Positions 1 to 64,000 of a stretch of DNA of 64,000 bases are shown here, one piece after another. Under the pieces are notes generated by a model. That model saw only the letters and a list, made by a program, of their open reading frames with translations, did no database searches and was not told where the DNA came from. A program made the translations under genes and the position numbers. How positions within the stretch are numbered: position 1 is the first letter of the stretch; each line of letters opens with the position of its first letter. The stretch is taken from contig OZ024742.1 of assembly GCA_964016885.1 (NCBI GenBank), positions 134,292,001 through 134,356,000 of the forward strand. Reading direction: 5' to 3'. The DNA is from Eledone cirrhosa (taxonomy: Eukaryota).

Positions 1-25
1 TTATACTCAGAACTGTGTTTATTAC

Positions 26-70
26 GCTCTGATGATCCCTACACAATGGTATGGATGAAGCATTGTAAGC
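26..70 (+). ncRNA. Minimal type-I hammerhead motif in a Penelope-like pseudo-LTR (GAAA changed to GAAG)
   Basis: gct-CTGATGA-tcc...gga-t-GAAG-cattg-TA-agc followed by AATAAA; region 1-120 is repeated at about 2119-2235. Confidence 0.65.
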
Positions 71-224
71 AAATAAAAACTGTTTGAGTATGTAAGCGTT
101 CTTCGGTTTCTTTTACATATAACGGCTTTGTTCTCGTACATTGAGCTAATACAATACCGTCAATATACACCACAGTGAGTTATGTTTGTGCACATGCACT
201 CCGTGCTATACGTACGTAAATAAG

Positions 225-279
<55 letters not shown>

Positions 280-280
<1 letters not shown>

Positions 281-2235
281 TTTTGTTTGATCTGTACTGT
301 TCGTCTAAAAACGGGCGACGTAATGTTGTCGATTATAAAGTATTACATTTTTGTTTTTTAAATTGCTATTTTGAAAATGAATAGACGTTGTCGATGATAC
401 TATCTATGCCTCTAACCGGACTTTCAGAAACACACTTCTTTCAGCCCAATTCAGCGTGAAACAAATGATTCTATTCATGTCATTTTGCCAGTTTTGTTCA
501 CTTCAATATATGGTCCAGACTAGAGAGCGACATTTAATCAGATCTCCAGTCTAGTAAAAGAAACCGCCTTCCAGTTTCGAATAATCATTCAAGATGAAGA
601 GTAGCAAGCCCAAAATATGGTTGCCGGATATTTGTGATTGTAGGCGACCAACTCTTTTGTTCCTGCTTCCGATACGATGATGTTACGGCATCACCCTGAG
701 CAGGTATGACTTTCTCTGTTCGAATACGAACGGGTTTAATTCAGGAGAAACATATCCCAAAATAATGGTTCCCATAAATAAAATAAATAAATATAAGAGG
801 TGAGGTGGAAGACTTTCTACATAGCAAGCTGTCAATGAAACATGTCTCCCATATAGAACGTACTGCAATGTTGAATGAAATGGAGATTCTTGAGGAACAA
901 TTACGGTATTAGAAAATAAGTAAACAACTTATTCATTAGTATACGAAAGTAAAATATAGCCGACAGAAATCTCCGGGAACCTAGAAATAATCAAGGAATC
1001 ATACAGACAAACTTTTACATTGGTTACCAAAGTATTTCCCCCCTCCAAACTATAGAAATTTCGCATATATTCGCTGGTTTCAAGTTCTCTAATCTGGGAA
1101 GTAGTCTAAGGATGTAAACTACAGCGATTATTTTCTGAACCATATCGAATTTGTCACCAAGGGAAAATTGGGGATACTTCAGGATTTTGTTACGGCAACA
1201 ACTACATTATGCTATATAGATGTTATCTTTTCTAATTCAACTGGCTAATACATAACGGAAGACAAGCACCATATCTCTCAAATATTCACTCATGAGATGC
1301 ATTAAATTTAAAAGAAGAAAATATTTATGAAAACAAAGGATGATGTAATAGAGTTAATAATTTCTATTCCGAAAGGCATATCCCGCATAATCATTATAGC
1401 ATCCATTTCATATGACAATATTCTCATCCATGTCATAATTGTCTTTGTTAGAACAACCCAGTCTAATCCAACATCCAAATATTTTGTAACTTACATTTAG
1501 TATTTATGTCTACATTTTAGTATTTGTTTGAAGGGCATATCAAAGTCCCTTACATGCAAGATACATTTCCCGCAGTTGGTTTCTACACCCGAAGGAAATT
1601 CATACAAAGATCTCTTTATTTCCACCGTTGGTTATTGCGATGAACTATTCAAATTTAGCTATTGATTTATAAGTTAAGTTGACACCCACTTTTAAAATCT
1701 TACTCTTTTGTTTATGATCAATAAAAAGGATTCATAACTAATCAATAACTAATCGTTTGATTAGGGACCAACGCTTAAATTCCTCTGGCTTTTTTATGTG
1801 CTTAAAACTCTTTCTTTTTCTGTTTTCACATATTTCCTTTTAACATTTAAAAAAAACTTGTTTACCTTGTATTTACTTTTTATCTCTTTATATTATCTTC
1901 CTTTTACTTTTTTATTATGTTTTAAACATTGTTTGTATGTTTTGCTTTTGTGTGCCATCAATTGTATTTGCATCGTGTGAGATCTGCTTGTGCCCTAGCA
2001 TTTAGCTGTGGTGGTTAACAACACCAACATGTACTCTCTCCTCATTCGCCATCTCCGGTCTCCCTATCTTTACCGTCTTTGAATTCCAATCGTTCGTGTG
2101 ACTAAGCTTGGTAGAGCTTATACTCAGCACTATGTTTATTAAGCTCTGATAAAACCTACCCAACGGTATGGATGAAACATTGTAAGCAAATAAAAACTGC
2201 TTGAGTATGTAAGCGTTCTTTGTTTTCCTTTACAT
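280..2235 (+). mobile_element. Probable heavily decayed Penelope-like element between two HHR-bearing direct repeats
   Basis: Direct repeats 1-120 and 2119-2235, each with an HHR core; weak PLE RT-thumb-like remnant (HTDKLLHW) near 1000-1030; no intact ORF. Confidence 0.4.
2143..2187 (+). ncRNA. Second pLTR hammerhead copy (CTGATGA changed to CTGATAA)
   Basis: gct-CTGATAA-aacctacc caac ggtatggat-GAAA-cattg-TA-agc-aaataaa. Confidence 0.6.
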
Positions 2236-2245
2236 ATATATATAC

Positions 2246-2354
<109 letters not shown>

Positions 2355-2725
2355 CATATATATATGTGTGTGTGTGTGTATGTGTGCATATATATATATA
2401 TATATTCGTGTTTCCGTGTATGTGTGTATATATATATATATATTTAAACGGAAAAAAAATGAAACGAGATTTCATTTCCCACTCTTGGTGCGGCGGTTAC
2501 TTAAATATAAGTATGTACACGTACAGACATATATGTATACAGACGTGAAGTAGTATGTATATATATATATATATATATTCATACATGCACACATATATAT
2601 ATATGTACGTATGGATTCACCGAACATTTATTATAATGCTCGGTGAGTTTGTAAACAAACAACCCGTATTAAGCCGTAGTGTCCAGCAACCATCGTTGCT
2701 CGTTTGTTCAACACTGACAAAGGAA

Positions 2726-2766
2726 CACTGTACTAGTTTCAAGCTTATTAGCTATCATCGGCAACG
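2726..2766 (-). ncRNA. Hammerhead copy of the 430-nt unit (CCGATGA variant)
   Basis: Reverse complement: cgttg-CCGATGA-t-agct aata agct-t-GAAA-ctag-TA-cagtg. Confidence 0.65.
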
Positions 2767-3153
2767 TATACCTTCATGCCAGATTGTTGAACGTATATAC
2801 TTACCTTATGCATATTAACGGCTGAGTAGCCCAGTTTTCATATCGAGTGGGTTAAACGGCCGGGTGCACCGAAAACGATAAACGGAAAAAATGAAACGAA
2901 ATTTCATTTCCCACTCTTACTACGGCTGTTACTTAAATATAAGTATGTACATGTACATACATATATGTATACAGACGTACAGTAGTATGTATATATATAT
3001 ATACATACATACACACACATATATATATATATGTACGTGTCGATTCACCGAACATTTATTATAATGCTCCGTGTGTTTGTAAACAAACATCCCGTATTAA
3101 GCCGTAGTTTTCAGCAACCATCGTGCTCTTTTGTTCACGCTGAAAGAAGGAAG

Positions 3154-3192
3154 GCTGTACTAGTTTCAAGCTTATTAGCTATCGTCAGCAAC
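3154..3192 (-). ncRNA. Intact minimal type-I hammerhead ribozyme (430-nt unit)
   Basis: Reverse complement: gttg-CTGACGA-t-agct aata agct-t-GAAA-c-ta-g-TA-cagc; palindromic CUAG stem III; GUA triplet. Confidence 0.85.
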
Positions 3193-3672
3193 GTATACCT
3201 TCCTGCTAGATTGTTGAACGTATATACTTACCTGATGCATATTAACGGCTGAGTAGCCCAATTTGCATATTGAGTGGGTTAATCGGCCGGGTGCACCGAT
3301 AACGATAGACAGAAAAAATGAAACGAAATTTCATTTCCCACTCTTAGTTGGGCTGTTACTTAAATATAAGTATGTACACGTACATACATATATCTATACA
3401 TACGTACATATATATATATGTGTGCATGTATGTATATATATATATATATACATACTACTGTACGTCTGTATACATATATGTATGTACGTGTACATACTAA
3501 TATTTAAGTAACAGTCGTAGTAAGAGTGGGAAATGAAATTTCGTTTTATTTTTTCCGTTTATCGTTTTCGGTGCACCCGGCCGATTAACCCACTCGATAT
3601 GCAAATTGGGCTACTCATCCGTTAATTTGCATAAGATAAGTATATACGTTCAACAATCTGGCAGGAAGGTAT

Positions 3673-3715
3673 ACGTTGCTGACGATAGCTTATAAGCTTG
3701 AAACTAATACAGCGT
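3673..3715 (+). ncRNA. Hammerhead copy in the inverted arm (stem III G changed to A)
   Basis: acgttg-CTGACGA-t-agct tata agct-t-GAAA-ctaa-TA-cagcgt. Confidence 0.65.
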
Positions 3716-4053
3716 TCCTTTGTCAGTGTTGAACAAACGAGCAACGATGGTTGCTGGACACTACGGCTTAATACGGGATGTTTGTTTACAAACACATCGA
3801 GCATTATAATAAATGTTCGGTGAATCCATACGTACATATATATATATGTGTGCATGTATGTATATATATATACATACTACTGTACTTCTGTATATATATA
3901 TATATATATATAAATACATACTACTGTACGTCTGTATACATATATGTTTGTACGTGTACATACTTATATAGGTATATTTATATATATATATATATATATA
4001 CACATATATATATATATACATACACATATATATACATACATATACATACACAC

Positions 4054-4120
<67 letters not shown>

Positions 4121-4473
4121 TTGGAGAAAATATAGATATGTGGAACCACTTAAGGTGTGAACTTAATATTCGCTAGAATTATTCAACAGAATGTTAATTA
4201 GTTTATACTAGAGACAAATTTATCTTCGTTAAACCTGATTTTAATTCTAATTTTCTCATTGCAGGTGTTGTCTATACAGTGAGTCTCTTGAATTGTCTTG
4301 AACAAAGCATACCTCCTACTTTAGCCTTTGGGATCTCGATACATTTGTTTATAATCTAAATGTGTTTTGTTCAATTTGTTCACGATTATTTTCATTGTTT
4401 CTCATGTTGTTATTGCTATTATTTTAATTCATAAATATTTTTTTTTTTTATTGTTGATGTTGTTATTGTTGTT

Positions 4474-4610
4474 GTTCTTCTTCTTCTCCTCCTCCTTCTA
4501 CGCCTCCTCATCCTCCTCCTTCATCTGTTTTCTTCCTCTTTCTTCTTCTTCGTATTCTTCTTCTTTTTCTTCTTCTTCTTCTTCTTCTTCTTCTTCTTCT
4601 TCTTCTTCTT

Positions 4611-4641
<31 letters not shown>

Positions 4642-4672
4642 TTCTTCTTCTTCTTCTTCTTCTTCTTCTTTC
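4474..4672. repeat. (TTC)n/(TCC)n microsatellite
   Basis: Direct reading. Confidence 0.95.
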
Positions 4673-4699
4673 CTATTATTAGTCATAAGCGTTCTGTTC

Positions 4700-5225
4700 T
4701 GGTAGATGTTATACCGACACTATACCAAAAGATTGAGTCATAGCCAATGGTCAAAGGTCTTTCGACCATTTCCTCTCCTTCAACTGTCCAAAGCCCTTCT
4801 TAGAAATCTTACTGTTCCCAGTAAGGCTGTTTTCTTCAATAATCCTGACCTAGCTTCTCAACCCATGCATCTTATCATCTACTACCCACTACCAGTGCAC
4901 TAACCACAATCAGTACCAATTCTAAATGTCTGATTATCCACAATTTATTGATTCCTCTCTTCAACTCCAGGTATTTCTCAAATTTCTAACTGTGTTTCTT
5001 ATTTACCCTGTGGTCGTACGGTGAAGCAATATCCACAATACATGTCTTGTTATTATTCTTCTCTCGGATAACAGTGTCAGGCATTTTAGACACCATCAAA
5101 TGGTCGCACTGGATGGTCATCTTCGACAAGATGGTATACTACTTTTTTTCAGTCACCCATTGCGGGTAGTGTTTATACTATTTCTCACTTCTGTTCATGT
5201 CATCTTTATGACAGAGCTTCCAATT
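4700..5225 (-). mobile_element. R4/Dong-type LINE 3' fragment (RLE endonuclease remnant)
   Basis: Minus-strand translation gives PDTVIREKNNNKTCIVDIASPYD...KFEKYLEL and KKTALLGTVRFLRRAL. Confidence 0.75.
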
Positions 5226-5256
5226 ATCATTATTATTATTACTGTTATTATATCAA

Positions 5257-5442
5257 GGGCGGTGGATTGGCAGTATCGGTAGAGGGTCGACGCCATGCTT
5301 TGACGCATTGAGTTACGGTCCTTGCCATTCTGAGTTCAAATCCTGCTGAGGTTAACTTTGCCTTTCATCCTTACGGGGTCGATAAAATAAAGTACCAGTA
5401 ATACACTGGATAATCGCTGGCTTTGTGCCAAAAGTAGAAACA
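5257..5442 (+). mobile_element. tRNA-derived SINE, near full length
   Basis: ggcggtggattggcag (A-box-like) ... gagttcaaatcc (B-box-like) ... ttgcctttcatccttacggggtcgataaaataaagtaccag ... (ATT)n tail; about 10 copies in the window. Confidence 0.85.
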
Positions 5443-5689
5443 ATTATTACTGTTATTATTATGATTTGAAACTTAATCAGACAAAAACACAATATTTTGG
5501 TTATAAAACGTTTTTAAAATCTTCTTATCCTTTAAAGCTTTCAGCAGAGCTTTCTCTTTCATTGATGGAATATTGTTATTATTATTTGAAACATTTTTTG
5601 AAATCTGCTTCTTTCTAATATCCTGTCAAGTATCAGACCGTCACAAATTATGTCATAAAATACATTAACCACAACAGATATCTTTGAAA

Positions 5690-7870
5690 GGTATTTAAAT
5701 TGATAATGCACTTCTCAGGACATAGGCAGTGCCAGTCAGTCCTATTTTATGTATATATTACAGGGATGGCATTTCAAGTCAAATAATTTCCAGTTATCTT
5801 TTTTTTAATTCCAAGTACACCGCTGGAATTCTACAGTTTCTCAATTTAAATTATCTTCTATAAATCACTGAGATTTCAGGACTCGTTTGAGAAGATATTA
5901 CAATTTGCTAGAATGCTCAAATCTCAAAAAACACGTTTACTCTGTATGGTCCGTCACAATTATATCAAGTCTTCCGGCATTGATTGTTCTGTCGCTGTTC
6001 ACAGGGAAATACTTGAAACATCCTGATACACCATCGGGGTAATTCTCGTCATATTTCCCTCTGTTTTATACCGTAAAACCTACATATTATCCACAGAATT
6101 ATGTAGCCAGTAATGGGTGAGTGTTTGGGCTACATCAAGTTATTATTTTTTTATATACGGAGAAAATACTGCCCATGGTGTTCTTTCTTTTAATTGCAGA
6201 ATCATCAAATTGCAATGCCAATTATTCTACAAATTTGCTATTTTTCTTTGTGATGGAATGAATCCACTTCTTCCTTTTCGGATATGCTACTATTTTCAAT
6301 ATTTTATCATCTGTAATTTTAAGGTATTTCCGAGGCCATGAGAGCTCGTGCTGGATCATTCCTCTTCCTCCATTTTGACTATGGCGATGGAGGCGATTGA
6401 CATCTTCTTTTGGGTGATGTAGTTTATTATAGTTCAGACGTTTACTGATTTTTTCACTAACATTCCAATTTATGATGTTCAAAATATAGGTGACAGTTTC
6501 AAGACAACACGTACTCTCCAGTAGTATTCCTTCCTAGTCCTCTCTTTCATGCTGGCCTGGCGAATCATTTGGTCAGCATTGACACTTAGATAACTATAAG
6601 GTATATTCCTCTTCTAATTCATCAATTATTGTATGCACACATAATTCCATTGAGTTTGTGCTTATCATTCTGTCTTTCTTGAATCCTGCTTTAGAGCACA
6701 TTTCCTATCCAAAATCTATTGCTACTTCATCTCTAAATACCTTAACTCTTTTAAACAGTCCTTCCAATTCGCTGTCATATTTGGCATGCAGTTTCAAGTG
6801 TTTCATATACAACAGATGATTTATCAGATAGCAGTGTGATTGAAATGTAAGTCATCGTAAGAGAAAAAGAATCACCTTAAAAAATACCACATATACTACT
6901 TAAACTGCTGTAATGTAATTTCCCATCGCTGTGCAAACGTGATAGCTTGTATTCCATACTGACATATATTGTAGGACGTGTGTTAACACAGGAAACATTT
7001 TCAGAGCATCCAAAGTTTTCAAAATTCATGGTTGGAGGAATATTATTAAATGAATTTGTATATTCAACTCAAGCAGTACTCAAAATTATGTGCTTGCTAT
7101 GAGAGTTTTCCAGAGAATCATACGGCTAATGTGATGTTGGTCTCAGCGACAGCCTTTTTGGTTTATAGGGAAAATGTTGATTTTACTCCATATTTCATTG
7201 GCTGTCTTACTCATGAATGTTGTGAAAATTGTGTATGATGTGGGAAGGCAAATCATTTTTGGAATATTTCTTTCTGACGATTTTGGCAAATGATATTTTA
7301 TACCTGGTTAAACAGATGAGGAGCTTTCTCAGGATTGGGCATAATTTCGATATAAAATGTCCCCAAAGGAATGTGGGTAACAGTTAAAGAAGATTGTTGC
7401 TCCTTTATAAATGCTAGATTTCCATTTGTTGCTTTGTTGCTTTTTGTAATGCTAACTACAATTCTTCCATAGGTTTATCTTGCCATTCCTGCCTTTCTAA
7501 TTTATCATTTGTTCTTCATCCATTCTGCATTCTTACATGTTCTTCATCCATTTTGGATTCGCATTATGAATTGTTTCTGTACTCGATAAAGGTTTCCAAA
7601 ATTCTGCATTACCATTATTCACTTTTTCTGTTTCGATATTGTTTTCCAGAATACTTAAATTTCATGAATTCTCTGCGATCCAATTTCCATGTAACCCTTT
7701 TTTACATTTCATATAAACAGCTTATTTTCCCTGTAAAACCAATTTCGCTTTGGAAATGTCCTGATTATCTGTGCTTCAGCTATATTTTCTGATTAAATGT
7801 TTCTTGCTAAATGTCTTAGCCTTATCAATTCATCTGCTCTTCATGATTATTTACTCGTTTTTTCCAAATC
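5690..7870 (-). mobile_element. Decayed R4/Dong-type LINE (RT plus RLE remnants)
   Basis: HHPKEDVNRL...GGRGMIQ, NHLLYM, GIF*GDS and C-terminal GTAYVLRSALSI remnants. Confidence 0.75.
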
Positions 7871-7914
7871 TCTTCAAAATTTATAAAATGGTATTTCGTA
7901 TCATTCCGGAAAGA

Positions 7915-8250
7915 CTTACGACCCTTTCTATTCTGAGTTCAAGTCGCGCCGAAGTTAACTTTGCCTTTCATCCTTACGGGGTCGATAAAATAAAGTACCA
8001 GTAACCCACTGCGTAATTGCTGGCCTTGTGCTAAATATAGAAACAATTATTTACATTTCAGAGGTCGGTGATTTGGCAGTATCGGTGGTGGGTTTGACGC
8101 CATGCTTAGCAGTAAGGAGTTACGGCCAATTATGATCTAAGGTCAAATTTGCCGAGGTTAACTTTGCCTTTGATCCTTACGGCGTCGATAAAATAAAGCC
8201 CCAGTAATACACTGGGATAATTGGTAGCTTTGTGCCAAATGTAGAAGCAA
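7915..8250 (+). mobile_element. Two tandem SINE copies (partial 7915-8046; 8062-8250)
   Basis: Match to the SINE at 5257. Confidence 0.85.
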
Positions 8251-8984
8251 TTATTCATAATTTATAACATATTTGTTCATTCTTTAATCATTTTTTATTC
8301 CACCCATTCACCTTTTCTCTCTATCCCTCCCCCCTCTCTCTGAATTTACACAGTATTTGCCAAACCCTTTTCGTATATATTTATATTATCCAGTCTCCAA
8401 TTATCAATTCATATATCCATACGACTATTAATTACCAGCTATATTTGCCATGATTATAAATATTGTAACTTCATAAATGATGCTTACTCCTATAACAGTA
8501 ATTATATAAGAATTGTTGCGCGCACAAGAATAATTAACGCAAAAAACCACCAGCATAAATTTCGGTAATGATTTACAGTATTATTCCCATTAAAGCATTG
8601 CACAATGCCATGCAATAACGGTTAGCATAGCTCCACAAAAGTATGTATAGCACACCATGCAAACGTTCCAAGTGCAAAGGCCGAAACGAATGCTGGGTTG
8701 CGTTGACAGAATGAGTGTACCTATCGAGGAAATGTAAGACACGTATAATCACCATTTTCGATATAAGATTTACTAAACACATTATGCAGTGCTTCTATTA
8801 TGGAGGGGTGAATAAGAGAAAACTTACACACACACATATACCAACATTCACACACACACACACACAAGCAAGAACGTGCAGGCGCTTATAGAAACACACG
8901 TATGTTTATATGTGTGTAAGTGCCTAATTATTCATGTGACAAGAGAATTCAGTTGAGGATTTTATTATTGGGTTATACATACAT

Positions 8985-9073
<89 letters not shown>

Positions 9074-9197
9074 TAAGCAGTTCCACATACACGATTTCCG
9101 AGAACAATTTGTTTCACCTCAGACGGAACATCCACACCCATCCCATGGACTGGATACTCTACTACTGCGGATATAACCCACCAGTTTTCTACCAATA

Positions 9198-10092
9198 TCT
9201 ATATATATAAAACTGAGGATGTCTGTGTGTGTGTGAGTTTGAATACCTAAAACTCGAGAACCACCCAATCGACTGTTTTCCAACTTTACACATGTAATAC
9301 TTATGTTTCAGGTAGTGTTCTGAGCAAAATAAAATCATATGTCCAACAGCCCTACAGACCGCATTAGGCGATTTAGCGATCTCTCTCTATAATTCTTATT
9401 CTTTCTCTTTTTACATAGATACATACATATAACGTCGCGCCCTTATAATATCTGTCTGTATGTCTGCCTGTCTGCATTACGTCACCTCCCTGGGGATGTC
9501 TGTGTGTGTGTCTGAGTTTGAATCCCTAAAACACTCGATGTACACAACCAATTTTTTTCAAACTATACATGTGTATTACTTATATTTCAGGGAGTGATAT
9601 GCACCTAAAAGATTCAACTGTTTGATCACCTAGGGCCCCCAATAGGTGAAAAACTGGGTTTTTTCAGGAATTTTTCTTTTTTTTTTCAGGCGTTACGTCA
9701 GACCGATTTCCTTGAAATTGTAACTACGTACTAGTCAGTCTCTTCTTCATACAAGGAGCAAATAAAATCCAACTTTTTTATGGCCTAGGGCCCGCATTAG
9801 GTGAACAACTTCATTTTTTCATTTTTCAGCTTTTAAGGGCTGTTTGGAGGCGTTACCTCTACTAGATTTTCCCAAAAAGGTAAGGCATATTATGCACATA
9901 AAAAAAATCATTTTCTTGATCCCCTAAGGGCCGCATTAGGTGAAAACCTGCATTTTTCCAGCTTCATCGAGGAAAATCTTTGGTTTATTTTCTTTACATA
10001 TTGTCCAGGCATGCAGTTTTTCCACGATTAGGTCTGTTGGCAGCTCGCGTTCCAAAATACCTTATCCCGTGCAACGCCGGGTACCACTGCTA

Positions 10093-10093
<1 letters not shown>
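9198..10093 (+). mobile_element. Non-autonomous Helitron
   Basis: A|TCTATATATATAAAA start; subterminal GC hairpin cccg-tgcaacgc-cggg; CTAG|T end; internal subrepeats gggccc/gcattaggtgaa. Confidence 0.8.
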
Positions 10094-10146
<53 letters not shown>

Positions 10147-10679
10147 CTTATTTGACAATTTCGTTTAAAGTTCTGATGTTGAACGGTTCTTTTTTTACTG
10201 AATTTGTACGGTTTATGGATTTTCTAATGCAAAATATTTAGGTATTATTTTGTCTCTACTGTTAGATTGGGGGAGTTTATGGTTGAGATACGTATGGAGA
10301 AATTCCAGCATGGCATATTACATAATGTAGTTGTAATATCTGCAGATAATAATAGTTTTATTCTACAGAAACTAATTCATGACAGCTGCTACATGATAAC
10401 ATCTAGCATTCCCATGTGATAACAGGTAAGGTACATGTTTTTTTTTATATAATCAGCATTGCCATTTGGGGCATTCTTTGGCTGGGGTATTAAGTGTAAG
10501 TTGACGGTGTTTTCTGAGGGATCTGTTTAAGGGTTACGGCATTCAATGATCTTATTTAGATACGCACTCACACATACGGAAGACACACATACGCGTACAT
10601 GTAGACACACATACACGTTCACATATTCACACAAACACACATTCACATGCATGCTCACAAACACGCAATCACATATGTA

Positions 10680-11690
<1,011 letters not shown>

Positions 11691-13451
11691 TTTGAAACGG
11701 AGAACTAGTGGCGCTTCGAATAACATGTATTATACATATTACAATCCTTTCTCTGGCGACCAGCTCGAGACACGATCAATGCAATGTTCGAATCTGACGC
11801 TAAAGTCGCACCGGCGGCCTTCACTCGGCAACTTAAGTCCTGTTGTTGTCCTTCGATGAGTGGTCAAGAATTGTATACGTCATCGGTATTTTTGGATACT
11901 CCTGGCAGTCGTATATTTGGTTCCTTTCGTTTGCCACCTGTAAATCAAAGTTGTTTCTTATATCGGAATTACTACTGTAGCAGGTAATGGGTTGTATGAT
12001 TGAACTGCTCGTGCCGTGTCGCAGCATTCCCGGCCTGTAGGCGCCCACACCCATGTCTATATTTCGCGCAGGCATGATACATATGGGTACTTATGTACCC
12101 ACAATCATCACATACACACCCGTAACTGTATTATATATAACAATCACAGTAAATATTGAATGTTCAGCGAATACTTAGAAATAATCTTTTTAAAAATGGA
12201 AACACATTTAAACAAACCTTTCTGAAAAACACGCCCTCAAAATACCTTAAAAAACACACATTTAAAAGAAAAAGGCCCTATAAAAAGAACGGTTTTAAAA
12301 GAATGCTAGAAAAAACTATTTCAAAGGTATTTTTGATAAATATACAAATATCTACACACACACACTGTACAGGAAAGCATATATACATAAGACACGGCAC
12401 ATATATACAGATGTAAACATGGACAATCTACAAATACATATGCATACACCTACACAGACATGTTCATACAAATACATACACTCAGACCAGCATACCCATG
12501 CATGTATGAATATATGCGTGCACACACATACATGCAGCCGCGCATGGGCAAGCGCATGGGCATGCACATGAGCATGCTTATACATCTAAAAAAAGCACAT
12601 GCTTGATGAATACCTACACATCCATACAGACACGCAACTGTGCACATGGCGCATAAAATATCATATGAGACAACATTCTTGAGGCTTGGACTCAACCCAT
12701 TCATAGAGCCATATAAGCCTGAAAGTGCATGCAGAATATGCAGGAATGCAATAGCTACGTAGTAGGCTTGTGCTAATCACATATAGCATGGGGCAGGCAC
12801 ATATATAAATGCGTGTACGTACTTAAAATAAAATAAGATAAAATGCAATACTGGAAAAAAGGAATGTATACATAAAAGAGTTGCAAAGGAGGTATCTGTT
12901 CACGCCACCCGGATATTATTGGGATTTGCATAAAGTTGCATCAAATACTTGAAGACTGTCATGCATAGGGTTATATAAAATACTCGACTGACGATCCAAG
13001 GGACTGGGTACGAAACTGCACACCAACCATGCAAATGAGACAGGTTTCATGACGGGCGGACACAAGGGACCGTGTGTGTATATATACACAAACAACTTAT
13101 ATATATTGTGAATTTTTAGAATATCCTATTCATAATAGTATATATGAAATGTATATGGAATGGATGTATATATAGAATATATCGGGAATGTATAGAATAT
13201 GTGTTTCATAACAGTATATATGAAATGTACATGGAATGGATGCATAAATGGAATATACCAACGGCTTGTGTTTTAGGCATGCATATAGCAACTGTAGGCA
13301 AAGTTAGAATTAATTGCAACATTAACCTTAAGTCCAACATAAAGTTGCAAATTAAACATCAAGACTCGAAAAAAAAAACCATCAAGAATCGAAAATTAAA
13401 AATAAAAGATTAAAAATATTAAATAAAAAAATTCAAATTCAAATTGAAACC

Positions 13452-14180
13452 CACATATGGTTCAATGCACCATACTCGAAGCATGTATGGACTGACGTGC
13501 CAGGCCTCTTCTTCAGGGTATTGGACCAGTGTTTCCCGGCATCCTAGAGGTACCACAAAATATTCAACCGCCACACCGGGAAGTTCTCTTTTTCCACGGC
13601 ACCCAACCTGGCCGACTACATGGCCAAGGCCAACGGAATGAAAATGAGGACACCTCACCGACAAACTTTACAGGTCTCAGCCACGAAGGGGCGGCCGAGG
13701 AGAGCGCATGGAGAAGTGGCTAGTAGTTCTGGAGATGTGTCTGAGAGCGGAGCTGTGACCGTGGAGGACGCAACATTTGACAAAAGAGATCAGCAAGTGG
13801 TGAACACCGAGTCCTCCACTATGCCGGAACACCACATGGGGACCAGGGAGAACCCAAATAAGACGTCAGGCTCACATAAAGGGAATTACAAAAATGATGC
13901 ACGGACATGTAACTGCTGTGTGGGTTAGCATTGCCCTCTGCAGGGAATGTACCTGACAAAGGGCATTGTCTACAGGCGTGTGGTTAACACACAAAATGGT
14001 AGGCACACCTACATCGGGGCAACATCCACGACTTTTAAATCGAGGATGTACAACCACAAGAACTCGTTCAAAGACAGGAACAACAGACACTCCACCGGAC
14101 TGGCGGACCTAATATGGGGACTGAAGGACAGTGGCACGGAGTTTGACCTCAGCTGGAGTATTGTACGGCGCGCGAATGCG
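13452..14180 (+). mobile_element. Penelope-like element (Neptune-type) fragment: linker plus GIY-YIG endonuclease, with stops
   Basis: HIWFNAPYSK, FFRVLDQCFP, KIFNRHTGKFSFST, CNC..CPLQG..GIVYRRVV..TYIGATSTTFKSRMYNHKNSF..IWGLKD. Confidence 0.9.
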
Positions 14181-14186
14181 TGTTTT

Positions 14187-15058
14187 TTAAATGCTGGGTA
14201 AATATTCTATGGCTGTTGTTCGCGAATAGGTGGCTATCGTTTATTTATCTATTATTTCTTCACAGCTGCCTTTTAATCTTATATCCTGTTTTAATTGTTT
14301 TTTTGTGTGGTTAATTATGCTAATTGGGAGAGCAAATTGAGTATATATCTTATGAAATGATTCTAAGGACATAATTTATAGTATATTGTTCTGATTATTT
14401 AATTTATTAATTCATCATTGAGCCACATCGTGAATGGTTACCAAAACCATATCTATGACTTTGTCTAGTTTGTGTATATGTAAATCTTTATATTTGATAA
14501 TCTCCCATGAGTTGAGATGCAATTTAGGCAATATTAGACTGCGCTTTCTAGCAACCAGCCTACTAGCCGTAAGGTACCAGTCACATTATTTCTGACTTGA
14601 CCACTGCCACGTCACAGTTCTTAGCCATTTTAATCCGTTTCTGGCGGGGATCATTTAAGAAAAATATTTGTCCAAGTGAGTTTGTTTCCTGATGAGTTCG
14701 AAGTTCGAGTATTTATCTTTGATAGGATATTTCCGAAAGCGAACGAAACCCTAAAATGTAGGCACGTAATCCTGGTATGTGTATATGCAATTTTTCTTCT
14801 AACTTTAATTTTATACCTAATTGTGTATGGTTGACGATATATTTAATCGATATCCACGAGCTATTGAAATGCTGGGTAAATATTCTATGGCTGTTGAACG
14901 CGAATAGGTGGGTATCGTTTATTTATCTATTACTTCTTCACATGTGCCTTTTTAATCTTACAGCCTGGTTTAATCGGTATTTTGTGTGGTTAATTAAGCT
15001 AATTGGGAGAGGAAATGAGTATATATCTTATCAAATGATTCTAAGGACATAATGTATA

Positions 15059-15060
<2 letters not shown>
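14187..15060 (+). repeat. About 680-bp unit with about 200-bp terminal redundancy and an HHR-like core (pLTR or retrozyme-like)
   Basis: Segment atgctgggtaaatattc... at 14191 and 14869; CTGATGA-gttcg...cgaac-GAAAC at 14689-14749. Confidence 0.65.
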
Positions 15061-15096
<36 letters not shown>

Positions 15097-15249
15097 ATAA
15101 ATGCTCTGAAATAGCGATATATATGTGAGTATAGACATAGAATATTCGAAAATATTCTGTATGTTTATAATAAACATTTTGAAGACCTAATCGCTATAGA
15201 ATAGAATACGTCACGTATTACAATTAGATTCTCGATAAAAGCAAGGGAA

Positions 15250-15292
15250 GTAATCTACGCGTTTCATTCTTGTTAGAATTCATCAGGACCAC
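15250..15292 (-). ncRNA. Minimal type-I hammerhead; identical copies start at 15560, 15870, 16180, 16490, 16800 and 17110
   Basis: Reverse complement: gtggtc-CTGATGA-attct aaca agaat-GAAA-c-gc-g-TA-gattac. Confidence 0.92.
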
Positions 15293-17441
15293 ATATCCAG
15301 TGCTTTTATCGAGAATGACACAGCTAGAGACTTATAGAATACTTAGCTGTGTACTGGAACTGGTTTGAAAGAGCGGTTGCCGGTCCGGCAGAAATTAGAA
15401 ATTGGAATAAATGCTCTGAAATAGCGATATATATGTGAGTATAGACATAGAATATTCGAAAATATTCTGTATGTTTATAATAAACATTTTGAAGACCTAA
15501 TCGCTATAGAATAGAATACGTCACGTATTACAATTAGATTCTCGATAAAAGCAAGGGAAGTAATCTACGCGTTTCATTCTTGTTAGAATTCATCAGGACC
15601 ACATATCCAGTGCTTTTATCGAGAATGACACAGCTAGAGACTTATAGAATACTTAGCTGTGTACTGGAACTGGTTTGAAAGAGCGGTTGCCGGTCCGGCA
15701 GAAATTAGAAATTGGAATAAATGCTCTGAAATAGCGATATATATGTGAGTATAGACATAGAATATTCGAAAATATTCTGTATGTTTATAATAAACATTTT
15801 GAAGACCTAATCGCTATAGAATAGAATACGTCACGTATTACAATTAGATTCTCGATAAAAGCAAGGGAAGTAATCTACGCGTTTCATTCTTGTTAGAATT
15901 CATCAGGACCACATATCCAGTGCTTTTATCGAGAATGACACAGCTAGAGACTTATAGAATACTTAGCTGTGTACTGGAACTGGTTTGAAAGAGCGGTTGC
16001 CGGTCCGGCAGAAATTAGAAATTGGAATAAATGCTCTGAAATAGCGATATATATGTGAGTATAGACATAGAATATTCGAAAATATTCTGTATGTTTATAA
16101 TAAACATTTTGAAGACCTAATCGCTATAGAATAGAATACGTCACGTATTACAATTAGATTCTCGATAAAAGCAAGGGAAGTAATCTACGCGTTTCATTCT
16201 TGTTAGAATTCATCAGGACCACATATCCAGTGCTTTTATCGAGAATGACACAGCTAGAGACTTATAGAATACTTAGCTGTGTACTGGAACTGGTTTGAAA
16301 GAGCGGTTGCCGGTCCGGCAGAAATTAGAAATTGGAATAAATGCTCTGAAATAGCGATATATATGTGAGTATAGACATAGAATATTCGAAAATATTCTGT
16401 ATGTTTATAATAAACATTTTGAAGACCTAATCGCTATAGAATAGAATACGTCACGTATTACAATTAGATTCTCGATAAAAGCAAGGGAAGTAATCTACGC
16501 GTTTCATTCTTGTTAGAATTCATCAGGACCACATATCCAGTGCTTTTATCGAGAATGACACAGCTAGAGACTTATAGAATACTTAGCTGTGTACTGGAAC
16601 TGGTTTGAAAGAGCGGTTGCCGGTCCGGCAGAAATTAGAAATTGGAATAAATGCTCTGAAATAGCGATATATATGTGAGTATAGACATAGAATATTCGAA
16701 AATATTCTGTATGTTTATAATAAACATTTTGAAGACCTAATCGCTATAGAATAGAATACGTCACGTATTACAATTAGATTCTCGATAAAAGCAAGGGAAG
16801 TAATCTACGCGTTTCATTCTTGTTAGAATTCATCAGGACCACATATCCAGTGCTTTTATCGAGAATGACACAGCTAGAGACTTATAGAATACTTAGCTGT
16901 GTACTGGAACTGGTTTGAAAGAGCGGTTGCCGGTCCGGCAGAAATTAGAAATTGGAATAAATGCTCTGAAATAGCGATATATATGTGAGTATAGACATAG
17001 AATATTCGAAAATATTCTGTATGTTTATAATAAACATTTTGAAGACCTAATCGCTATAGAATAGAATACGTCACGTATTACAATTAGATTCTCGATAAAA
17101 GCAAGGGAAGTAATCTACGCGTTTCATTCTTGTTAGAATTCATCAGGACCACATATCCAGTGCTTTTATCGAGAATGACACAGCTAGAGACTTATAGAAT
17201 ACTTAATACGTGACGTATTCTATTCTATAGCGATTAGGTCTTCAAAATGTTTATTATAAACATACAGAATATTTTCGAATATTCTATGTCTATACTCACA
17301 TATATATCGCTATTTCAGAGCATTTATTCCAATTTCTAATTTCTGCCGGACCGGCAACCGCTCTTTCAAACCAGTTCCAGTACACAGCTAAGTATTCTAT
17401 AAGTCTCTAGCTGTGTCATTCTCGATAAAAGCACTGGATAT

Positions 17442-17484
17442 GTGGTCCTGATGAATTCTAACAAGAATGAAACGCGTAGATTAC
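17442..17484 (+). ncRNA. Minimal type-I hammerhead in the inverted arm; second copy at 17752-17794
   Basis: gtggtc-CTGATGA-attct aaca agaat-GAAA-cgcg-TA-gattac; predicted cleavage after A17478 and A17788. Confidence 0.92.
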
Positions 17485-18138
17485 TTCCCTTGCTTTTATC
17501 GAGAATCTAATTGTAATACGTGACGTATTCTATTCTATAGCGATTAGGTCTTCAAAATGTTTATTATAAACATACAGAATATTTTCGAATATTCTATGTC
17601 TATACTCACATATATATCGCTATTTCAGAGCATTTATTCCAATTTCTAATTTCTGCCGGACCGGCAACCGCTCTTTCAAACCAGTTCCAGTACACAGCTA
17701 AGTATTCTATAAGTCTCTAGCTGTGTCATTCTCGATAAAAGCACTGGATATGTGGTCCTGATGAATTCTAACAAGAATGAAACGCGTAGATTACTTCCCT
17801 TGCTTTTATCGAGAATCTAATTGTAATACGTGACGTATTCTATTCTATAGCGATTAGGTCTTCAAAATGTTTATTATAAACATACAGAATATTTTCGAAT
17901 ATTCTATGTCTATACTCACATATATATATATATATATATAAAGTACAGTGAATTTTTTGAAATTTAATTTGAAACTTTTTTCTTATTTGCTAAACCTGGA
18001 TTTTAGTCTTCAAATTTATTATTATTACTATATATATATATATATATATATAGTAATAATAATAAATTTGAAGACTAAAATCCAAAGAGGGCCCGATAAG
18101 GATAAATATATATCAAATATATAAGAACCGTAGAGCAA

Positions 18139-18275
18139 ATATTTATTAAAATAACAGATTAAAGTTTAAGCAATGCATCGTTGCTTTCACCCATAACGGG
18201 ATCTTCTGAAACTCCAAAGATCACGTTAAGGGTGAAAGCAGCAATTCTTTGCTTAAACTTTAATCTGTTATTTTA

Positions 18276-18283
<8 letters not shown>
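18139..18283. repeat. 145-bp fold-back element with degenerate hammerheads on its arms
   Basis: 35-bp perfect inverted arms; minus strand 18164-18212 reads gttt-CAGAAGA-tccc gttat gggt-GAAA-gcaa..ttgc-TT-aaac. Confidence 0.65.
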
Positions 18284-18323
<40 letters not shown>

Positions 18324-18327
<4 letters not shown>

Positions 18328-18662
18328 AGCTAAATATACTATACATATTTATGTATACATCACTATTTCAGAGTAGCAATTCTAAAACCTAATTTTTGCT
18401 GAATCGGCAATCTCTCTCCGTATATTCAGCTCCAGATTATTATTGGAGTTCTATTAGAATGCTCTTATAATTTTCGGCGGAAGCAGGGGAGTGTGTGTCT
18501 CTGATGAACGTCAACCTGCGTGAAACAGACTGTCAGCCTCTCTCCTATCTTTCGCTGAAAATAAATAAGTGACATAGTCACTACTTTAAAACTGATAGCC
18601 TTTGGTGTTCTAAATGATTCTAATTAAACATACGGTATATTGCCAAATATACTATACACGCA

Positions 18663-18666
<4 letters not shown>
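18324..18666 (+). repeat. Single about 313-nt retrozyme-like monomer with terminal redundancy and an HHR
   Basis: aaatatactatac at 18332 and 18645; HHR core at 18501-18534; flanked by (TA)n. Confidence 0.75.
18486..18546 (+). ncRNA. Type-I hammerhead ribozyme (GUC triplet)
   Basis: ct-CTGATGA-acg tcaacctg cgt-GAAA-cagactg-TC-ag, with distal ggggag/ctctcc extending stem I. Confidence 0.75.
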
Positions 18667-18709
<43 letters not shown>

Positions 18710-18833
18710 CAAAGGAATTGAGGTAAGGAACCAGATGGACCATAACGCACCAGAGTACTCAATACTTAGGGTAGTAGATTCCAGAAATAGCCGTCGAAAC
18801 GGCTTGAGCTCTGCCGTCGGGGTCATACTTTTT

Positions 18834-18888
<55 letters not shown>

Positions 18889-20996
18889 ACATATTTATTT
18901 GTGTGTGTGTCTGTGCATTACTTTGAAGAAACCTGTACATACATTGAATTAATAAATATCATATGTATTAAGAAGTCGTTGAAGCTATGTATGTCACTCA
19001 GACGGAGACAGAAAATTAAAATAAATATAGATTATTTGTTTAATTATCAAGGGAAATTGATTCATTATATTAATTAGTAATTTCTGTTAAAATTTAATTT
19101 CCGTTCAAAAACAACAAATTTTAAATTTTTAACACGGCATGTGTGAGTTACTGCGTTAATTAGCAGCAATATATGTTAAAGTATATATGTGCAGAAGAGA
19201 AGTAATTCAGACTGCTTCAATTGTGTATATAAGTTTATACACTTTTATTAGATTGGCATGTAAACATGACGAAAACTTATTTCCCTTGCAGTCCAAAAAA
19301 TGTTACATGGAGTTAACCAGTTTTCAAGCCTAAGTGGACATTTGTGATAAGCCATGTATAGCATGTACACTACTACAAAAAATAGGTAATCGCATGTTTC
19401 AACTGAGAGGAAAATTACTCATTTTGCCTGTGTATAGTGTATATAGTAGAATTGTGTAAATGTAAATGCACATTTGGGCATTTACGAGTAACTCTATTTT
19501 GTATGTACATACATATATACACACACGTGCGCGCACACCCACACACCCCCACACACGCACACGTACTCACACATACACACAGGTATATATATGTATATAC
19601 TGATTAATTGATTAATTGTATGAATGATTGCAATAACTGCTGAAACCAAACATACATATTTAGGACAGGGTAACTCAATCGCCCTCACATTCTAAACGGT
19701 ATCAATGTGTCACATATAAAAATGTAATATAAGCGGTAAATTGCACAAACCTAACAATTTGAACATATTCTGCCTCAATCTGAAATTATATATAAACACA
19801 GCATATCAAACAAATATGCCGAACCCCTGACAACAGGGAACGCAGTTTCCATAGTTTTGACATATATCTCCATTTGCCTACATTTAAACTTACGTATTTT
19901 TAACAAAAACAAAAGCTATCCAGGATTTGAAGAGAACGTTGCCGATACACCCCTTTTCCTCTTCTATACAGGCTCCATACTGCACAAGGAAAGCAAAATT
20001 TATAACCCGACCATCTAAATCACATCTCAAACCAACCTGCAAAATATGATCGACAATTATTGGTATGGTGATCGCGGACATCATCGAGCATCATCCTTTG
20101 AAAAGCTTAGTTTATATGAAACAATCTGCAGCAAGTACAACCACGGGGCACAATTGGCCATATACGCATACAGGACGAACACCTTAAAATTCCCCGACCA
20201 TATTTCTTCAATGGAGCCGGTCTAACACTCATATCATCCGAAATTAGCCATTACCCCTATAACAAGAACGTAATATAATCACGCTTAAACCTTTGTATTA
20301 CTGATTTAATTTAATGAAACAAACTTGTTTTAATCTCAAAATATCGTAATATCTGACGAAATAAATAGAACAATTCATTCAGATATAACATCACTCTAAC
20401 CATGGTTTCCCAGCGAGAGCAAATGAAAGTAATACCCCACCACCCACGAAAGAAAACCCAAATGAAGAAAATCCTTATCAGAAATCCATTATGATACATA
20501 CAAGACATAATTAAACATTAATTTAGGGACAGAAAACATAATGGAAAATTAGTAGCTAAATTATTTAGTAAACTTTTCTGTAAATAATTAAACAAATTCT
20601 TATTGAAATCAAGCCTGATGCAAATACATCTAATATCTCCTTTGAAGAGGAAATCATTTAGTATCGTCAACTTCAAGAATCGTGTGGTAGGTAGATTTGA
20701 TCATCATCCTTGGAAATAGAAATAATTGTATGACTAAAAGGGCCCATTACTTGGCCTCTCGTTACCAAGTTTAGGTATTGTTGCCAATAATTAAATGTAT
20801 TTTTCCTGGCACCGTCAGTCTTCTCACTTTTGACTGAGAACATAACGGGACAATGTTCCAAACGAGACTTGAGTTGCTGAGAGATCATGTATACTTCCAA
20901 CTTCATATTGATCCCTCCAGATAACAGATAATTTCTCCTTACTTTCGCAATAATCGTGTGTCTATATTGTTTAACAGAGGAAACATTGACCAATAA

Positions 20997-22705
20997 CACG
21001 GTGTAACAAATTCATTTTTTTCTCTGTTCCTGGCTTGTAATCACTTTTTTGCTGTTGCTTAGGTCCCATATAAAAATAAGTGCTATTAAACAGTTAAACG
21101 TTTGGGTTTGTAAACATTCTAAGCTATTCACTAGAATTATTTGTATGCTGGATTTTACGTTGTATGTAATTTTAATTTGCTTATGTTAAATGATTTTTTT
21201 AATATATGTTTCAGGTTAAATTAAAATTATAAAATAAAGAGTAATACCTAAAGAAAATTATAAAAGTGCAATAAAGTATAACATTGTTAAAAAGTGGATT
21301 AAAGAGATTTATTGATACTGGATTTTCGCACTCTGAATAAAGGGTGAGTTGTGTTTTAAGCATTCGTCTCCAGGATGAAGCAGTGGTACTTGGTCAAGGA
21401 GGAAGTGCAGGTGACAAGTCAGAGAAGTCGATACGAACCTTTCTCAGGCTTTTACACTCTTAGGGATGGCCTCTGCTTCTGCCATGACGTGCCTGGACTG
21501 TTGGTGTGCCGTCTGTGCCCAAGGAGTTGCGGCTATTTATAGACAGCTCCACAAGTTTGAAGGCTGTCCTCCTCCACAGTGGAAACAAGTTCCCGACACT
21601 GCCCCTAGCTCATTCAGTCTGCCTGAAGGAAGATTACTACAGTGTGAAAGTCCTCTTGGAAGCTCTGCAATACAACCAGTACAATTGAGAAATCATTGGA
21701 GATTTCAAGATGGTGACTTTCCTGCTTGAACTTCAAGGAGGATTTATCAAATTCCAATGCTTCATCTGCCTTTGGGACAGCAGAGCCACCTATGACCACT
21801 AAAAAAGAAAGAACTGGGAGCAGCAAACAGAATTTGTAGTTGGTACCCGGAACGTCCAGTGAGAGCCACTGGTTGATCCCCGGATTTTTCTCATGCCGCC
21901 ACTGCAGATTAAGTTATGGTTGATGAAGCATTTTGTGAAGGATCTCAACCAAGAACCAGCTGCTTTTAAGTACCTTCTTGAGTTCTTCTTCAAGTTATCT
22001 TAGGCCAAAATCAAAGGTGGAATTTTTGTTGGACCTCAGATAAAGAAGATATTTGAGTCTACCGAGTTCTCCAATAAGCTTAATAGGATTGAGAGAACAG
22101 CATGGAACTGTTTCAAGGCAGTTGTTAAGGGCTTCCTGGGCAACTACAGAGCTGAAAACTACCAGCAACTAGTGCAGGCTCTGATAAAGGCTTTTGGCGC
22201 CCTGGGATGCCGGATGTCGCTTAAACTCCATATGCTGGACGCTCAACTGGAAAAAATCAAAGACAAAGCGAACGATTCCACCAAGATGTGAAAGAGATAG
22301 AGCGGAGGTACCAGAGCCACTACGATGAACAAATGATGGGGGACTATATCTGGGGGCTAGTGCGGGAATGCGGCCTGGTCTACAACCGCAAATCCAGGAA
22401 ATCCAGTCATTTCTGACGTGTATAATTTGCTTTATAAGTGTTATTTGTTTTTACTTGTTTGGTTTTGATAAGCTTGTGTAATAAAATAAATATATACTCT
22501 GTTGATTTAATTATATGAACTGATATAATTTAAAAAAATGTGTTTTTTCTTGAAAAATATGAAAATGTTGAAACATCAAACTCCTGACCACAAACCCAAA
22601 CTTCTGGTTAAATAATAGTATTTTTTTATAATAATGGGATATAACAAACCATGAAATGACACTTAGAACCGGGGAACAGAAAATATGTTATCTTTTAGTT
22701 ACGTG
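20997..22705 (+). mobile_element. Chapaev3-like (CMC superfamily) DNA transposon; internally deleted, transposase pseudogene at about 21350-22415
   Basis: LFIDSSTSLKAVLLHSGNK, CFICLWDSRA, PPLQIKLWLMKHFVK, GIFVGPQIK and GCRMSLKLHML motifs; CAC...GTG termini, imperfect TIRs, TAA TSD at 20994-20996 and 22706-22708. Confidence 0.85.
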
Positions 22706-24615
22706 TAATGCATACTTACAATCAATGTCATTGCACCTTTTTTTATTTCTTTATATTGATCACTGTTGTTCTTGCCAATGCAGTAGAATATTCAGCATTG
22801 AGGTCTCAGATTACTGAGATATGTTGATTTCATATGTTGTTATAGATGACTAGATCCGCTTACATATGTAATGTCTCAAACTTCCAACATTTCAATTAAT
22901 TGGTCTTATTCAAAAATATTCCCTTGAGTAATATTTAGTCAGCCATATCTTTGTTTCACATAATCGGCATCACTACATTGCCTCTTGACATTATCTACAC
23001 TCATGTTACTTTAACTAGTAAAATGAATCAATGCGACAGAGGAATCATGAAGATCTAACCATTTGTCCTACCATACAAGGATAATCATTAGTGCTATGAT
23101 AGAAATTGGTTTTATGTAACCAAGTACCTGAATTCAATTTTATAATCATATACAAGACCATAATTTAGTAGAGATCTAGTTTATATAAAATTAGTACATG
23201 ATCCGTACTTATTTCTATCCATGTCAGAGGAAAAATCAACAAAATTAGGCTTGATGAAACTTAAAATACCCATTGAAAAATATTGCAGTATAAAAAGTAG
23301 CATAGTTTAAATAAACCTCCATTCATTTGGTGAACATGCGAATGACTGCAATGGGATGCTGAGCGTTATATATGTAGGGAACAGTTCCGTGGAAGGAAAA
23401 AATACGCATACATAGACAATATATTTCTATTAAGAGGAAATAAATCTAAGTACATACTAATGGATTGTGAGACATGAAATCTTTTCTACAGCTGCTAGTG
23501 TTGCTGCTAGTTTTCGTTGATTATTATAATGTTTTTGTCTTTTTGATATGGATAATAAATAATAACATTTACGGATATTGATTCTAATAAATAGAGCAAT
23601 ATTTACTCTATATTTACAATACCTAATACCATTATTATGATAATGCCTTATGCATGCTTGCGCATGATTAGAACTACTTATCGAAACTACAATTTGAAGT
23701 AGGCACATGACGATCTATTCCGCCGTGTCATTATTTAAATATGAGGATGGTTTCTTTTATATTGTACTTTGCGTTATACTTATATCCATTTAATTGGTTT
23801 TAAAGATATATGATTTTCAACGAGGATAACATTCAGATATTGGATTGTATTTAGTTGGAGTTGATTTTTCATTTCTAATTGGAACTAATTTATATTATAT
23901 ATCAATCCTAATATTTCTGAAAAAATGTTTTCATCAATTATTTTTCTTATGGATTTTAAACGCCTTTTTGCCAATTTTTATATAGACACGACAAGGTAAT
24001 ATGTGTATATCATAAAACATCTTGTTAGGGTGCTTAATTTCTACACAAAATGACATCATTTCGAACTTCCTGCCAGAGAAAAATCGAATCTAAGGTGGAA
24101 AATAAACTTGAGTTTGAAATTGTTGTTCAGAAGTTAATTTGTCATCTTGTAAACACCATATATGAGAGCAACATGTATATAAATGAGTTAACTGATGAGA
24201 AATGTTAAACATTAAACTGGAGATTTCTAATGTTTTGATGAGGATGACTATTAGCACAGTAGATAAAAAATTGAAAGATATTTCTGATCAAAAGCTGCAA
24301 CAGAACAATTTAGAAAGAAATGAGTTATATTTACAACTAATTTACAAATTGACTAAATATATGGATACTATGAAACGTCATGTTATAGAATAGTTTTCGT
24401 GGCATCATCTAGTAAGATAAATGCTTTAACCATGACTGGGAAGGATGATAGAATAAAATCTGAGAATTAAATATTTTTCTTTGTCGTTCAAATAAAAAAA
24501 ATCTGTTCATTTTGAAAATAATCCAAGGTTCAAACCAAACCAGCAACGTTTAGTAAATGTCAATTGATGTGAAAATAAAAACAAACTAAAGCAATGTTTG
24601 ATACTGTAATATATA

Positions 24616-24796
24616 ATTGTTTCTACTTTGGCACAAGGCCAGCAATTACCCAGTACATTACTGGTACTTTATTTTATCGACCCCGTAAGGATGAAAGGCA
24701 AAGTAAACCTCGGCGGGATTTGAACTCAGATCGTAAAGGGAATAACTATGCTGGAAAGCATGGCCTCCGACCTTCTACCGATACTGCCAATCCACC
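24616..24796 (-). mobile_element. tRNA-derived SINE
   Basis: Reverse-complement match to the SINE at 5257. Confidence 0.85.
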
Positions 24797-26300
24797 GTAT
24801 AATGTTAATATTATAGTTAATGAACCAGAACATCAAGATTATGCATTGTTTGTATCAAATGATATTCCAATATAAAAGTATATTTCATTCAAAAGACGAT
24901 GTGTGAAAGTTGGTTTGTTGATTGACGTTAACACATCAGTTAATGTTATCCGTAATGATACTTGGGGAACACTTACACCTAGGAAATGTGTTTGTGATAG
25001 ATGGAAAGCTAATGAGAATCAACTTGCACATGGTGGTTTGAAGCAAATGAAATGTATCTTTAAAGTCAGAGCACATGCTAAAACGATATACTGTAAGTGA
25101 GTCATTATACCTTGTTATTGAAGAAAATGATCGCAAAAATGTAAGAGTTGTTTGTCTCTAGAAGTTACTATTCTGAATATCATAGTAAACATTTTATTAC
25201 ACGATCTGTTTCCAGCAATTCAATCAGTTGTTGTTTATTTGAAAGCCATCCAATTGCATCATCTCATTGAATAACATGTTATTGGTAGACATACATATTA
25301 AACTGAAAGAAACCTGTTAAAGTCCATAGTTATCCTTTGCTCCAATATCAAGATATAAGGATACGTGATCTATGAGTAAACTAGATTTATCATTTAAAAG
25401 ATTAAGACAGGGAATTCAATCCAATGCCCAAATGAAGGATGAGTTAAAGAAAGGAAAGTATTCCCAAAACTTTATACTAAATAAATATTTCATCATATTG
25501 TGACAGAATAATAATTCCAAGTATTAACAATTTATATAACTCACTAGTTTGGGTTTATATACAGTAGAGTGTGCGTTATGGTATTACACTCAGCATTGGA
25601 AATATCTCTATATATCATTCGACTTCTTTTGACAGGATGGAATTGTTTTCATGATATTATGGAAGCAATGATATAGGGCCTGAAAAACGATTAACAGTTG
25701 TGTTAAATCATCTCAAGAGAAACATGTTTTCCTTTAAACAAGTCAATATGTCGGTTGTAACTTTCAGAAATATAATTCCTTGTCCATAAATGTCTTGAAA
25801 AGCAGATTATCAATAACCTAATATGAAACCAACACGCTAAAAACAAAATCACCAGCATTAGAAAGTGGATTTCAGAGCTTTGTCTATTTTGTAAATTTTT
25901 ATGGGAGATATATAAGAACGTATCTCTTTCAATTCCACCGAAAATTAGTTAGGAGTCGCATATTTAAGTGGGGAATTAAACGTGGAAATTTGTCTGTAAT
26001 CCAATTATTGCTTGTTATCTTTTGAACAAACATATTCCCACACGGAAAAAGAAGATTTAGCAGTAGTGTGGAGATGTAATCATAATGAAAAGTGCGTTTA
26101 TAGCCAGATATGAATGACTCCTAAACCATGTATTTTAATTTACGATTCCCATCCAAAAGCTTTATTGTGTGGAGAGGGATGGCAATTTTGAAAGTAGCCA
26201 TATGAATTTAGCCCTATTTTAATATTTGACAATTCTAATATGGCAGATATTTTCGTAGGGGCGAGAGTTAACAAAAACAGATTGCGACCCATAAAGTTGT

Positions 26301-26343
<43 letters not shown>

Positions 26344-26546
26344 ATCGTCAGAGACACATACAAATAAGGACAACTCCCGCTCTTCGTCTGTCAGCTGTGG
26401 GTCACTGATGTTTTGACGTATTAAAGACAGTACATCTCACCAAAATCCGTTAAGAATTAAGAGTAATATTTATTAGGGAAGACCCCCCCCAAAAAAAAAC
26501 AAGCACGATCCCGAATAAAACGAGAGAAGACAAAAACATGCCTAAA

Positions 26547-26598
<52 letters not shown>

Positions 26599-26601
<3 letters not shown>

Positions 26602-28226
26602 TCATCATCATTCGTCGATTACTGTCGAGATGATGGATCTCACTCTCATGCCCCAGAATTCCCTGTCCCCCATCGCTGCCCCCAGGTCCTGTCTACTGAT
26701 TCCCGTATCCCTAGAGATAACGTCAGGGAATGACAGCTTCCTACTCCTAGTCAGGCCGGAGTCAGGGTGCCAGAGCAAGAGAGCGGATATGATTTCATTG
26801 CTGGCACGGTGACAGTGGCCAGCAAATTGAGCTTTCCGGGATTTTAGAAGTGCAGAGGCTCGAGGGAGTTTGCCATAGATTTTAGACAAGGTGGGATGTC
26901 GTTTCCAGGATAGGTTTTTGCACTCTCATTAAGAGGCGGGTATATGTGCCATCCAATCTTCTCTCAAGTTGTTATGTTAGTGACCAAGTTTCGGATCCAT
27001 AAAGTAATATGGGTTTAATGGTTGCTTGGAATATTTCCCGTTTTAGCTTGTTGGTAAGTTGAGATGTCCATATGGCGTGCATGTCATTGCACGCTGGCCA
27101 TGCCATACCCTTCCTGGTTAGAAAATCTTTTTTGGAGGAGGAGATATATGAGCCAAGATACTTGTAATCTTCCACCTGCTTAAGGGTGGTACCATTAAGG
27201 GTTCTGATGGGGTAGTTTGGGCTGTTTGCGCATCTGTTCACATACTCAGTCTTGGATTCTTTGAGGTACAATCCAACACAGTTGGACGCTTGCTCTAATT
27301 ACTTCAAAAGACTCTCAGCATTTTCCAGTGACCGACTGATCAATGTGATGTCGTCAGCAAAGTCGGTGTCGGTCAAGTATTATGCTGGGTAGCGTGAGCT
27401 TCTCCTAGGCTGTAGTTGGTATCCCCTATCCTGAATCCTATCCACAGACATGTGCAAAAGATAATCCACAACAATGATAAATAGATACGGAGTAAGGGTA
27501 TCGCCCTGTAAAATTCCAGCGAGGATTGAGAAAGGTGGTGTTTTCCCATCTGGGGTCAGGACAGTTGATTTGGTATCTGTATACATTACACGTATGGCCG
27601 CGATGATTTTATCAGGAATCCTATAGATGTTGTAGAATTTCAAACATCTCCGACCTGTCAACTGAGTCGAAGGCTTTTGAAAAATCAACAAAGATGAGTG
27701 CAAGGTCTAGATTGCGGTTTTGGGACTCCTCTATAAGTCGGCGAAGGCAGAGAATCTGGCTAAGTGTTGATCTATCTCTCCTAAATCCATTCTGGTTGTT
27801 ACGAAGGATTGGCTCAAGAAATGGGATTAAGCGGTTAAGAAGAAGCTTGTTGTATATTTTTGCAGCAATTGCCATGAGACAAAATCCTCTATAGTTGGTG
27901 GCTAAAGAAAGATCTCCTTTTGGGGGCATAGGGATAATGTGAACTGCATGCCAGACGCTAGGTGGTTTATTGGTCTCGAAAGTATGGTTACATAAGTTGA
28001 GCAAAAGGATGTGGAAATGCTCATCCTTCCAAATCAGGGTAGGTATATTATCCGGCCCAAAAGCTTTTGAGGCTTTGAGCTGTTTGATGGCTTCTTTGAG
28101 CTCAGGCATGGTGAAAGGAGAGGTGTTGATTCCTAAAGGCTCTGAAACCTGCCCGGATGGCAGTTGATAGTTATCAGGGAGTCTGGCCTTTTTCTCTAGA
28201 AGGTTTTTAAAATGAACAGACCAATT

Positions 28227-28230
<4 letters not shown>
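26599..28230 (-). mobile_element. RTE-clade LINE, 5'-truncated and frameshifted
   Basis: GPDNIP, NYRG, QNGFRR, FVDFSKAFDSV, GILQGDTL, YKYLGS and LLYGSETW; (TGA)n tail. Confidence 0.9.
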
Positions 28231-28288
<58 letters not shown>

Positions 28289-28293
28289 TATAA

Positions 28294-28349
<56 letters not shown>

Positions 28350-28422
28350 CATTATGAAGAGAGAAGAAACATTTAGATATAATTAGTAATAAAATGTATC
28401 ATACCTAAACTGCTCCTAGATT

Positions 28423-28510
28423 CCTCGACTACGTAGTTTCGTGGCATAAACAAAAACAATACATCATAAAGATATAGAGTCTTTGCGAGGTCTGCCGACT
28501 TATCAAGAGG
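28423..28510 (-). ncRNA. Hammerhead with U3-A8 core variant
   Basis: Reverse complement of the motif at 29101-29188. Confidence 0.75.
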
Positions 28511-29100
28511 ATACCTCGTTTTACTAGCTTCAAGGACGCGTCTACATGACGTGAGAAAGAATCCCAAAAGGCGGAGGGGGAGATAATCACGCGATATAAC
28601 GGTCGAGAAACAGAGCTAAGCCTCTTATAACCCCGAAGAAAATACCACGGAGGCGGAGGGGGTATTTATATCGAAGCCGTATAAGAGGCGGTGAAGGAGG
28701 CGAGAAGTATGAGTAATGGCAGCTTTCCAGCAGTCACCACACTTCAAAGATTACTCGACCAGAGGGAGTTATGAACAATATATTTAGAAACACACAGATA
28801 CATGCGGACACACACATATACATGAATGCATCCACACCCAACGTGAGTTAATGGTGCCAACCTTACCGATGTTGCTCAATGAATGACTGGGACAGACCAA
28901 TCCGGTTGAATTAGACTGAACCAGTATCAGAGTTAAAAATACATTATGAAGAGAGAAGAAACATTTAGATATAATCGGGGTTATAAGAGGCTTAGCTCTG
29001 TTTCTCGACCGTTACATCGCGTGACTATCTCCCCCTCCGCCTTTTGGGATTCTTTCTCACGTCATGTAGACGCGTTCTTGAAGCTAGTAAAACGAGATAC

Positions 29101-29188
29101 CCTCTTGATAAGTCGGCAGACCTCGCAAAGACTCTATATCTTTATGATGTATTGTTTTTGTTTATGCCACGAAACTACGTAGTCGAGG
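29101..29188 (+). ncRNA. Hammerhead with U3-A8 core variant and long stem II
   Basis: cctc-TTGATAA-gtcggca...tgccac-GAAA-ctacgtag-TC-gagg; predicted cleavage after C29184. Confidence 0.78.
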
Positions 29189-29417
29189 AATCTAGGAGCA
29201 GTTTAAGTATGATACATTTTATTACTAATTATATCTAAATGTTTCTTCTCTCTTCATAATGTATTTTTAACTCTGATACTGGTTCAGTCTAATTCAACCG
29301 GATTGATCTGTCCCAGTCATTCATTGAGCAACATCGGTAAGGTTGGCACCATTAACTCACGGTTGGGTGTGGATGCATTCATGTATATGTGTGTGTCCGC
29401 ATGTATCTGTGTGTTTC

Positions 29418-29502
<85 letters not shown>

Positions 29503-29505
<3 letters not shown>

Positions 29506-29790
29506 TGGGTGCTTAGAGCATTGAGCACACAAGCCTTAATTTTTGATTTCGAATCTTGGTCAAGGGTTCTGAGTTGTGATCTTCAGCTAAACATTTTATT
29601 ACATGTTGCTCCAGTTCACTCAGTTGCGAAGTCATTGGGTCCAGGCTGTATCGGAGGCATTGAGAGATGAGGCAGGCATGCATGTCCGACTGCTGATCGT
29701 CCTCAAACACTCCTAGTCCAGCCTTGTGCTTCTAAGGGGAACATTCTACGTGCAGAAACATGCTCATTCGTAACCGAATGGGATCTACCG
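29503..29790 (+). mobile_element. Diverged SINE of a second family
   Basis: tRNA-like head (gatttcgaatc) followed by a central-domain-like segment ttgtgatcttcagctaaacatt...ttgctccagttcactcag. Confidence 0.55.
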
Positions 29791-31120
29791 TATATATATA
29801 TATAATCGATTGCTGAATATAGCAGAAATTATGCTCTTGATATTGGACACTTTGGAAAAAGAGTTTGCTAATGGTAGTGATATTGTCATCGAACTTCTTA
29901 CTAGAAGGTAGGTTTTTATTGCTAGGCGAACATAAAGAGGTAAAGTACGCATTGTGGGTATATCAAATCAAGAAAACAATTTCTAGAGTTGGCGCATGAT
30001 ATACAACAAGCAATTGTAAAGACAAAGCAAAGTTTGCGAATAATCATTATGTTCTGAAATTGATAACATCTTGGAAACCTACTTTAAAGATGCATTATGG
30101 TTAAACTGTCAGATATTTCGGAATCACTTATTGCGCCAAGCTTATCTAAAAAATCATTGTCACAACTGTGTATTAACATACATGGCCCATTGTGCAATGC
30201 AAGAAACACATTATGTGTTGAACACTATTTTAGCAGTTGTGTAGAGGTGTACAGTTTAAAGGGTTGCAAATGTCCCCATATTGAAATCTTTGATAGGAAT
30301 TGCGAAAAATGCGAGATGCAGGTTACTTAAAGTCTCCACCATTTTGTAAGTTCATACCTTCTTCAATAGAACAATGAAATTTCAAGTCAAAAATGTAGCC
30401 TGTTAAAATATTTTAAAATATGAGGGGCGACGATTTTAACTGTTGTCATAAATGGTCAATCGGTCTACTTCTAATACTATAACACGAGAGAAACTGAAAT
30501 TTCGTTAAAGCATTACAAGGATGAAAACGAAACTGTTAGATTTACAAATTACAACATTAGATCCATCTATTAAAAATGATTTCGATGAGGAATACTGTGA
30601 CAATATTACAATGAATAAAGCGAAATATAAAAATGATATTGATAATTGAAGACTTGCAGTTGAAAGAGTTTATGAAAAAGGTCATTGGGTGTATGTCAAA
30701 AATCGGGCTAAGGGTAATTTGAACGACGGAATAGGAATGACAAATATACTCTAATTGCTACTAATAGAAAGAAGGTGAGACTACTAACAATTATGGGAAC
30801 AATTTTAAAAAACGAATTCTCAAAGTGAGACAAAAGTTCTATCTGTTCTATCTATGCACCTGCAGGCTGCTTAGTTTAAGAAGAGGGGCGCCCCTCCCGG
30901 ATACCCTCGAAATCTCAGTTTGTTCAAAATTGGGGATTACCTGAGGCGACAATGGGTGGTTAACACCCCTATTGGTTAATTATAATTGTTGTATTTTTAT
31001 TGTTATTTTGTTATTGTTATTTATATTTTTCGACGTTTTATTTCTAAACACCGAATAACACTGTCTTTTGTATTGTCCCATATATGTATGCCCTCGTGAC
31101 AAATTATTATTATTATTATT

Positions 31121-31210
31121 ACTTTGCCTTTCATCCTTACGGGATCGATGAAATAAAGTACCAGTAATGAACTGGATAATTTTGCTAGCCTTGTGCCTAA
31201 AGTAGAAAAA
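31121..31210 (+). mobile_element. SINE 3' half with (ATT)n tail
   Basis: Match to the SINE family. Confidence 0.8.
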
Positions 31211-31236
31211 ATTATTATTATTATTATTATTATTTT

Positions 31237-31921
31237 TCTTTAAGTCTCAGTCATTGATGTTACTTAACTGGAAAGTTTGTTGAAATGAATATCAAGCCAC
31301 TACCTGCAGCCTCAGATATTCAGGGCGTTTCAGAGTTTACTTGCTGTTCCCAGCAAGCATGCCTTTTGAAGCGTTCCAAAAAGCGTGGCGGGGCCAATTT
31401 TCTTTAACCATCCCTGGACACTTTTTGAGATAGTACCTAGTGCGCCTATGACAATCTTCATGGCAGTTCCAAATCCTTTTTACCTCCTACTTTAAGTCCT
31501 GGTATCGGTTAATGTTCTCCCTCTCCTTCTATTGCACTCTCGTGTCGAATGGGCAGGCCACATCCACAATCAGGCACGATCTCTTTTCCTTGTCCAAAAC
31601 CACCACGCCAGGTCTATTGTGTTCCAGTTACTTGTCCGTCTGTATCCTAAAATCCCACAGCACCTTCAGCTGATCGTTTTCTATCACCGACTCTGGCTTA
31701 TGCTCATACCACTTCTCAGAATGTGGTAAATTGTTTACTTTGCATAGGTGCCAGTGGATCACCCTGCCCATCACATCATGTCTCCAGCCCTTATAGTGAG
31801 TCCGGGCTAGGTGTTTACACTCGGATACAATGTGAGCCACAATCTCCTCTCTCTCTCAACATATCCTGCACAGTGGGCTAGCCTCCTCCTTGTAAATATG
31901 GTGTTTCAACCACTTCGTTTT
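31237..31921 (-). mobile_element. R4/Dong LINE family A 3' fragment
   Basis: Closely similar to 48440-49110 (HIVSECKHLA..RHD..KVLWDFRIQTD). Confidence 0.9.
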
Positions 31922-31929
31922 ATTATTAT

Positions 31930-32094
31930 AAATGTCCCTCGGAAGTCTCCCTCCTATTGGGGAATTTTTCTTTGTTATTTTATTACATCCTCTGTTTTTT
32001 TTTACACGCAGAAATGCCCTTTGTACCGTCCTGTGTTGTTATGTACTGTCCTTAATGTCTACTTTATGTAAACCCTTGTGGTTAATAAAGAAAA

Positions 32095-32096
<2 letters not shown>
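31930..32096 (+). mobile_element. Tx1-type LINE 3' UTR fragment
   Basis: Matches 40687-40860; followed by (ATT)n. Confidence 0.85.
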
Positions 32097-32140
<44 letters not shown>

Positions 32141-32142
<2 letters not shown>

Positions 32143-35100
32143 AGTTGCATTTATCTTGCTTTATGTTCATACAAGTTATCACCAAGTCACAACCAGTGAC
32201 CTCAAGAGACAACAAGGTCCGCCATGTTCAAGAAAGAACATACACACTCACACATGCATCTTTAGTGTTTAGACTTGTGATGTACTTATATTGACAGAAT
32301 CTTCCTTAGTATATGGGCAGTTCCCATTAGTACTATCTTTTGTATTTCTCCTATACGCGGGTTTCCTGCGATTTGCGATAAGTAATCATTAGACCCCTTA
32401 GGTATTATTCCCAGAGCGCCTACAACCACTGGTATTGTTTTAGTTCTCAATTTCCACATTTTTCCAATTTCTATCTCCAGGTCCTTATACTTGCTCAATT
32501 TTTCAAATGTTTTTATAGATACATTCTTGTCTATTGGAACATACATATCAATTAGCAGGCATACCCTCTTTTTAAAGTCCTTCAATATTATACCAGATCT
32601 ATTTGATCTATTTTTCGGTCTGTTTGGATGCTTAAGTTCCACAAAATTGGGATGTGATCGTTTTCAGGTATGGGAGGTGGTTGATGCTCCCACCAATTCT
32701 TTTGATGGGGCAGGTAAAAATGCTTACCCATTATCCAATGTATGTATTGTGCAGCTCTGTCATGCCTGTTTAGGTATTCGGTTGGAGCTATAGGACTGCA
32801 CATTGAAAATATATGGTCAATGGTATCTGGTTGTTTTTTGCATACACGGCATCATGGGCTGCATCCATTTGTTATTATGTTGGCTTGGTAATTTTTTGTT
32901 GGCAGACACTGATCTTATGCTGATATAATCAGTCCTTCAGTCTCCGATTTCAGTCCAGAGGATGCCAACCACTGATGGGTTAAAGTGTTGTCAACATCAG
33001 GATTGTTAGCTCGCTCTGGGTATTTTCCATACAGAGGCTTTTCTTGCCATTTCTTAGCCAGTTTCTGTAGCAGTTCTTTCTTTGCAGTTACTTTTACCTG
33101 CTTGCTTTTTCTGTGTTTTCCATTTCAGCAGTAAATGGGACTTCTGAAATGTGTAGTCCATTACTGTATCTTTGCGCATCTTTTGTAATGGAATATGATC
33201 TTTTGATGCTTTCGTGTTTCAAAATGAGTTTGATCATCCAATCATGTGATTCCCTTAGATATGTAGATAATCCAATTGTTGCAGTTTTCAACGCAATGTC
33301 TAACTGGATTAACCCACGTCCTCCTTCTTTCCTAGGGAGATATATTCTATCTATATCTGCCTTAGGGTGATGCATTCTGTGCATGGTCAAGAATTTTCGA
33401 AATTTTGTATCGAGCCTACGGATCTCTGTGCTTGACCAGTTGATGACATTGTAACTGTAGGTTAATACTGGTATGGCAAGCGTGTCTATGACATCGATCC
33501 TATCCCTTGCATTCAATTCCGTTCTTAAGATTGCTCTTACTCTGCGGTAACATTCCTTCCTTAACCTTTCCCTCATTGTCGAGTGCTTGATTCCGTCTCC
33601 TTCACAAACAGCTAGATATTTGTAAGTTTTTTCTTGATCAAGTTCTCTTATCACGTTCCCCCGATCAAGATTTATGTCTGAACTCTTCAGCAGCTTTCCT
33701 CTGGTGAACGTTGCTTTGGCGCATTTATCTAGTCCAAACTCAATTTTAATGTCATCACTGAGCTGCTCCACAGTGGATAATAGCCCTTGCAATTGTTCAT
33801 CATTTTTTGCAAATAGTTTCAGGTCATCCATGTAGAACAAGTGATTAATGGTTTTGTCATAGACTTTATATCCATGTTTTGTTTCATTGAGCATTTTACT
33901 TAATGGTATAAGTGCGATGCAGTATAAAAGCGGTGATAAAGAGTCACCCTGAAAAATTCCACAATTAATATTAACTTCTCCAGCTTCCAGTGTTTCACTA
34001 TCAAAAGGAGTGTCGTTTTCCATGTCTTCATACTGAATGACAAAAACCTCCTGATAACGGGGGATATTTTGAAAATCTCTAAACATTTTCAATCCAACTG
34101 TGTGGCAAACTATCGAATGCTTTTTTATAATCTATCCAAGCAATCGATAGCTTTTTGTGTCTTTTATGACAATCTTCCAGTATCATTTTGTTAACTAAAA
34201 GCTGATCCTTACAGCCATATGAGCCTCGTTTACACCCTTTCTGCTCAATGGGACATAGGTCATTTGTTATCAGGTGGTCATATCTGTATTCAGTTAGGAC
34301 TGATGTTAAAATTTTATATATTGTGGTCAAGCAAGTTATCGATCTGTAATTTTTTGGATTGTTTGTCTCATCATTCTTCAGAAGCAGGAATGTAATGCCG
34401 TTAACTAGCCATGATGGTATATTTCCTGGCTCCTTAACTATTTCATTGTAAAGTTGGGCTAACAGCTCATGAGACTCTCTGAAGGCATTTATCCACAATT
34501 TTGTATGTTATCTTTTCCTGGGGATTTCCATTTGCTGGTTTTTCTTAGAGCCAAGCGCAACTGTTCAACTGTTATGTTTTCCCATATTTGTTCCTCAAGG
34601 TGAGCTGTATCTTTCATTTGTATGTCTATCCATGGGGCATGTATGTTATGAACTTTTCTTCGGCCCAGATCTTTTCCCATAATTCTTGCACTTCCTCCTT
34701 GGGTGGTATTGATTTAGCAGTTATTGTTGACTTACCAATTTTTCTGTAGAAGTTTCTTTGGTTGTTTTTGAACATATTATTGTCCTTATAGAATCTAGAT
34801 CGTTTTTCAAAGCGCCTTATACGAGCAGCTTTGGCCGACACTTTTTGCTTGATTATTTCTATCAGCATGTCTATGTCACTTGTTGATTTTATACTGTACT
34901 TTCTTTTCAATTTTCTAAGTTTAGTGTGTTTAACATGTTCACCTACTTTATAGTTTGTTAACATTTCTATGTCAGATTGGAGAGGGTTTATTTGGCGATT
35001 GATGTCCTCTTGCCAAGTAGATTTCTTGTGGGAATTCCTTTGTTTTTTCATCTTCACTCCACATAAGTGAGTGGTGACTTTAGCCGATGCATAATAGAGA

Positions 35101-36010
35101 TGATTTAAATCAGTAATGTTTAGTTTGTTTGGGATGATAATGTTTTTGAGAATTATGTTAGTCTTGTGTATTATCTTTTGGTTCTGTTTGGAGTTCTGGA
35201 TCTTAGGGAGGGTGTCTCGTTGCCCCATGTCAGATTCTTTCATTTTCATCCATTCGATCATAATTTCATCCTTCAAGTTGGCAAGTTCATTCTCATTCAT
35301 TTCTTTATTATTTACGATCTCATTATTTTCATTTGGAGTTTCATCCTGAGCATGCACTCCCTCCACTTTTTCGATCTTTTCTTTAATTTGTTCTGTTGCC
35401 AGTGATTCCGCCCCAACCCTGGGATTCGAAGTGTTACAATTTACCTCGTTTTCACTGACACATGTTTCATTTTCCCTTCGCTGACTTTGTGCTAATAGCT
35501 TGATCTGATCAATTTCTATATCAGTTAGTAACTTTTTTCTTATAATATTTCTTCGTATATTGGCTAGTTTGTTACTGTCAATATAGCCTCTGTTTTCGGG
35601 ATGTTTCTTTTTCCAGTTGATATATGTCTGTTCTGTATTCGATGTATTTGATGGGTAGTACATGGCAGTGTAGAAAGCCTCAAGGACTTCTTTATTATCT
35701 TCCCTTGACCATTTTTCTCTCTTTTTCTTTGGATTTCTTGGTGGTGAGCATGGAGGGCCAACAGTAGGAGTATTCCGATTATGGGAGGTCTCCAGCTCCG
35801 AAGTGATGGGAAGGTTTCAACCATTAGCTGATTTTTCGACCCCAGTCTGGTTCCTCTCTGAGGGACGCGGCCCTATTTTACCCGGGTGACGGCCGATCCG
35901 GTATGAGATTTTATCATTAGACATTTACTTTATTTTGTCGCGTTTTATCCTTATCAGCCAAGGGGTAATCATTTCGTGTTACCACTTCTAGAACGAGTGT
36001 CAACCGAGAC
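32141..36010 (-). mobile_element. R4/Dong LINE family B, near full length, frameshifted
   Basis: WKSPGKD, EQKGCKRGSYGCKDQLL, WIDYKKAFDS, GIFQGDSLSP, LFYMDDLKL and RLE KLSKYKDL; (TAA)n at both ends. Confidence 0.92.
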
Positions 36011-36032
36011 TATTATTATTATTATTATTATT

Positions 36033-39000
36033 GAATGCTATAGTTGACGGAGGCTCGGCTCTGTAAGGTATTGTAAATTTTGAACACTATAACAATTGTA
36101 AATTGTTTAAAACTTTAACGAACTTGTAGGCAAAAACACCCTCCTCCTCGTGAGAGGGGTCTTTCTGCCCGTTATTTGGCCCTTCGGGGTTAAATAACTG
36201 CTTATTGGGGTTTTGTACCCAATATTTATTTTAAACAAAAAAAAAAAAACAACATGGCTACGAAAAAGAAATTTCATAGGTAACTCCCACTCATTCCGTC
36301 TTCTTCTTCCTCAATCATCACTACAGCAGAGAGAGGATTGTCCCCCCCCCCTTCTTTAAATGTGTCTCTCTCCCTCCCTTCTCTTTCGCAAGCGACGAAA
36401 GAAAAGAAAAGTCTCGTGCAAAGCGTGCACGGTTTCTCCACGACGACGACGACAGCGACGAAACAGGTGTGCGGGAAATACGAAAACCCAGTTCATTCGT
36501 CTGACGTCAGGAATAATAGCAGTAGCAGCCGTAATAACAACAGCAACAGTGACAATGAAAACAACAGTAGCAGCCGCAACAGCATCACCAGCAGCATAAA
36601 CAACAACAGCATTAGCAACAGCAACACCAACAACAACCACAGCAACAGCGGCGGAGGCAGTAGTCGTAGTACCTGCAGCAACAACAAAAGTAACAGCAGC
36701 TCTGACGACAACAACAACAACAGCAGCAAAGAAAAACCAATCTCATTTGCAGGTATTGCGAAAAACTTGGAAACAATCCTCATAACAAATGAGGAATTAG
36801 AGGAAGCGAAGAAGATGGTGACAAAGACTGGACACCGAGCAATCTGCAAGGCAGCGGAAAAAAAAAAAAATTTTTTCGAAATCCAACAGCACTGTACGGT
36901 CACGTACCTTACAGTAAGTACAAAATCCCGTAGGGTGGAAAGAGCCACAGACGCTCAAATACAAAAAGCCTTGGGGTCTGTGTGGCAGCGGAAAACGCAC
37001 ATCACCCGAGGCAAAACATATGCCACCGTAGACGTACTTTTTGCCACACCCCAGGAGGCAAAGACCCAATCCGGAGTGACCCTAAGGAGCGAGGAAATGG
37101 TTTGGTGCCCTCCTACTGCTGGCAAAAAATAGTGAGGGTCAAACTGACCCACGTCCCCCCCGGGATGGTCCTTTCTTGGCTGGCCGCGTCTGTCCTCGTC
37201 GGAATCGAGGACAAAACAACTGTACTGCAAGTACAGGAAAAAGTAAGAGGAGATTGGGTCGGCACCTCCATTGAGATGCTAATCCAAACCATCGAAGCTA
37301 TCCCGGATGTGATAGACTTCGATAACGGCACTCAACTGCCCATAAGTTTTGAGGGAAAACGCCCGAAATGCTTTCGCTGTGGATCGAAGACTCACCTCAG
37401 GGCCTTCTGCAACGAGAACACCCTGAGAAAGGAGAAAACCCCCTCCTTCCGAAACCGGCTCCACAGCTACCAGCAACAGGACAAGCGGTTACCAGGAACG
37501 ATAGGTCCGTGGCACCCATACCCACGCCACGGAAATCAAAAACAGCAGCAGCAGTGGAAATATTAACAACAACAACAGCAATATCAAATGCAGCTGCAAC
37601 AGAGACTCCAGTGCAAACATCACCAACAACAACAAGTGAAAGAGTGGAGCTGGTACCCCTCCCCGACCTCACAGAATCAGACATGGAGTGTGAGGTGGGA
37701 GAGGGATGGCAAAAGGTCGTAAGAAGGCACAAACGCAGAAGCAGCGCATCGTCGCCTTTGAAAAGGGAGGAAAGAAATAAGAAAAGGCTAAAGTCTACTG
37801 CAAAGAGACCCACAGCAGCAACACCACCAACACCATCACCATCCACACTAGCACCACCATCACCACCGGCGACAACCCCACCGCCAACAACACCTTCAAC
37901 ACCACCACCACAAGCACCAACATCGCAAACACAACAACAAAACACACACACCCAGCAAAAACGACAAGAAAATAGCAGAAATAGTTATGCGGGCGTTGAC
38001 GTGGGCCATCGTCAACAACAAGTGGTGGTTTGCTCTGAAAAGAGCGATTAGAATAGAATCCATTAGGTTTAATAAGGCTTTAGCAATAGAGAAAAATAGA
38101 GCAGAGGGAGAACTAGTTAGAAAATTAGACGAGGCGCTTAGCAAAGGCATCGCGACCGACGTGCTTGCGGCGAAACTGGTCCTTGACCAATTCTTCAATG
38201 CAAAGCACGAAGGTTGCGTTGTCAGGGCAAGGGGGGTGCGTGCTCTCAGACACGAGGGGACGAAAGCCGTTCAATGGGCCCGAGTGGCGGAGGCGCGTCG
38301 TGGCAACAAAGCCACGATCCGGTCTTTGGTGGACAACGACGGGCGCATGATACTCGATCCCGGGCAAATGTATGAAGCTTTTCAGCGACACTTCGCTCAG
38401 CTGTTCGGGGGCAGCGGTGGGCCGGGTCGAGGGATGGACTTTAGTGTCTACCTCGACGGATTGCCGCGGCTCTCGGCCACTGAGGCGAAGTGTTGCGAAA
38501 AGCCGATAACTGCCGCTGAAGTAAGGGAGGCATTGACTGGCTGCACAAGGGGTAAATCGCCTGGTTTGGATGGTCTGCCCTATGATCTTTACGTACAGAT
38601 GCCAGACTTGTTCAGAGGCCTCTTAGCGGACGTCTACTGCAACTGGCAACAGAACGCGAGAATTCCCAGTTCTGTGAGCCGAGGAGCGGTGGCACTGCTG
38701 AGAAAGGATCCTAACAAGGGGGATAACATAGATCATTTCCGGCCCATAACTCTGCTAAACACAGAGTTCAAGATTTTGGCCAAGGTGCTAGCAAAGAGGT
38801 TGGCGCTTGTCGTTGGTTGTCTGGTGGGAGAGGCGCAGTCATGCGCCATTCCCGACACATCCATCCACGACAACCTCCACCTCATGCGATACATCGTAGA
38901 GAGGGTAGCTAAGGAACCTGGCACGGGTGGGTCCTTGATCAATTTAGATCAGTCGAAAGCTTTCGATAGGGTCGACCATCGTTACCTAGCGGCAGTCCTG

Positions 39001-40857
39001 AGGGCGGCTTGCTTTGGGCCCGTCTTCAGAGGCTGGATCGCTGCCATGCACAGCGACATCTGCTCTGTGGTGAGAGTGAACGGTCACCTGTCGGAACCGT
39101 TCAACATCATGCGCTCGGTCCGCCAAGGATGTCCCCTCTCGTCCCTCTTGTACGTATTGACTCTCGGGCCATTACTGCACAAACTGGAGACGTTGAGGGG
39201 CGTCCTGCGCGAACTAGGATGCGGAAGATCCGTGTCAGCGTATGCGGACGATGTCACCGTAGTGGTGTCGAACGCCAAACACATCGAGGCGATCGGCACT
39301 ACAATAAGAGAATACGAAGCGGTGACAGGAGCAATGATCAACCAGGAAAAGTCAGTGGGCCTGCAGCTCGGCACCTGGAGAGGAAGGTCCATGCCGTCCA
39401 ACAGCGTCGTCGGACGCTGGACGGACGGACCGGTTAAATTGCTAGGGGTCTGGTTCGGTCCGGACCTCCAGACGGACAAAAACTGGGACGAGGTGACGAG
39501 CAGGGTGGCTTCTCTCACCCAGAAATGGGCGGAGAGGAAGCTATCCCTGAAAGATCGAGCGGAGGTTGCTAACGCGTACATCGCGTCTGTCATCTGCTAC
39601 CGCCTGACCGTCGTACCTTGTCCTAAGCCTCGCCTGACTGCGCTGGAGCGTTTGCTCTTTCGCTTTTCGTGGAAGGGACGCGCTCCGATGGTCAGGCGGT
39701 CCATCTGTTGTCAACACCCGCTACGTGGAGGGCTGGGCATGCCGTGGCTGATAATGCGCAGGCACGCGCTCAGGCTACGACATCTCCACCTCTTCCTCGA
39801 CGGTGATCAGGTGTGGTCGCCGTTTGATAGACACGTATTTCCCCAGCTCGTTTCCTTGACGGAGCTGCAGTCCTGGGTCAAGCGAAGACCGAGAGGGAGC
39901 GCCTAAAGACTGGAATGTCTTCAGGCGCTCACAGCCCTCGACCAATCGGGCAATGTGATGGGTGGAAACTCCACCTCGGCGTTCTATAGAGGATTAGTGG
40001 AGGGGAAGAGCGACGACGTACTTGGGGAAAATCTAGGCGTCGACGAAAATCAACTAGCCAATCTCTTCGGAAGAACTTTCGGGCCAGGGCCTATGGACAA
40101 CTTCCAGAAATCTCTGGCCTGGCAGTGCTACCGAGGAGCCTTACCAGTTCGGGATATACTCTACAGGCATGGAGGTGCCGTCAGCCGGGCATGTCCGAGA
40201 TGCGCGCAGGGCGACGAAACCGTCCTGCACGCACTCGTCCAGTGTCCGAAAATTGCTGACTTGTGGGTTTATGTCGAACACCTGCTGTCGCGTTTAGGAC
40301 GGATCCGGCTATCATCTGAGTCCATCGTGAGGATTGCCCCGCCCTCCTCCTTTAGCCGGGAAGGGCAGGCAGTTTTTATCTGTCTGGTGGCCATGGCGAA
40401 AGAGATAGTATGGTGGACACGTTTGAAAGGGCTGAAGACGAGCACTTACCTCTTCGGTGATGCTCTGATTGACTTTTTCAAATTTCATTTGAAAAGGAAA
40501 ATCAGAGTAGAGAGGGAAATGCTCTCTTCCCAGTATTTACGAGAAAGATGGGTGAGAGAAGCAAGAATGGCCCGAGTGAATGGGCCTACTCTGAGTATGT
40601 ATCTGTAAATTAAAGGTGGAAAACTGGGAGAGGGCACTTGCCTTGGTGGTCAGGGTCATTTTGGCTTTTTACTTGGCTTTCTCCACAAATGTCCCTCCGA
40701 AGTCTCCCCCCTATTGGGGAATTTTTCATTGTTATTTTTTGTCACACCCTCTGTTTTTTGTTTTTTACACGCAGAAATGCCCATTTGTACCGTCCTGTTT
40801 TGTCCTGCACTGTCCTTAATGTCTACTTTATGTAAACCCTTGTGGTTAATAAAGAAA

Positions 40858-40860
<3 letters not shown>
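36033..40860 (+). mobile_element. Tx1/L1-type LINE copy 1 (APE domain deleted at about 37980)
   Basis: ORF1 CCHC knuckle CFRCGSKTHLRAFC; RT motifs KSPGLDG, DQSKAFDRV, VRQGCPLS, AYADD; C-terminal CPRC..ETVLHALVQC. Confidence 0.92.
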
Positions 40861-40901
<41 letters not shown>

Positions 40902-43900
40902 GAATGCTATAGTTGACGGAGGCTCGGCTCTGTAAGGCATTGTAAATTTTGAACACTATAACAATTGTAAATTGTTTAAAACTTTAACGAACTTGTAGAC
41001 AAAAACACCCTCCTCCTCGTGAGAGGGGTCTTTCTGCCCGTTATTTGGCCCTTCGGGGTTAAATAACTGCTTATTGGGGTTTTGTACCCAATATTTATTT
41101 TAAACAAAAAAAAAAACAACATGGCTACAAAAAAGAAATTTCATAGGTCACTCCCACTCATTCCGTCTTCTTCTTCCTCAATCATCACTACAGCAGAGAG
41201 AAGATTGTCTCTCTCCCTCCCTTCTTTAAATGTGTCTCTCTCCCTCCCTTCTCTTTCGCAAGCGATGAAAGAAAAGAAAAGTCTCGTGCAAAGCGTGCAA
41301 GGTTTCTCCACGACGACGACGACAGCGACGAAACAGGTGTGCGGGAAATACGAAAACCCAGTTCATTCGTCTGACGTCAGGAATAATAGCAGTAGCAGCC
41401 GTAATAACAACAGCAACAGTGACAATGAAAACAACAGTAGCAGCCGCAACAGCATCACCAGCAGCATAAACAACAACAGCATTAGCAGCAGCAACAACAA
41501 CAACAACCACAGCAACAGCGGCGGAGGCAATAGTCGTAGTACCTGCAGCAACAACAAAAGTAACAGAAGCTCTGACGACAACAACAACAACAGCAGCAAA
41601 GAAAAACCAATCTCATTTGCAGGTATTGCGAAAAACTTGGAAACAATCCTCATAACAAATGAGGAATTAGAGGAAGCGAAGAAGATGGTGACAAAGACTG
41701 GACACCGAGCAATCTGCAAGGCAGTGGAAACATTTTTTGAATCCCAACAGCACTGTACGGTCACGTACCGTACAGTAAGTACAAAATCCCGTAGGGTGGA
41801 AAGAGCCACAGACGCTCAAATACAAAAAGCCTTGGGGTCTGTGTGGCAGCGGAAAACGCACATCACCCGAGGCAAAAAATATGCCACCGTAGACGTACTT
41901 TTTGCCACACCCCAGGAGGCAAAGGCCCAATCCGTAGTGATCATAAGGAGCGAGGTAATGGTGTTGGTGCCCTCCTACTGCGGGCAAAAAATTGTGAGGG
42001 TCAAATCGACCCCCCCCCCCACCGAATGGCCCCTTCTTGGCTGGCCGCGTCTGTCCTCGTCGGAATCGAGGACAAAACAACTGTACTGCAAGTACAGAAA
42101 AAGTTAGAGAAGATTGGGTCGGCACCTCCATTGAGATGCTAATCCAAACCAACCAGGAGTGCATCGAAGCTATCCCGGATGTCATAGACTTCGATAACGG
42201 CACTTAACTGCCCATAAGTGTTGAGGGAAAACGCCCGAAATGCTTTCGCTGTGGATCGAAGACTCACCTCAGGGCCTTCTGCAACGAGAAAACCCTGAGA
42301 AAGGAGAAAACCCCCTCCTTCCGAAACCGTCTCCACAGCTACCAGCAACAGGACAAGCGGTTACCAGGAACGATAGGTCCGTGGCACCCATACCCACGCC
42401 ACGGAAATTAAAAACAGCAGCAGCAGTGGAAATATTAACAACAACAACAGCAATACCAAATGCAGCTGCAACAGAGACTCCATTGCAAACATCACCAACA
42501 ACAACAAGTGAAAGAGTGGATCTGGTACCCCTCCCGACCTCACAGAATCAGACATGGAGGGTGAGGTGGGAGAGGGATGGCAAAAGGTCGTAAGAAGGCA
42601 CACACGCAGAAGCAGCGCATCGTCGCCTTTGAAAAGGGAGGAAAGAAATGAGAAAAGGGTAAAGTCTACTGCAAAGAGACCCACAGCAGCAACACCACCA
42701 ACACCATCACCACCCACACTAGCACCACTATCACCACCGGCGACAACCCCACCGCCAACAACACCTTCAACACCACCACCACAAGCACCAACATCGCAAA
42801 CACAACAACAAAACACACACACCCAGCAACAACGACAAGAAAATAGTAGAACCACACCCCACCCCCAGAAAAACAAATGCACGGCAATAAATACACACAA
42901 CAAGAAACTAATGACTTACATAATTGAACACACAGACATTTCACAACACGACTACATAATACCAGCACCAATCAAAACACCAACTAACATAAGACTGCTA
43001 AAAATAGCACAGAAACAATACACAAACATTAAAACGAAATTCCCCAACGCAGTTGGTGATTTCAGGGACCTAGGAGGAACTATCAATCGAAGAGTATATT
43101 CAGACATTCTCATAGAAGAGCCGACGAACAGCCGAAGGGACGATTCAACGGTCCCTTCACCAGACGATCAAGTGAAAAGGGATGTAAAAACCATCCCTCC
43201 TCTACCAAAAGTACGGTAAGTGGTCTTTCCCATCTTTTCCACTCTATTTTAAACATGACCTCACTAAGAATAGGCAGCATAAATGCGCGTGGCTTGGGGT
43301 TGTCATGGGAGCAGGGTCACCTGCTCAACGACCTCAGGTCACTAAACATAGATGTAGTGGCCATCAGCGAGACCAGAATCTCCGAAGCACGGGCCTTCGC
43401 ACCGACCTTCGGCGGCTACGATGTGTACGCATCTCCCAGCCGTTCTGGATCGGGGGGCGGAGTTGCTGTGCTTTTTCGGAGAGGTTTGAATCTCGCCATA
43501 CGGGCCATCTTCCTGGACCCAGAGGGTAAGCTGGTGGTGCTGGACGTGACCAGCGGAGACGGGCAAGCTTTCAGGCTAGTGGCCGTCTATGCCCCGACAG
43601 GAGCAGGGAGGCCTGATTTCTTCCGGCGTCTGGAGACCTTTCTTGGAACGTCCCGCTCTTTAGTGTTAGTGGGCGACTGGAACGGGATCTTAGATGCACG
43701 GTGGGACTGTGTGGGATTAGCGGATAGGGGTGGAGGGTGCAAGAGCCTCACCAACCTGCTCAGGCGTTTTGAACTGTCTGACAGGTACCGATTGGATTTC
43801 CCGAATGTGCCAATGTGGACTTGGCAAATCGTATAGGGTCATCCAGATCATATCTAGATAGAGTATTTTGTAGGGAAATAGATAGGTCTAGCATAGGCTG

Positions 43901-45674
43901 TCCACAATTCAAGATAGTCAGCTACACGGACCACAAATTCGTGATCTGTGTGCTTGAATTAGATAGGCTTCATAGACGAGGACCCGGCTACTGGAAGCTA
44001 AACGCGTCCTTACCAGCGCGCAAGGCCTACAGAGACCGGATTAGCGAACTAGTTAAGCGGGCGTTGACGGGGGCCATCGTCAACAACAAGTGGTGGTTTG
44101 CTCTGAAAAGAGCGATTAGAATAGAATCCATTAGGTTTAGTAAGGCTTTAGCAATAGAGAAAAATAGAGCAGAGGGAGAACTAGTTAGAAAATTAGACGA
44201 GGCGCTTAGCAAAGGCATTGCGACCGACGTGCCTGCGGCGAAATTGGCCCTTGACCAATTCTTCAATGCAAAGCACGAAGGCTGCGTTGTCAGAGCAAGG
44301 GTGCGTGCTCTCAGACACGAGGGGACGAAAGCCGTTCAATGGGCCCGAGTGGCGGAGGCGCGTCGTGGCAACAAAGCCACGATCCGGTCTTTGGTGGAAA
44401 ACGACGGGCGCATGCTACTCGATCCCGGGCAAATGTGTGAAGCTTTTCAGCGACGATTCGCTCAGATGTTCGGGGGCAGCGGTGGGCCGGGTCGAGGGAT
44501 GGACTTTAGTGTCTACCTCGACGGACTGCCGCGGCTCTCGGCCACTGAGGCGAGGTGTTGCGAAAAGCCGATAACAGCCGCTGAAGTAAGGGAGGCAATG
44601 ACTGGCTGCACAAGGGGTAAATCGCCTGGTTTGGATGGTCTGCCCTATGAACTTTACGTACAGATGCCAGGCTTGTTCGGAGGCCTCTTGGCGGACGTCT
44701 ACTGCAACTGGCAACATAACGGGAGAATTCCCAGTTCTGTGAGCCGAGGAGCGGTGGCACTGCTGAGAAAGGATCCGAACAAGGGGGATAACATAGACAA
44801 TTTCCGGCCCATAACTCTGCTAAACACAGAGTTCAAGGTTTTGGCCAAGGTGTTAGCAAAGAGGTTGGCGCTTGTCGTTGGCGGTCTGGTGGGAGAGGCG
44901 CAGACATGCGCCATTCCCGACAGATCCATCCACGAGAACCTCCACCTCATGCGATACATCGTAGGGAGGGTAACTAGGGAACCTGGCACGGGTGGGTCCT
45001 TGATCAATTTAGATCAGTCGAAAGCTTTCGATAGGGTCGACCATCGTTACCTAGCCGCAGTCCTGAGGGCGGCTGGCTTTGGGCCCGTCTTCAGAGGCTG
45101 GATCGCTGCCATGCACAGCGACATCTGCTCTGTGGTGAGAGTGAACTGTGACCTGTCGGAACCGTTCAACATCATGCGCTCGGTCCGCCAAGGATGTCCC
45201 CTCTCGTCCCTCTTGTACGTATTGACTCTCCAGCCATTACTGCACAAACTGGAGACGTTGAGGGGCGTCCTGCGCGAACTAGGATGCGGAAGATCTGTGT
45301 CAGCATATGCGGACGATGTCACCGTAGTGGTGTCGAGGGAAGTGCTCTCTTCCCAGCATTTTGTTGAAAAATGGGTGAGAGAAGCAAGTATGGCCCGAAT
45401 GAATGGGCCTACTCTGAGTATGTGTCTGTAAATTAAAGGTGGAAAACTGGGAGAGGGCACTTGCCCTGGTGGTCAGGGTCACTGTGGTCTTTTAATGGGC
45501 TTTCTCCACAAATGTCCCTCGGAAGTCTCCCCCCTATTGGGGAATTTTTCTTTGTTATTTTATTTCATCCTCTGTTTTTTTTACACGCATAAATGCCCAT
45601 TTGTACCGTCCTGTATTGTCCTGTACTGTCCTTAATGTCTACTTTATGTAAACCCTTGTGGTTAATAAAGAAAA

Positions 45675-45675
<1 letters not shown>
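40902..45675 (+). mobile_element. Tx1/L1-type LINE copy 2 (deletion after YADD at about 45336)
   Basis: ORF1 at about 41121-43219; APE motifs SINARGL, ISET, VYAP, VGDWN, YLDRV, TDHK, YWKLN; RT up to AYADD. Confidence 0.93.
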
Positions 45676-45735
<60 letters not shown>

Positions 45736-45738
45736 TTT

Positions 45739-48357
45739 GAATGCCGTGGTTGACGGTGGCTCGGCTCTGTAAGGGATATTAATGTTTAACCGCTGTAACA
45801 ATTGTAAAACTTTAAAAACTTTAACGAAATTGTAGATAAAAACACCCTCCTCCTCGTGAGAGGGGTCTTTCTGCCAGTTATATGGCCCTTCGGGGTTAAA
45901 TAACCGCTTATTGTGATTTTGTGCCCAATATTTATTTTAAACAAAAAAACATGGCTACAAAAAATAATTTTCACAAGTCACTCACACTCATTCCGTCTTC
46001 CTTTATCTTCACTACAGCAGAGAGAAGATTGTCTCTCTCCCTCCCTTCTCTAAATGTGTCTCTCTCCCTCCCTTCTCTTTTGCAAGCGACGCCATGAAAG
46101 AAAAAGAAAAATTGAGTTTCTGATAGCGTTCACCAAGAGCACGTGCATTTCGTGGAACATTTCTCCACGACGACGACAACGATGAAAAATGTGTGCGGTA
46201 AATACGGAAAGCCATTTCATTCGTCTGACGTCATGAAGAATAGCAGTAGCAGCCGTAATAACAGCAGCAGCAGCAACAGTGACAAGGAAAACAGTAGTAG
46301 CAGCCGCAACAACATCAACAGCAGCAACAGCAACAACAACAGCAGCAGCAGCAACAACAACAACATCCGCAGCAACAGCGGCGGCGGCGGTCGTAGTACC
46401 AGCAGCAACAACAAAAGTAACAGCAGCTCTGATAACAACAACAAGAACAACAAGAAAGAAAAAACAATCTCGTTTACAGGTATCGCTAAGAACCTGGAAA
46501 CCATCGTCATAACAAATGAGGAATTACATGAAGCAAAGAAGATGGTGACGAAAACCGGACCAGCCGAAGCGACATATAATTTGTGGTGAGAGTGAACGGT
46601 CACCTTTCGGAACCGTTCAACATCATGCGCTCGGTCCGCCAAGTTTGTCCCCTCTCGTCCCTCTTGTACATATTAACTCTCAAGCCATTACTGCACAACC
46701 TGGAGACGTTGAGGGGGATCCCGCGCGAACTAGGATGCGGAAGATCCGTGTCAGCATATGCGGACGATGTCAGCGTAGTGGTGTCGAACGTCAAACGCAT
46801 TGAGGCGATCGGCACTACACAAGAGACGACGAAGCGGTAGCAGGAGCAATGATCAACCAGGAAAAGTCAGTGGGCCTGCAGCTAAGCACCTGGAGAGGCA
46901 GGTCCATGCCGTCCAACATCGTCGTCGGGCGCAGGACAGACGGACCGGTTAAATTGCTAGGGGTCCGGTGAGGTCCGGACCTCCAGACGGACAAAAACTG
47001 GGACGAGGTGACGAGCAGGGTGGCTTCTCTCACCCAGAAATGGGCTGAGAGGAAGCTATCCCTGAAAGGTCGAGCAGAAGTGGCTAACGCGTACATCGCG
47101 TCCGTCATCTACTACCGCCTGACAATCGTACCTTGTCCTTAGCCCAGCCTGACTGCGAGGGAGCGTTTGCTCTTTCGCTTTTTGTGGAAGGGAAGCGCTC
47201 CGGTGTTCAGGCGGTCCAACTGCTGTCAACACCCGCTACGTGGAGGGCTAGGCATGCCGTGGCTGATAATGCGCAGACACGCGCTCAGGCTACGACATCT
47301 CCACCTCTTCCTCGACGGTGATCAGGTGTGGTCGCCGTTTGCTAGACGCGTCTTTCCCCAGTTCGTCTCCTTGACGGAGCTGCAGTCCTGTGTCAAGCGA
47401 AGACCGAGATGGAGTGCTTGGAGACTGGAATGTCTTCAGGCGCTCACAGACCTCGACCAGTCGGGCAATGTGATCGGTGGAAACTCCACCTTGGCGTTCT
47501 ATAGAGGATTAGTGGAGAGAAAGAGCAACGACGTACTTGGAGAAACTGTAGGCGTCGACGAAAATCAACCAGCCAATCACTTCGGAAGAATTTTCGGGCC
47601 GGGGCCTATGGACAACTTCCAGAAATCCCTGGCTTGGCAGTGCTGCCGAGGAGCTTTGCCAGTTCGGGATAAACTCTACAGGCATGGAGGTGCCGTCAGC
47701 CGGGCATGTCCGAGATGCGCGCAGGTCGACGAAACCGTCCTGCACGCACTCGTCCAGTGTCCGAGCATTGCTGACTTGTGGGTTTATGTCGAACACCTGC
47801 TGTCACGTGTAGGACGGATCCAGCTGAGTCCATCGTGAGGTTTGCCCCGCCCTCCTCCTTTAGCCGGGAAGGGCAGGCAGTTTTTATCTGTCTCGTGGCC
47901 ATGGAGAAAGAGATAGTATGGTGGACACGTTTGAAAGGGCTGAAGACGAGCACTTACCTCTTCGGTGATGCTCTGATTAATTTTTACAAATTTCATTTGA
48001 AAAGGAAAATCAGCGTAGAGGGGGAAGTGCTCTCTTCCCAGCATTTTGTTGAAAGATGGGTGAGAGAAGCAAGTATGGCCCGAGTGAATGGGCCTACTCT
48101 GAGTATGTGTCTGTAAATTAAAGGTGGAAAACTGGGAGAGGACACTTGCCCTGGTGGTCAGGGTCACTGTGGCCTTTTAATGGGCTTTCTCCACAAATGT
48201 CCCTCGGAAGTCTCCCCCCCCCCCACTTGTTATTTATTGTTACATCCTCTGTTTTTTGTTTTTTTACACGCAGAAATGCCCATTTGTAACCTCCTGTATG
48301 GTCCTGTACTGTCCTTAATGTCTACTTTATGTAAACCCTTGTGGTTAATAAAGAAAG
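45739..48357 (+). mobile_element. Tx1/L1-type LINE copy 3 (large deletion joining ORF1 to RT at about 46560-46580)
   Basis: Diverged 5' UTR and ORF1 start, then RT 3' half, zinc finger and 3' UTR. Confidence 0.9.
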
Positions 48358-48438
48358 CATGCACTGGGTAATTGCTGGCCTTGTGCCAAAAGTAGAAACA
48401 TTTATTATTATTATTATTATTATTATTGTTATTGTTAT

Positions 48439-51400
48439 TCCTTGAATCTCAGTCATTGATGTTGGTTAACTGGAAAGTCCGTTGGATTGAATATCAAGCC
48501 ACTACCTGCAGCCTCAGATATTCAGGACGTATCGGAGGGTTCTTGCTGTTCCAAGCAAGCATGCCTTTTGAAGCGTTCCAAAAAGCGTGAAGGGGCCGAT
48601 TTTCTTTAACCATCCCTGGAAACCTTTGGAGATAGTCCCCAGTGCGCCTATGACAATCGGGATCACTTTTCACCTCCCACTTTAGGTCCTGGTATCGGTT
48701 AATTTTCTCCCTCTCCTTCTCTTGCACTCTCGTGTCGAACGGGCAGGCCACATCCACAATCAGGCACGATCTTTTTTCTTTGTCCACAACCACCAGGTCA
48801 GGTCTATTGTGTTCCAGTTTTTTGTCCGTCTGTATCCTAAAATCCCACAGCACCTTCACCTGACTGTTCTCCATCACCGCCTCTGGCCTATGCTCATACC
48901 ATTTCTCAGAATGTGGTAGATTGTTTACTTTGCCCAGGTGCCAGTGGATCACCCTGCCCATCACATCGTGTCTCCAGCCCTTATAGTGGGTCTGGGCTAG
49001 GTGTTTACACTCGGACACAATGTGAGCCACAGTCTCCTCTCTCTCTCCACAGATCCTGCACAGTGGGCTAGCCTCCTCCTTGTAGATATGGTGCTTCAAC
49101 CACTTCGTTTTGAGGGCCTGCTCCTGCGCAGCCATTAGCATTCCTTCTGTAGCCTTTTTGAGGTCTCCTCTTCTCAACCAGTTCCATGTCTGTGGATCTC
49201 TAAATTCAGTTTTCTCAAAGAAGGTACTATGAAGGGATTTTCCCTTAAGGCTGCTCTTCCTCCTTGATGTTATTTCCTCCTTGGACATCCCCTGGCCTAC
49301 TGTCCTCTCCTTCAGTACAGTTCTGAGCATTGGCTCCTTACTATAGGTCACGTATTTGTATAGGTTGTTTTTCTCCATCTGGACACAGTCCTCTATGCTG
49401 ATAAGACCTCTTCCACCCTCAGATCTTCTTAGGTAGAGTCTATCGACATCACTCCTCTTGTGGAACATGTTGTAGATAGTCAATAGCTTCCTAGTCTTCC
49501 TATCCATTTCTTTTTGTTCAGCAACATTCCATCTCAGAATTCCCGCACTGTACCTAATAATAGACACAGCTCGGGAATTTACTGCGCTTATGGCATTTCT
49601 GCTGTTCAGATGTGACTTCAATACGCTCCTTACTCTCCGAATGTATTCAGTTCTTAACAATTCCTTCATTTTTTTGTTCTTTATGCCATCAGCCTCCAGA
49701 ACGCCCAAGTACTTGTATCCTTCCTCAGAGTCAATTTCCTTTATCATCTCACCTGTTGGTATCTGGATCCCGTTACTTCTGCTCAACCTACCCCTCTTCA
49801 TCACAATGACTCCACATTTACCAATACCAAACTGCATACATATATCACTGCTGAAAATACGGACAGTGTCAACAAGCACATCCAACTCCTTCTCACTTTT
49901 CCCGAAGAGCTTAAGATCGTCCATGAAGAGGAGGTGATTGTTGGTAAGCTCTCCCCTTCCCAACTTGTATCCTGCTCTCACTTTTCGCAGCATAATGGTC
50001 AAGGGCATCAGGGCAGGGACAAACAACAGAGGGGACAGGCTATCTCCCTGGAAGATACCTCTATTGATCTTCACGCTTCCCAAGGATACTCCAGTTGATG
50101 TCAACTCTGTCTCCCAGGACCCCATACTCCTGCCCAGCAACTGTCTGATGTTATCTGCCACCCTGAAGACCTCCAGGCTTTTGGTGATCCAGGAATGAGG
50201 CACCATGTCAAATGCCTTTCTGTAGTCTATCCATCCCATGGCAAGATCAGTGTGTCTCCTCCTGCAATTCCCCATTACCATCTTATCAATAAGCAACTGG
50301 TCCTTTGTACCACGTGACTTCTTTCGGCATCCTTTCTGTTCGTCCGGTAACAAGTTGTTTGTGTGGAGGTGATGGTAGATTTCCTCAGACACAATGCTCG
50401 TCAACAGTTTCCACATTACGGGCAGACATGTGATAGGTCTATAGTTGGTAACATCATTACCCTTGATTCGGTCTTTCATTATCAGAACTGTGGTACCTTT
50501 TGTCAACCACTCTGGCACCTCACCCGACACCAAGCAGTCATTGAACATGGCCGTCAGCTTCGGGTGGAGGGATGTTAAATGTTTAATCCAATACCCCTGC
50601 ACACCATCTGGGCCTGGTGATTTCCAGTTGGTTAGTTTTTTGGCTTGCCCCTTAAGAGTTTCAACTGTGATACTCAAATCAGTCTGTTGTTGTGCCTTCT
50701 CACCGATCTCCCTCTGTACTGTCTCAATCCACCCTGCCTGGGCATTGTGTCTAACATCCTGCTCCCATATTCCTCTCCAGAATGTTTTAGCTTGTTCCGC
50801 CCCAGGGATCAAGTCGTTGCCTCTTTCTTTCCCCTCAAGCTGTCCAAACAGCATCTTCTGGTTGTTGTCGAACATGCGGTTCTGTTTATACTGACTGACT
50901 CTGTTCTCGTATCGCCTGATTTTGGCACTCTTTGCTACAATGCGTTGCTTCAATTTCTCTATGATAATATTTAGCTTTTTACTCCTAGTTTTGTATTTTA
51001 TTTCCTGTCTATTTTTAGTGCCTATGTTTTTTAGTGTCCCATTCAGTAGTGACTCAAGCTTTCCTATGTCATTTCTCATTTGCCCGATTTGCCCACTCAG
51101 TCGCTTCTTCCACCACGGCTCTGCTCTTTCTTGTCTGTTGTTTCCTCTCGCTTTTATACCAAGTAGTTTCCTCACCGTATTTGCTGTTGCTTTGAGGATA
51201 TTGTTGCACTGGTGAAGACTCCTCGCCTCAAGGTATGGGATGACTTTGTTTACCTTAGCTGTTGTTTCTTTTAACTTTTTCCTGTCTACAAATCTTAGGT
51301 TCATAGGTCTCCCACTATCATTGTTCAATTCATCTACCACTAGATTTAGGATGTCAACCGAATCTTGTCCTAGCCCGTCAGCATTCATCTCCTCAGTGGC

Positions 51401-52030
51401 CGTATCTCTGTTCCAGGTATTATTTATCTCAGTATTCAGATCATTGTCTGCTTCGGGTGGTTCCTCCGTTCTCAGGACCTCCTCACCTTCATTTCCCACT
51501 GGCTCGCTTGTCTGGCATACTACACCCGCCATCTCCAAGCCATTCTCTCTGCTCAGTTCCTCCAGTTCCAGCTCGCTTATCCACCCATTAGTTCTTATTA
51601 CCCGAGCCTGCCCGGCCAATTTTTGTTCATCTAATTTAAATAAACCAATCTCGTTCCAGATGTTATGCATCCGTCTCCTGTAGCCCCTCTCCTTGGGGTT
51701 ACTTTTCAGGTAGCATTGCATAACAGTTCTATTCAATTCTTTCGTCCAGTTGGTTCTGGCCCCTTTCCTTCTTCTTCTTCCTCCAACATCAGCAGTATTT
51801 GGTTGACAGTCAGGTTCCTGCTGCTGAGCCAGGGGGCACCTGTTGGGTGAGAGTCTGTCACATGACGTTCTAGTCTCCATTTCACCGTTATTCGAACTGT
51901 TTATGTTCGATATTTAAACACTCTTATCGAGGATTGGCGAATGTATGTTTACATAGCCATCTGTGGATCCGCCATCCCACTTGGCCCTTGTGTGGCATTA
52001 TCACCACGCTGTATACGAACACACATAAAC
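48439..52030 (-). mobile_element. R4/Dong LINE family A, near intact
   Basis: Single long ORF; (TAA)n at the 3' end. Confidence 0.93.
48494..51880 (-). CDS. Retrotransposon RT, CCHC and restriction-like endonuclease protein (1128 aa; extreme C-terminus frameshifted)
   Basis: WKSPGPDGV, IDYRKAFD, GIFQGDSLSP, LFMDDLKL, CRICGEREETVAHIVSEC, RHD and RPDLVVVD..VDVACP..KINRY. Confidence 0.9.
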   Translation of the reverse strand: METRTSCDRLSPNRCPLAQQQEPDCQPNTADVGGRRRRKGARTNWTKELNRTVMQCYLKSNPKERGYRRRMHNIWNEIGLFKLDEQKLAGQARVIRTNGWISELELEELSRENGLEMAGVVCQTSEPVGNEGEEVLRTEEPPEADNDLNTEINNTWNRDTATEEMNADGLGQDSVDILNLVVDELNNDSGRPMNLRFVDRKKLKETTAKVNKVIPYLEARSLHQCNNILKATANTVRKLLGIKARGNNRQERAEPWWKKRLSGQIGQMRNDIGKLESLLNGTLKNIGTKNRQEIKYKTRSKKLNIIIEKLKQRIVAKSAKIRRYENRVSQYKQNRMFDNNQKMLFGQLEGKERGNDLIPGAEQAKTFWRGIWEQDVRHNAQAGWIETVQREIGEKAQQQTDLSITVETLKGQAKKLTNWKSPGPDGVQGYWIKHLTSLHPKLTAMFNDCLVSGEVPEWLTKGTTVLIMKDRIKGNDVTNYRPITCLPVMWKLLTSIVSEEIYHHLHTNNLLPDEQKGCRKKSRGTKDQLLIDKMVMGNCRRRHTDLAMGWIDYRKAFDMVPHSWITKSLEVFRVADNIRQLLGRSMGSWETELTSTGVSLGSVKINRGIFQGDSLSPLLFVPALMPLTIMLRKVRAGYKLGRGELTNNHLLFMDDLKLFGKSEKELDVLVDTVRIFSSDICMQFGIGKCGVIVMKRGRLSRSNGIQIPTGEMIKEIDSEEGYKYLGVLEADGIKNKKMKELLRTEYIRRVRSVLKSHLNSRNAISAVNSRAVSIIRYSAGILRWNVAEQKEMDRKTRKLLTIYNMFHKRSDVDRLYLRRSEGGRGLISIEDCVQMEKNNLYKYVTYSKEPMLRTVLKERTVGQGMSKEEITSRRKSSLKGKSLHSTFFEKTEFRDPQTWNWLRRGDLKKATEGMLMAAQEQALKTKWLKHHIYKEEASPLCRICGEREETVAHIVSECKHLAQTHYKGWRHDVMGRVIHWHLGKVNNLPHSEKWYEHRPEAVMENSQVKVLWDFRIQTDKKLEHNRPDLVVVDKEKRSCLIVDVACPFDTRVQEKEREKINRYQDLKWEVKSDPDCHRRTGDYLQRFPGMVKENRPLHAFWNASKGMLAWNSKNPPIRPEYLRLQVVA

Positions 52031-52916
52031 AAATAAACACACGGGCAGAAAGGGCCCCAAAAATGAATAAGCATAAGTTTCATTGTAATGTAGTATTCGA
52101 ATGTCTGACTTAGTTTTTGTTTTTTAAGTTTTACTTTTTCCCCCCTCTTCTCTGTCCGTCCGCCTGCTTCTCTCTTCATTCTTATTTTCTTTACGTTTTT
52201 GGGGTTTCTTTTTTTGTTTTTGTTTTTCTCTGTTTGTTTTTCTCGTTTTTTGCTGTTGTTGCTGTGCTGCTTTGGTTTTGTTGTTTGTTTTTTCTTTTTT
52301 CTTTTGAGTCTATCTATATATTTTGATGCCTTCCTCTTTGTTAGTAGTAGGGATTCTATAATGTGGAAGTAGTAGTAGCAGCCAGCAGGGAGAAGTGGGA
52401 GAGGGCGGCGTTGGCGATACTGAGACAGTGGTGGCGGTGATGCGACCGTATTACTGTAGTGATGGTGCTGTAGCGGTGGCAGCAGCAGTGAAGGAGTCAA
52501 GGGGTGGTGGCGGCGGTGATGGGATAGTGGTGGTAATGATGGCCGTAGTGAGCGGTGGCGGTGAACGTGAAAATGCTGTTGTGTTTAGTGTACACAGATG
52601 ATGGGGTGGGTGATGTATCTAGGTTATGGTGTTGGTGAGTTTATCTGTCCTATATAGTGTAGCCAGAGGAGAGGAGGGGGGGGGGGGTTCTTCTTCTTCC
52701 ATTTATAGCCATTTTTTTTTTGGATATACAGTGTACAATACAAAGTTGAATATTTGAATATTTGAGCCTTATAACAATATATTTTGGGTCCGAATTTTTT
52801 GGGGCTCAAGCCGGGTGCTTTACGTAGCATTTGTACTAAGAGTTGTTATTTCACAAATGATTTAAATATGTTAAAAATTCAAAACTTACGGGAGCGATTT
52901 CATGACCTCCGTCACC

Positions 52917-52918
<2 letters not shown>
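52030..52918 (-). mobile_element. Probable 5' end of a second Tx1-like family
   Basis: Starts after (AAT)n with tgacggag...ctcccgtaag, like the Tx1 5' motif; A-rich run then ATGGCT and low-complexity ORF1-like sequence. Confidence 0.45.
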
Positions 52919-52966
<48 letters not shown>

Positions 52967-52967
<1 letters not shown>

Positions 52968-53130
52968 GAGCGTCGGACGCCATGCTTTGCAACATGGAGT
53001 TACGGGCCTTTACTATCTGAGTTCAAATCCTGCCGAGGTTAACTTTACCTTTCATCCTTACGAGGTCGATAAAATAAAGTACCAGTAATGCACTGGAGTA
53101 ATTGCTGGCCTTGTGCCAAAAGTAGAAACA

Positions 53131-53131
<1 letters not shown>
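52967..53131 (+). mobile_element. SINE with (ATT)n/(AGT)n tail
   Basis: Match to the SINE family. Confidence 0.85.
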
Positions 53132-53173
<42 letters not shown>

Positions 53174-53189
53174 GTAGTAGTAGTAGTAT

Positions 53190-53257
<68 letters not shown>

Positions 53258-53649
53258 TGCAGCTATTTGTTGATGTTGCTGTAACTATGACTATTACTAT
53301 GATTAGTTTTCTGGTTTGATGGATGAGTTTGGATTTGATTAGCGCCTGTTCAGCTATCTGTTGGAAGCGGTTTGACAGTTAATTAAATAATTCTCTAACT
53401 TGTTTTGACAGTTGTACAATAAACAGAACAAGCGATTCTAACTAAATTACTGTAGACTGAAGAATGACGGTAAGATTGACAGCTAGATAGTCATACGCAT
53501 GCATGCAGTCATACGTAGCATACAGACTTGGTGCACCAAAGACGACATACTTACGTACACACAAATACACAAACAAGGACACGGATACACACTCACACAC
53601 ATGCACACACAAAGACAAGCGCGCATACACTCTCTCACACACACACACA

Positions 53650-54320
<671 letters not shown>

Positions 54321-54559
54321 CGCCATAGAAAACGGGCAGATTAGAGACTGTGAGAATCATGTCGACGCACATGACGTGTCGCTCAATGCTAATTATTTCT
54401 ATGTTGATGATCATAGAGACGCTGATTATTACGATGCAAATTGTGTTGATGGCGCTGTTGGTGCTAGTTGTGAGGTACTGATCTTGTCTACAATGAAGGT
54501 TCTGGAGATGAACTGCAACATACCACTGATTATTAAGCTATATTTTTTTACATATTATA

Positions 54560-54910
54560 ATTGTTTCTTATATAGGCACAAGGCCACCAATTTTGGGGGA
54601 GGTGAAAGTCGATTGAATGATCCCAGTGCGTGACTAGTACTTTATTTTATCGACCCCGTAAGGATGGAAGGCAAAGTTAACCTCGGCGGGATTTGAGCTC
54701 AGATCATAAAGAACTGTAACTCTATGCGTCAAAGCATGGCGCCCGGCCCTCTACCGATACTGCCAATCCACCGGCCTTTTTACATATTATAATTGTTTCT
54801 ACTTTTGGCACAAGGCCAGCAATTACGCAGTACATTACTGGTACTTTATTTTATCGACCCCGTATGGATGAAAGGCAAAGTTAACCTCGGCGGGATTTGA
54901 ACTCAGATCA
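54560..54910 (-). mobile_element. Two SINE copies (54560-54775 long form; 54792-54910 partial)
   Basis: Reverse-complement match to the SINE family. Confidence 0.85.
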
Positions 54911-55170
54911 TAATGATAAGAAAGGTGATGATAAAGAGTATGACAATTAAGACGTTGATGACAATGATGATGATGACATGAAGAGATGATGATATACTGC
55001 TGCTACTGTTGATGATGTTGCTGATGAATGAGAAGAAGATGATGACATTGGTGATTATGGTGATGATGATTGTGATAATAGTGAAAATGATGGTGAATAC
55101 GGATAGGGCAACGATAATGGTTGACTTCGTGAAGATAGTCATCATTTTGATTATTTTGATGATGAAGAAT

Positions 55171-55372
55171 GGCGGAATATTGCGGTATATCGCGGAATAT
55201 TGCGGAATATAGCGGAATATCGCGGAATATCGCGGAATATTGCGGAATATCCCGGAATATTACGGAATATCGGGTAATATTACGGAATATCGCGGAATAT
55301 CGCGGAATATCGCGGAATATCGCGGAATATTGCGGAATATTGCGGAATATCGAGGAATATTGCGGAATATTG
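55171..55372. repeat. 10-bp minisatellite (GCGGAATATY), about 20 copies
   Basis: Direct reading. Confidence 0.95.
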
Positions 55373-55659
55373 TAGAAGTCAATGATATAATTGATTTGGT
55401 TGTAACTATGGTTATTGCTGTTGTTATTCTTGCCACTATATCCATTTAATGATTACTTGTGACTGTATTGAATGTGGCGTCGATGGGGCTGATGATGACC
55501 GGGGTAACAATGATGGCGATAATGATGATGATGGTGATGGGGAATATTGACAAGTGTTGCGATATTTGTTGAGGTACTGATGGTGATGTGATGATATTGA
55601 TGATATTGCTGACGATGTTAATGATGTAGATGACGACGACGAAGACGACGAAGATGATG

Positions 55660-55691
<32 letters not shown>

Positions 55692-55921
55692 GATGATGAT
55701 CTGATGATGATTATGATAGCATTCGTGATAGTATTGGCGTTGTATTTTTCAAGTTATTTACATTTTGTACTTGAATACTATCCTGAGAATCTTCACTCGG
55801 TCAATAGAATAATGTATCAATCAATTATTTTTCGAAAAAATGTCAACAACATTTCTGTCCCTTTGTCTTTTTTTAGGACAAAGGACAGTGTATTGTCAAA
55901 GGCTGTTTACAAAATATAATA

Positions 55922-56088
55922 TTTTCTACTTTAGGCACAAGGCCAGCAATTACCCAGTGCATTACTGATACTTTATTTTATCGACCCCGTAAGGATGAAT
56001 GGCAAAGTCAACCTCGGTGGGATTTTTAACTCGTATCGTAAAGGGACGTAACTATGCTGGAAAGCATGGCGTCCGACCCTCTACCGAT
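55922..56088 (-). mobile_element. SINE
   Basis: Reverse-complement match to the SINE family. Confidence 0.85.
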
Positions 56089-56170
56089 TATAATGCTTTG
56101 CTATCTGTTTTCTTGTGCTGATCTCAAACCCTGTCAATAATCACTACTCCTTCATTCTATTTAAGTAATT

Positions 56171-57010
56171 GTGGATAGAATTCAGAATAGGGGATACCAA
56201 CTACAGCCTAAGAGAAGCTCACGCTACCCAGCAAAATACTTGACCGACACCGACTTTGTTGACGACATCGCATTGATCAGTCGGTCACTGGAAAATGCTG
56301 AGAGTCTTTTGAAGTCATTGGAGCAAGCGTCCAACTGTGTTGGACTGTACCTCAACGAATCCAAGACCGATTGTGTGAACAGATGCGTAAACAGCCCAAA
56401 CTACCCCACCAGAACCCTTAATGGTACCACCCTTAAGCAGGTGGAAAATTACAAGTATCTTGGCTCATATTTCTCCTCCTCCAAAAAATATTTTCTAGCC
56501 AGGAAGGGTATGGCATGGTCAGCGTGCAATGACATGCACGCCATATGGACTTCTCAACTTACCAACAAGCTAAAACTGGAAATATTCCAAGCAACCATAT
56601 TACTTTATGGATCCGAAACTTGGACACTAACATCACAACTTGAGGGGAGATTGGATGGCATATATACCCGCCTCTTAATGAGAGTGCAAAACCTATCCTG
56701 GAAACGACATCCCACATCGTCTAAAATCTATGGCAAACTCCCTCGAGCCTCTGTCCTTCTAAAATCCCGGAGAGCTCAATTTGCTGGCCACTGTCACCGT
56801 GCCAGCAATGAAATCATATCCGCTCTCTTGCTCTGGAACCCTGACTCCAGCCTGACTAGGAGTAGGAAGCTGTCATTCCCTGACGTTATCTCTAGGGATA
56901 CGGGAATCAGTAGACAGGACCTGGGGGCAGCGATGGCGGACATGGAATTCTGGCGCATGAGGGTGAGATCCATCATCTCGACAGTAGTCGACGAATGATG
57001 ATGATGATGA
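56171..57010 (+). mobile_element. RTE-clade LINE 3' fragment, same family as 26599-28230
   Basis: DFVDDIAL, YKYLGS, LLYGSETW, QFAGHC; (TGA)n tail. Confidence 0.9.
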
Positions 57011-58582
57011 ATTGTGTGAAATTAATCGACTATGCCCGGAATACATTCAGTAAACTTATTTCAGATGATTTTCGATATATGAAAGCTGAAACGTTTGTGA
57101 AACCACGAAGAACCTTACCATATGAATAACATTACTAAGACCCTGCTAGGTTTATTACCTCAGCTGTTAAATGTGATGATGTTTTATAACCGATTTAATA
57201 GATGTGCTAAATAAGTTAATGTATCGCTGACAACGAGATGAAATCAAGACCGAGAGCAAAAGGTTTGGAATTCCACTCGAAATTGACAAATATCTTGAAA
57301 ACCAGTGTTTTCGTACGCCGAGACTTATGCTATAACATGTTGGCTAATGTATACAAATGGCACAATTATTAGGTAATATATAATATTTTACATACGTCTT
57401 TTCTGGCGTTAACTTAAAAATGGTTCTATTATGAACCAAGTACGGTGTTACATATCCAGTCTATGCATTTGCCCCTTCTTTCACCTTGTATATATTTCAA
57501 GCAAAGTTATTTTATAGCATCCCAAACGTCATTATTAAGTGGAAAAACAAATCTAGATCTATCATCCAATAATTAAAGACAGCGTAAATGAAAAAATAAA
57601 AAATAAACGCTCTCATTCTTCTCACGTAATTTCGAAAGAAAAACTAAAATAACACAAGTAAATCTCATGAAACCGAAAATAATGTGTAAAAAGAGCAAGG
57701 AAAAAAGAATTCAGTGGTTTCTAAATAACCTAACTATAGGATGACAGTTTAGAAGACTTGATAGAAATAACAATAAATTGCTGAAAAGAAAAATATGAAG
57801 CATTGTTCCTCAATAACTAGGAAATGATTCTTGTCAAGAAAAGTTGGACTTTGAATGAAAATTATCTTAGGAAGTATTTAACATATTCTAAGATATTTTT
57901 AGAATTTGTCTGCTTTTTCTAGTGAAAAGTGCAGTTGTGATCTTCACTAGATATAATCGGATAATAGTTATTTGAGGCTTTGCGTTAACATCGCAATATA
58001 AATGTCACTTTGATATCTAAGACAAAAACAAAACTCAACCATATTTCTTTATACTGCAATTTATGTTAACAAAACATGGCGTATTGCATAGTTACAACCA
58101 TTATTTAAAGTGTTAATAATTAATGTTCTGGTCACATGTCGTCTCAATATAATGATGAAATCAATTTTTAGATTTCTCCTATTGTTAATTATTCTGAGAT
58201 TACCATATGGTATAAAGTGATATTTATATAATAAACATATTATTTTCCTTAGTTTCAAAGTATATATATATGACACAAGACACCAAGGGGTAATCAGATG
58301 TTTCGTATGTCATTTATGTCGAAAATATACATAGGATTGTGTCCCTGTTCTTTGACTCAGTAATGCAATGTTACAATTCACTGATCTTTCATATATTGTC
58401 TCCAAATCTTCCTCTTATATTTATAGCTAGATACATTACACCAGGAATGTAAAGAGTTATGTGTTTTGCATCAAACCCTAGTACAGTAGCAGCGATAGTA
58501 TACCAATACAACGGAGTGTGCTGGAGAGGTTAGCGGTCAATATTTTAAGGAAATATCATTGACATTACTAACAATTTAAGTT

Positions 58583-59124
58583 ATCATTGTAAACAATATT
58601 CGTTGTTGATATAAAGTTTATATCAACACGAATAACGTTTAATTTCAACAGAAAAGGTGATCAGTATCCGTGATAAACAAACAATATATGATGGAAAGAA
58701 GTCAAATGGTAACGAATTATATTATTAAGCATTAATTCGATCCCTGTATCTAGGCAAAATTTCAACCGACTTTGATCGCTTACGTTTACCTATATTATCA
58801 AATTTGCATTTGATGATTTAACGTTCTTCGCACATATTACGTTAGACAGAACTAAGTAAAGAGCAGCAGATATATTTCTGAAGATTACAAATGAAGAGAA
58901 ACAATTTGAGTTTCCTGCAACACACGTTTAGTTTGAAATTATTTCTAAGTAAAATAAACATTAGATATGTCAAATATGTACATTTTTCTTGGTGGACACA
59001 AACATGATTCATACATATACCTTATTACGTATACACATACTAAACATCTCCATGTTTGTACATTGTAAACGTTATTCGTGTTGATATAAACTTTATATCA
59101 ACAACGAATATTGTTTACAATGAT
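58583..59124. mobile_element. MITE-like segment with 59-bp perfect, self-palindromic inverted repeats
   Basis: 58583-58641 is the exact reverse complement of 59066-59124. Confidence 0.6.
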
Positions 59125-60533
59125 TGTATTGCAAACACTCTTCGTGTTGATATAAACCTTATCGCTTCTATAAGGTTTCTAGGATTTTAAGTTAATACTA
59201 ACCACGTAGGACACCTTTTTTCTGAAAGCAATTATTGTGGACGTAATTATTAACATTAGTCCCGAAATGAGAATATTCCCTTTCCTATCGAATCAACTGT
59301 CCAGAGAAGAGGGACATATCCATGACATTTCCTTAATATACGATACAAGTGGAGATAAACAGTTTTTTCTTCTGAAGAAAACAGTCATTTGCAAATTTAA
59401 AATCGTATGATTCGGATTGGACAAATTTAATTTTTTTTTCAGAATCCCAGCTTTTTCCAGAGGCACGTGTTCATATGTGTATTCAAGGTATATACATATT
59501 CCTTTTTATGCCTAATATTTAATATGAAATATATTTCTTGAGCGTTTCACGTAGGACTACGCTCGGTGTGTTTAGTTTCTAGACATGCATCAGGTATTTT
59601 ATAATCAATGTAGAAACTAATTTGTATAACCAAATCATAAATAATTCGCCTTTAGATCCTACACTATTATGTTACACATAATCATGATAAGAACGTCAAA
59701 TAAATAGCAAGATCATCACCTTCAAAGAATGTCTTGAATTATGTGTATTGTTGTATACAATATTTTCTCATGTGCCTATTTCATAAAAATATCAAATAAT
59801 AATTCTTGGAATGGTATCAAATAATAATTATTAGAATGGCTCTGATCATAGGTGTGGACCAGATCTTTTCGCCCATTATAAATAGCTGTAGTAACAACTA
59901 AAGCAATAACAAAAGCATACTCATTCCTTTAGTAGCTACGGTATAAAATGAGCTTCCATTTAAAATCGATTCAATTATATTACAGCATTTTAGGCTTCAA
60001 AATTAAAAGTTCTCATCCAAAACATAAATCTGAAAAAAATCACTTTTTGACGGCAATATGCTGTAATATAATTTATATCTTCAATTTGAAGAAATTTTTA
60101 TATAAAATATTTATAACCTTCCCTCTTCTGATTCTTTCAATATTTATGCCATCAACCTTTAAATCTTGTTTTGGTAATAAAATCAAACCACATTTTGCCT
60201 CTCTGTAATATACAATTATCTCAGCAGATATTACTTCAAGATTAGAATTCCTTACACAAGATAATCACAAGAATATTATTTGAAAAGAAAATTTACATTT
60301 TCAAAGGGTGAATAATTCCATTATCAACATCATATCCATAACTTTACTGGACACTCTAAATTCCCTGAATCATAATTTCATATTTATTATAATATTATAA
60401 TAACTATTACAATATTTAACTTCAAATCAGTTTTGGATATTCGAGATTATTTTCAGCCACTGTACAAGGAAATGTACATACACGCACACATAAACTCATG
60501 CGCACATATTACCCCTCCCCATATATATATATA

Positions 60534-61416
60534 GGATGATATTTGTTCGTGATTTTCAACTGCTAATTTTATGCAAACTTTTTTTCAGTTCCGTTGTCAC
60601 ACTTTTCTTCATAAAAACAGTGACTATATTTCCGTTATTTATTTTCAGAATAATTGATTATGAATAATTTTGAACTTCCAAATTTGTGGAAGAGAAACGG
60701 AGTTCTTCTTGGAATCCGCGCCGGGAGGACAAATAAGACCAGAATATCAAGTCCCAGAACAACAGGTTGCTCACTGTCTCTTCCAAAGACGTGTCCAGAG
60801 TCATGCAGACAAAGTTTCCAGCGACAACATTAGTCTTAGGTGTCGTCAGCAGTCAATGTGATGTCATGCCACCTCACTTCTTCCCTGAGGGCCTCAAGCT
60901 GAACATCGATGGCTACATCCGCGTTCTGAGCGAAGTAGTAAAGCCCTGGATCGACCAGGTAACTGCAGGTAGGCCGTACGTGTGGCAGCAAGACTCAACG
61001 CCCTTCCATACCAGCCGAAAGACCCAAGCCTGGCTGTCAGAGAACTTCGTCGACCACACTTCACCTGACATCTGGCCTCCCAGCTCACCTGACTGCAACC
61101 TCCTCGACTTCTTTGCGTGGGGCGCAGTGGAACGAGACACCAACAGATCTAGCTGCAATACGAAAGACGATCTGAAGGCCAGGATCACAAGTGCCTTTAG
61201 GGGCCTAATTCGGGGGACAGTGACGAAGGCCTGTAGCTGGTTCCGAGGCCCCCTTGAGGCCCTCATCAAAGCCAATAGCGGGTTTATCGAGTAAGATCGA
61301 AAACACAAGTCATGAAGACAAACTGACCCAAGTTTGATAAATATATCTTAAAAAGTAAAACTACTGTTACAATTTCCTAGACAGTAATCTTGCGAACAAA
61401 TATCGTCCGCACCGTG
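60534..61416 (+). mobile_element. Tc1/mariner-superfamily DD37D (maT) transposon, internally deleted
   Basis: WQQD-x37-D with WPPSSPDCNLLD; TIR remnants ggatgatatttgttcg and cgaacaaatatcgtccgcaccgtg|TA. Confidence 0.85.
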
Positions 61417-61420
61417 TATA

Positions 61421-61477
<57 letters not shown>

Positions 61478-61499
61478 ATAACATTATGACCATGAAGCT

Positions 61500-61790
61500 T
61501 TCAGTCAACCCTGTTCACCTGTCCATGGCTTGGCATGGTCTAATGAACTTAAGCTTACAATTTGTTGATTCATTCGTCTCCATCATTATCCTTTTTGCAG
61601 TATCTTTGAATCTCAGTAAGGTGTTCGTTGGTTTCTTTTCCCGTGCATAGTTAGGAATAACATATTTCTCTTCGGAATCTGCTGTTGTCCATCTTGCGTA
61701 TGTATCGCAACCATCGTAAATTTCCATCAATGCCGATTTCCATCTCAGGAGGCTGAATAGAACGCAGGAAAAACCGTTTATTCTTGGTAG
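61500..61790 (-). mobile_element. Old RTE (BovB-like) 3' remnant
   Basis: LRWLRYIRKMDNSR and LLRFKDTAKR remnants. Confidence 0.5.
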
Positions 61791-61858
61791 AGAAGTATTA
61801 TTTATATCCCGATATATATATATATATATAGTAAATAGGGAACAAAGAACCAGTATTA

Positions 61859-61894
<36 letters not shown>

Positions 61895-63807
61895 TGGAAA
61901 AGTAAATAACAACAACAATGAGTATAGTTCAGAAAGGTGTTAACTATTAGATTCACGCTTGAGTGTGGAGGAATGTATAAAATTAATGTGTTATATATCC
62001 ATGAAGATTACCTCTTAGTGGCGAGAACATATTACAGTGTAAGAAGTCCCAAAACATTCAACGTCAGTAGTGTATCAACAGGGTGATAATACCCTAACAG
62101 CGACATATATATATATACCTGCATAAATCCATTACATACTTGTATAAGCTTCTGATGATATCACATGGTGACTGTCAATGATTTAACCATTGCATGGTTA
62201 TATATATCTCATGTTACAACGTTACAAAAAAAACATTCTGTAAAATTAACACTTACTTGACACTATGTTTGTTTTTGCTTGTTTGGTTGTATGTGTGTTG
62301 GAATTGTGTGGCTTTGTGTGTGTGTAATTGATTATAATGCAATATTCCACTATTAACGTTGAAACAATCAATGACTGCTTAAGGCCTTCTGTATGTAATT
62401 AATTCAAAATAATCGAAAAAGTTTCATATTTACCAGACGACAGAGTTGTTACTGTCAATTAGGAGCTGTTGGTATAAATCATTATTGGTAAAGAAGTGAT
62501 GATAATCATGTATCTAAAAGCATTTACAGCTCCACAAGTATAGAGTAGTTTAGGTTATATAAGTGATTATTATGTAGTATTCCACTATTAATTGTGGTAA
62601 AGTTTGGAAAATAATATGCGCTCTTAATGTTTTAAATATGTAGGAAATTAAAAATAATCGATTAATCTTCCAAAAGTTAAAGTTCCCTGCTGTTGAAGAG
62701 CATGAGGCAAGCAGAGCATAAATATATAACCAAGGATTTACAAATTAAATACAACTTTAATATCTAGAATCTTTTCTATACATGTGATAATCTTGCATGT
62801 TTTGAATTCCTTACTTGCTGCAACTATTCAGAGCGCATTGATCTTTTCATCCCTTACGAAAATAAATAGTGGGATATTCCATTATAATCACTTACATATA
62901 CATAAACTTATACATAGTATATATAAAAATAAATTAATTAATTCATGAGTATTTAAATCGGTTACCCCCGAATGAACACTGGACTCACATGTGTATATAG
63001 AAGCTGCGATTAGAATCTTTTGAAAATAATCCTCAGGAGCTGGCACAAAGCACTCAATGAGATATCGATAAATCGATAAATTATAGCTCAGAGTAATAAA
63101 CATACGTCAAAGGAGTGACGAATTGAAAATTATGGCCGGATAAAAGTTGCCACAAATGCCATCACAACGACGAAAATAAAAACAGTTTGTATACGAACCC
63201 GGACCTGATCGATAGATACTATATAAATATCTTCGATTGGTTTCTGGGTATCCAAAATCGGCACTCCAGGTTGTGTAATATGCAAGTCAGTAATATATCC
63301 TAAGATCGAACGTGGGAACCCCTTTTTCAACAGGCATTTTGTTCTGTATATCAAGAGCTCGCCATGATGACTCTGCTGTCAGGCACTGTAGTATCAACTA
63401 TGGCAGCGGATCCCGTGTTCTTCCTAAAAAAAGGAGGAAGGTTCACACCCAGGTCTTTGGCGAGAAACTTCAAAAATGGGAACCAAGGAATCTATTCACA
63501 GCCTCCCAAATAAGCTCTCGACTATGTTATCGACCAAACAAAGATAAGTTTTAGTTTGATATCAAAGAACTATCGGTTTCTATGTATTAGCTTATGTAGG
63601 CTTACATCCTGCAGTATATATAATTATATGTGTAAATATTTGCCAGTTGGGTAGTGGTGTGGGTGTAGTCTTGAATTACCGACAGTGATAGAATAAACAA
63701 CATAGTGTAAAATCATTATCTTACATGGCATATATATATATTGAAATACACGTAAAGGCACATGTATATAAATCTAAGTATATATTTTACAATTATACAT
63801 GTTCATT

Positions 63808-63863
<56 letters not shown>

Positions 63864-63881
63864 CATATATATGTGTGTGTG

Positions 63882-63929
<48 letters not shown>

Positions 63930-64000
63930 TTGAATTGTCTGTGAGCGTGTATATGTGCATACTACGATCAATAATACATGTATCAATTAACCAACTTGAT

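What the first reader, a model, noticed from the sequence alone, without database searches (positions are those of the whole stretch)
15091..17927. Perfect 310-nt hammerhead-ribozyme array: candidate retrozyme producing a viroid-like circular RNA
Seen: identical 310-bp units, each with a complete minimal type-I hammerhead (6-bp stem I gtggtc/gattac, CUGAUGA, 5-bp stem II, GAAA, palindromic CGCG stem III, GUA triplet). There are seven copies on the minus strand and two on the plus strand. The monomer is highly structured: a 16-bp stem attctcgataaaagca/tgcttttatcgagaat encloses the HHR, plus a 9-bp acacagcta/tagctgtgt stem, an 8-bp hairpin with a UUCG loop (agaatatt-ttcg-aatattct) and a tgccg-gac-cggca hairpin. 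It has no ORF. Established: tandem minimal HHRs spaced a few hundred nt apart define non-LTR retrozymes, which self-process into linear and circular monomers, and palindromic stem III is typical of dimer-cleaving HHRs. Inference: a recently amplified family making a 310-nt circRNA, which I do not know to be described in this lineage.
Basis: partly seen in the sequence, partly recalled or inferred. Interest (0 to 1): 0.92.

Follow-up and report, generated by a model that had tools for sequence, protein, structure and literature searches.

The report
Ribozyme repeat inserted as back-to-back arrays
This is one of roughly two thousand recent insertions of a 310-base repeat carrying a hammerhead-ribozyme motif, nearly always laid down as two back-to-back arrays of one variant with staggered ends, a pattern that likely records a Penelope-type enzyme copying one small circular RNA round and round from both strands of the target DNA.

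Summary
In detail: 6.8 + 2.3 identical 310-bp units with nine type I hammerhead motifs. The element is a non-LTR retrozyme, a known class, with at least 19,077 units in this 3-Gb genome.

Of 62 loci, 52 are 5'-to-5' inverted double arrays in (TA)n. In 51 of 52, one arm ends about 130 nt after the ribozyme cut and the other about 165 nt after it, which is the Penelope 'tail'. The two arms share one variant in 39 of 43 loci (5.7 expected). Single-unit mutations are never mirrored in register (0 of 24). Variants amplified through whole arrays keep base pairs (6 of 8, against 4 of 27 for singletons). A young autonomous Neptune-type Penelope element in the same genome follows the same short+long rule (9 of 9).

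Best reading: a Penelope enzyme primes both target strands at two sites on one RNA monomer, likely a circle, and rolls around it. Cleavage, expression and circularity were not shown; no RNA run was listed.

The parts
15055..15090 (.). (TA)n target microsatellite, left side
   Evidence: 105 of 114 outer ends at 62 loci abut (TA)n
15091..17205 (-). Minus arm: 6.82 identical 310-bp units, 7 hammerheads, outer end at unit position 165 ('long' site)
15091..15125 (-). About 35-nt 'tail' (unit positions 131-165), present at this end only
   Evidence: compare PMC8557442 and PMC11167929
17204..17205 (.). 5'-to-5' junction of the arms (unit positions 221 and 36), 2-nt overlap TA
   Evidence: microhomology of 2 nt or more at 22 of 43 insertion-free junctions against 18% expected
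17204..17927 (+). Plus arm: 2.34 units, 2 hammerheads, outer end at unit position 130-139 ('short' site)
17479..17788 (+). One monomer, cut site to cut site; predicted 310-nt RNA
17442..17484 (+). Type I hammerhead motif, predicted cut after 17478
17752..17794 (+). Type I hammerhead motif, predicted cut after 17788
17110..17152 (-). Type I hammerhead motif; six more at 310-bp steps down to 15250-15292
17919..17927 (+). Internal CAUAUAUAU tract (unit 131-139) merging with target (AT)n; likely primer-pairing site
   Evidence: 1,296 exact short-end matches in the genome
17928..17940 (.). (AT)n target microsatellite, right side
18330..18666 (+). One copy of an older sister hammerhead family, between (TA)n runs
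   Evidence: z 10 against shuffles; best other copies 85-88% identical

Best explanation
This is one insertion of a young 310-bp non-coding hammerhead repeat family (a non-LTR retrozyme), likely copied into (TA)n microsatellites by a Penelope-like reverse transcriptase/endonuclease that likely primes both target strands at two fixed sites on one, probably circular, RNA monomer. Steps: (1) Inferred: arrays are transcribed, cut to monomers by the hammerhead (probably as a dimer) and ligated to circles. (2) Inferred, and known in vitro for another Penelope element: the enzyme nicks both strands of (TA)n. (3) Shown in sequence: one arm begins about 130 nt and the other about 165 nt after the cut site, one of each per insertion. 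(4) Shown: both arms carry one monomer variant in all units. Inferred: both cDNAs come from the same RNA and roll around it for independent numbers of turns (mean about 5 units). (5) Shown: the inner ends join at unrelated phases with short microhomology or small inserts. Inferred: end joining of the two cDNAs. Likely helper: the young 4.2-kb Neptune-type family 'famB' (about 45%). Odds by step: Penelope-mobilised retrozyme 0.93; two primers on one template molecule 0.8; circular template 0.7.
For: Architecture: 52 of 62 loci have inverted double arms. 51 of 52 have one short and one long end; 33 of 34 after dropping loci picked by the long end (p 2e-9). 105 of 114 ends abut (TA)n. Genome-wide there are 1,296 short and 1,003 long exact ends. 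One template: arm haplotypes agree in 39 of 43 loci across 20 haplotypes; permutation mean 5.7, maximum 14 in 20,000. Monomer bottleneck: variant G35T (73 units genome-wide) fills whole arrays at 7 loci or occurs once at 8. 0 of 24 reachable single-unit mutations are mirrored in register in the other arm. Both priming sites lie only 130-165 nt from the 5' end of a cut monomer, yet 92 of 102 arms exceed one unit, and inner ends do not pile up at the cut (3 of 116, 3.7 expected). Selection on the sense RNA: amplified variants keep predicted pairs in 6 of 8 cases, four of them through G.U, against 4 of 27 for singletons (p 0.003); none of the 19 amplified substitutions hits the catalytic core. 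Autonomous RT+GIY-YIG elements obey the same rule: famB 9 of 9 readable inverted loci, famA 2 of 2. The famB sites lie 127 and 172 nt after its own hammerhead cut. In vitro a Poseidon element nicks and extends both strands and starts at two internal sites that bound the tail (PMC11167929).
Against: No RNA data, so cleavage and circles are unproven here. For the Poseidon element, hammerhead mutants did not block insertion and unprocessed RNA was the main substrate. 8 of 9 Xenopus retrozyme dimers did not cleave in vitro. Stem III is weak, and most genomic units have U.U at the base of stem II: only 3,909 of 19,077 match the two A287 patterns. A similar axolotl motif does cleave. Source arrays are nearly uniform, so a linear multimer would also give uniform arms; if singletons mostly arose after insertion, the mirror test has little power. 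Two RNAs from one dominant source locus would also give matching arms. L035 has arms differing at 3 sites and L079 changes allele within an arm, so two templates sometimes take part. Sequence likeness to famB is weak (14 of 300 shuffles score as high). The loci were not a random sample.
Confidence: 0.65

Rival explanations
1. Same Penelope two-site priming, but the template is an uncut linear multimeric transcript, and the hammerhead matters little for copying.
For: Hammerhead-dead RNA still inserts in vitro, and no reads ended at the cut site (PMC11167929). Low cleavage in Xenopus dimers. In famB, 3 loci (L118, L146, L152) have both arms ending within 12 nt of one 5' coordinate, as a linear RNA end would give.
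Against: All-or-one spread of G35T. 0 of 24 singletons mirrored in register; only 2 singleton changes recur between loci. Arm lengths are uncorrelated (rho 0.07) and inner phases are not shared (5 of 58 within 15 nt, about 6 expected). 5' truncation alone should shorten arrays each round. The ribozyme core is spared among amplified variants.
Confidence: 0.2
2. Monomer or dimer insertions were expanded afterwards at the DNA level (unequal crossover, as for satellites) and homogenised between arms by gene conversion.
For: Proposed for vertebrate retrozymes. The longest arms show repeated variants at 5- and 7-unit spacing (L070, L071), a sign of local duplication.
Against: About 2,000 dispersed loci, with very young copies already holding 5-12 units per arm. 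Intermediate variant frequencies occur in only 4 cases among 583 units. It does not explain selection on pairs of the sense RNA or the strict short+long ends.
Confidence: 0.07
3. The inverted arm arises by fold-back (self-priming) and copying of the first arm, as suggested for head-to-head Penelope copies.
For: Proposed in PMC3846280 from palindromic junctions. It would explain shared haplotypes. One junction (L083) is a 16-nt palindromic overlap.
Against: A fold-back copy cannot be longer than its template, nor gain the tail. The short-end arm is longer by more than 1 unit at 14 loci and the long-end arm at 23. Junctions are rarely palindromic, and singletons are not mirrored.
Confidence: 0.05
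4. Assembly artefact of a collapsed or chimeric repeat.
For: Perfect identity of units; no laid contig spans the locus.
Against: Each locus has its own haplotype, junction and flanks, yet all share one end rule that two autonomous families also follow.
Confidence: 0.02

Closest known systems
Metazoan non-LTR retrozymes (Cervera and de la Pena 2020, PMC7229834; review PMC7761336)
   Same: Tandem units of about 300 bp, low GC, one type I hammerhead per unit with a short palindromic helix III, no ORF. U.U at the base of helix II as in axolotl HHR_Amex2. Rolling copy of a circle by a Penelope RT was proposed there as a hypothesis.
   Different: In the passages and term searches I saw they are described as head-to-tail tandems; 'inverted' has 0 occurrences in PMC7229834. 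No fixed priming sites or microsatellite target are given, and the review says no conserved motif points to the helper. RNA circles were shown there and are not shown here.
Retrozymes as non-autonomous Penelope derivatives (Li, Clavereau, Pollet 2026, bioRxiv 10.64898/2026.07.22.740005)
   Same: Co-occurrence with Penelope-like elements; most families reach up to about 7 units.
   Different: That evidence is co-distribution and pLTR phylogeny, and tandems are ascribed to local DNA amplification. 'Tail', 'orientation' and 'priming' have 0 occurrences. Here the Penelope signature is read from insertion ends, while sequence homology to a pLTR is weak.
EN+ Penelope-like elements (Neptune, Poseidon, Naiad; PMC8557442, PMC3846280, PMC11167929, PMC4209133)
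   Same: Inverted 5'-truncated copy, 30-40-bp tail at one end, (TA)n bias, two internal RT starts, hammerhead near the starts. A circle model for tandems was suggested in PMC4209133.
   Different: No protein here, and arms of up to 12 or more units. The tail is described as optional, with no strand difference in start site in vitro; here the two sites are split almost strictly one per arm.
Plant LTR retrozymes and viroids
   Same: Small, highly paired RNA with hammerheads; circular intermediate proposed.
   Different: Type I rather than type III; no LTR, PBS or PPT; no hammerhead on the opposite strand of a unit, so no sign of RNA-to-RNA replication.

Membership tests
Non-LTR retrozyme | Tandem units of about 150-450 bp, each with a type I hammerhead | tested here: met
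   310-bp units, 9 of 9 complete motifs
Non-LTR retrozyme | No coding region; GC below 50% | tested here: met
   Longest ATG ORF 30 aa; region 33-35% GC
Non-LTR retrozyme | Dispersed, multi-copy family | tested here: met
   19,077 units; more than 1,000 ends of each kind
Non-LTR retrozyme | Self-cleavage of the transcript | not testable with these tools
   Indirect only: core spared and stems kept among amplified variants
Non-LTR retrozyme | Expressed as linear and circular monomers | not testable with these tools
   No RNA holder listed
Rfam hammerhead families (clan CL00010) | Score at or above gathering threshold | tested here: not met
   No hit; HH9 21.5 bits against 52. Not filed under an Rfam family.
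Penelope-mobilised non-autonomous element | Inverted 5'-truncated partner copy | tested here: met
   52 of 62 loci
Penelope-mobilised non-autonomous element | 30-40-bp tail at one end | tested here: met
   51 of 52 loci, about 26-35 nt
Penelope-mobilised non-autonomous element | Active autonomous element with the same target and ends in the genome | tested here: met
   famB: mostly 99-100% identical copies, 4202-bp tandem period, RT+GIY-YIG frame open, short+long ends 9 of 9
Penelope-mobilised non-autonomous element | Sequence homology to the helper's pLTR | tested here: inconclusive
   famB z 1.8 (14 of 300 shuffles); famA and famD none; only three families compared
Penelope-mobilised non-autonomous element | Target-site duplication | tested here: inconclusive
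   Hidden by (TA)n; no empty site found
Neptune clade (for the helper famB) | C-terminal GIY-YIG preceded by a CX2-5CxxC linker | tested here: met
   Nematis shares the motif.
Neptune clade (for the helper famB) | RT phylogeny with reference Neptune elements | not tested
   No reference sequences fetched; the label 'Neptune-type' rests on the linker alone
Viroid / viroid-like replicon | RNA-to-RNA replication, ribozymes in both polarities | tested here: not met
   One polarity per unit; genome-encoded

The most novel reading that the evidence does not exclude
These arrays are a genome-scale record of the Penelope reaction: a dimeric telomerase-like RT/endonuclease holds one ribozyme-made RNA circle, primes the two target strands at two sites one 'tail' apart, and both active sites roll around the circle. 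This would explain at once the tail, the head-to-head inversion, the tandem pLTR structure and the purpose of the hammerhead, and the autonomous 4.2-kb element would use the same route.
Probability: 0.5. Interest if true: 0.8.

Novelty: new variant of a known kind. Interest (0 to 1): 0.62.

Why it matters
How Penelope-like elements make their tandem, inverted and tailed insertions, and what their hammerheads do, is called unresolved in the papers read. That retrozyme circles are copied by Penelope enzymes is so far a hypothesis. This family gives counts that separate the models: one start site per arm, one template variant per insertion, no mirrored mutations. It also offers a small test system, a 310-nt RNA and a young intact helper from one genome. 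About 0.2% of the genome (5.9 Mb) was built this way recently.

Tried and rejected
- Rfam: nothing at gathering score; HH9 only far below threshold.
- Expression: no RNA holder listed; this is no evidence either way.
- Contigs of four runs of unrecorded kind were laid. Three gave a 340-nt contig (310+30), which a tandem array in DNA gives as well as a circle, so this was not used. Those runs also hold bits of other repeats of this window, so no spread between species is claimed.
- Shared inner phase of the two arms as a sign of a nicked circle: not seen (5 of 58).
- Homology of the unit to famA and famD pLTRs: none; famB borderline (my shuffle code is approximate). The hand-written dimer structure did not evaluate; the co-fold result was used instead.
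- Empty target site: the older duplicate of the left flank does not continue into the right flank, and the genome pattern search was not accepted.
- The frameshift in the helper as a novelty: rejected, since an optional ORF1 frameshift is noted in PMC8557442 Fig. 1.
- The one 'mirrored' singleton (L071) is out of register, 765 against 5049 nt from the ends.
- Earlier findings of this scan: nothing by sequence, place or words.
- Literature searches for an inverted or two-site description of retrozymes listed none by title or abstract start; the library lacks most subscription journals.

Full report
**Observation.** The window holds two perfect 310-bp arrays, 15091-17205 on the minus strand and 17204-17927 on the plus strand, meeting 5' end to 5' end and flanked by (TA)n. 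A scan of both strands of the window for type I hammerheads (core plus paired stems I, II, III) gave nine motifs, all in the arrays. Rfam does not recognise the motif at gathering score. Unit numbering below starts at the first base after the predicted cut.

**Family size.** The window is G000:C3:134292001-134356000 in a 3.0-Gb assembly. A 16-mer across the ribozyme core matches 19,077 times, the reversed control 0 times; that is about 5.9 Mb. Exact patterns for the two kinds of outer end match 1,296 and 1,003 times (lower bounds). At 9.4 units per locus (583 units in 62 loci) this is about 2,000 loci, an estimate. The window's allele at the ribozyme (G276, A287) is rare: 182 units, against 3,727 for A276/A287.

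**Sample.** I examined 62 loci. They are the window, 18 from the visible rows, 13 picked for the window's allele, 20 picked by the long-end pattern and 10 picked by the A276 pattern. This is not a random sample. 52 have a minus arm followed by a plus arm (alignments under 93% identity dropped). Of the ten others, L051 has a 41-nt second arm that fell under that filter. L070 runs off the fetched stretch towards a listed short end, two are cut by withheld sequence, and six appear single-armed.

**Ends.** Outer ends fall at two sites, about 130-139 (a CAUAUAUAU tract that merges with the target) and about 163-170. In 51 of 52 double loci there is one of each; in 33 of 34 after removing loci picked by the long end (p 2e-9). 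The exception is L035. In 13 further loci fetched for another test, six readable double loci follow the rule and L132 has an atypical long end at 189. 105 of 114 outer ends abut (TA)n. Inner ends are spread around the unit, with a mild excess in its first third (KS p 0.012) and no pile-up at the cut (3 of 116). Of 58 junctions, 15 have inserts or could not be extended exactly; of the other 43, 22 overlap by 2 nt or more, against 18% expected (p 8e-7). The window fits: long end at 15091, short end at 17927, 2-nt overlap.

**One template per insertion.** Among 43 loci with both arms over 330 nt, majority haplotypes agree in 39, across 20 haplotypes; permutation gives a mean of 5.7 and a maximum of 14. 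Of the four discordant loci, L058 and L081 rest on an arm edge or single coverage. L035 differs at three sites and L079 switches allele within an arm, so second templates or conversion do occur. Variant G35T, counted genome-wide (73 units), fills all units at 7 loci, on two or three backgrounds, and occurs once at 8 loci (7 of them one unit among several, one a sub-unit arm). Of 45 interior single-unit substitutions in double loci, 24 lie where the other arm would reach. One is present there, out of register, so 0 of 24 are mirrored. The power of this test depends on singletons existing at the time of copying, which I cannot show. Arm lengths average about 5 units and are uncorrelated. The short-end arm is the longer by more than a unit at 14 loci and the long-end arm at 23, which fold-back copying cannot give.

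**Selection on the RNA.** Of 19 substitutions amplified through arms, none hits the catalytic core. The three in stem I keep pairing, one is the free core position 7 and two lie in loop II. A287T gives U.U at the base of stem II, is the commoner state (depth) and resembles the active axolotl HHR_Amex2. Over the whole predicted fold, 6 of 8 amplified changes in paired positions keep a pair against 4 of 27 singletons (p 0.003). Four do so through G.U, which works only on the sense strand. Two hammerheads co-fold with an intermolecular stem III, as known for palindromic helix III.

**Helper.** A GIY-YIG search gave 150 scored matches; 16 with long open frames were fetched. Most fall into four RT+GIY-YIG families with a CX4CxxC linker, Neptune-type by PMC8557442; no tree was built and Nematis shares the motif. 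FamB is young: 40 scored copies near 100% identity, 1,086 candidates, a 4202-bp tandem period. It carries a hammerhead with U.U at stem II and a palindromic stem III, cut 172 nt before its long end and 127 nt before its short end; the retrozyme values are 165 and 130. All 9 inverted famB loci with both ends readable are short+long. One long end was guaranteed by the query except in L118, and L151 was unreadable. Both readable famA loci follow the rule too. Direct sequence likeness of the retrozyme to famB is borderline, so the pairing is a best guess.

**Mechanism.** Both start sites lie close to the 5' end of a cut monomer, so any arm over 165 nt (92 of 102 exceed a whole unit) must cross the cut site. 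The template is therefore a ligated circle or an uncut multimer. The all-or-one variants, missing mirrored mutations, independent arm lengths and selection on the ribozyme favour the circle. The in vitro finding that a Poseidon element inserts hammerhead-dead RNA keeps the multimer alive. That paper also shows both strands nicked and extended, two starts bounding the tail, and a predicted dimer. The strict one-site-per-arm split and shared haplotype here suggest that the two sites are used together on one RNA.

**What is known.** Papers seen: bioRxiv 10.64898/2026.07.22.740005, parts 1-3 of 5 plus a term search (supplements closed). PMC7229834, passages and Discussion. PMC11167929, parts 1-2 of 4. 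PMC8557442, PMC3846280, PMC4209133 and PMC7761336, passages only. No supplements or figures were read; they may show inverted retrozyme loci. The class, the circle hypothesis, the Penelope link, and the inverted/tail/(TA)n features of Penelope elements are all in print. In eight searches and these readings I did not find the inverted two-site anatomy for retrozymes, nor haplotype evidence for one template per insertion.

**Verdict.** A real, young non-LTR retrozyme: known class, new variant in what its insertions reveal. Interest 0.62.

Noticed in passing
window 18330-18666: Older sister hammerhead family (2,835 candidates; best other copies 85-88% identical). An inverted pair with one long end and one short-type end is seen at L093.
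   Followed up: partly
L149:5130-8791 and other famB copies; L120, L122, L123: Neptune-type elements have ORF1 and the RT-EN frame overlapping at a conserved U-UUU-UUA heptamer in three families, a likely -1 ribosomal frameshift; an optional frameshift is noted in PMC8557442.
   Followed up: partly
L123:5403-5436 (famA 3' region): Hammerhead-like motif with a UUGAAAA core, i.e. a U3-A8 pair in place of C3-G8 (numbering recalled).
   Followed up: no
L146, L152, L118: Both arms of inverted famB insertions stop within 12 nt of the same 5' coordinate, as if both copied one broken linear RNA.
   Followed up: partly
L123:7091-7187; unit positions 226-305: A small palindromic repeat made of two back-to-back hammerhead halves aligns with the unit's 226-305 stretch (69-73%, E about 1e-5). 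The retrozyme's long stem may descend from an old inverted junction.
   Followed up: no
L046:3627-3657; L054:2030-2083; L143 junction: Inner junctions sometimes hold pieces of other repeats, suggesting template capture during joining.
   Followed up: no
window 13100-14200: Decayed Penelope-like fragment with GIY-YIG at 13929-14198 (Pfam E 5e-4, below cut-off); motifs recall the Hydra clade (label from memory).
   Followed up: partly
window 14688-14760: Minimal hammerhead-like motif (CUGAUGA, stem II with a long loop, GAAA) in the left flank, read by eye; not picked up by the scan.
   Followed up: no
window 14179-14386 and 14857-15064: Older duplication at 678-bp spacing, 88-94% identical, ending at the left (TA)n target.
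   Followed up: partly
window 17990-18083 and 18139-18283: Short inverted repeats beside or around (TA)n; the second belongs to a very abundant family by contig depth.
   Followed up: no
window 33094-35816, 36284-47838, 48494-51913: LINE-like frames: a fragmented element, tandem L1/Tx1-like copies, and an unbroken 1139-aa RT frame on the minus strand (class names recalled from the translations).
   Followed up: no
L070, L071: Longest arms (over 22 and 19 units) show variants repeated at 5- and 7-unit spacing, a sign of later local duplication.
   Followed up: partly

What the first reader, a model, noticed from the sequence alone, without database searches (positions are those of the whole stretch)
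17081..17330. Recurrent divergent tandem-plus-inverted architecture across unrelated HHR families
Seen: the 430-nt (junction about 3398), 310-nt (junction 17204/5, 2-nt TA overlap) and 592-nt (junction 28975) loci share a layout. The left arm has its HHR on the minus strand and the right arm on the plus strand, so 5' ends meet centrally and both 3' ends run into (TA)n. The mini element at 18139-18283 repeats this. Inference: both ends of a break in (TA)n prime reverse transcription on a circular or multimeric RNA (twin-priming-like), resembling the inverted pLTRs of Penelope insertions. The roughly 720-bp perfect arms could also form dsRNA or cruciforms.
Basis: partly seen in the sequence, partly recalled or inferred. 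Interest (0 to 1): 0.75.

Follow-up and report, generated by a model that had tools for sequence, protein, structure and literature searches.

The report
Ribozyme repeats inserted Penelope-style, head-to-head
Three unrelated short ribozyme-bearing repeats in an animal genome were inserted into TA microsatellites as back-to-back pairs, a layout already known for Penelope-like retrotransposons, which suggests that these non-coding repeats borrow the Penelope copying machinery.

Summary
The layout is real at three loci (units of 427, 310 and 592 nt). In each, two arms of a type I hammerhead repeat meet at their 5' ends and both 3' ends run into (TA)n. The 'mini element' cannot be counted: it has no hammerhead core, so no polarity, and only one end touches (TA)n. 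The layout is not new. Partial tandems with a 5'-adjacent inverted copy, an optional 30-40-nt tail and (TA)n targets are the published structure of Penelope-like elements (PLEs), with head-to-head the commonest form. The units fit metazoan non-LTR retrozymes. A Hydra-clade PLE remnant lies about 900 nt from the 310 locus. Of 6 scorable hammerhead loci, 3 are inverted. Classical L1-type twin priming is not supported, because the arms do not abut on the template. The best model is that PLE protein primes both ends of a (TA)n break on circular or multimeric RNA; cDNA fold-back is the main rival. What it adds is an insertion footprint linking retrozymes to PLEs, which I did not find in print.

The parts
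15091..17205 (-). Locus B left arm: 6.82 identical copies of a 310-nt non-coding unit with 7 type I hammerheads; 5' end at the junction (unit phase 221), 3' end at phase 163-165
17204..17927 (+). Locus B right arm: 2.34 identical units with 2 hammerheads (cores 17448 and 17758; predicted cuts after 17478 and 17788); starts at phase 36, ends at phase 131-139 in an 8-nt TA microhomology
17204..17205 (.). Head-to-head junction of B, 2-nt TA overlap
15091..15124 (-). 26-34-nt extension at the 3' end of the left arm only, the size of the PLE 'tail'
   Evidence: PMC8557442 passages
15060..15092 (.). (TA)n flank left of B, shared with the 3' end of element G
17920..17940 (.). (TA)n flank right of B
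2445..3408 (-). Locus A left arm: about 2.2 decayed copies of a 427-nt unit; hammerheads at 3188 (intact core) and about 2761 (core mutated)
3402..3970 (+). Locus A right arm: about 1.2 units, hammerhead at 3679 (one change next to the cut site); 3' end 58 nt upstream of the left arm's in unit phase
28346..28975 (-). Locus C left arm: 1.06 copies of a 592-nt unit; hammerhead with a U3:A8 core at 28506
28975..29426 (+). Locus C right arm: 0.76 unit, hammerhead at 29105; 3' end 160 nt downstream of the left arm's in unit phase; not contained in the left arm
18323..18666 (+). Element D: about 1.1 unit, non-inverted, diverged relative of the 310 family between two (TA)n tracts; hammerhead at 18501; 3' end at the same TA tract as B right
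13440..14198 (+). Broken Hydra-clade PLE ORF remnant (C-terminal part: CxCX5C linker, GIY-YIG without the two internal cysteines; two in-frame stops; stops short of the C-terminus)
14186..15064 (+). Element G: 678-nt period (201-nt terminal direct repeat), degenerate hammerhead at 14689, joined to the PLE remnant, 3' end in the (TA)n that also flanks B; no inverted arm
2118..2235 (+). Element E2: hammerhead stub (core 2146) ending in the TA-rich tract left of locus A; a sister copy E1 lies at 1-228; no inverted arm
18139..18283 (.).

Best explanation
The three loci are insertions of non-autonomous hammerhead repeats (non-LTR retrozymes) made in trans by a Penelope-like element protein, plausibly of the (TA)n-targeting Hydra clade. 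(1) The repeat is transcribed and self-cleaved into monomers that circularise, or it persists as a multimer [inferred from family knowledge]. (2) The GIY-YIG endonuclease cuts both strands in (TA)n [target shown; enzyme inferred]. (3) Each 3'-OH primes reverse transcription internally on the RNA, often at an AU tract, and runs on past the ribozyme cut site around the circle or along the multimer, which gives arms of arbitrary phase and more than unit length [geometry shown; template inferred]. (4) The two cDNAs are joined at their 3' ends over 1-7 nt of overlap and filled in, which leaves 5' ends in the centre and 3' ends on the flanking (TA)n [product shown; step inferred]. When only one end is primed, a single-orientation insert results (D, E2, G). 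I put the family-level assignment (retrozyme units with a PLE-type insertion) at about 0.85; the confidence given here is for the full two-end mechanism.
For: The layout matches the published PLE structure: an inverted 5'-truncated copy next to the 5' end, a 30-40-bp tail at one end and (TA)n bias (PMC8557442); head-to-head is the most frequent (PMC3846280). Purified Anolis PLE protein cuts and extends both strands of AT-rich DNA, starts internally on the RNA at two adjacent sites that define the tail, and is predicted to be a dimer (PMC11167929). B has a 26-34-nt one-sided extension. D, 221 identities in 331 aligned positions, ends at the same site as B right. All 10 of 10 3' ends lie at (TA)n; TA microhomology at the 7 ends tested gives a combined P=0.008 on my null. 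In C the right arm is not a sub-interval of the left arm, nor the reverse. A Hydra-type PLE remnant lies in the window: E 6e-21 to a 713-aa protein that has DKT and CxCX5C; 2467 relatives at E<=0.001. The units are non-coding (longest stop-to-stop 59-88 aa, GC 35-42%) and fold better than shuffles as circles (z -4.0 to -8.3 for A-D). B versus D shows 6 double and 2 single compensatory changes in 16 pairs, none broken, with G-U pairs on the hammerhead strand. The short palindromic helix III and the U3:A8 core are both described for metazoan and PLE hammerheads (PMC4209133).
Against: Only 1 of 3 loci has a tail-sized offset (B 26-34; A 58; C 160 the other way), and one such match among three has P=0.48 by chance. 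D sharing B's end has P about 0.07. In each inverted locus one end has 5-8 nt of TA microhomology and the other 1-2 nt, an asymmetry that fold-back also predicts. The right arm is contained in the left arm in A and B. No sequence similarity links units A-C to the PLE remnant or to G, and the remnant is dead, so the partner is not identified. An RTE-like LINE fragment also sits between (TA)n tracts at about 26600-28230, so the target is not PLE-specific. PLE hammerhead cleavage was not needed for insertion in vitro, so a circular template is not required. TSDs cannot be read in (TA)n. n is 3 loci, and there are no expression or read data.
Confidence: 0.58

Rival explanations
1. Same elements and same PLE machinery, but only one end is primed on RNA. 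The first cDNA (or an antisense template) folds back or switches template and copies itself, then leaves through an internal TA tract onto the other end of the (TA)n target. This is close to the self-priming model proposed for Adineta PLEs.
For: PMC3846280 proposes self-priming to explain head-to-head junctions with palindromes. The right arm lies within the left arm in A and B. The shorter arm is the one that ends in 5-8 nt of TA microhomology in all 3 loci. B's right arm starts at a natural 7-bp hairpin; 2.9% of phases do so. In A the right arm is closer to the distal left unit (private difference events 14, 8, 9), though not significantly (P=0.37).
Against: C needs an extra template jump, since its right arm runs 160 nt past the left arm's 3' end. 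The junctions are not palindromic: the loops are 123 nt (B) and 338 nt (C). Single-arm D also ends at the TA tract, so such ends can be primary starts.
Confidence: 0.22
2. Classical single-template twin priming by a LINE (RTE or L1-like) protein acting in trans.
For: It gives the same 5'-to-5' geometry (recalled). RT-bearing LINE ORFs are abundant in the window and one lies between (TA)n tracts beside C. PMC7229834 names LINEs or PLEs as candidate partners.
Against: The arms do not abut on the template in any of the 3 loci. The arms overlap by 291-724 nt. There is no poly(A) or LINE-type 3' tail. The hammerheads are of the PLE and retrozyme kind.
Confidence: 0.07
3. Simple tandem inserts were rearranged later at the DNA level (replication template switching or repair near fragile (TA)n), which created the inverted arm.
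For: A perfect 88-nt palindrome centred on (AT)n at 17997-18084 suggests that fold-back events occur here. Junction overlaps are short.
Against: That palindrome has (AT)n in the centre, the opposite geometry. No flanking host DNA is duplicated in any locus. B has no mismatch over 2839 nt, which leaves little time for a second event. The same geometry occurs in three unrelated families.
Confidence: 0.08
4. Assembly or read fold-back artefact.
For: B's arms and all 9 units are 100% identical. PLE tandem/inverted structures are known to trouble assemblies.
Against: Flanks beyond the outer (TA)n are not mirror images (local scores 17, 20, 16, no better than direct 19, 21, 17). The arms differ by about 1.8% in C and 5-11% in A. 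The arms start and end at different phases. The copy number in B could still be misassembled.
Confidence: 0.05

Closest known systems
EN+ Penelope-like elements, tandem/inverted insertion structure (PMC8557442 Fig. 2 legend; PMC3846280; PMC8969392)
   Same: Partial tandem plus a 5'-adjacent inverted 5'-truncated copy, head-to-head; one-sided tail in B; (TA)n target; type I hammerheads.
   Different: The repeat unit is 310-592 nt and non-coding rather than an RT-EN element of about 3 kb. B has 6.8 + 2.3 units. The 3' offsets in A (58) and C (160) fall outside 30-40 nt.
Metazoan non-LTR retrozymes (PMC7229834; PMC7761336; bioRxiv 10.64898/2026.07.22.740005)
   Same: Short non-coding tandem repeats with one type I hammerhead per unit, GC below 50%, stable predicted circle, co-occurring with PLEs; unit sizes lie within the 51-972 bp range of the 2026 preprint.
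   Different: The two primary papers describe direct tandems only: 'inverted', 'opposite' and 'orientation' have 0 hits in PMC7229834, and the single 'inverted' in the preprint is in a reference title. Circular RNA and cleavage are untested here.
Hydra-clade PLEs (PMC8557442 section 11)
   Same: The remnant at 13440-14198 has the CxCX5C linker and lacks the cysteines inside GIY-YIG. The clade carries hammerheads and almost all its families insert in (TA)n.
   Different: The remnant is broken and shares no detectable sequence with units A-C. DKT and RWK lie outside the fragment.
Opposite-strand hammerhead pairs in Schistosoma mansoni (PMC4209133)
   Same: Dual hammerheads about 100-700 bp apart on opposite strands; U3:A8 core variant. 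Inner hammerhead pairs here are about 300-600 nt apart (17146/17448, 3188/3679, 28506/29105).
   Different: That paper gives one sentence with no orientation, junction or target analysis, and ascribes the motifs to truncated PLEs.
L1 twin priming
   Same: 5'-to-5' junction with short microhomology; both target ends used as primers.
   Different: L1 segments abut on one RNA and do not form long inverted repeats; here they overlap by hundreds of bases and do not abut.

Membership tests
Non-LTR retrozyme | Short non-coding tandem unit, GC <50%, no LTR organisation | tested here: met
   427, 310 and 592 nt; GC 0.35-0.42; longest stop-to-stop 59-88 aa; none of 150 PLE-like proteins hits the units at E<=1e-3. 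PBS/PPT not searched.
Non-LTR retrozyme | Type I hammerhead in each unit | tested here: met
   B 9 of 9 and C 2 of 2 by my descriptor; A 1 of 3 intact, 2 decayed; B/D covariation. Rfam gathering score not reached.
Non-LTR retrozyme | [quoted passage not shown] | tested here: inconclusive
   Met by B (7 and 2 consecutive). Not met by C (one per arm) or A (one intact); other genomic copies are not available.
Non-LTR retrozyme | Stable, self-paired monomer circle | tested here: met
   Circular MFE z -4.6 (A), -4.1 (B), -8.3 (C), -4.0 (D); G +1.4, not met. The reverse strand of B scores equally (-4.4), so energy alone gives no polarity.
Non-LTR retrozyme | Self-cleavage and accumulation as circular RNA | not testable with these tools
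   No RNA data. In the 2026 preprint only 1 of 9 predicted elements cleaved in vitro.
PLE-type insertion | Inverted 5'-truncated copy adjacent to the 5' end (head-to-head) | tested here: met
   3 of 3 inverted loci; 3 of 6 scorable hammerhead loci.
PLE-type insertion | Optional 30-40-bp tail at one 3' end | tested here: inconclusive
   B 26-34, A 58, C 160 in the other direction; chance of one match in three 0.48.
PLE-type insertion | (TA)n or AT-rich target | tested here: met
   10 of 10 3' ends within 23 nt of (TA)>=6; background 2.9% within 30 nt.
PLE-type insertion | Target-site duplication where readable | not testable with these tools
   Masked by microsatellite flanks, as also noted in PMC8557442; needs the empty allele.
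Autonomous PLE | RT plus GIY-YIG ORF inside the element | tested here: not met
   Units A-C are non-coding; PLE protein hits fall only at 13.4-14.2 kb. The loci are not filed as autonomous PLEs.
Hydra-clade PLE (remnant at 13440-14198) | C-terminal GIY-YIG, CxCX5C linker, no CCHH cysteines | tested here: met
   (Pfam GIY-YIG E 5e-4, 20.8 bits, below the 22.6 cut-off); no tree built.
Hydra-clade PLE (remnant at 13440-14198) | DKT and RWK motifs in the N-terminal part | not testable with these tools
   That region is absent from the remnant; its 713-aa relative P0014 has DKT but not RWK.
L1-type twin priming | Inverted and direct segments abut on a single template | tested here: not met
   Gaps modulo unit: 81/180 (B), 301/392 (C), 267/382 (A); criterion recalled.

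The most novel reading that the evidence does not exclude
Locus B is a fresh record of one event in which a dimeric Hydra-clade PLE protein primed both ends of a (TA)n break on a 310-nt circular RNA and went round it 6.8 and 2.3 times. Retrozyme arrays would then carry the PLE insertion footprint, which would be direct genomic evidence that PLEs mobilise animal retrozymes through circular RNA. Because short units expose the phase of all four ends, genome-wide copies could decide the open question of how PLE inverted structures form (two-end priming or self-priming). Young loci would also be ready-made sources of dsRNA hundreds of base pairs long.
Probability: 0.4. Interest if true: 0.55.

Novelty: new member of a known kind. 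Interest (0 to 1): 0.34.

Why it matters
The architecture itself is textbook for Penelope-like elements. The value lies in where it is seen. The partner that mobilises animal non-LTR retrozymes has been argued from shared hammerheads and co-occurrence (PMC7229834) and from pLTR phylogeny (2026 preprint), whose authors say the mechanism remains to be elucidated. A head-to-head, (TA)n-targeted and sometimes tailed insertion of non-coding hammerhead arrays is an independent, mechanistic line of support. How PLEs form tandem/inverted structures is stated as unresolved in PMC8557442 and PMC3846280. Short units make the two models separable by simple counting of arm phases.

Tried and rejected
Rfam at gathering score: 0 matches. 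Rfam by E-value on bases 1-30000: mostly chance miRNA matches to TA-rich hairpins, and only a weak HH9 match on B. Mini element as a fourth example: rejected. Strict L1-type twin priming: rejected. Read fold-back chimera: rejected for A and C, unlikely for B. Heterogeneous multimer template in A: the column count looked significant (27/9/9, P=0.0007) but was inflated by one misaligned indel cluster and end gaps; counted as events (14/8/9) P=0.37, so nothing is concluded. Shared ancestry of A, B, C, E and G: none found, only B-D. G as the missing C-terminus of the PLE ORF: its three forward frames show no such sequence. The word-index protein search with the 88-aa GIY-YIG piece found nothing; the full HMMER scan did. 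The Atlas look-up gave no result. Host lineage: a LINE ORF search returned no informative names, so the host is unidentified; a passage search of an octopus repeat paper, prompted by a recalled resemblance, found no 'hammerhead' or 'retrozyme' and is not evidence about this window. No other copies of these families could be fetched, because no eukaryotic genome collection was available; genome contigs (bacteria and archaea) was not used, and viral and metagenome collections stayed unchecked.

Full report
Setting. The window is AT-rich animal-type DNA with 31 merged (TA)>=6 arrays and several LINE-like ORFs. The host was not identified.

Observation. Locus B is as described. The left arm, 15091-17205 on the minus strand, holds 6.82 copies of a 310-nt unit; the right arm, 17204-17927 on the plus strand, holds 2.34 copies. 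Neither has a mismatch, and they overlap by TA. The longest perfect inverted match is 724 nt with a 123-nt spacer. Locus C has a 592-nt unit, arms 28346-28975 (minus) and 28975-29426 (plus), a 1-nt overlap, and 7 substitutions plus 1 indel between the arms. Locus A has a 427-nt unit, arms about 2445-3408 (minus) and 3402-about 3970 (plus), an overlap of up to 7 nt, and is decayed. The three units share no blastn similarity. Flanks beyond the outer (TA)n are not mirror images, which argues against fold-back read chimeras; B's copy number cannot be checked without reads.

Hammerheads. A type I descriptor finds 15 hits at score >=15, against a shuffle mean of 0.05 (40 shuffles): nine in B, one in A, two in C, one each in D and G, and one at 58878 that I take as chance. 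E1 and E2 score 12, where shuffles average 2.1, but they are homologous to each other with the core conserved. Rfam has no match at gathering score and a weak HH9 match on B only. A and B have the short palindromic helix III, and C the U3:A8 core, both described in PMC4209133. D (18323-18666) aligns to the B unit along its length (score 200 against 65+-8 in 200 shuffles; 221 identities, 110 mismatches, 21 gap positions). Across 16 base pairs the two show 6 double and 2 single compensatory changes and none broken, with G-U pairs on the hammerhead strand. This supports both the RNA structure and the polarity on which 'divergent' depends.

How general it is. Of 7 hammerhead loci, 6 can be scored and 3 are inverted, all head-to-head (P=0.125 alone). 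D, E2 and G have one arm. All 10 of 10 3' ends lie within 23 nt of (TA)n, against 2.9% background within 30 nt. The junctions of B and C lie 716 and 446 nt from any array; A's junction falls in the unit's own TA-rich part. The mini element has no hammerhead core, no relatives, and only one end at (TA)n, so I exclude it.

A candidate partner. At 13440-14198 lies the broken C-terminal part of a PLE ORF. It has a weak Pfam GIY-YIG match, 2467 relatives at E<=0.001, and E 6e-21 to a 713-aa protein with a DKT motif. The CxCX5C linker and the lack of cysteines inside GIY-YIG match the Hydra clade, of which almost all families insert in (TA)n (PMC8557442). None of the 150 proteins hits anywhere else in the window. 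The remnant is dead and shows no sequence link to A-C, so it shows that the clade has been present, not that it did the work.

Mechanism. The 3' ends of the two arms differ in unit phase by 26-34 nt (B), 58 (A) and 160 in the other direction (C). B fits the PLE tail, but one fit in three has P=0.48. TA microhomology at the 3' ends is 8, 6 and 5 nt on the right arms, 2, 1 and 2 on the left arms, and 5 for G; combined P=0.008 on my null. Strict L1-type twin priming (recalled) predicts abutting segments; the observed gaps are 81/180, 301/392 and 267/382, so it fails. Fold-back predicts that one arm is contained in the other: true for A and B, false for C. Two-end priming needs no extra step for C and agrees with in vitro data: a purified Anolis PLE protein cuts and extends both strands, starts internally at two adjacent RNA sites and is predicted to be a dimer, although hammerhead cleavage was dispensable (PMC11167929). 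I put two-end priming by PLE machinery at 0.58, fold-back at 0.22, LINE twin priming at 0.07, later DNA rearrangement at 0.08 and artefact at 0.05. Circle versus linear multimer cannot be told apart here; zero variation across 9 units of B fits a circle, but also a homogeneous array or recent expansion. Read-through transcription of B would give a 724-bp hairpin (inferred); a cruciform is unlikely with a 123-nt spacer (recalled).

Comparison with what is known. PMC8557442 states that PLE insertions are partial tandems, often with an inverted 5'-truncated copy adjacent at the 5' end and a 30-40-bp tail, and that microsatellite targets hide TSDs; it also reports non-autonomous Chlamys elements with multicopy head-to-tail insertions. 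PMC3846280 calls head-to-head the most frequent arrangement and proposes self-priming. PMC4209133 notes hammerhead pairs 100-700 bp apart on opposite strands. PMC7229834 defines non-LTR retrozymes and names PLEs as the strong candidate partner. The 2026 preprint supports this by co-occurrence and pLTR phylogeny. I did not find the inverted footprint described for retrozyme arrays in searches or in term searches of the two primary papers. The library lacks most subscription papers, including the 2005 and 2006 PLE papers cited by these authors.

What I saw of each paper. The 2026 bioRxiv preprint: parts 1-3 of 5 (abstract to end of discussion) and a term search; its supplements are closed and may bear on novelty. 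PMC8557442: passages and section 11. PMC11167929: parts 1-2 of 4 (main text). PMC4209133: passages and section 5. PMC7229834: passages and sections 13 and 17. PMC3846280: passages and section 11. PMC7761336, PMC8969392 and PMC13282606: passages. No supplements were read; those of PMC7229834 (Fig. S9, integration model) and PMC8557442 may also bear on novelty. L1 twin priming and cruciform rules: recalled.

Verdict. A real and well-spotted pattern at three loci, explained as new retrozyme families inserted with the known PLE structure. It has modest added value as mechanistic support for the retrozyme-PLE link and as a tractable test of how PLE inversions arise. Interest 0.34.

Noticed in passing
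window 13440-15064: A Hydra-clade PLE ORF remnant breaks off inside the endonuclease domain and runs straight into a 678-nt-period hammerhead repeat (G) that ends in the (TA)n flanking locus B; whether G is its pLTR or a separate element is unresolved.
   Followed up: partly
window 18323-18666: Non-inverted, about 67%-identical relative of the 310 family, with compensatory base changes and the same 3' end site as B's right arm.
   Followed up: yes
window 1-228 and 2118-2235: A further hammerhead family (E) in two plus-strand copies, both ending at TA tracts about 110 nt apart in unit phase; the 1.8 kb between them has no PLE protein hit.
   Followed up: partly
window 17997-18084: Perfect 88-nt palindrome centred on (AT)n, the opposite geometry to the finding; probably a local DNA fold-back.
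   Followed up: partly
window 17920-18880: Five (TA)n tracts within 1 kb separate short unrelated segments (17941-18030, 18053-18283, D, 18709-18835), which looks like a hotspot of nested insertions.
   Followed up: partly
window 28346-29426: All 7 substitutions between the arms of locus C are transitions (seen in the alignments); they could reflect two different RNA templates, editing or ordinary decay.
   Followed up: no
window 17205-17219: B's right arm begins at a natural 7-bp hairpin of the unit; 2.9% of phases would do so. It recalls the palindromes reported at 5' ends of Adineta pLTRs.
   Followed up: partly
window 26600-28230 and 56165-57008: An RT-bearing LINE fragment (RTE-like by recall) lies between two (TA)n tracts directly left of locus C; a 94%-identical copy lies inverted at 56.2-57.0 kb.
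   Followed up: partly
window 58583-59124: 59-bp perfect inverted arms, themselves palindromic, about 420 nt apart and without (TA)n flanks; MITE-like.
   Followed up: no
window 9076-10093: A 1-kb segment between two (TA)n tracts with internal direct subrepeats (60-107 nt, 76-79%) and no hammerhead hit.
   Followed up: no
window 36011-48360: Several near-identical (82-96%) copies of an L1/Tx1-like element (label recalled) flanked by (ATT)n tracts, in tandem-like arrangement.
   Followed up: no
window 12988: Isolated hammerhead-like core upstream of the PLE remnant in the first loose scan; it did not pass the structured scans.
   Followed up: partly
window 60737-61294: ORF fragment resembling a Tc1/mariner transposase C-terminus (recalled, untested).
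   Followed up: no

What the first reader, a model, noticed from the sequence alone, without database searches (positions are those of the whole stretch)
18324..18666. Second monomer of about 313 nt shares a module with the 310-nt family but has a different hammerhead
Seen: 18362-18418 (ctatttcagagtagcaattctaaaacctaatttttgctgaatcggcaatctctct) aligns with the 310-nt unit (ctatttcagagcatttattccaatttctaatttctgccggaccggcaaccgctct), yet the HHR differs (GUC triplet, acg/cgt stem II, cagactg stem III). Terminal redundancy gives a 313-nt period. Inference: unit size and a roughly 60-nt non-ribozyme module are conserved, possibly a promoter or RT-recognition element.
Basis: partly seen in the sequence, partly recalled or inferred. 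Interest (0 to 1): 0.7.

Follow-up and report, generated by a model that had tools for sequence, protein, structure and literature searches.

The report
Diverged solo copy of a retrozyme
This 313-base element is an aged single copy of a small self-cleaving-RNA retrotransposon, related along its whole length to the neighbouring 310-base repeat, so it is an ordinary new member of a known kind and not a separate ribozyme joined to a shared module.

Summary
In detail: 18363-18417 matches the 310-nt unit at 41 of 55 positions without gaps (0 of 1000 shuffles), a type I hammerhead is present, and the period is 313. The interpretation needs correcting. The two units are homologous throughout. Sequence outside the module also aligns (0 of 1000 shuffles), a second block (18595-18655) is equally conserved (47 of 62), and landmark spacings are 138/138, 33/30 and 142/142 nt. 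The whole 3-nt size difference lies in hammerhead stem III. The hammerheads are one ribozyme with compensated changes, not different ones. The module is not significantly better conserved than a best-of-unit window (p about 0.14), and it is absent from a third hammerhead family in the window and from the adjacent Penelope-like pLTR. Best reading: an aged solo non-LTR retrozyme of a sister subfamily, inserted into (TA)n, probably by a Hydra-clade Penelope-like element; a decayed one lies 3.3 kb away. Remaining lead: the 310-nt array ends at two sites that bracket the module's start, like the Penelope 'tail', so the module may be part of the RT/endonuclease-binding region. This is untested.

The parts
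18324..18666 (+). Solo retrozyme-like monomer M: one 313-nt unit plus about 30 nt of imperfect terminal redundancy, one hammerhead only
18280..18323 (.). (TA)n tract at the 5' side (insertion target)
18666..18708 (.). (TA)n tract at the 3' side
18363..18417 (+).
18396..18410 (+). Small hairpin inside the module, kept in both families (one C-G to U-G change)
18418..18469 (+). Linker, the least conserved part (19 of 50 aligned positions; not significant on its own, 516 of 1000 shuffles)
18470..18562 (+). Type I hammerhead domain with a 14-bp closing helix (18470-18483 with 18549-18562); against the 310-nt unit 8 pairs same, 4 compensated, 2 wobble, 0 broken
18501..18534 (+). Hammerhead core: CUGAUGA, 4-bp stem II with 6-nt loop, GAAA, 3-bp near-palindromic stem III, GUC with predicted cleavage after 18534
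18568..18582 (+). 6-bp hairpin with 3-nt loop; the 310-nt unit has a 6-bp/3-nt hairpin of different sequence 3 nt further on
18595..18655 (+). Second conserved block (47 of 62 columns), containing a 7-bp tetraloop hairpin at 18635-18652 and running up to the 3' insertion end
15091..17205 (-). 310-nt sister array U, minus arm, 6.8 identical copies, 7 hammerheads; 3' end at +165 from the cleavage site, inside the module
17204..17927 (+). 310-nt sister array U, plus arm, 2.3 copies, 2 hammerheads; head-to-head with the minus arm; 3' end at +131 to +139
13407..15058 (+). Decayed, 5'-truncated Penelope-like element: CxCX5C linker and GIY-YIG region with two in-frame stops, 678-nt partial tandem, hammerhead-like core at 14689, 3' end in the (TA)n tract shared with array U
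2445..3975 (.). Third hammerhead repeat family R (427-432 nt period), minus arm then plus arm, in TA-rich sequence; cores at 2761(-), 3188(-), 3679(+); lacks the module

Best explanation
The element is an aged, solo genomic copy of a non-LTR retrozyme from a sister subfamily of the 310-nt array; both descend from one ancestral unit. Shown from sequence: whole-unit homology, one shared hammerhead architecture with compensated stems, three further hairpins in the same positions, insertion in (TA)n. Inferred from published retrozyme and Penelope-like (PLE) work: a tandem master locus is transcribed; hammerheads (probably helped by pairing of the palindromic stem III between two copies) cut unit-length RNA; a host ligase circularises it; a Hydra-clade PLE protein nicks (TA)n DNA and reverse-transcribes from an internal site 125-165 nt downstream of the cleavage site. 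Going round the circle gives arrays (U, R) or, here, one turn plus about 30 nt. With one hammerhead this copy cannot release a unit-length RNA on its own and is probably a dead end. The module is the best-kept part of a roughly 130-nt non-ribozyme region around the priming site, not an independently mobile cassette.
For: Sequence outside the module aligns in register: score 43 against shuffle maximum 25, and the 3' part without any hammerhead core 26 against 23, both 0 of 1000. Spacings module-core 138/138, core-cleavage 33/30, cleavage-module 142/142. Closing helix keeps 14 of 14 pairs despite 10 changed bases; random placement does so in 1214 and 1509 of 2,000,000 trials. Hammerhead pairs over 5 sequences of 3 families: 45 of 50 cells paired, 5 of 10 pairs changed on both sides, slid registers 20-36% paired. 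Hammerhead domains fold at z -5.1 and -5.4. 3 of 4 non-ribozyme hairpins of U coincide with hairpins of M; 0 of 296 rotations and 3-25 of 3000 random-divergence trials reach this. Both arrays are head-to-head with 3' ends in TA-rich tracts, and U has two 3' ends 26-34 nt apart, matching the inverted 5' copy and 30-40 bp tail described for PLEs (PMC8557442 section 6). The neighbouring endonuclease fragment has the CxCX5C linker of the (TA)n-targeting Hydra clade. Two related retrozyme families with differing hammerheads in one genome are already published for axolotl (PMC7229834).
Against: Only two distinct sequences carry the module (the array copies are 100% identical), so all M-versus-U statistics rest on one pair, and the helix and hairpins tested were picked from those same sequences. 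Overall identity is modest (179 of 311 aligned columns); with a single gap only, identity outside module and core is 85 of 240, reached by 6 of 309 other registers, so small compensating indels are needed. M's predicted minimum-energy fold buries the catalytic core: the active fold is 12.5 kcal/mol higher and the first three core bases are unpaired with probability about 0.01; stem I has a U-C mismatch at the third pair. No sequence link between M and the neighbouring pLTR survives controls, so the mobiliser is inferred from insertion anatomy only. No Rfam hammerhead match at gathering thresholds. No expression data.
Confidence: 0.75

Rival explanations
1. The module is part of the binding site for the PLE reverse transcriptase/endonuclease, kept under primary-sequence constraint just 3' of the internal initiation sites. 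Compatible with the best explanation; it adds a function.
For: 3' ends fall at +124 to +132 (M), +131 to +139 and +165 (U); the module runs +142 to +196, so U's tail covers its first 24 nt, including an 11-nt invariant run. In the anole PLE, reverse transcription starts at internal sites, the tail lies between them, and RNA to about 55-60 nt beyond the start region is required (PMC11167929). The module is gap-free and poorly structured; uncorrected Fisher p=0.003 against the rest.
Against: After allowing for picking the best window, p about 0.14. Absent from family R and the neighbouring pLTR. The faint echoes in other (TA)n-inserted ends map to the upstream block (+50 to +78), not to the module, and are weak: 3-14 of 1000 in 4 of 24 tests. 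The anole element belongs to a different clade.
Confidence: 0.25
2. The module is an internal promoter (Pol III or snRNA type) that drives transcription of the unit.
For: Lies 138-84 nt upstream of the hammerhead core in both families. Precedent: schistosome satellite with a Pol III promoter and newt satellite 2 with an snRNA-type promoter, as cited in PMC2220036 (original papers not read).
Against: No exact A box, B box, octamer or TATAAA in either unit; one-mismatch A/B-box hits are not shared between them. A review states that metazoan retrozymes do not seem to carry promoters (PMC7761336 passage). The host's snRNA promoter consensus was not available to test.
Confidence: 0.12
3. Modular chimera: a shared cassette was recombined onto an unrelated hammerhead element.
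For: The linker between module and hammerhead is not significantly similar on its own (516 of 1000 shuffles); triplet, stem II and stem III sequences differ.
Against: Sequence on both sides of the linker is homologous and in identical register; the hammerhead closing helix is homologous with compensations; the linker has the same length in both.
Confidence: 0.05
4. The unit is a satellite or detached pLTR spreading at the DNA level (unequal crossover, cruciform-prone palindromes), with the hammerhead a passenger; the perfect inverted array may be partly an assembly effect.
For: Array copies are 100% identical; several hairpins are perfect DNA palindromes; 8 of 9 Xenopus retrozymes tested showed no cleavage (bioRxiv 10.64898/2026.07.22.740005).
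Against: The catalytic core is invariant while stems co-vary across three families; each insertion ends at (TA)n with PLE-type anatomy; family R shows the same inverted layout with copies only about 90% alike.
Confidence: 0.12

Closest known systems
Metazoan non-LTR retrozymes (Cervera and de la Pena 2020, PMC7229834)
   Same: Non-coding unit of 150-450 nt with a type I hammerhead, low GC, tandem relatives; weak palindromic stem III as in amphibian examples; two related families per genome as in axolotl (330 and 350 nt).
   Different: This copy is solo and aged; the family is inserted in (TA)n with PLE-type inverted arms and tail, which the parts of that paper I read do not describe; expression and cleavage untested here.
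Solo 'monomer' retrozymes derived from PLE pLTRs (Li, Clavereau, Pollet, bioRxiv 10.64898/2026.07.22.740005)
   Same: Monomers defined as probable non-transposing offspring of active arrays; mean family lengths around 310-340 nt in several groups; PLE partners proposed.
   Different: There 24 of 57 Xenopus families matched annotated elements (21 of 22 being PLEs); here no significant match to the neighbouring pLTR was found.
Hydra-clade Penelope-like elements (Craig et al. 2021, PMC8557442)
   Same: (TA)n insertion, hammerheads, partial tandems; the neighbouring fragment carries the CxCX5C linker.
   Different: M encodes no protein; it would be a non-autonomous passenger.
Poseidon element PAc of Anolis (Frangieh et al. 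2024, PMC11167929)
   Same: Insertion 3' ends at two adjacent internal sites downstream of the hammerhead, AT-rich targets.
   Different: Different clade; initiation there is in an AC-rich stem-loop inside the ORF and not homologous to the target, whereas ends here show short TA microhomology.

Membership tests
Metazoan non-LTR retrozyme | Type I hammerhead with intact core and stems I-III | tested here: met
   Core and stems located; covariation across 3 families. Caveats: no Rfam gathering-level match; U-C mismatch in stem I.
Metazoan non-LTR retrozyme | Unit of about 150-450 nt, GC below 50%, no coding capacity | tested here: met
   Period 313; GC 0.36 and 0.47 in the two modelled parts; no stop-to-stop frame of 120 aa or more overlaps it.
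Metazoan non-LTR retrozyme | Tandem arrangement with at least two hammerheads (active element) | tested here: not met
   M has one hammerhead, so it is a solo monomer; the sister array U (9) and family R (3) are tandem.
Metazoan non-LTR retrozyme | Self-cleavage and accumulation as linear and circular RNA | not testable with these tools
   In silico M prefers a fold that buries the core.
Metazoan non-LTR retrozyme | No LTR, PBS or PPT; target duplication if visible | tested here: inconclusive
   No LTR pair, only about 30 nt of redundancy; target duplication cannot be read inside (TA)n; PBS and PPT not searched.
PLE-derived retrozyme | Sequence similarity to a PLE pLTR | tested here: inconclusive
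   M against the pLTR: 215 of 300 shuffles as high. U against the middle pLTR: 0 of 300, but lost when split at the hammerhead core (169 and 165 of 500). Only one PLE was available.
Hydra-clade PLE (neighbour 13407-15058) | CxCX5C linker before a C-terminal GIY-YIG domain | tested here: met
   Motif present across an in-frame stop; Pfam GIY-YIG E=5e-4, 20.7 bits, below the 22.6 cut-off; 79 of the best 150 relatives carry CxCX5C.
Hydra-clade PLE (neighbour 13407-15058) | RT with RWK and DKT motifs; clade placement by RT phylogeny | not testable with these tools
   No PLE RT in the window (tblastn); the 713-aa relative P0010 has RWR, DKT and YRDD.
Hydra-clade PLE (neighbour 13407-15058) | Insertion into (TA)n and a canonical hammerhead | tested here: inconclusive
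   3' end in (TA)n; hammerhead core and 5-bp stem II present at 14689 but stems I and III are not convincingly intact.
Pol III internal promoter (module) | A box and B box | tested here: not met
   No exact match on either strand of either unit; one-mismatch hits not shared. The consensus patterns used are recalled.

The most novel reading that the evidence does not exclude
These (TA)n-targeted hammerhead repeats are the non-autonomous passengers of Hydra-clade PLEs, and the conserved region around their insertion ends (18595-18655 plus 18363-18417, contiguous on the circle) is the cis-element that the PLE protein binds and primes from. U's two 3' ends would then be the retrozyme version of the Penelope tail, giving a minimal natural substrate with which to test how PLEs copy circular RNA into tandem DNA.
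Probability: 0.25. Interest if true: 0.6.

Novelty: new member of a known kind. Interest (0 to 1): 0.3.

Why it matters
As a finding it is ordinary: retrozyme subfamilies and solo copies are published. Its value is as a natural comparison. Three hammerhead repeat families and a Hydra-like PLE fragment sit in (TA)n tracts of one window, and the arrays show PLE-type insertion marks. How retrozymes are recognised by their presumed PLE partner is an open question, and the conserved stretch around the insertion ends is a concrete candidate to test.

Tried and rejected
Chimera reading: rejected. Module as a stand-alone conserved island: not supported after correcting for window choice. Module in other elements: HMM and covariance model find nothing below E=0.9 outside M and U; against family R 77-995 of 1000 shuffles score as high. 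3' block against family R: top non-self hit in all three profile versions but E=1.1-3.9, and 89-811 of 1000 pairwise. A 12-nt word shared by the PLE's 3' end and M: 14 of 1000 under one scoring, 113 of 1000 under another, kept only as a lead. My first hammerhead scan missed M and family R because it demanded 3 stem I pairs and an unbroken stem II; the relaxed scan found them. Rfam low-score hits (microRNA families) follow the (TA)n tracts. The bacterial promoter scan is not applicable to a eukaryote. No match in phage genomes. Host not identified: protein searches returned almost only unnamed records; the named relatives of the endonuclease were from a sea cucumber and a ctenophore. Metagenome and viral contig collections stayed unchecked, and no eukaryotic genome collection was available, so other copies outside the window were not examined.

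Full report
Observation. The window is AT-microsatellite-rich, with several RT-bearing retroelement ORFs, i.e. eukaryotic; the host was not identified. The element M (18324-18666, +) sits between two (TA)n tracts. The hammerhead is as described: core at 18501, 4-bp stem II, 3-bp stem III, GUC, cleavage after 18534. The 313 offset is the best of 17 tried (20 of 30). The redundancy is near-exact over 16 nt and then diverges, mostly by transitions, some of a CpG-decay type (the decay reading is my inference), so M looks aged or came from mixed templates.

The relationship covers the whole unit. A local alignment runs over essentially the full length. Without the module, 18419-18640 scores 43 against a shuffle maximum of 25, and 18561-18640, which has no hammerhead core, 26 against 23 (both 0 of 1000); the hammerhead region gives 1 of 1000; the linker (516 of 1000) and the short 5' end (722 of 1000) are not significant alone. 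Landmark distances are 138/138 nt (module to core), 33/30 (core to cleavage) and 142/142 (cleavage to module), so the 313-versus-310 difference is the three extra bases in stem III. Small compensating indels are needed elsewhere: with one gap only, identity outside module and core is 85 of 240, reached by 6 of 309 other registers. MAFFT identity is 179 of 311 columns.

The hammerheads are one ribozyme. The 14-bp closing helix keeps every pair despite 10 changed bases (4 compensated, 2 wobble); random placement does this in 1214 and 1509 of 2,000,000 trials. The helix was chosen from these two sequences, so this overstates somewhat. A profile of M and U found a third family, R (427-432 nt period, 2445-3975; E=4.5e-4), with the same 14-nt stem II/loop II spacing and a palindromic stem III. 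Over 5 sequences, 45 of 50 cells pair and 5 of 10 pairs change on both sides, against 20-36% paired in slid registers (the sequences are related, so the shuffle counts are not probabilities). Stem III strands self-pair as dimers at -6.9 (M), -7.5 (U) and -4.8 (R) kcal/mol. Against activity of M itself: the active fold is 12.5 kcal/mol above the minimum-energy fold, the first core bases are predicted paired, and stem I has a U-C mismatch. Rfam reports nothing at gathering thresholds. Outside the ribozyme, 3 of U's 4 short hairpins have a counterpart in M within 4 nt (0 of 296 rotations; 3-25 of 3000 random-divergence trials).

Is the module special? It is the best stretch (41 of 55 against 138 of 256; Fisher p=0.003), but 2764 of 20000 column permutations give an equally good best window. 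The block 18595-18655 is as conserved (47 of 62 with two gaps; 39 of 61 ungapped; 36 of 63 in the MAFFT alignment), and on the circle the two blocks are joined by the TA-rich stretch where the insertions end. The module folds no better than shuffles (z -0.6, -0.8) and neither unit has an exact A box, B box or octamer. Only two distinct sequences carry the module, which limits every test.

Context and mechanism. A 5'-truncated, twice-stopped GIY-YIG fragment at 13407-14198 has the CxCX5C linker that Craig et al. give for Hydra-clade PLEs, almost all of which insert into (TA)n (PMC8557442 section 11). 2751 relatives score E<=0.001, and 79 of the best 150 have the motif. It ends, after a 678-nt partial tandem with a decayed hammerhead-like core, in the same (TA)n tract as U's minus arm. 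U and R are both head-to-head, 3' ends outward. U's ends lie at +131-139 and +165 from the cleavage site, M's at +124-132, R's at about +221 and +272 or slightly beyond. An inverted 5' copy and a 30-40 bp one-sided tail are PLE hallmarks, and the tail is the span between two internal RT start sites in the anole element (PMC11167929). I infer transcription of a tandem master, hammerhead cutting, ligation to a circle, and PLE-primed reverse transcription at (TA)n; M is one turn plus about 30 nt and, with one hammerhead, a probable dead end. None of these steps was observed. No robust sequence link to the neighbouring pLTR was found, so that particular element is a candidate kind of partner, not a proven one.

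Known work. Non-LTR retrozymes, their circles and a two-family case with differing hammerheads (axolotl) are in PMC7229834 (parts 2-4 of 6 read; its supplement could not be seen and may show similar invertebrate units). Solo monomers and PLE origin are in bioRxiv 10.64898/2026.07.22.740005 (parts 1-3 of 5; supplements not seen). PMC8557442: passages and sections 6 and 11. PMC11167929: parts 1-2 of 4. PMC7761336, PMC2220036, PMC13282606: passages only. The newt and schistosome promoter papers were seen only as citations. Seven searches listed no paper whose title or abstract start describes a mapped RT-recognition element in an animal retrozyme or (TA)n-targeted retrozymes; most listed papers were not opened and subscription papers are not covered.

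Verdict. Observation confirmed; interpretation partly supported. A new member of a known kind, interest 0.3. The surviving idea, that the conserved region around the insertion ends is the PLE-binding element, has about a 1 in 4 chance and would deserve about 0.6.

Noticed in passing
window 2445-3975: A third hammerhead repeat family (427-432 nt, about 90% alike, head-to-head arms, U-U at the base of stem II, two of three copies with a core or stem III change) that may not have been reported; one or more copies carry an octamer-like word upstream of the ribozyme (seen by eye, label recalled).
   Followed up: partly
window 13407-15058: Decayed Hydra-like Penelope element with a 678-nt partial tandem and a hammerhead-like core with a 49-nt stem II region, ending tail-to-tail with array U in one (TA)n tract.
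   Followed up: partly
window 15091-17927: About nine 100% identical 310-nt units in an inverted arrangement, junction at 17204-17205 with arms starting at unit positions +221 and +36: a very recent insertion or an assembly effect.
   Followed up: partly
window 17941-18279: Two short elements meet tail-to-tail at a (TA)n tract with identical 32-nt ends (44-nt perfect palindrome arms); the end resembles U's 3' block weakly (3-14 of 1000 shuffles). 18139-18283 is a 67-nt inverted repeat with a degenerate hammerhead-like core on the minus strand (E=3.9).
   Followed up: partly
window 15034-15045 and 18612-18623: A 12-nt word is shared by the PLE's 3' end and M's 3' block; 14 of 1000 shuffles under one scoring, 113 of 1000 under another.
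   Followed up: partly
window 36070-48440 and 48494-52970: Tandem about 4.9-kb RT-bearing retroelements with zf-RVT, separated by (ATT)n tracts, and an inverted 1139-aa relative: apparently another microsatellite-targeting family.
   Followed up: no
window 18709-18835: A 127-nt GC-richer spacer between two (TA)n tracts, unrelated to M, U or the pLTR in shuffle tests.
   Followed up: partly

Follow-up and report, generated by a model that had tools for sequence, protein, structure and literature searches.

Positions 28346-29426 of a 64,000-nt stretch of the Eledone cirrhosa genome (GCA_964016885.1, contig OZ024742.1, positions 134,292,001 to 134,356,000; hereafter, the window) probably hold a single insertion of a young, high-copy, noncoding retrozyme with a U3-A8 hammerhead core, copied into a (TA)n microsatellite by the reverse transcriptase (RT) and GIY-YIG endonuclease of a Neptune element. 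The 592-nt element is a new family of a kind that is already known, the non-LTR retrozymes, and the U3-A8 core itself is also known. Its added value lies in start sites that could be mapped, a helper candidate, and the apparent capture of a splice donor. In the literature consulted, neither the 592-nt family nor fixed double ends in retrozymes are described.

TRF places (TA)n target microsatellites on the left (28233-28346) and right (29421..29502) of the insertion. Between them, self-alignment resolves two 5'-truncated arms that meet head to head at 28975 with an overlap of 1 nt. The left arm (28346..28975, RNA sense on the minus strand) contains one unit (u1-592, 28346-28937) and an exact 38-nt restart of that unit (28938-28975). 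The right arm (28975..29426, RNA sense on the plus strand) reads from u291 to u1 and then from u592 to u433. Its first part, 28975-29265, is identical to 28636-28346 at 285 of 291 positions, and beyond the unit junction, 29266-29426 differs from 28937-28778 by 1 substitution and 1 indel. The 3' ends of the left arm (28346-28347, minus strand; site 1) and right arm (approximately 29425, plus strand; site 2) are putative RT start sites. The 161-nt stretch between the two fixed 3' ends (29265..29425, plus strand) would be the equivalent of the Penelope tail, but is longer. Each arm carries a single hammerhead, and both point outward. A preliminary description of this DNA had reported the 592-nt unit and the inverted arm running through the unit junction, and both are borne out by the sequence and self-alignment. 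The two hammerheads, however, are not separate copies, as assumed there, but belong to the 98%-identical arms of one insertion.

Upstream of the left-arm hammerhead, a GC-richer segment on the minus strand (28560..28700) contains two GGCGGAGGGG boxes and a long hairpin predicted in the circular fold. This segment is a candidate internal promoter; in Penelope elements, promoters are reported to be located in the pLTR.

A sequence and motif scan shows that both hammerheads are of type I and read CCUC-UUGAUAA-stem II-GAAA-CUACGUAG-UC-GAGG. The family-type copy lies in the left arm (28423..28510, minus strand; U3 at 28506, A8 at 28501), with a predicted cut after C28427. Its counterpart in the right arm (29101..29188, plus strand; U3 at 29105, A8 at 29110) comprises stem I (29101-29104/29185-29188), the UUGAUAA core (29105-29111), stem II with a hairpin insert (29112-29170), GAAA (29171-29174), and a palindrome (29174-29183), and is predicted to be cut after C29184 (C17). 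Apart from the U3-A8 swap, the core is complete, with G5, A6, A9, G12-A14, A15.1-U16.1, a GUC cut site, and three stems. The replacement of C3-G8 by U3-A8 and the long insert in stem II had both been noted before, and the sequence confirms the former in both arms and the latter as a 46-nt hairpin on a 6-bp stem with one bulged C. The stem III palindrome is likewise present, but measures 10 nt including A15.1 and U16.1, rather than 8 nt as first described.

Folding predictions for the left-arm hammerhead give -26.1 kcal/mol under the hammerhead constraint versus an MFE of -27.2 kcal/mol (difference, 1.1), and in the predicted fold its stem I is lengthened to 9 bp with a single bulge. The right arm has two private changes, at 29097 and 29100, of which the latter disrupts the predicted stem I extension. 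When folded on itself into a hairpin, stem III would be unstable (+1.5 kcal/mol), and when paired between two molecules as a palindromic dimer duplex, it would be stable (-12.9 kcal/mol); these predicted energies fit the dimer cleavage known from Penelope hammerheads. Dimer-cleaving Penelope hammerheads are reportedly also treated by Lunse et al., whose work may cover more core variants. Because stem III is unstable as a hairpin and position 29100 is changed, the monomeric fragment 29095-29195, put forward earlier as a cleavage substrate, could falsely appear to be noncleaving. The single-strand MFE of 29085-29205 is unremarkable (z, -0.94), and the hammerhead core fold was absent from the RNAalifold consensus of 10 copies, in which 1 of 28 predicted pairs had a two-sided change.

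At the gathering threshold, Rfam produced 0 matches across the whole window. The U3-A8 core alone does not account for this, since an array with a 310-nt unit and a canonical C3-G8 hammerhead in the same window was also missed. U3-A8 hammerheads already have their own published search descriptor. This 310-nt array (15091-17927) is two-armed (6.8 and 2.3 copies, 100% identical), is embedded in (TA)n, and has a short palindromic stem III. A further tandem, with a 427-nt unit (2.3 copies, 90%), lies beside (TA)n at 2445-3419.

The preliminary description had taken the U3-A8 change as covariation implying selection for cleavage on the strength of the two arms, which are in fact products of one event. 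Genome-wide, 6080 cores keep U3-A8, 14 are changed at position 3 alone, and 13 are changed at position 8 alone, compared to 9 for the tolerant control position 7. With 0 C3-G8 doubles among the genome-wide core matches, covariation within the family was rejected: U3-A8 is a fixed ancestral swap with neutral decay. Uncoupled changes at positions 3 and 8, which had been named as grounds for dismissal, do occur in 27 copies, but at the background rate, and neither refute nor support selection. Between families, the 3-8 pair does covary, being C3-G8 in the 310-nt array and U3-A8 in both the 592-nt family and the Neptune family L061 (see below). That the swapped pair retains activity agrees with Perreault 2011 (PMC3088659), in which U3-A8 is found in nature and active in vitro. 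About 1,300 matches to U3-A8 Penelope hammerheads are reported from Schistosoma mansoni (Cervera and de la Pena 2014, PMC4209133).

Selection on the ribozyme is instead visible as low variation in the core and stems, for which the statistics are modest and come from copies that share ancestry. Among sampled copies, 1 of 42 core and stem columns is polymorphic versus 122 of 550 elsewhere; when limited to the hammerhead columns outside the search pattern, the count is 1 of 24 (p 0.039). Contigs of a second sample vary at >=1% at 10 sites, 0 of them within the 42 core and stem columns (p 0.05, again with shared ancestry). Core and stems are also almost unchanged in subfamilies at 82-91% identity.

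The exact 19-nt core pattern has 6093 matches in the 3.0-Gb genome versus 0 for the reversed control, and the motif is therefore not a chance occurrence. A DNA search of the same genome returned at least 119 matches, mostly 95-100% identical, with 40 scored of 1995 candidates. The family amounts to roughly 3,500 insertions. Most family copies are 92-99% identical, with older subfamilies at 82-91%, and six-frame translation of one natural two-unit tandem revealed no long ORF. Arms reach 4.9 units (L145) and 4 units (L026). We examined 29 best-match loci and a second set of 55 insertions, which were drawn from the first 100 pattern matches by their order along the chromosomes; this second set requires the exact 5' half of the core, and short one-armed copies are missed in it. 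L003 and L117 were dropped as duplicates, L094 and L095 were merged, and two arms cut by locus edges were removed. Because of a separate old fragment or an AT-run misalignment, L106 and L010 were excluded from the end, polymorphism, and private-allele counts and from the 25-site agreement, and L017 was excluded from the end, polymorphism, and private-allele counts, with its first 59 columns left out of the 25-site agreement.

In 83 of 86 sampled arms, the RNA-sense 3' end falls at one of two sites, u1-3 (43 arms) or u423-436 (40 arms), which correspond to site 1 and site 2 of the window copy. The two fixed ends are 161 nt apart, with site 1 located 80 nt after the predicted cut site, and the 3' ends nearly always adjoin (TA)n. 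In contrast to these fixed 3' ends, the 5' ends are scattered. Loose ends at the same two sites were found in contigs of an independent run. Twenty-nine of the 55 insertions in the chromosome-order set are two-armed, and 27 of these have one arm per site, as do 9 of the 10 two-armed insertions in the best-match set. Across both sets, one arm per site is found in 36 of 37 classifiable insertions (p about 3e-10), and the window copy obeys the same rule. The layout is the footprint of a two-ended Penelope insertion, with a tail delimited by two fixed 3' ends, truncation on the 5' side, and an inverted 5' arm, as in a nonautonomous Penelope-like element. In Penelope, the tail separates one RT start site from the other, with cutting and extension of both target strands (Frangieh 2024, PMC11167929); inverted 5' copies and a (TA)n bias are typical of Penelope-like elements (Craig 2021, PMC8557442). 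The strict one-of-each rule suggests a single asymmetric complex rather than two independent events.

The same end structure bears on two other origins. The first is a SINE-like element moved by a LINE (AP-endonuclease) RT through L1-style twin priming. The window is rich in LINE-type RVT_1 frames (6 of 8 scanned: 27621-28220, 33094-34131, and 48497-51913 on the minus strand; 37852-39903, 43782-45428, and 56165-56995 on the plus strand), and twin priming produces 5' inversions. In the retrozyme, however, the inverted arm begins at a fixed position on the 3' side of where the other arm starts and repeats the same sequence, a layout not known from twin priming. Moreover, the copies showed neither a poly(A) nor a 3' end in common with LINEs, and Neptune copies in the same genome have the same two-site layout, leaving this origin very improbable. 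One of the RVT_1 frames spans 1139 aa with a hint of zf-RVT, and the window as a whole is mostly transposon sequence.

The second is a satellite or minisatellite that arose a single time out of a Penelope pLTR, with later spread by unequal crossover at the DNA level; such a local-amplification route is discussed by Li, Clavereau, and Pollet (2026, 10.64898/2026.07.22.740005). Head-to-tail units are indeed nearly identical within arrays, and one locus pair, L114 and L117, is duplicated. Against this stand thousands of dispersed short insertions in (TA)n with two fixed 3' ends and random 5' ends, as well as an inverted second arm starting at the other fixed site, which crossover of DNA does not predict. 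We regard this origin as extremely improbable. In the duplicated pair (G000:C1:19.62 Mb), the identical two-armed insertion occurs twice, 2.5 kb apart, reflecting a local duplication or an assembly repeat.

The genome contains 10,597 GIY-YIG candidates, of which 150 were scored and 50 loci were examined in search of the driver. Among these, a young family consisting of L061 and nine further GIY-YIG frames stands out as the best candidate, which we favor with slight confidence. L061 has a pLTR-ORF-pLTR layout with a 938-aa frame encoding RT, a Cys-rich linker, plus a GIY-YIG domain at the C-terminal end, and the N-terminal part is split over frames in this copy. On domain and pLTR features, it would belong to the Neptune clade as characterized by Craig 2021 (PMC8557442). 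The hammerhead in its pLTRs has a U3-A8 core and a stem III that is palindromic, and its 3' ends lie in (TA)n, 77-80 and 144-147 nt after its cut. Two members, L070 and L072, have one arm from each 3' site. The proposed pairing of retrozyme and L061 is based on this geometry and the shared core variant. At site 2, an 11-nt TTTCT(A)AATAT is shared within the last 25 nt (p 0.036); the two elements do not align significantly after the cut (p 0.99), in the tail (p 0.84), or at site 1 (p 0.34), and they do not align elsewhere. No pLTR parent emerged among the 50 GIY-YIG loci, where alignments were confined to low-complexity matches and one retrozyme copy inside L056. Given that the 50 loci come from 150 scored of 10,597 candidates, the driver could also be a different Neptune.

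In the anole element, the distance from the cut to the first start is 85-92 nt (+26 to +111-118), and both a template trimmed to +20 and hammerhead mutants were still active in insertion (Frangieh 2024, PMC11167929), so a required ruler role is disfavored. Three other Neptune families (L078, L080, and L064) have hammerhead-like UUGA.AA (U3-A8) starts that are degenerate or unclear, compared to the clean motif in L061. Short L061-family fragments lie within about 1 kb of retrozyme copies at L011, L090, L095, L129, L138, L152, L154, and L168, several of them in the same (TA)n runs. At L124:1960-2130, the 5' end of a retrozyme arm adjoins a very small Neptune insertion that has two arms, without intervening (TA)n, reflecting either a chimeric event or a deleted target run.

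A 5' splice-donor-like GTATGA, conserved in the family, is located 22 nt after the cut site (29207..29212, plus strand). In the fetched loci, which partly overlap, GTATGATA follows the hammerhead motif in 217 of 231 occurrences, and no intron-less genomic copies spliced at this donor were seen. A 1396-nt contig of run X4, which is not recorded as RNA, matches 29167-29205 and then continues into other sequence. This nonretrozyme part has a single exact match on C22, directly behind an AG acceptor and preceding a single-exon 363-aa frame of the Anp1 family (glycosyltransferase). About 3.7 kb upstream of that exon, a retrozyme copy is present in sense orientation (copy and gene: L168:5625-6264 and L166:1497-2725, G000:C22:8.276-8.281 Mb), and the join coincides with the GTATGA donor. 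Contig and genome show a difference just past the splice junction, with 30 letters seen beyond the join. The contig is best read as a spliced transcript that would start in or before the retrozyme copy and span the cut site uncut; alternatively, it may be a processed DNA copy. The retrozyme copy appears to supply a spliced 5' exon to a host gene, hinting at a possible route from retrozyme to host promoter. Over window positions 28979-29179, the same run yields one contig (depth about 3) with 40 differences over about 200 nt, and T>C predominates among the changes in the run (38 places), which may represent A-to-I hyper-editing of antisense or fold-back RNA.

The nature of the copied RNA was assessed from the arms themselves. 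They pass through the hammerhead cut site and extend up to 4.9 units, which upholds the earlier proposal of a circular or multimeric template insofar as it must exceed one unit; the inverted arm alone, however, is no proof of a circle. Five places with 5' ends fall at the cut site versus one at a matched control, which is not significant. In a 20-nt scan, 1 of 32 distinct places was exactly at the cut (a visual count over the 100 overlapping matches listed first, out of 308), with about 2-3 expected per position by a rough uniform estimate. A cleaved linear monomer was rejected as the main template, since the cut shows no accumulation of 5' ends and the arms run through it, although a small excess there is possible.

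Within insertions, units differ by 0.5% in the same arm (155 of 31,190 columns) and by 0.6% between opposite arms (145 of 23,835 columns), compared to a median of 3.1-3.5% to other loci. The nearest other locus is about as close (median, 0.4%), and much of the identity within insertions is therefore subfamily identity. At 25 common polymorphic sites, units of one insertion agree in 804 of 814 comparisons, where random copies would differ at 46%. Thirty sample-private alleles are common to all covering pieces in 18 of 76 insertions, and 14 of these span opposite arms, in 9 of the 76. Together, these patterns show one template lineage per insertion and are compatible with a repeatedly read circle. 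As a circle, the monomer is predicted to fold at -174.6 kcal/mol (z, -6.2 versus 40 shuffles). The joined units found in contigs likewise occur as DNA tandems. We lean toward a circle as the template; an uncut multimer is possible but less probable, and jumps between monomers are improbable.

The Penelope-driven insertion could also have used an uncut, linear read-through multimer, with the hammerhead as a slow or protein-dependent pLTR relic, a reading that we hold to be doubtful. In 8 insertions, units are mosaic at common polymorphic sites: 10 within-insertion mismatches toggle common alleles, where about 4-6 would be expected (p 0.006-0.11), and a single circle explains these less well than multimers of mixed units, switching between templates, or subsequent conversion. 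In addition, 5' ends are not enriched at the cut, the chimeric X4 contig spans the cut site intact, and tandem sources of 3-5 units are present. The anole enzyme inserts in vitro without hammerhead cleavage, its main substrate being uncut RNA (Frangieh 2024, PMC11167929). Counting against the preferred reading, 8 of 9 predicted retrozyme dimers from Xenopus are reported not to cleave in vitro. On the other hand, the core and stems are less variable than the rest of the unit. Furthermore, with 5' truncation alone, arrays would never exceed their parents and units would drift, in contrast to L145, in which nine pieces over two arms have 0-2 differing sites and share four alleles absent from the other sampled loci.

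For the preferred Neptune-driven copying, the following sequence of events can be proposed. A tandem copy would be transcribed in the hammerhead sense, for which one spliced contig offers support. Two hammerheads of the multimer would pair via the 10-nt palindrome and cut, and the monomer would be ligated to a circle, as in known retrozymes. The Neptune enzyme would then cut (TA)n on both strands, and cDNAs would be primed at site 1, which lies 80 nt beyond the cut in the 3' direction, and at site 2, 161 nt further, presumably through short AU-rich microhomology. Both cDNAs would extend 5'-ward through junctions and cut sites, halt at random, and join head to head, resulting in the layout that is observed.

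A more far-reaching and unlikely reading makes the 592-nt unit a satellite, in the form of circular RNA, of a U3-A8 Neptune, from which it would have kept the geometry without alignable helper sequence: a hammerhead with the same core variant, a first start exactly 80 nt downstream of it, and a second start that ends in the shared short motif. If true, both sites of one circle would be occupied by a dimeric enzyme, which would travel around the circle from either end of the (TA)n break. The hammerhead would not only cut but also contribute to the signal by which the enzyme loads, and the helper lineage that a retrozyme rides would be recognizable from U3-A8.

The literature proposes that Penelope enzymes mobilize animal retrozymes, probably via circles, and states that the mechanism is still to be shown. 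For this open question, the retrozyme and L061 form a matched pair. Both start positions are known at single-base resolution, an asymmetric complex of two enzymes is what the one-arm-per-site rule predicts, and the genome offers a young family that is autonomous and has the same geometry, suiting reconstitution like the published anole assay.

Metazoan retrozymes are now proposed to be nonautonomous Penelope derivatives, and on the tested features, the 592-nt element appears to belong with the metazoan non-LTR retrozymes: its head-to-tail units each contain a type I hammerhead and have no coding capacity. Like them (PMC7229834), it is a noncoding tandem of low GC with one type I hammerhead per unit, present as dimers to short multimers. 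Its 592 nt fall within their 51-972 bp range, and a Penelope dependence has been proposed for them as well (PMC7229834; 10.64898/2026.07.22.740005). Unlike these, the 592-nt family has a U3-A8 core with a 46-nt stem II insert. The accounts of metazoan retrozymes that were consulted do not mention double 3' ends that are fixed, insertion into (TA)n, or insertions with two arms, and "inverted" and "microsatellite" have 0 occurrences in the main text of Cervera and de la Pena 2020 (PMC7229834). In contrast to the Xenopus retrozyme families, there is no alignable pLTR parent among the 50 GIY-YIG loci.

Among hammerheads, the motif resembles that of Schistosoma Cercyon in its U3-A8 pair, long stem II, and short stem I (PMC4209133; PMC3088659). 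As in Penelope hammerheads (PMC4209133), the palindromic stem III implies dimer cleavage, and motif pairs lie 100-700 bp apart on opposite strands. It differs from the Penelope and Cercyon motifs in its location in a tandem noncoding unit, its longer palindrome (10 nt), and the lack of an extra nucleotide between A9 and G10.1. Compared to EN+ Penelope-like elements, the retrozyme is without an ORF and has a tail of 161 nt rather than 30-40 nt, and its ends share AU microhomology with the target, in contrast to the anole enzyme, for which homology was not needed to start (PMC11167929). Nevertheless, it shares with EN+ Penelope-like elements (Neptune) and Chlamys MRC1 the partial tandems, 5' truncation, inverted 5' copy, AT-rich targets, and a tail between two RT starts, which is optional there (PMC8557442; PMC11167929), and the 80 nt from its cut to the first start are near the +26 to +111-118 of the anole element (PMC11167929).
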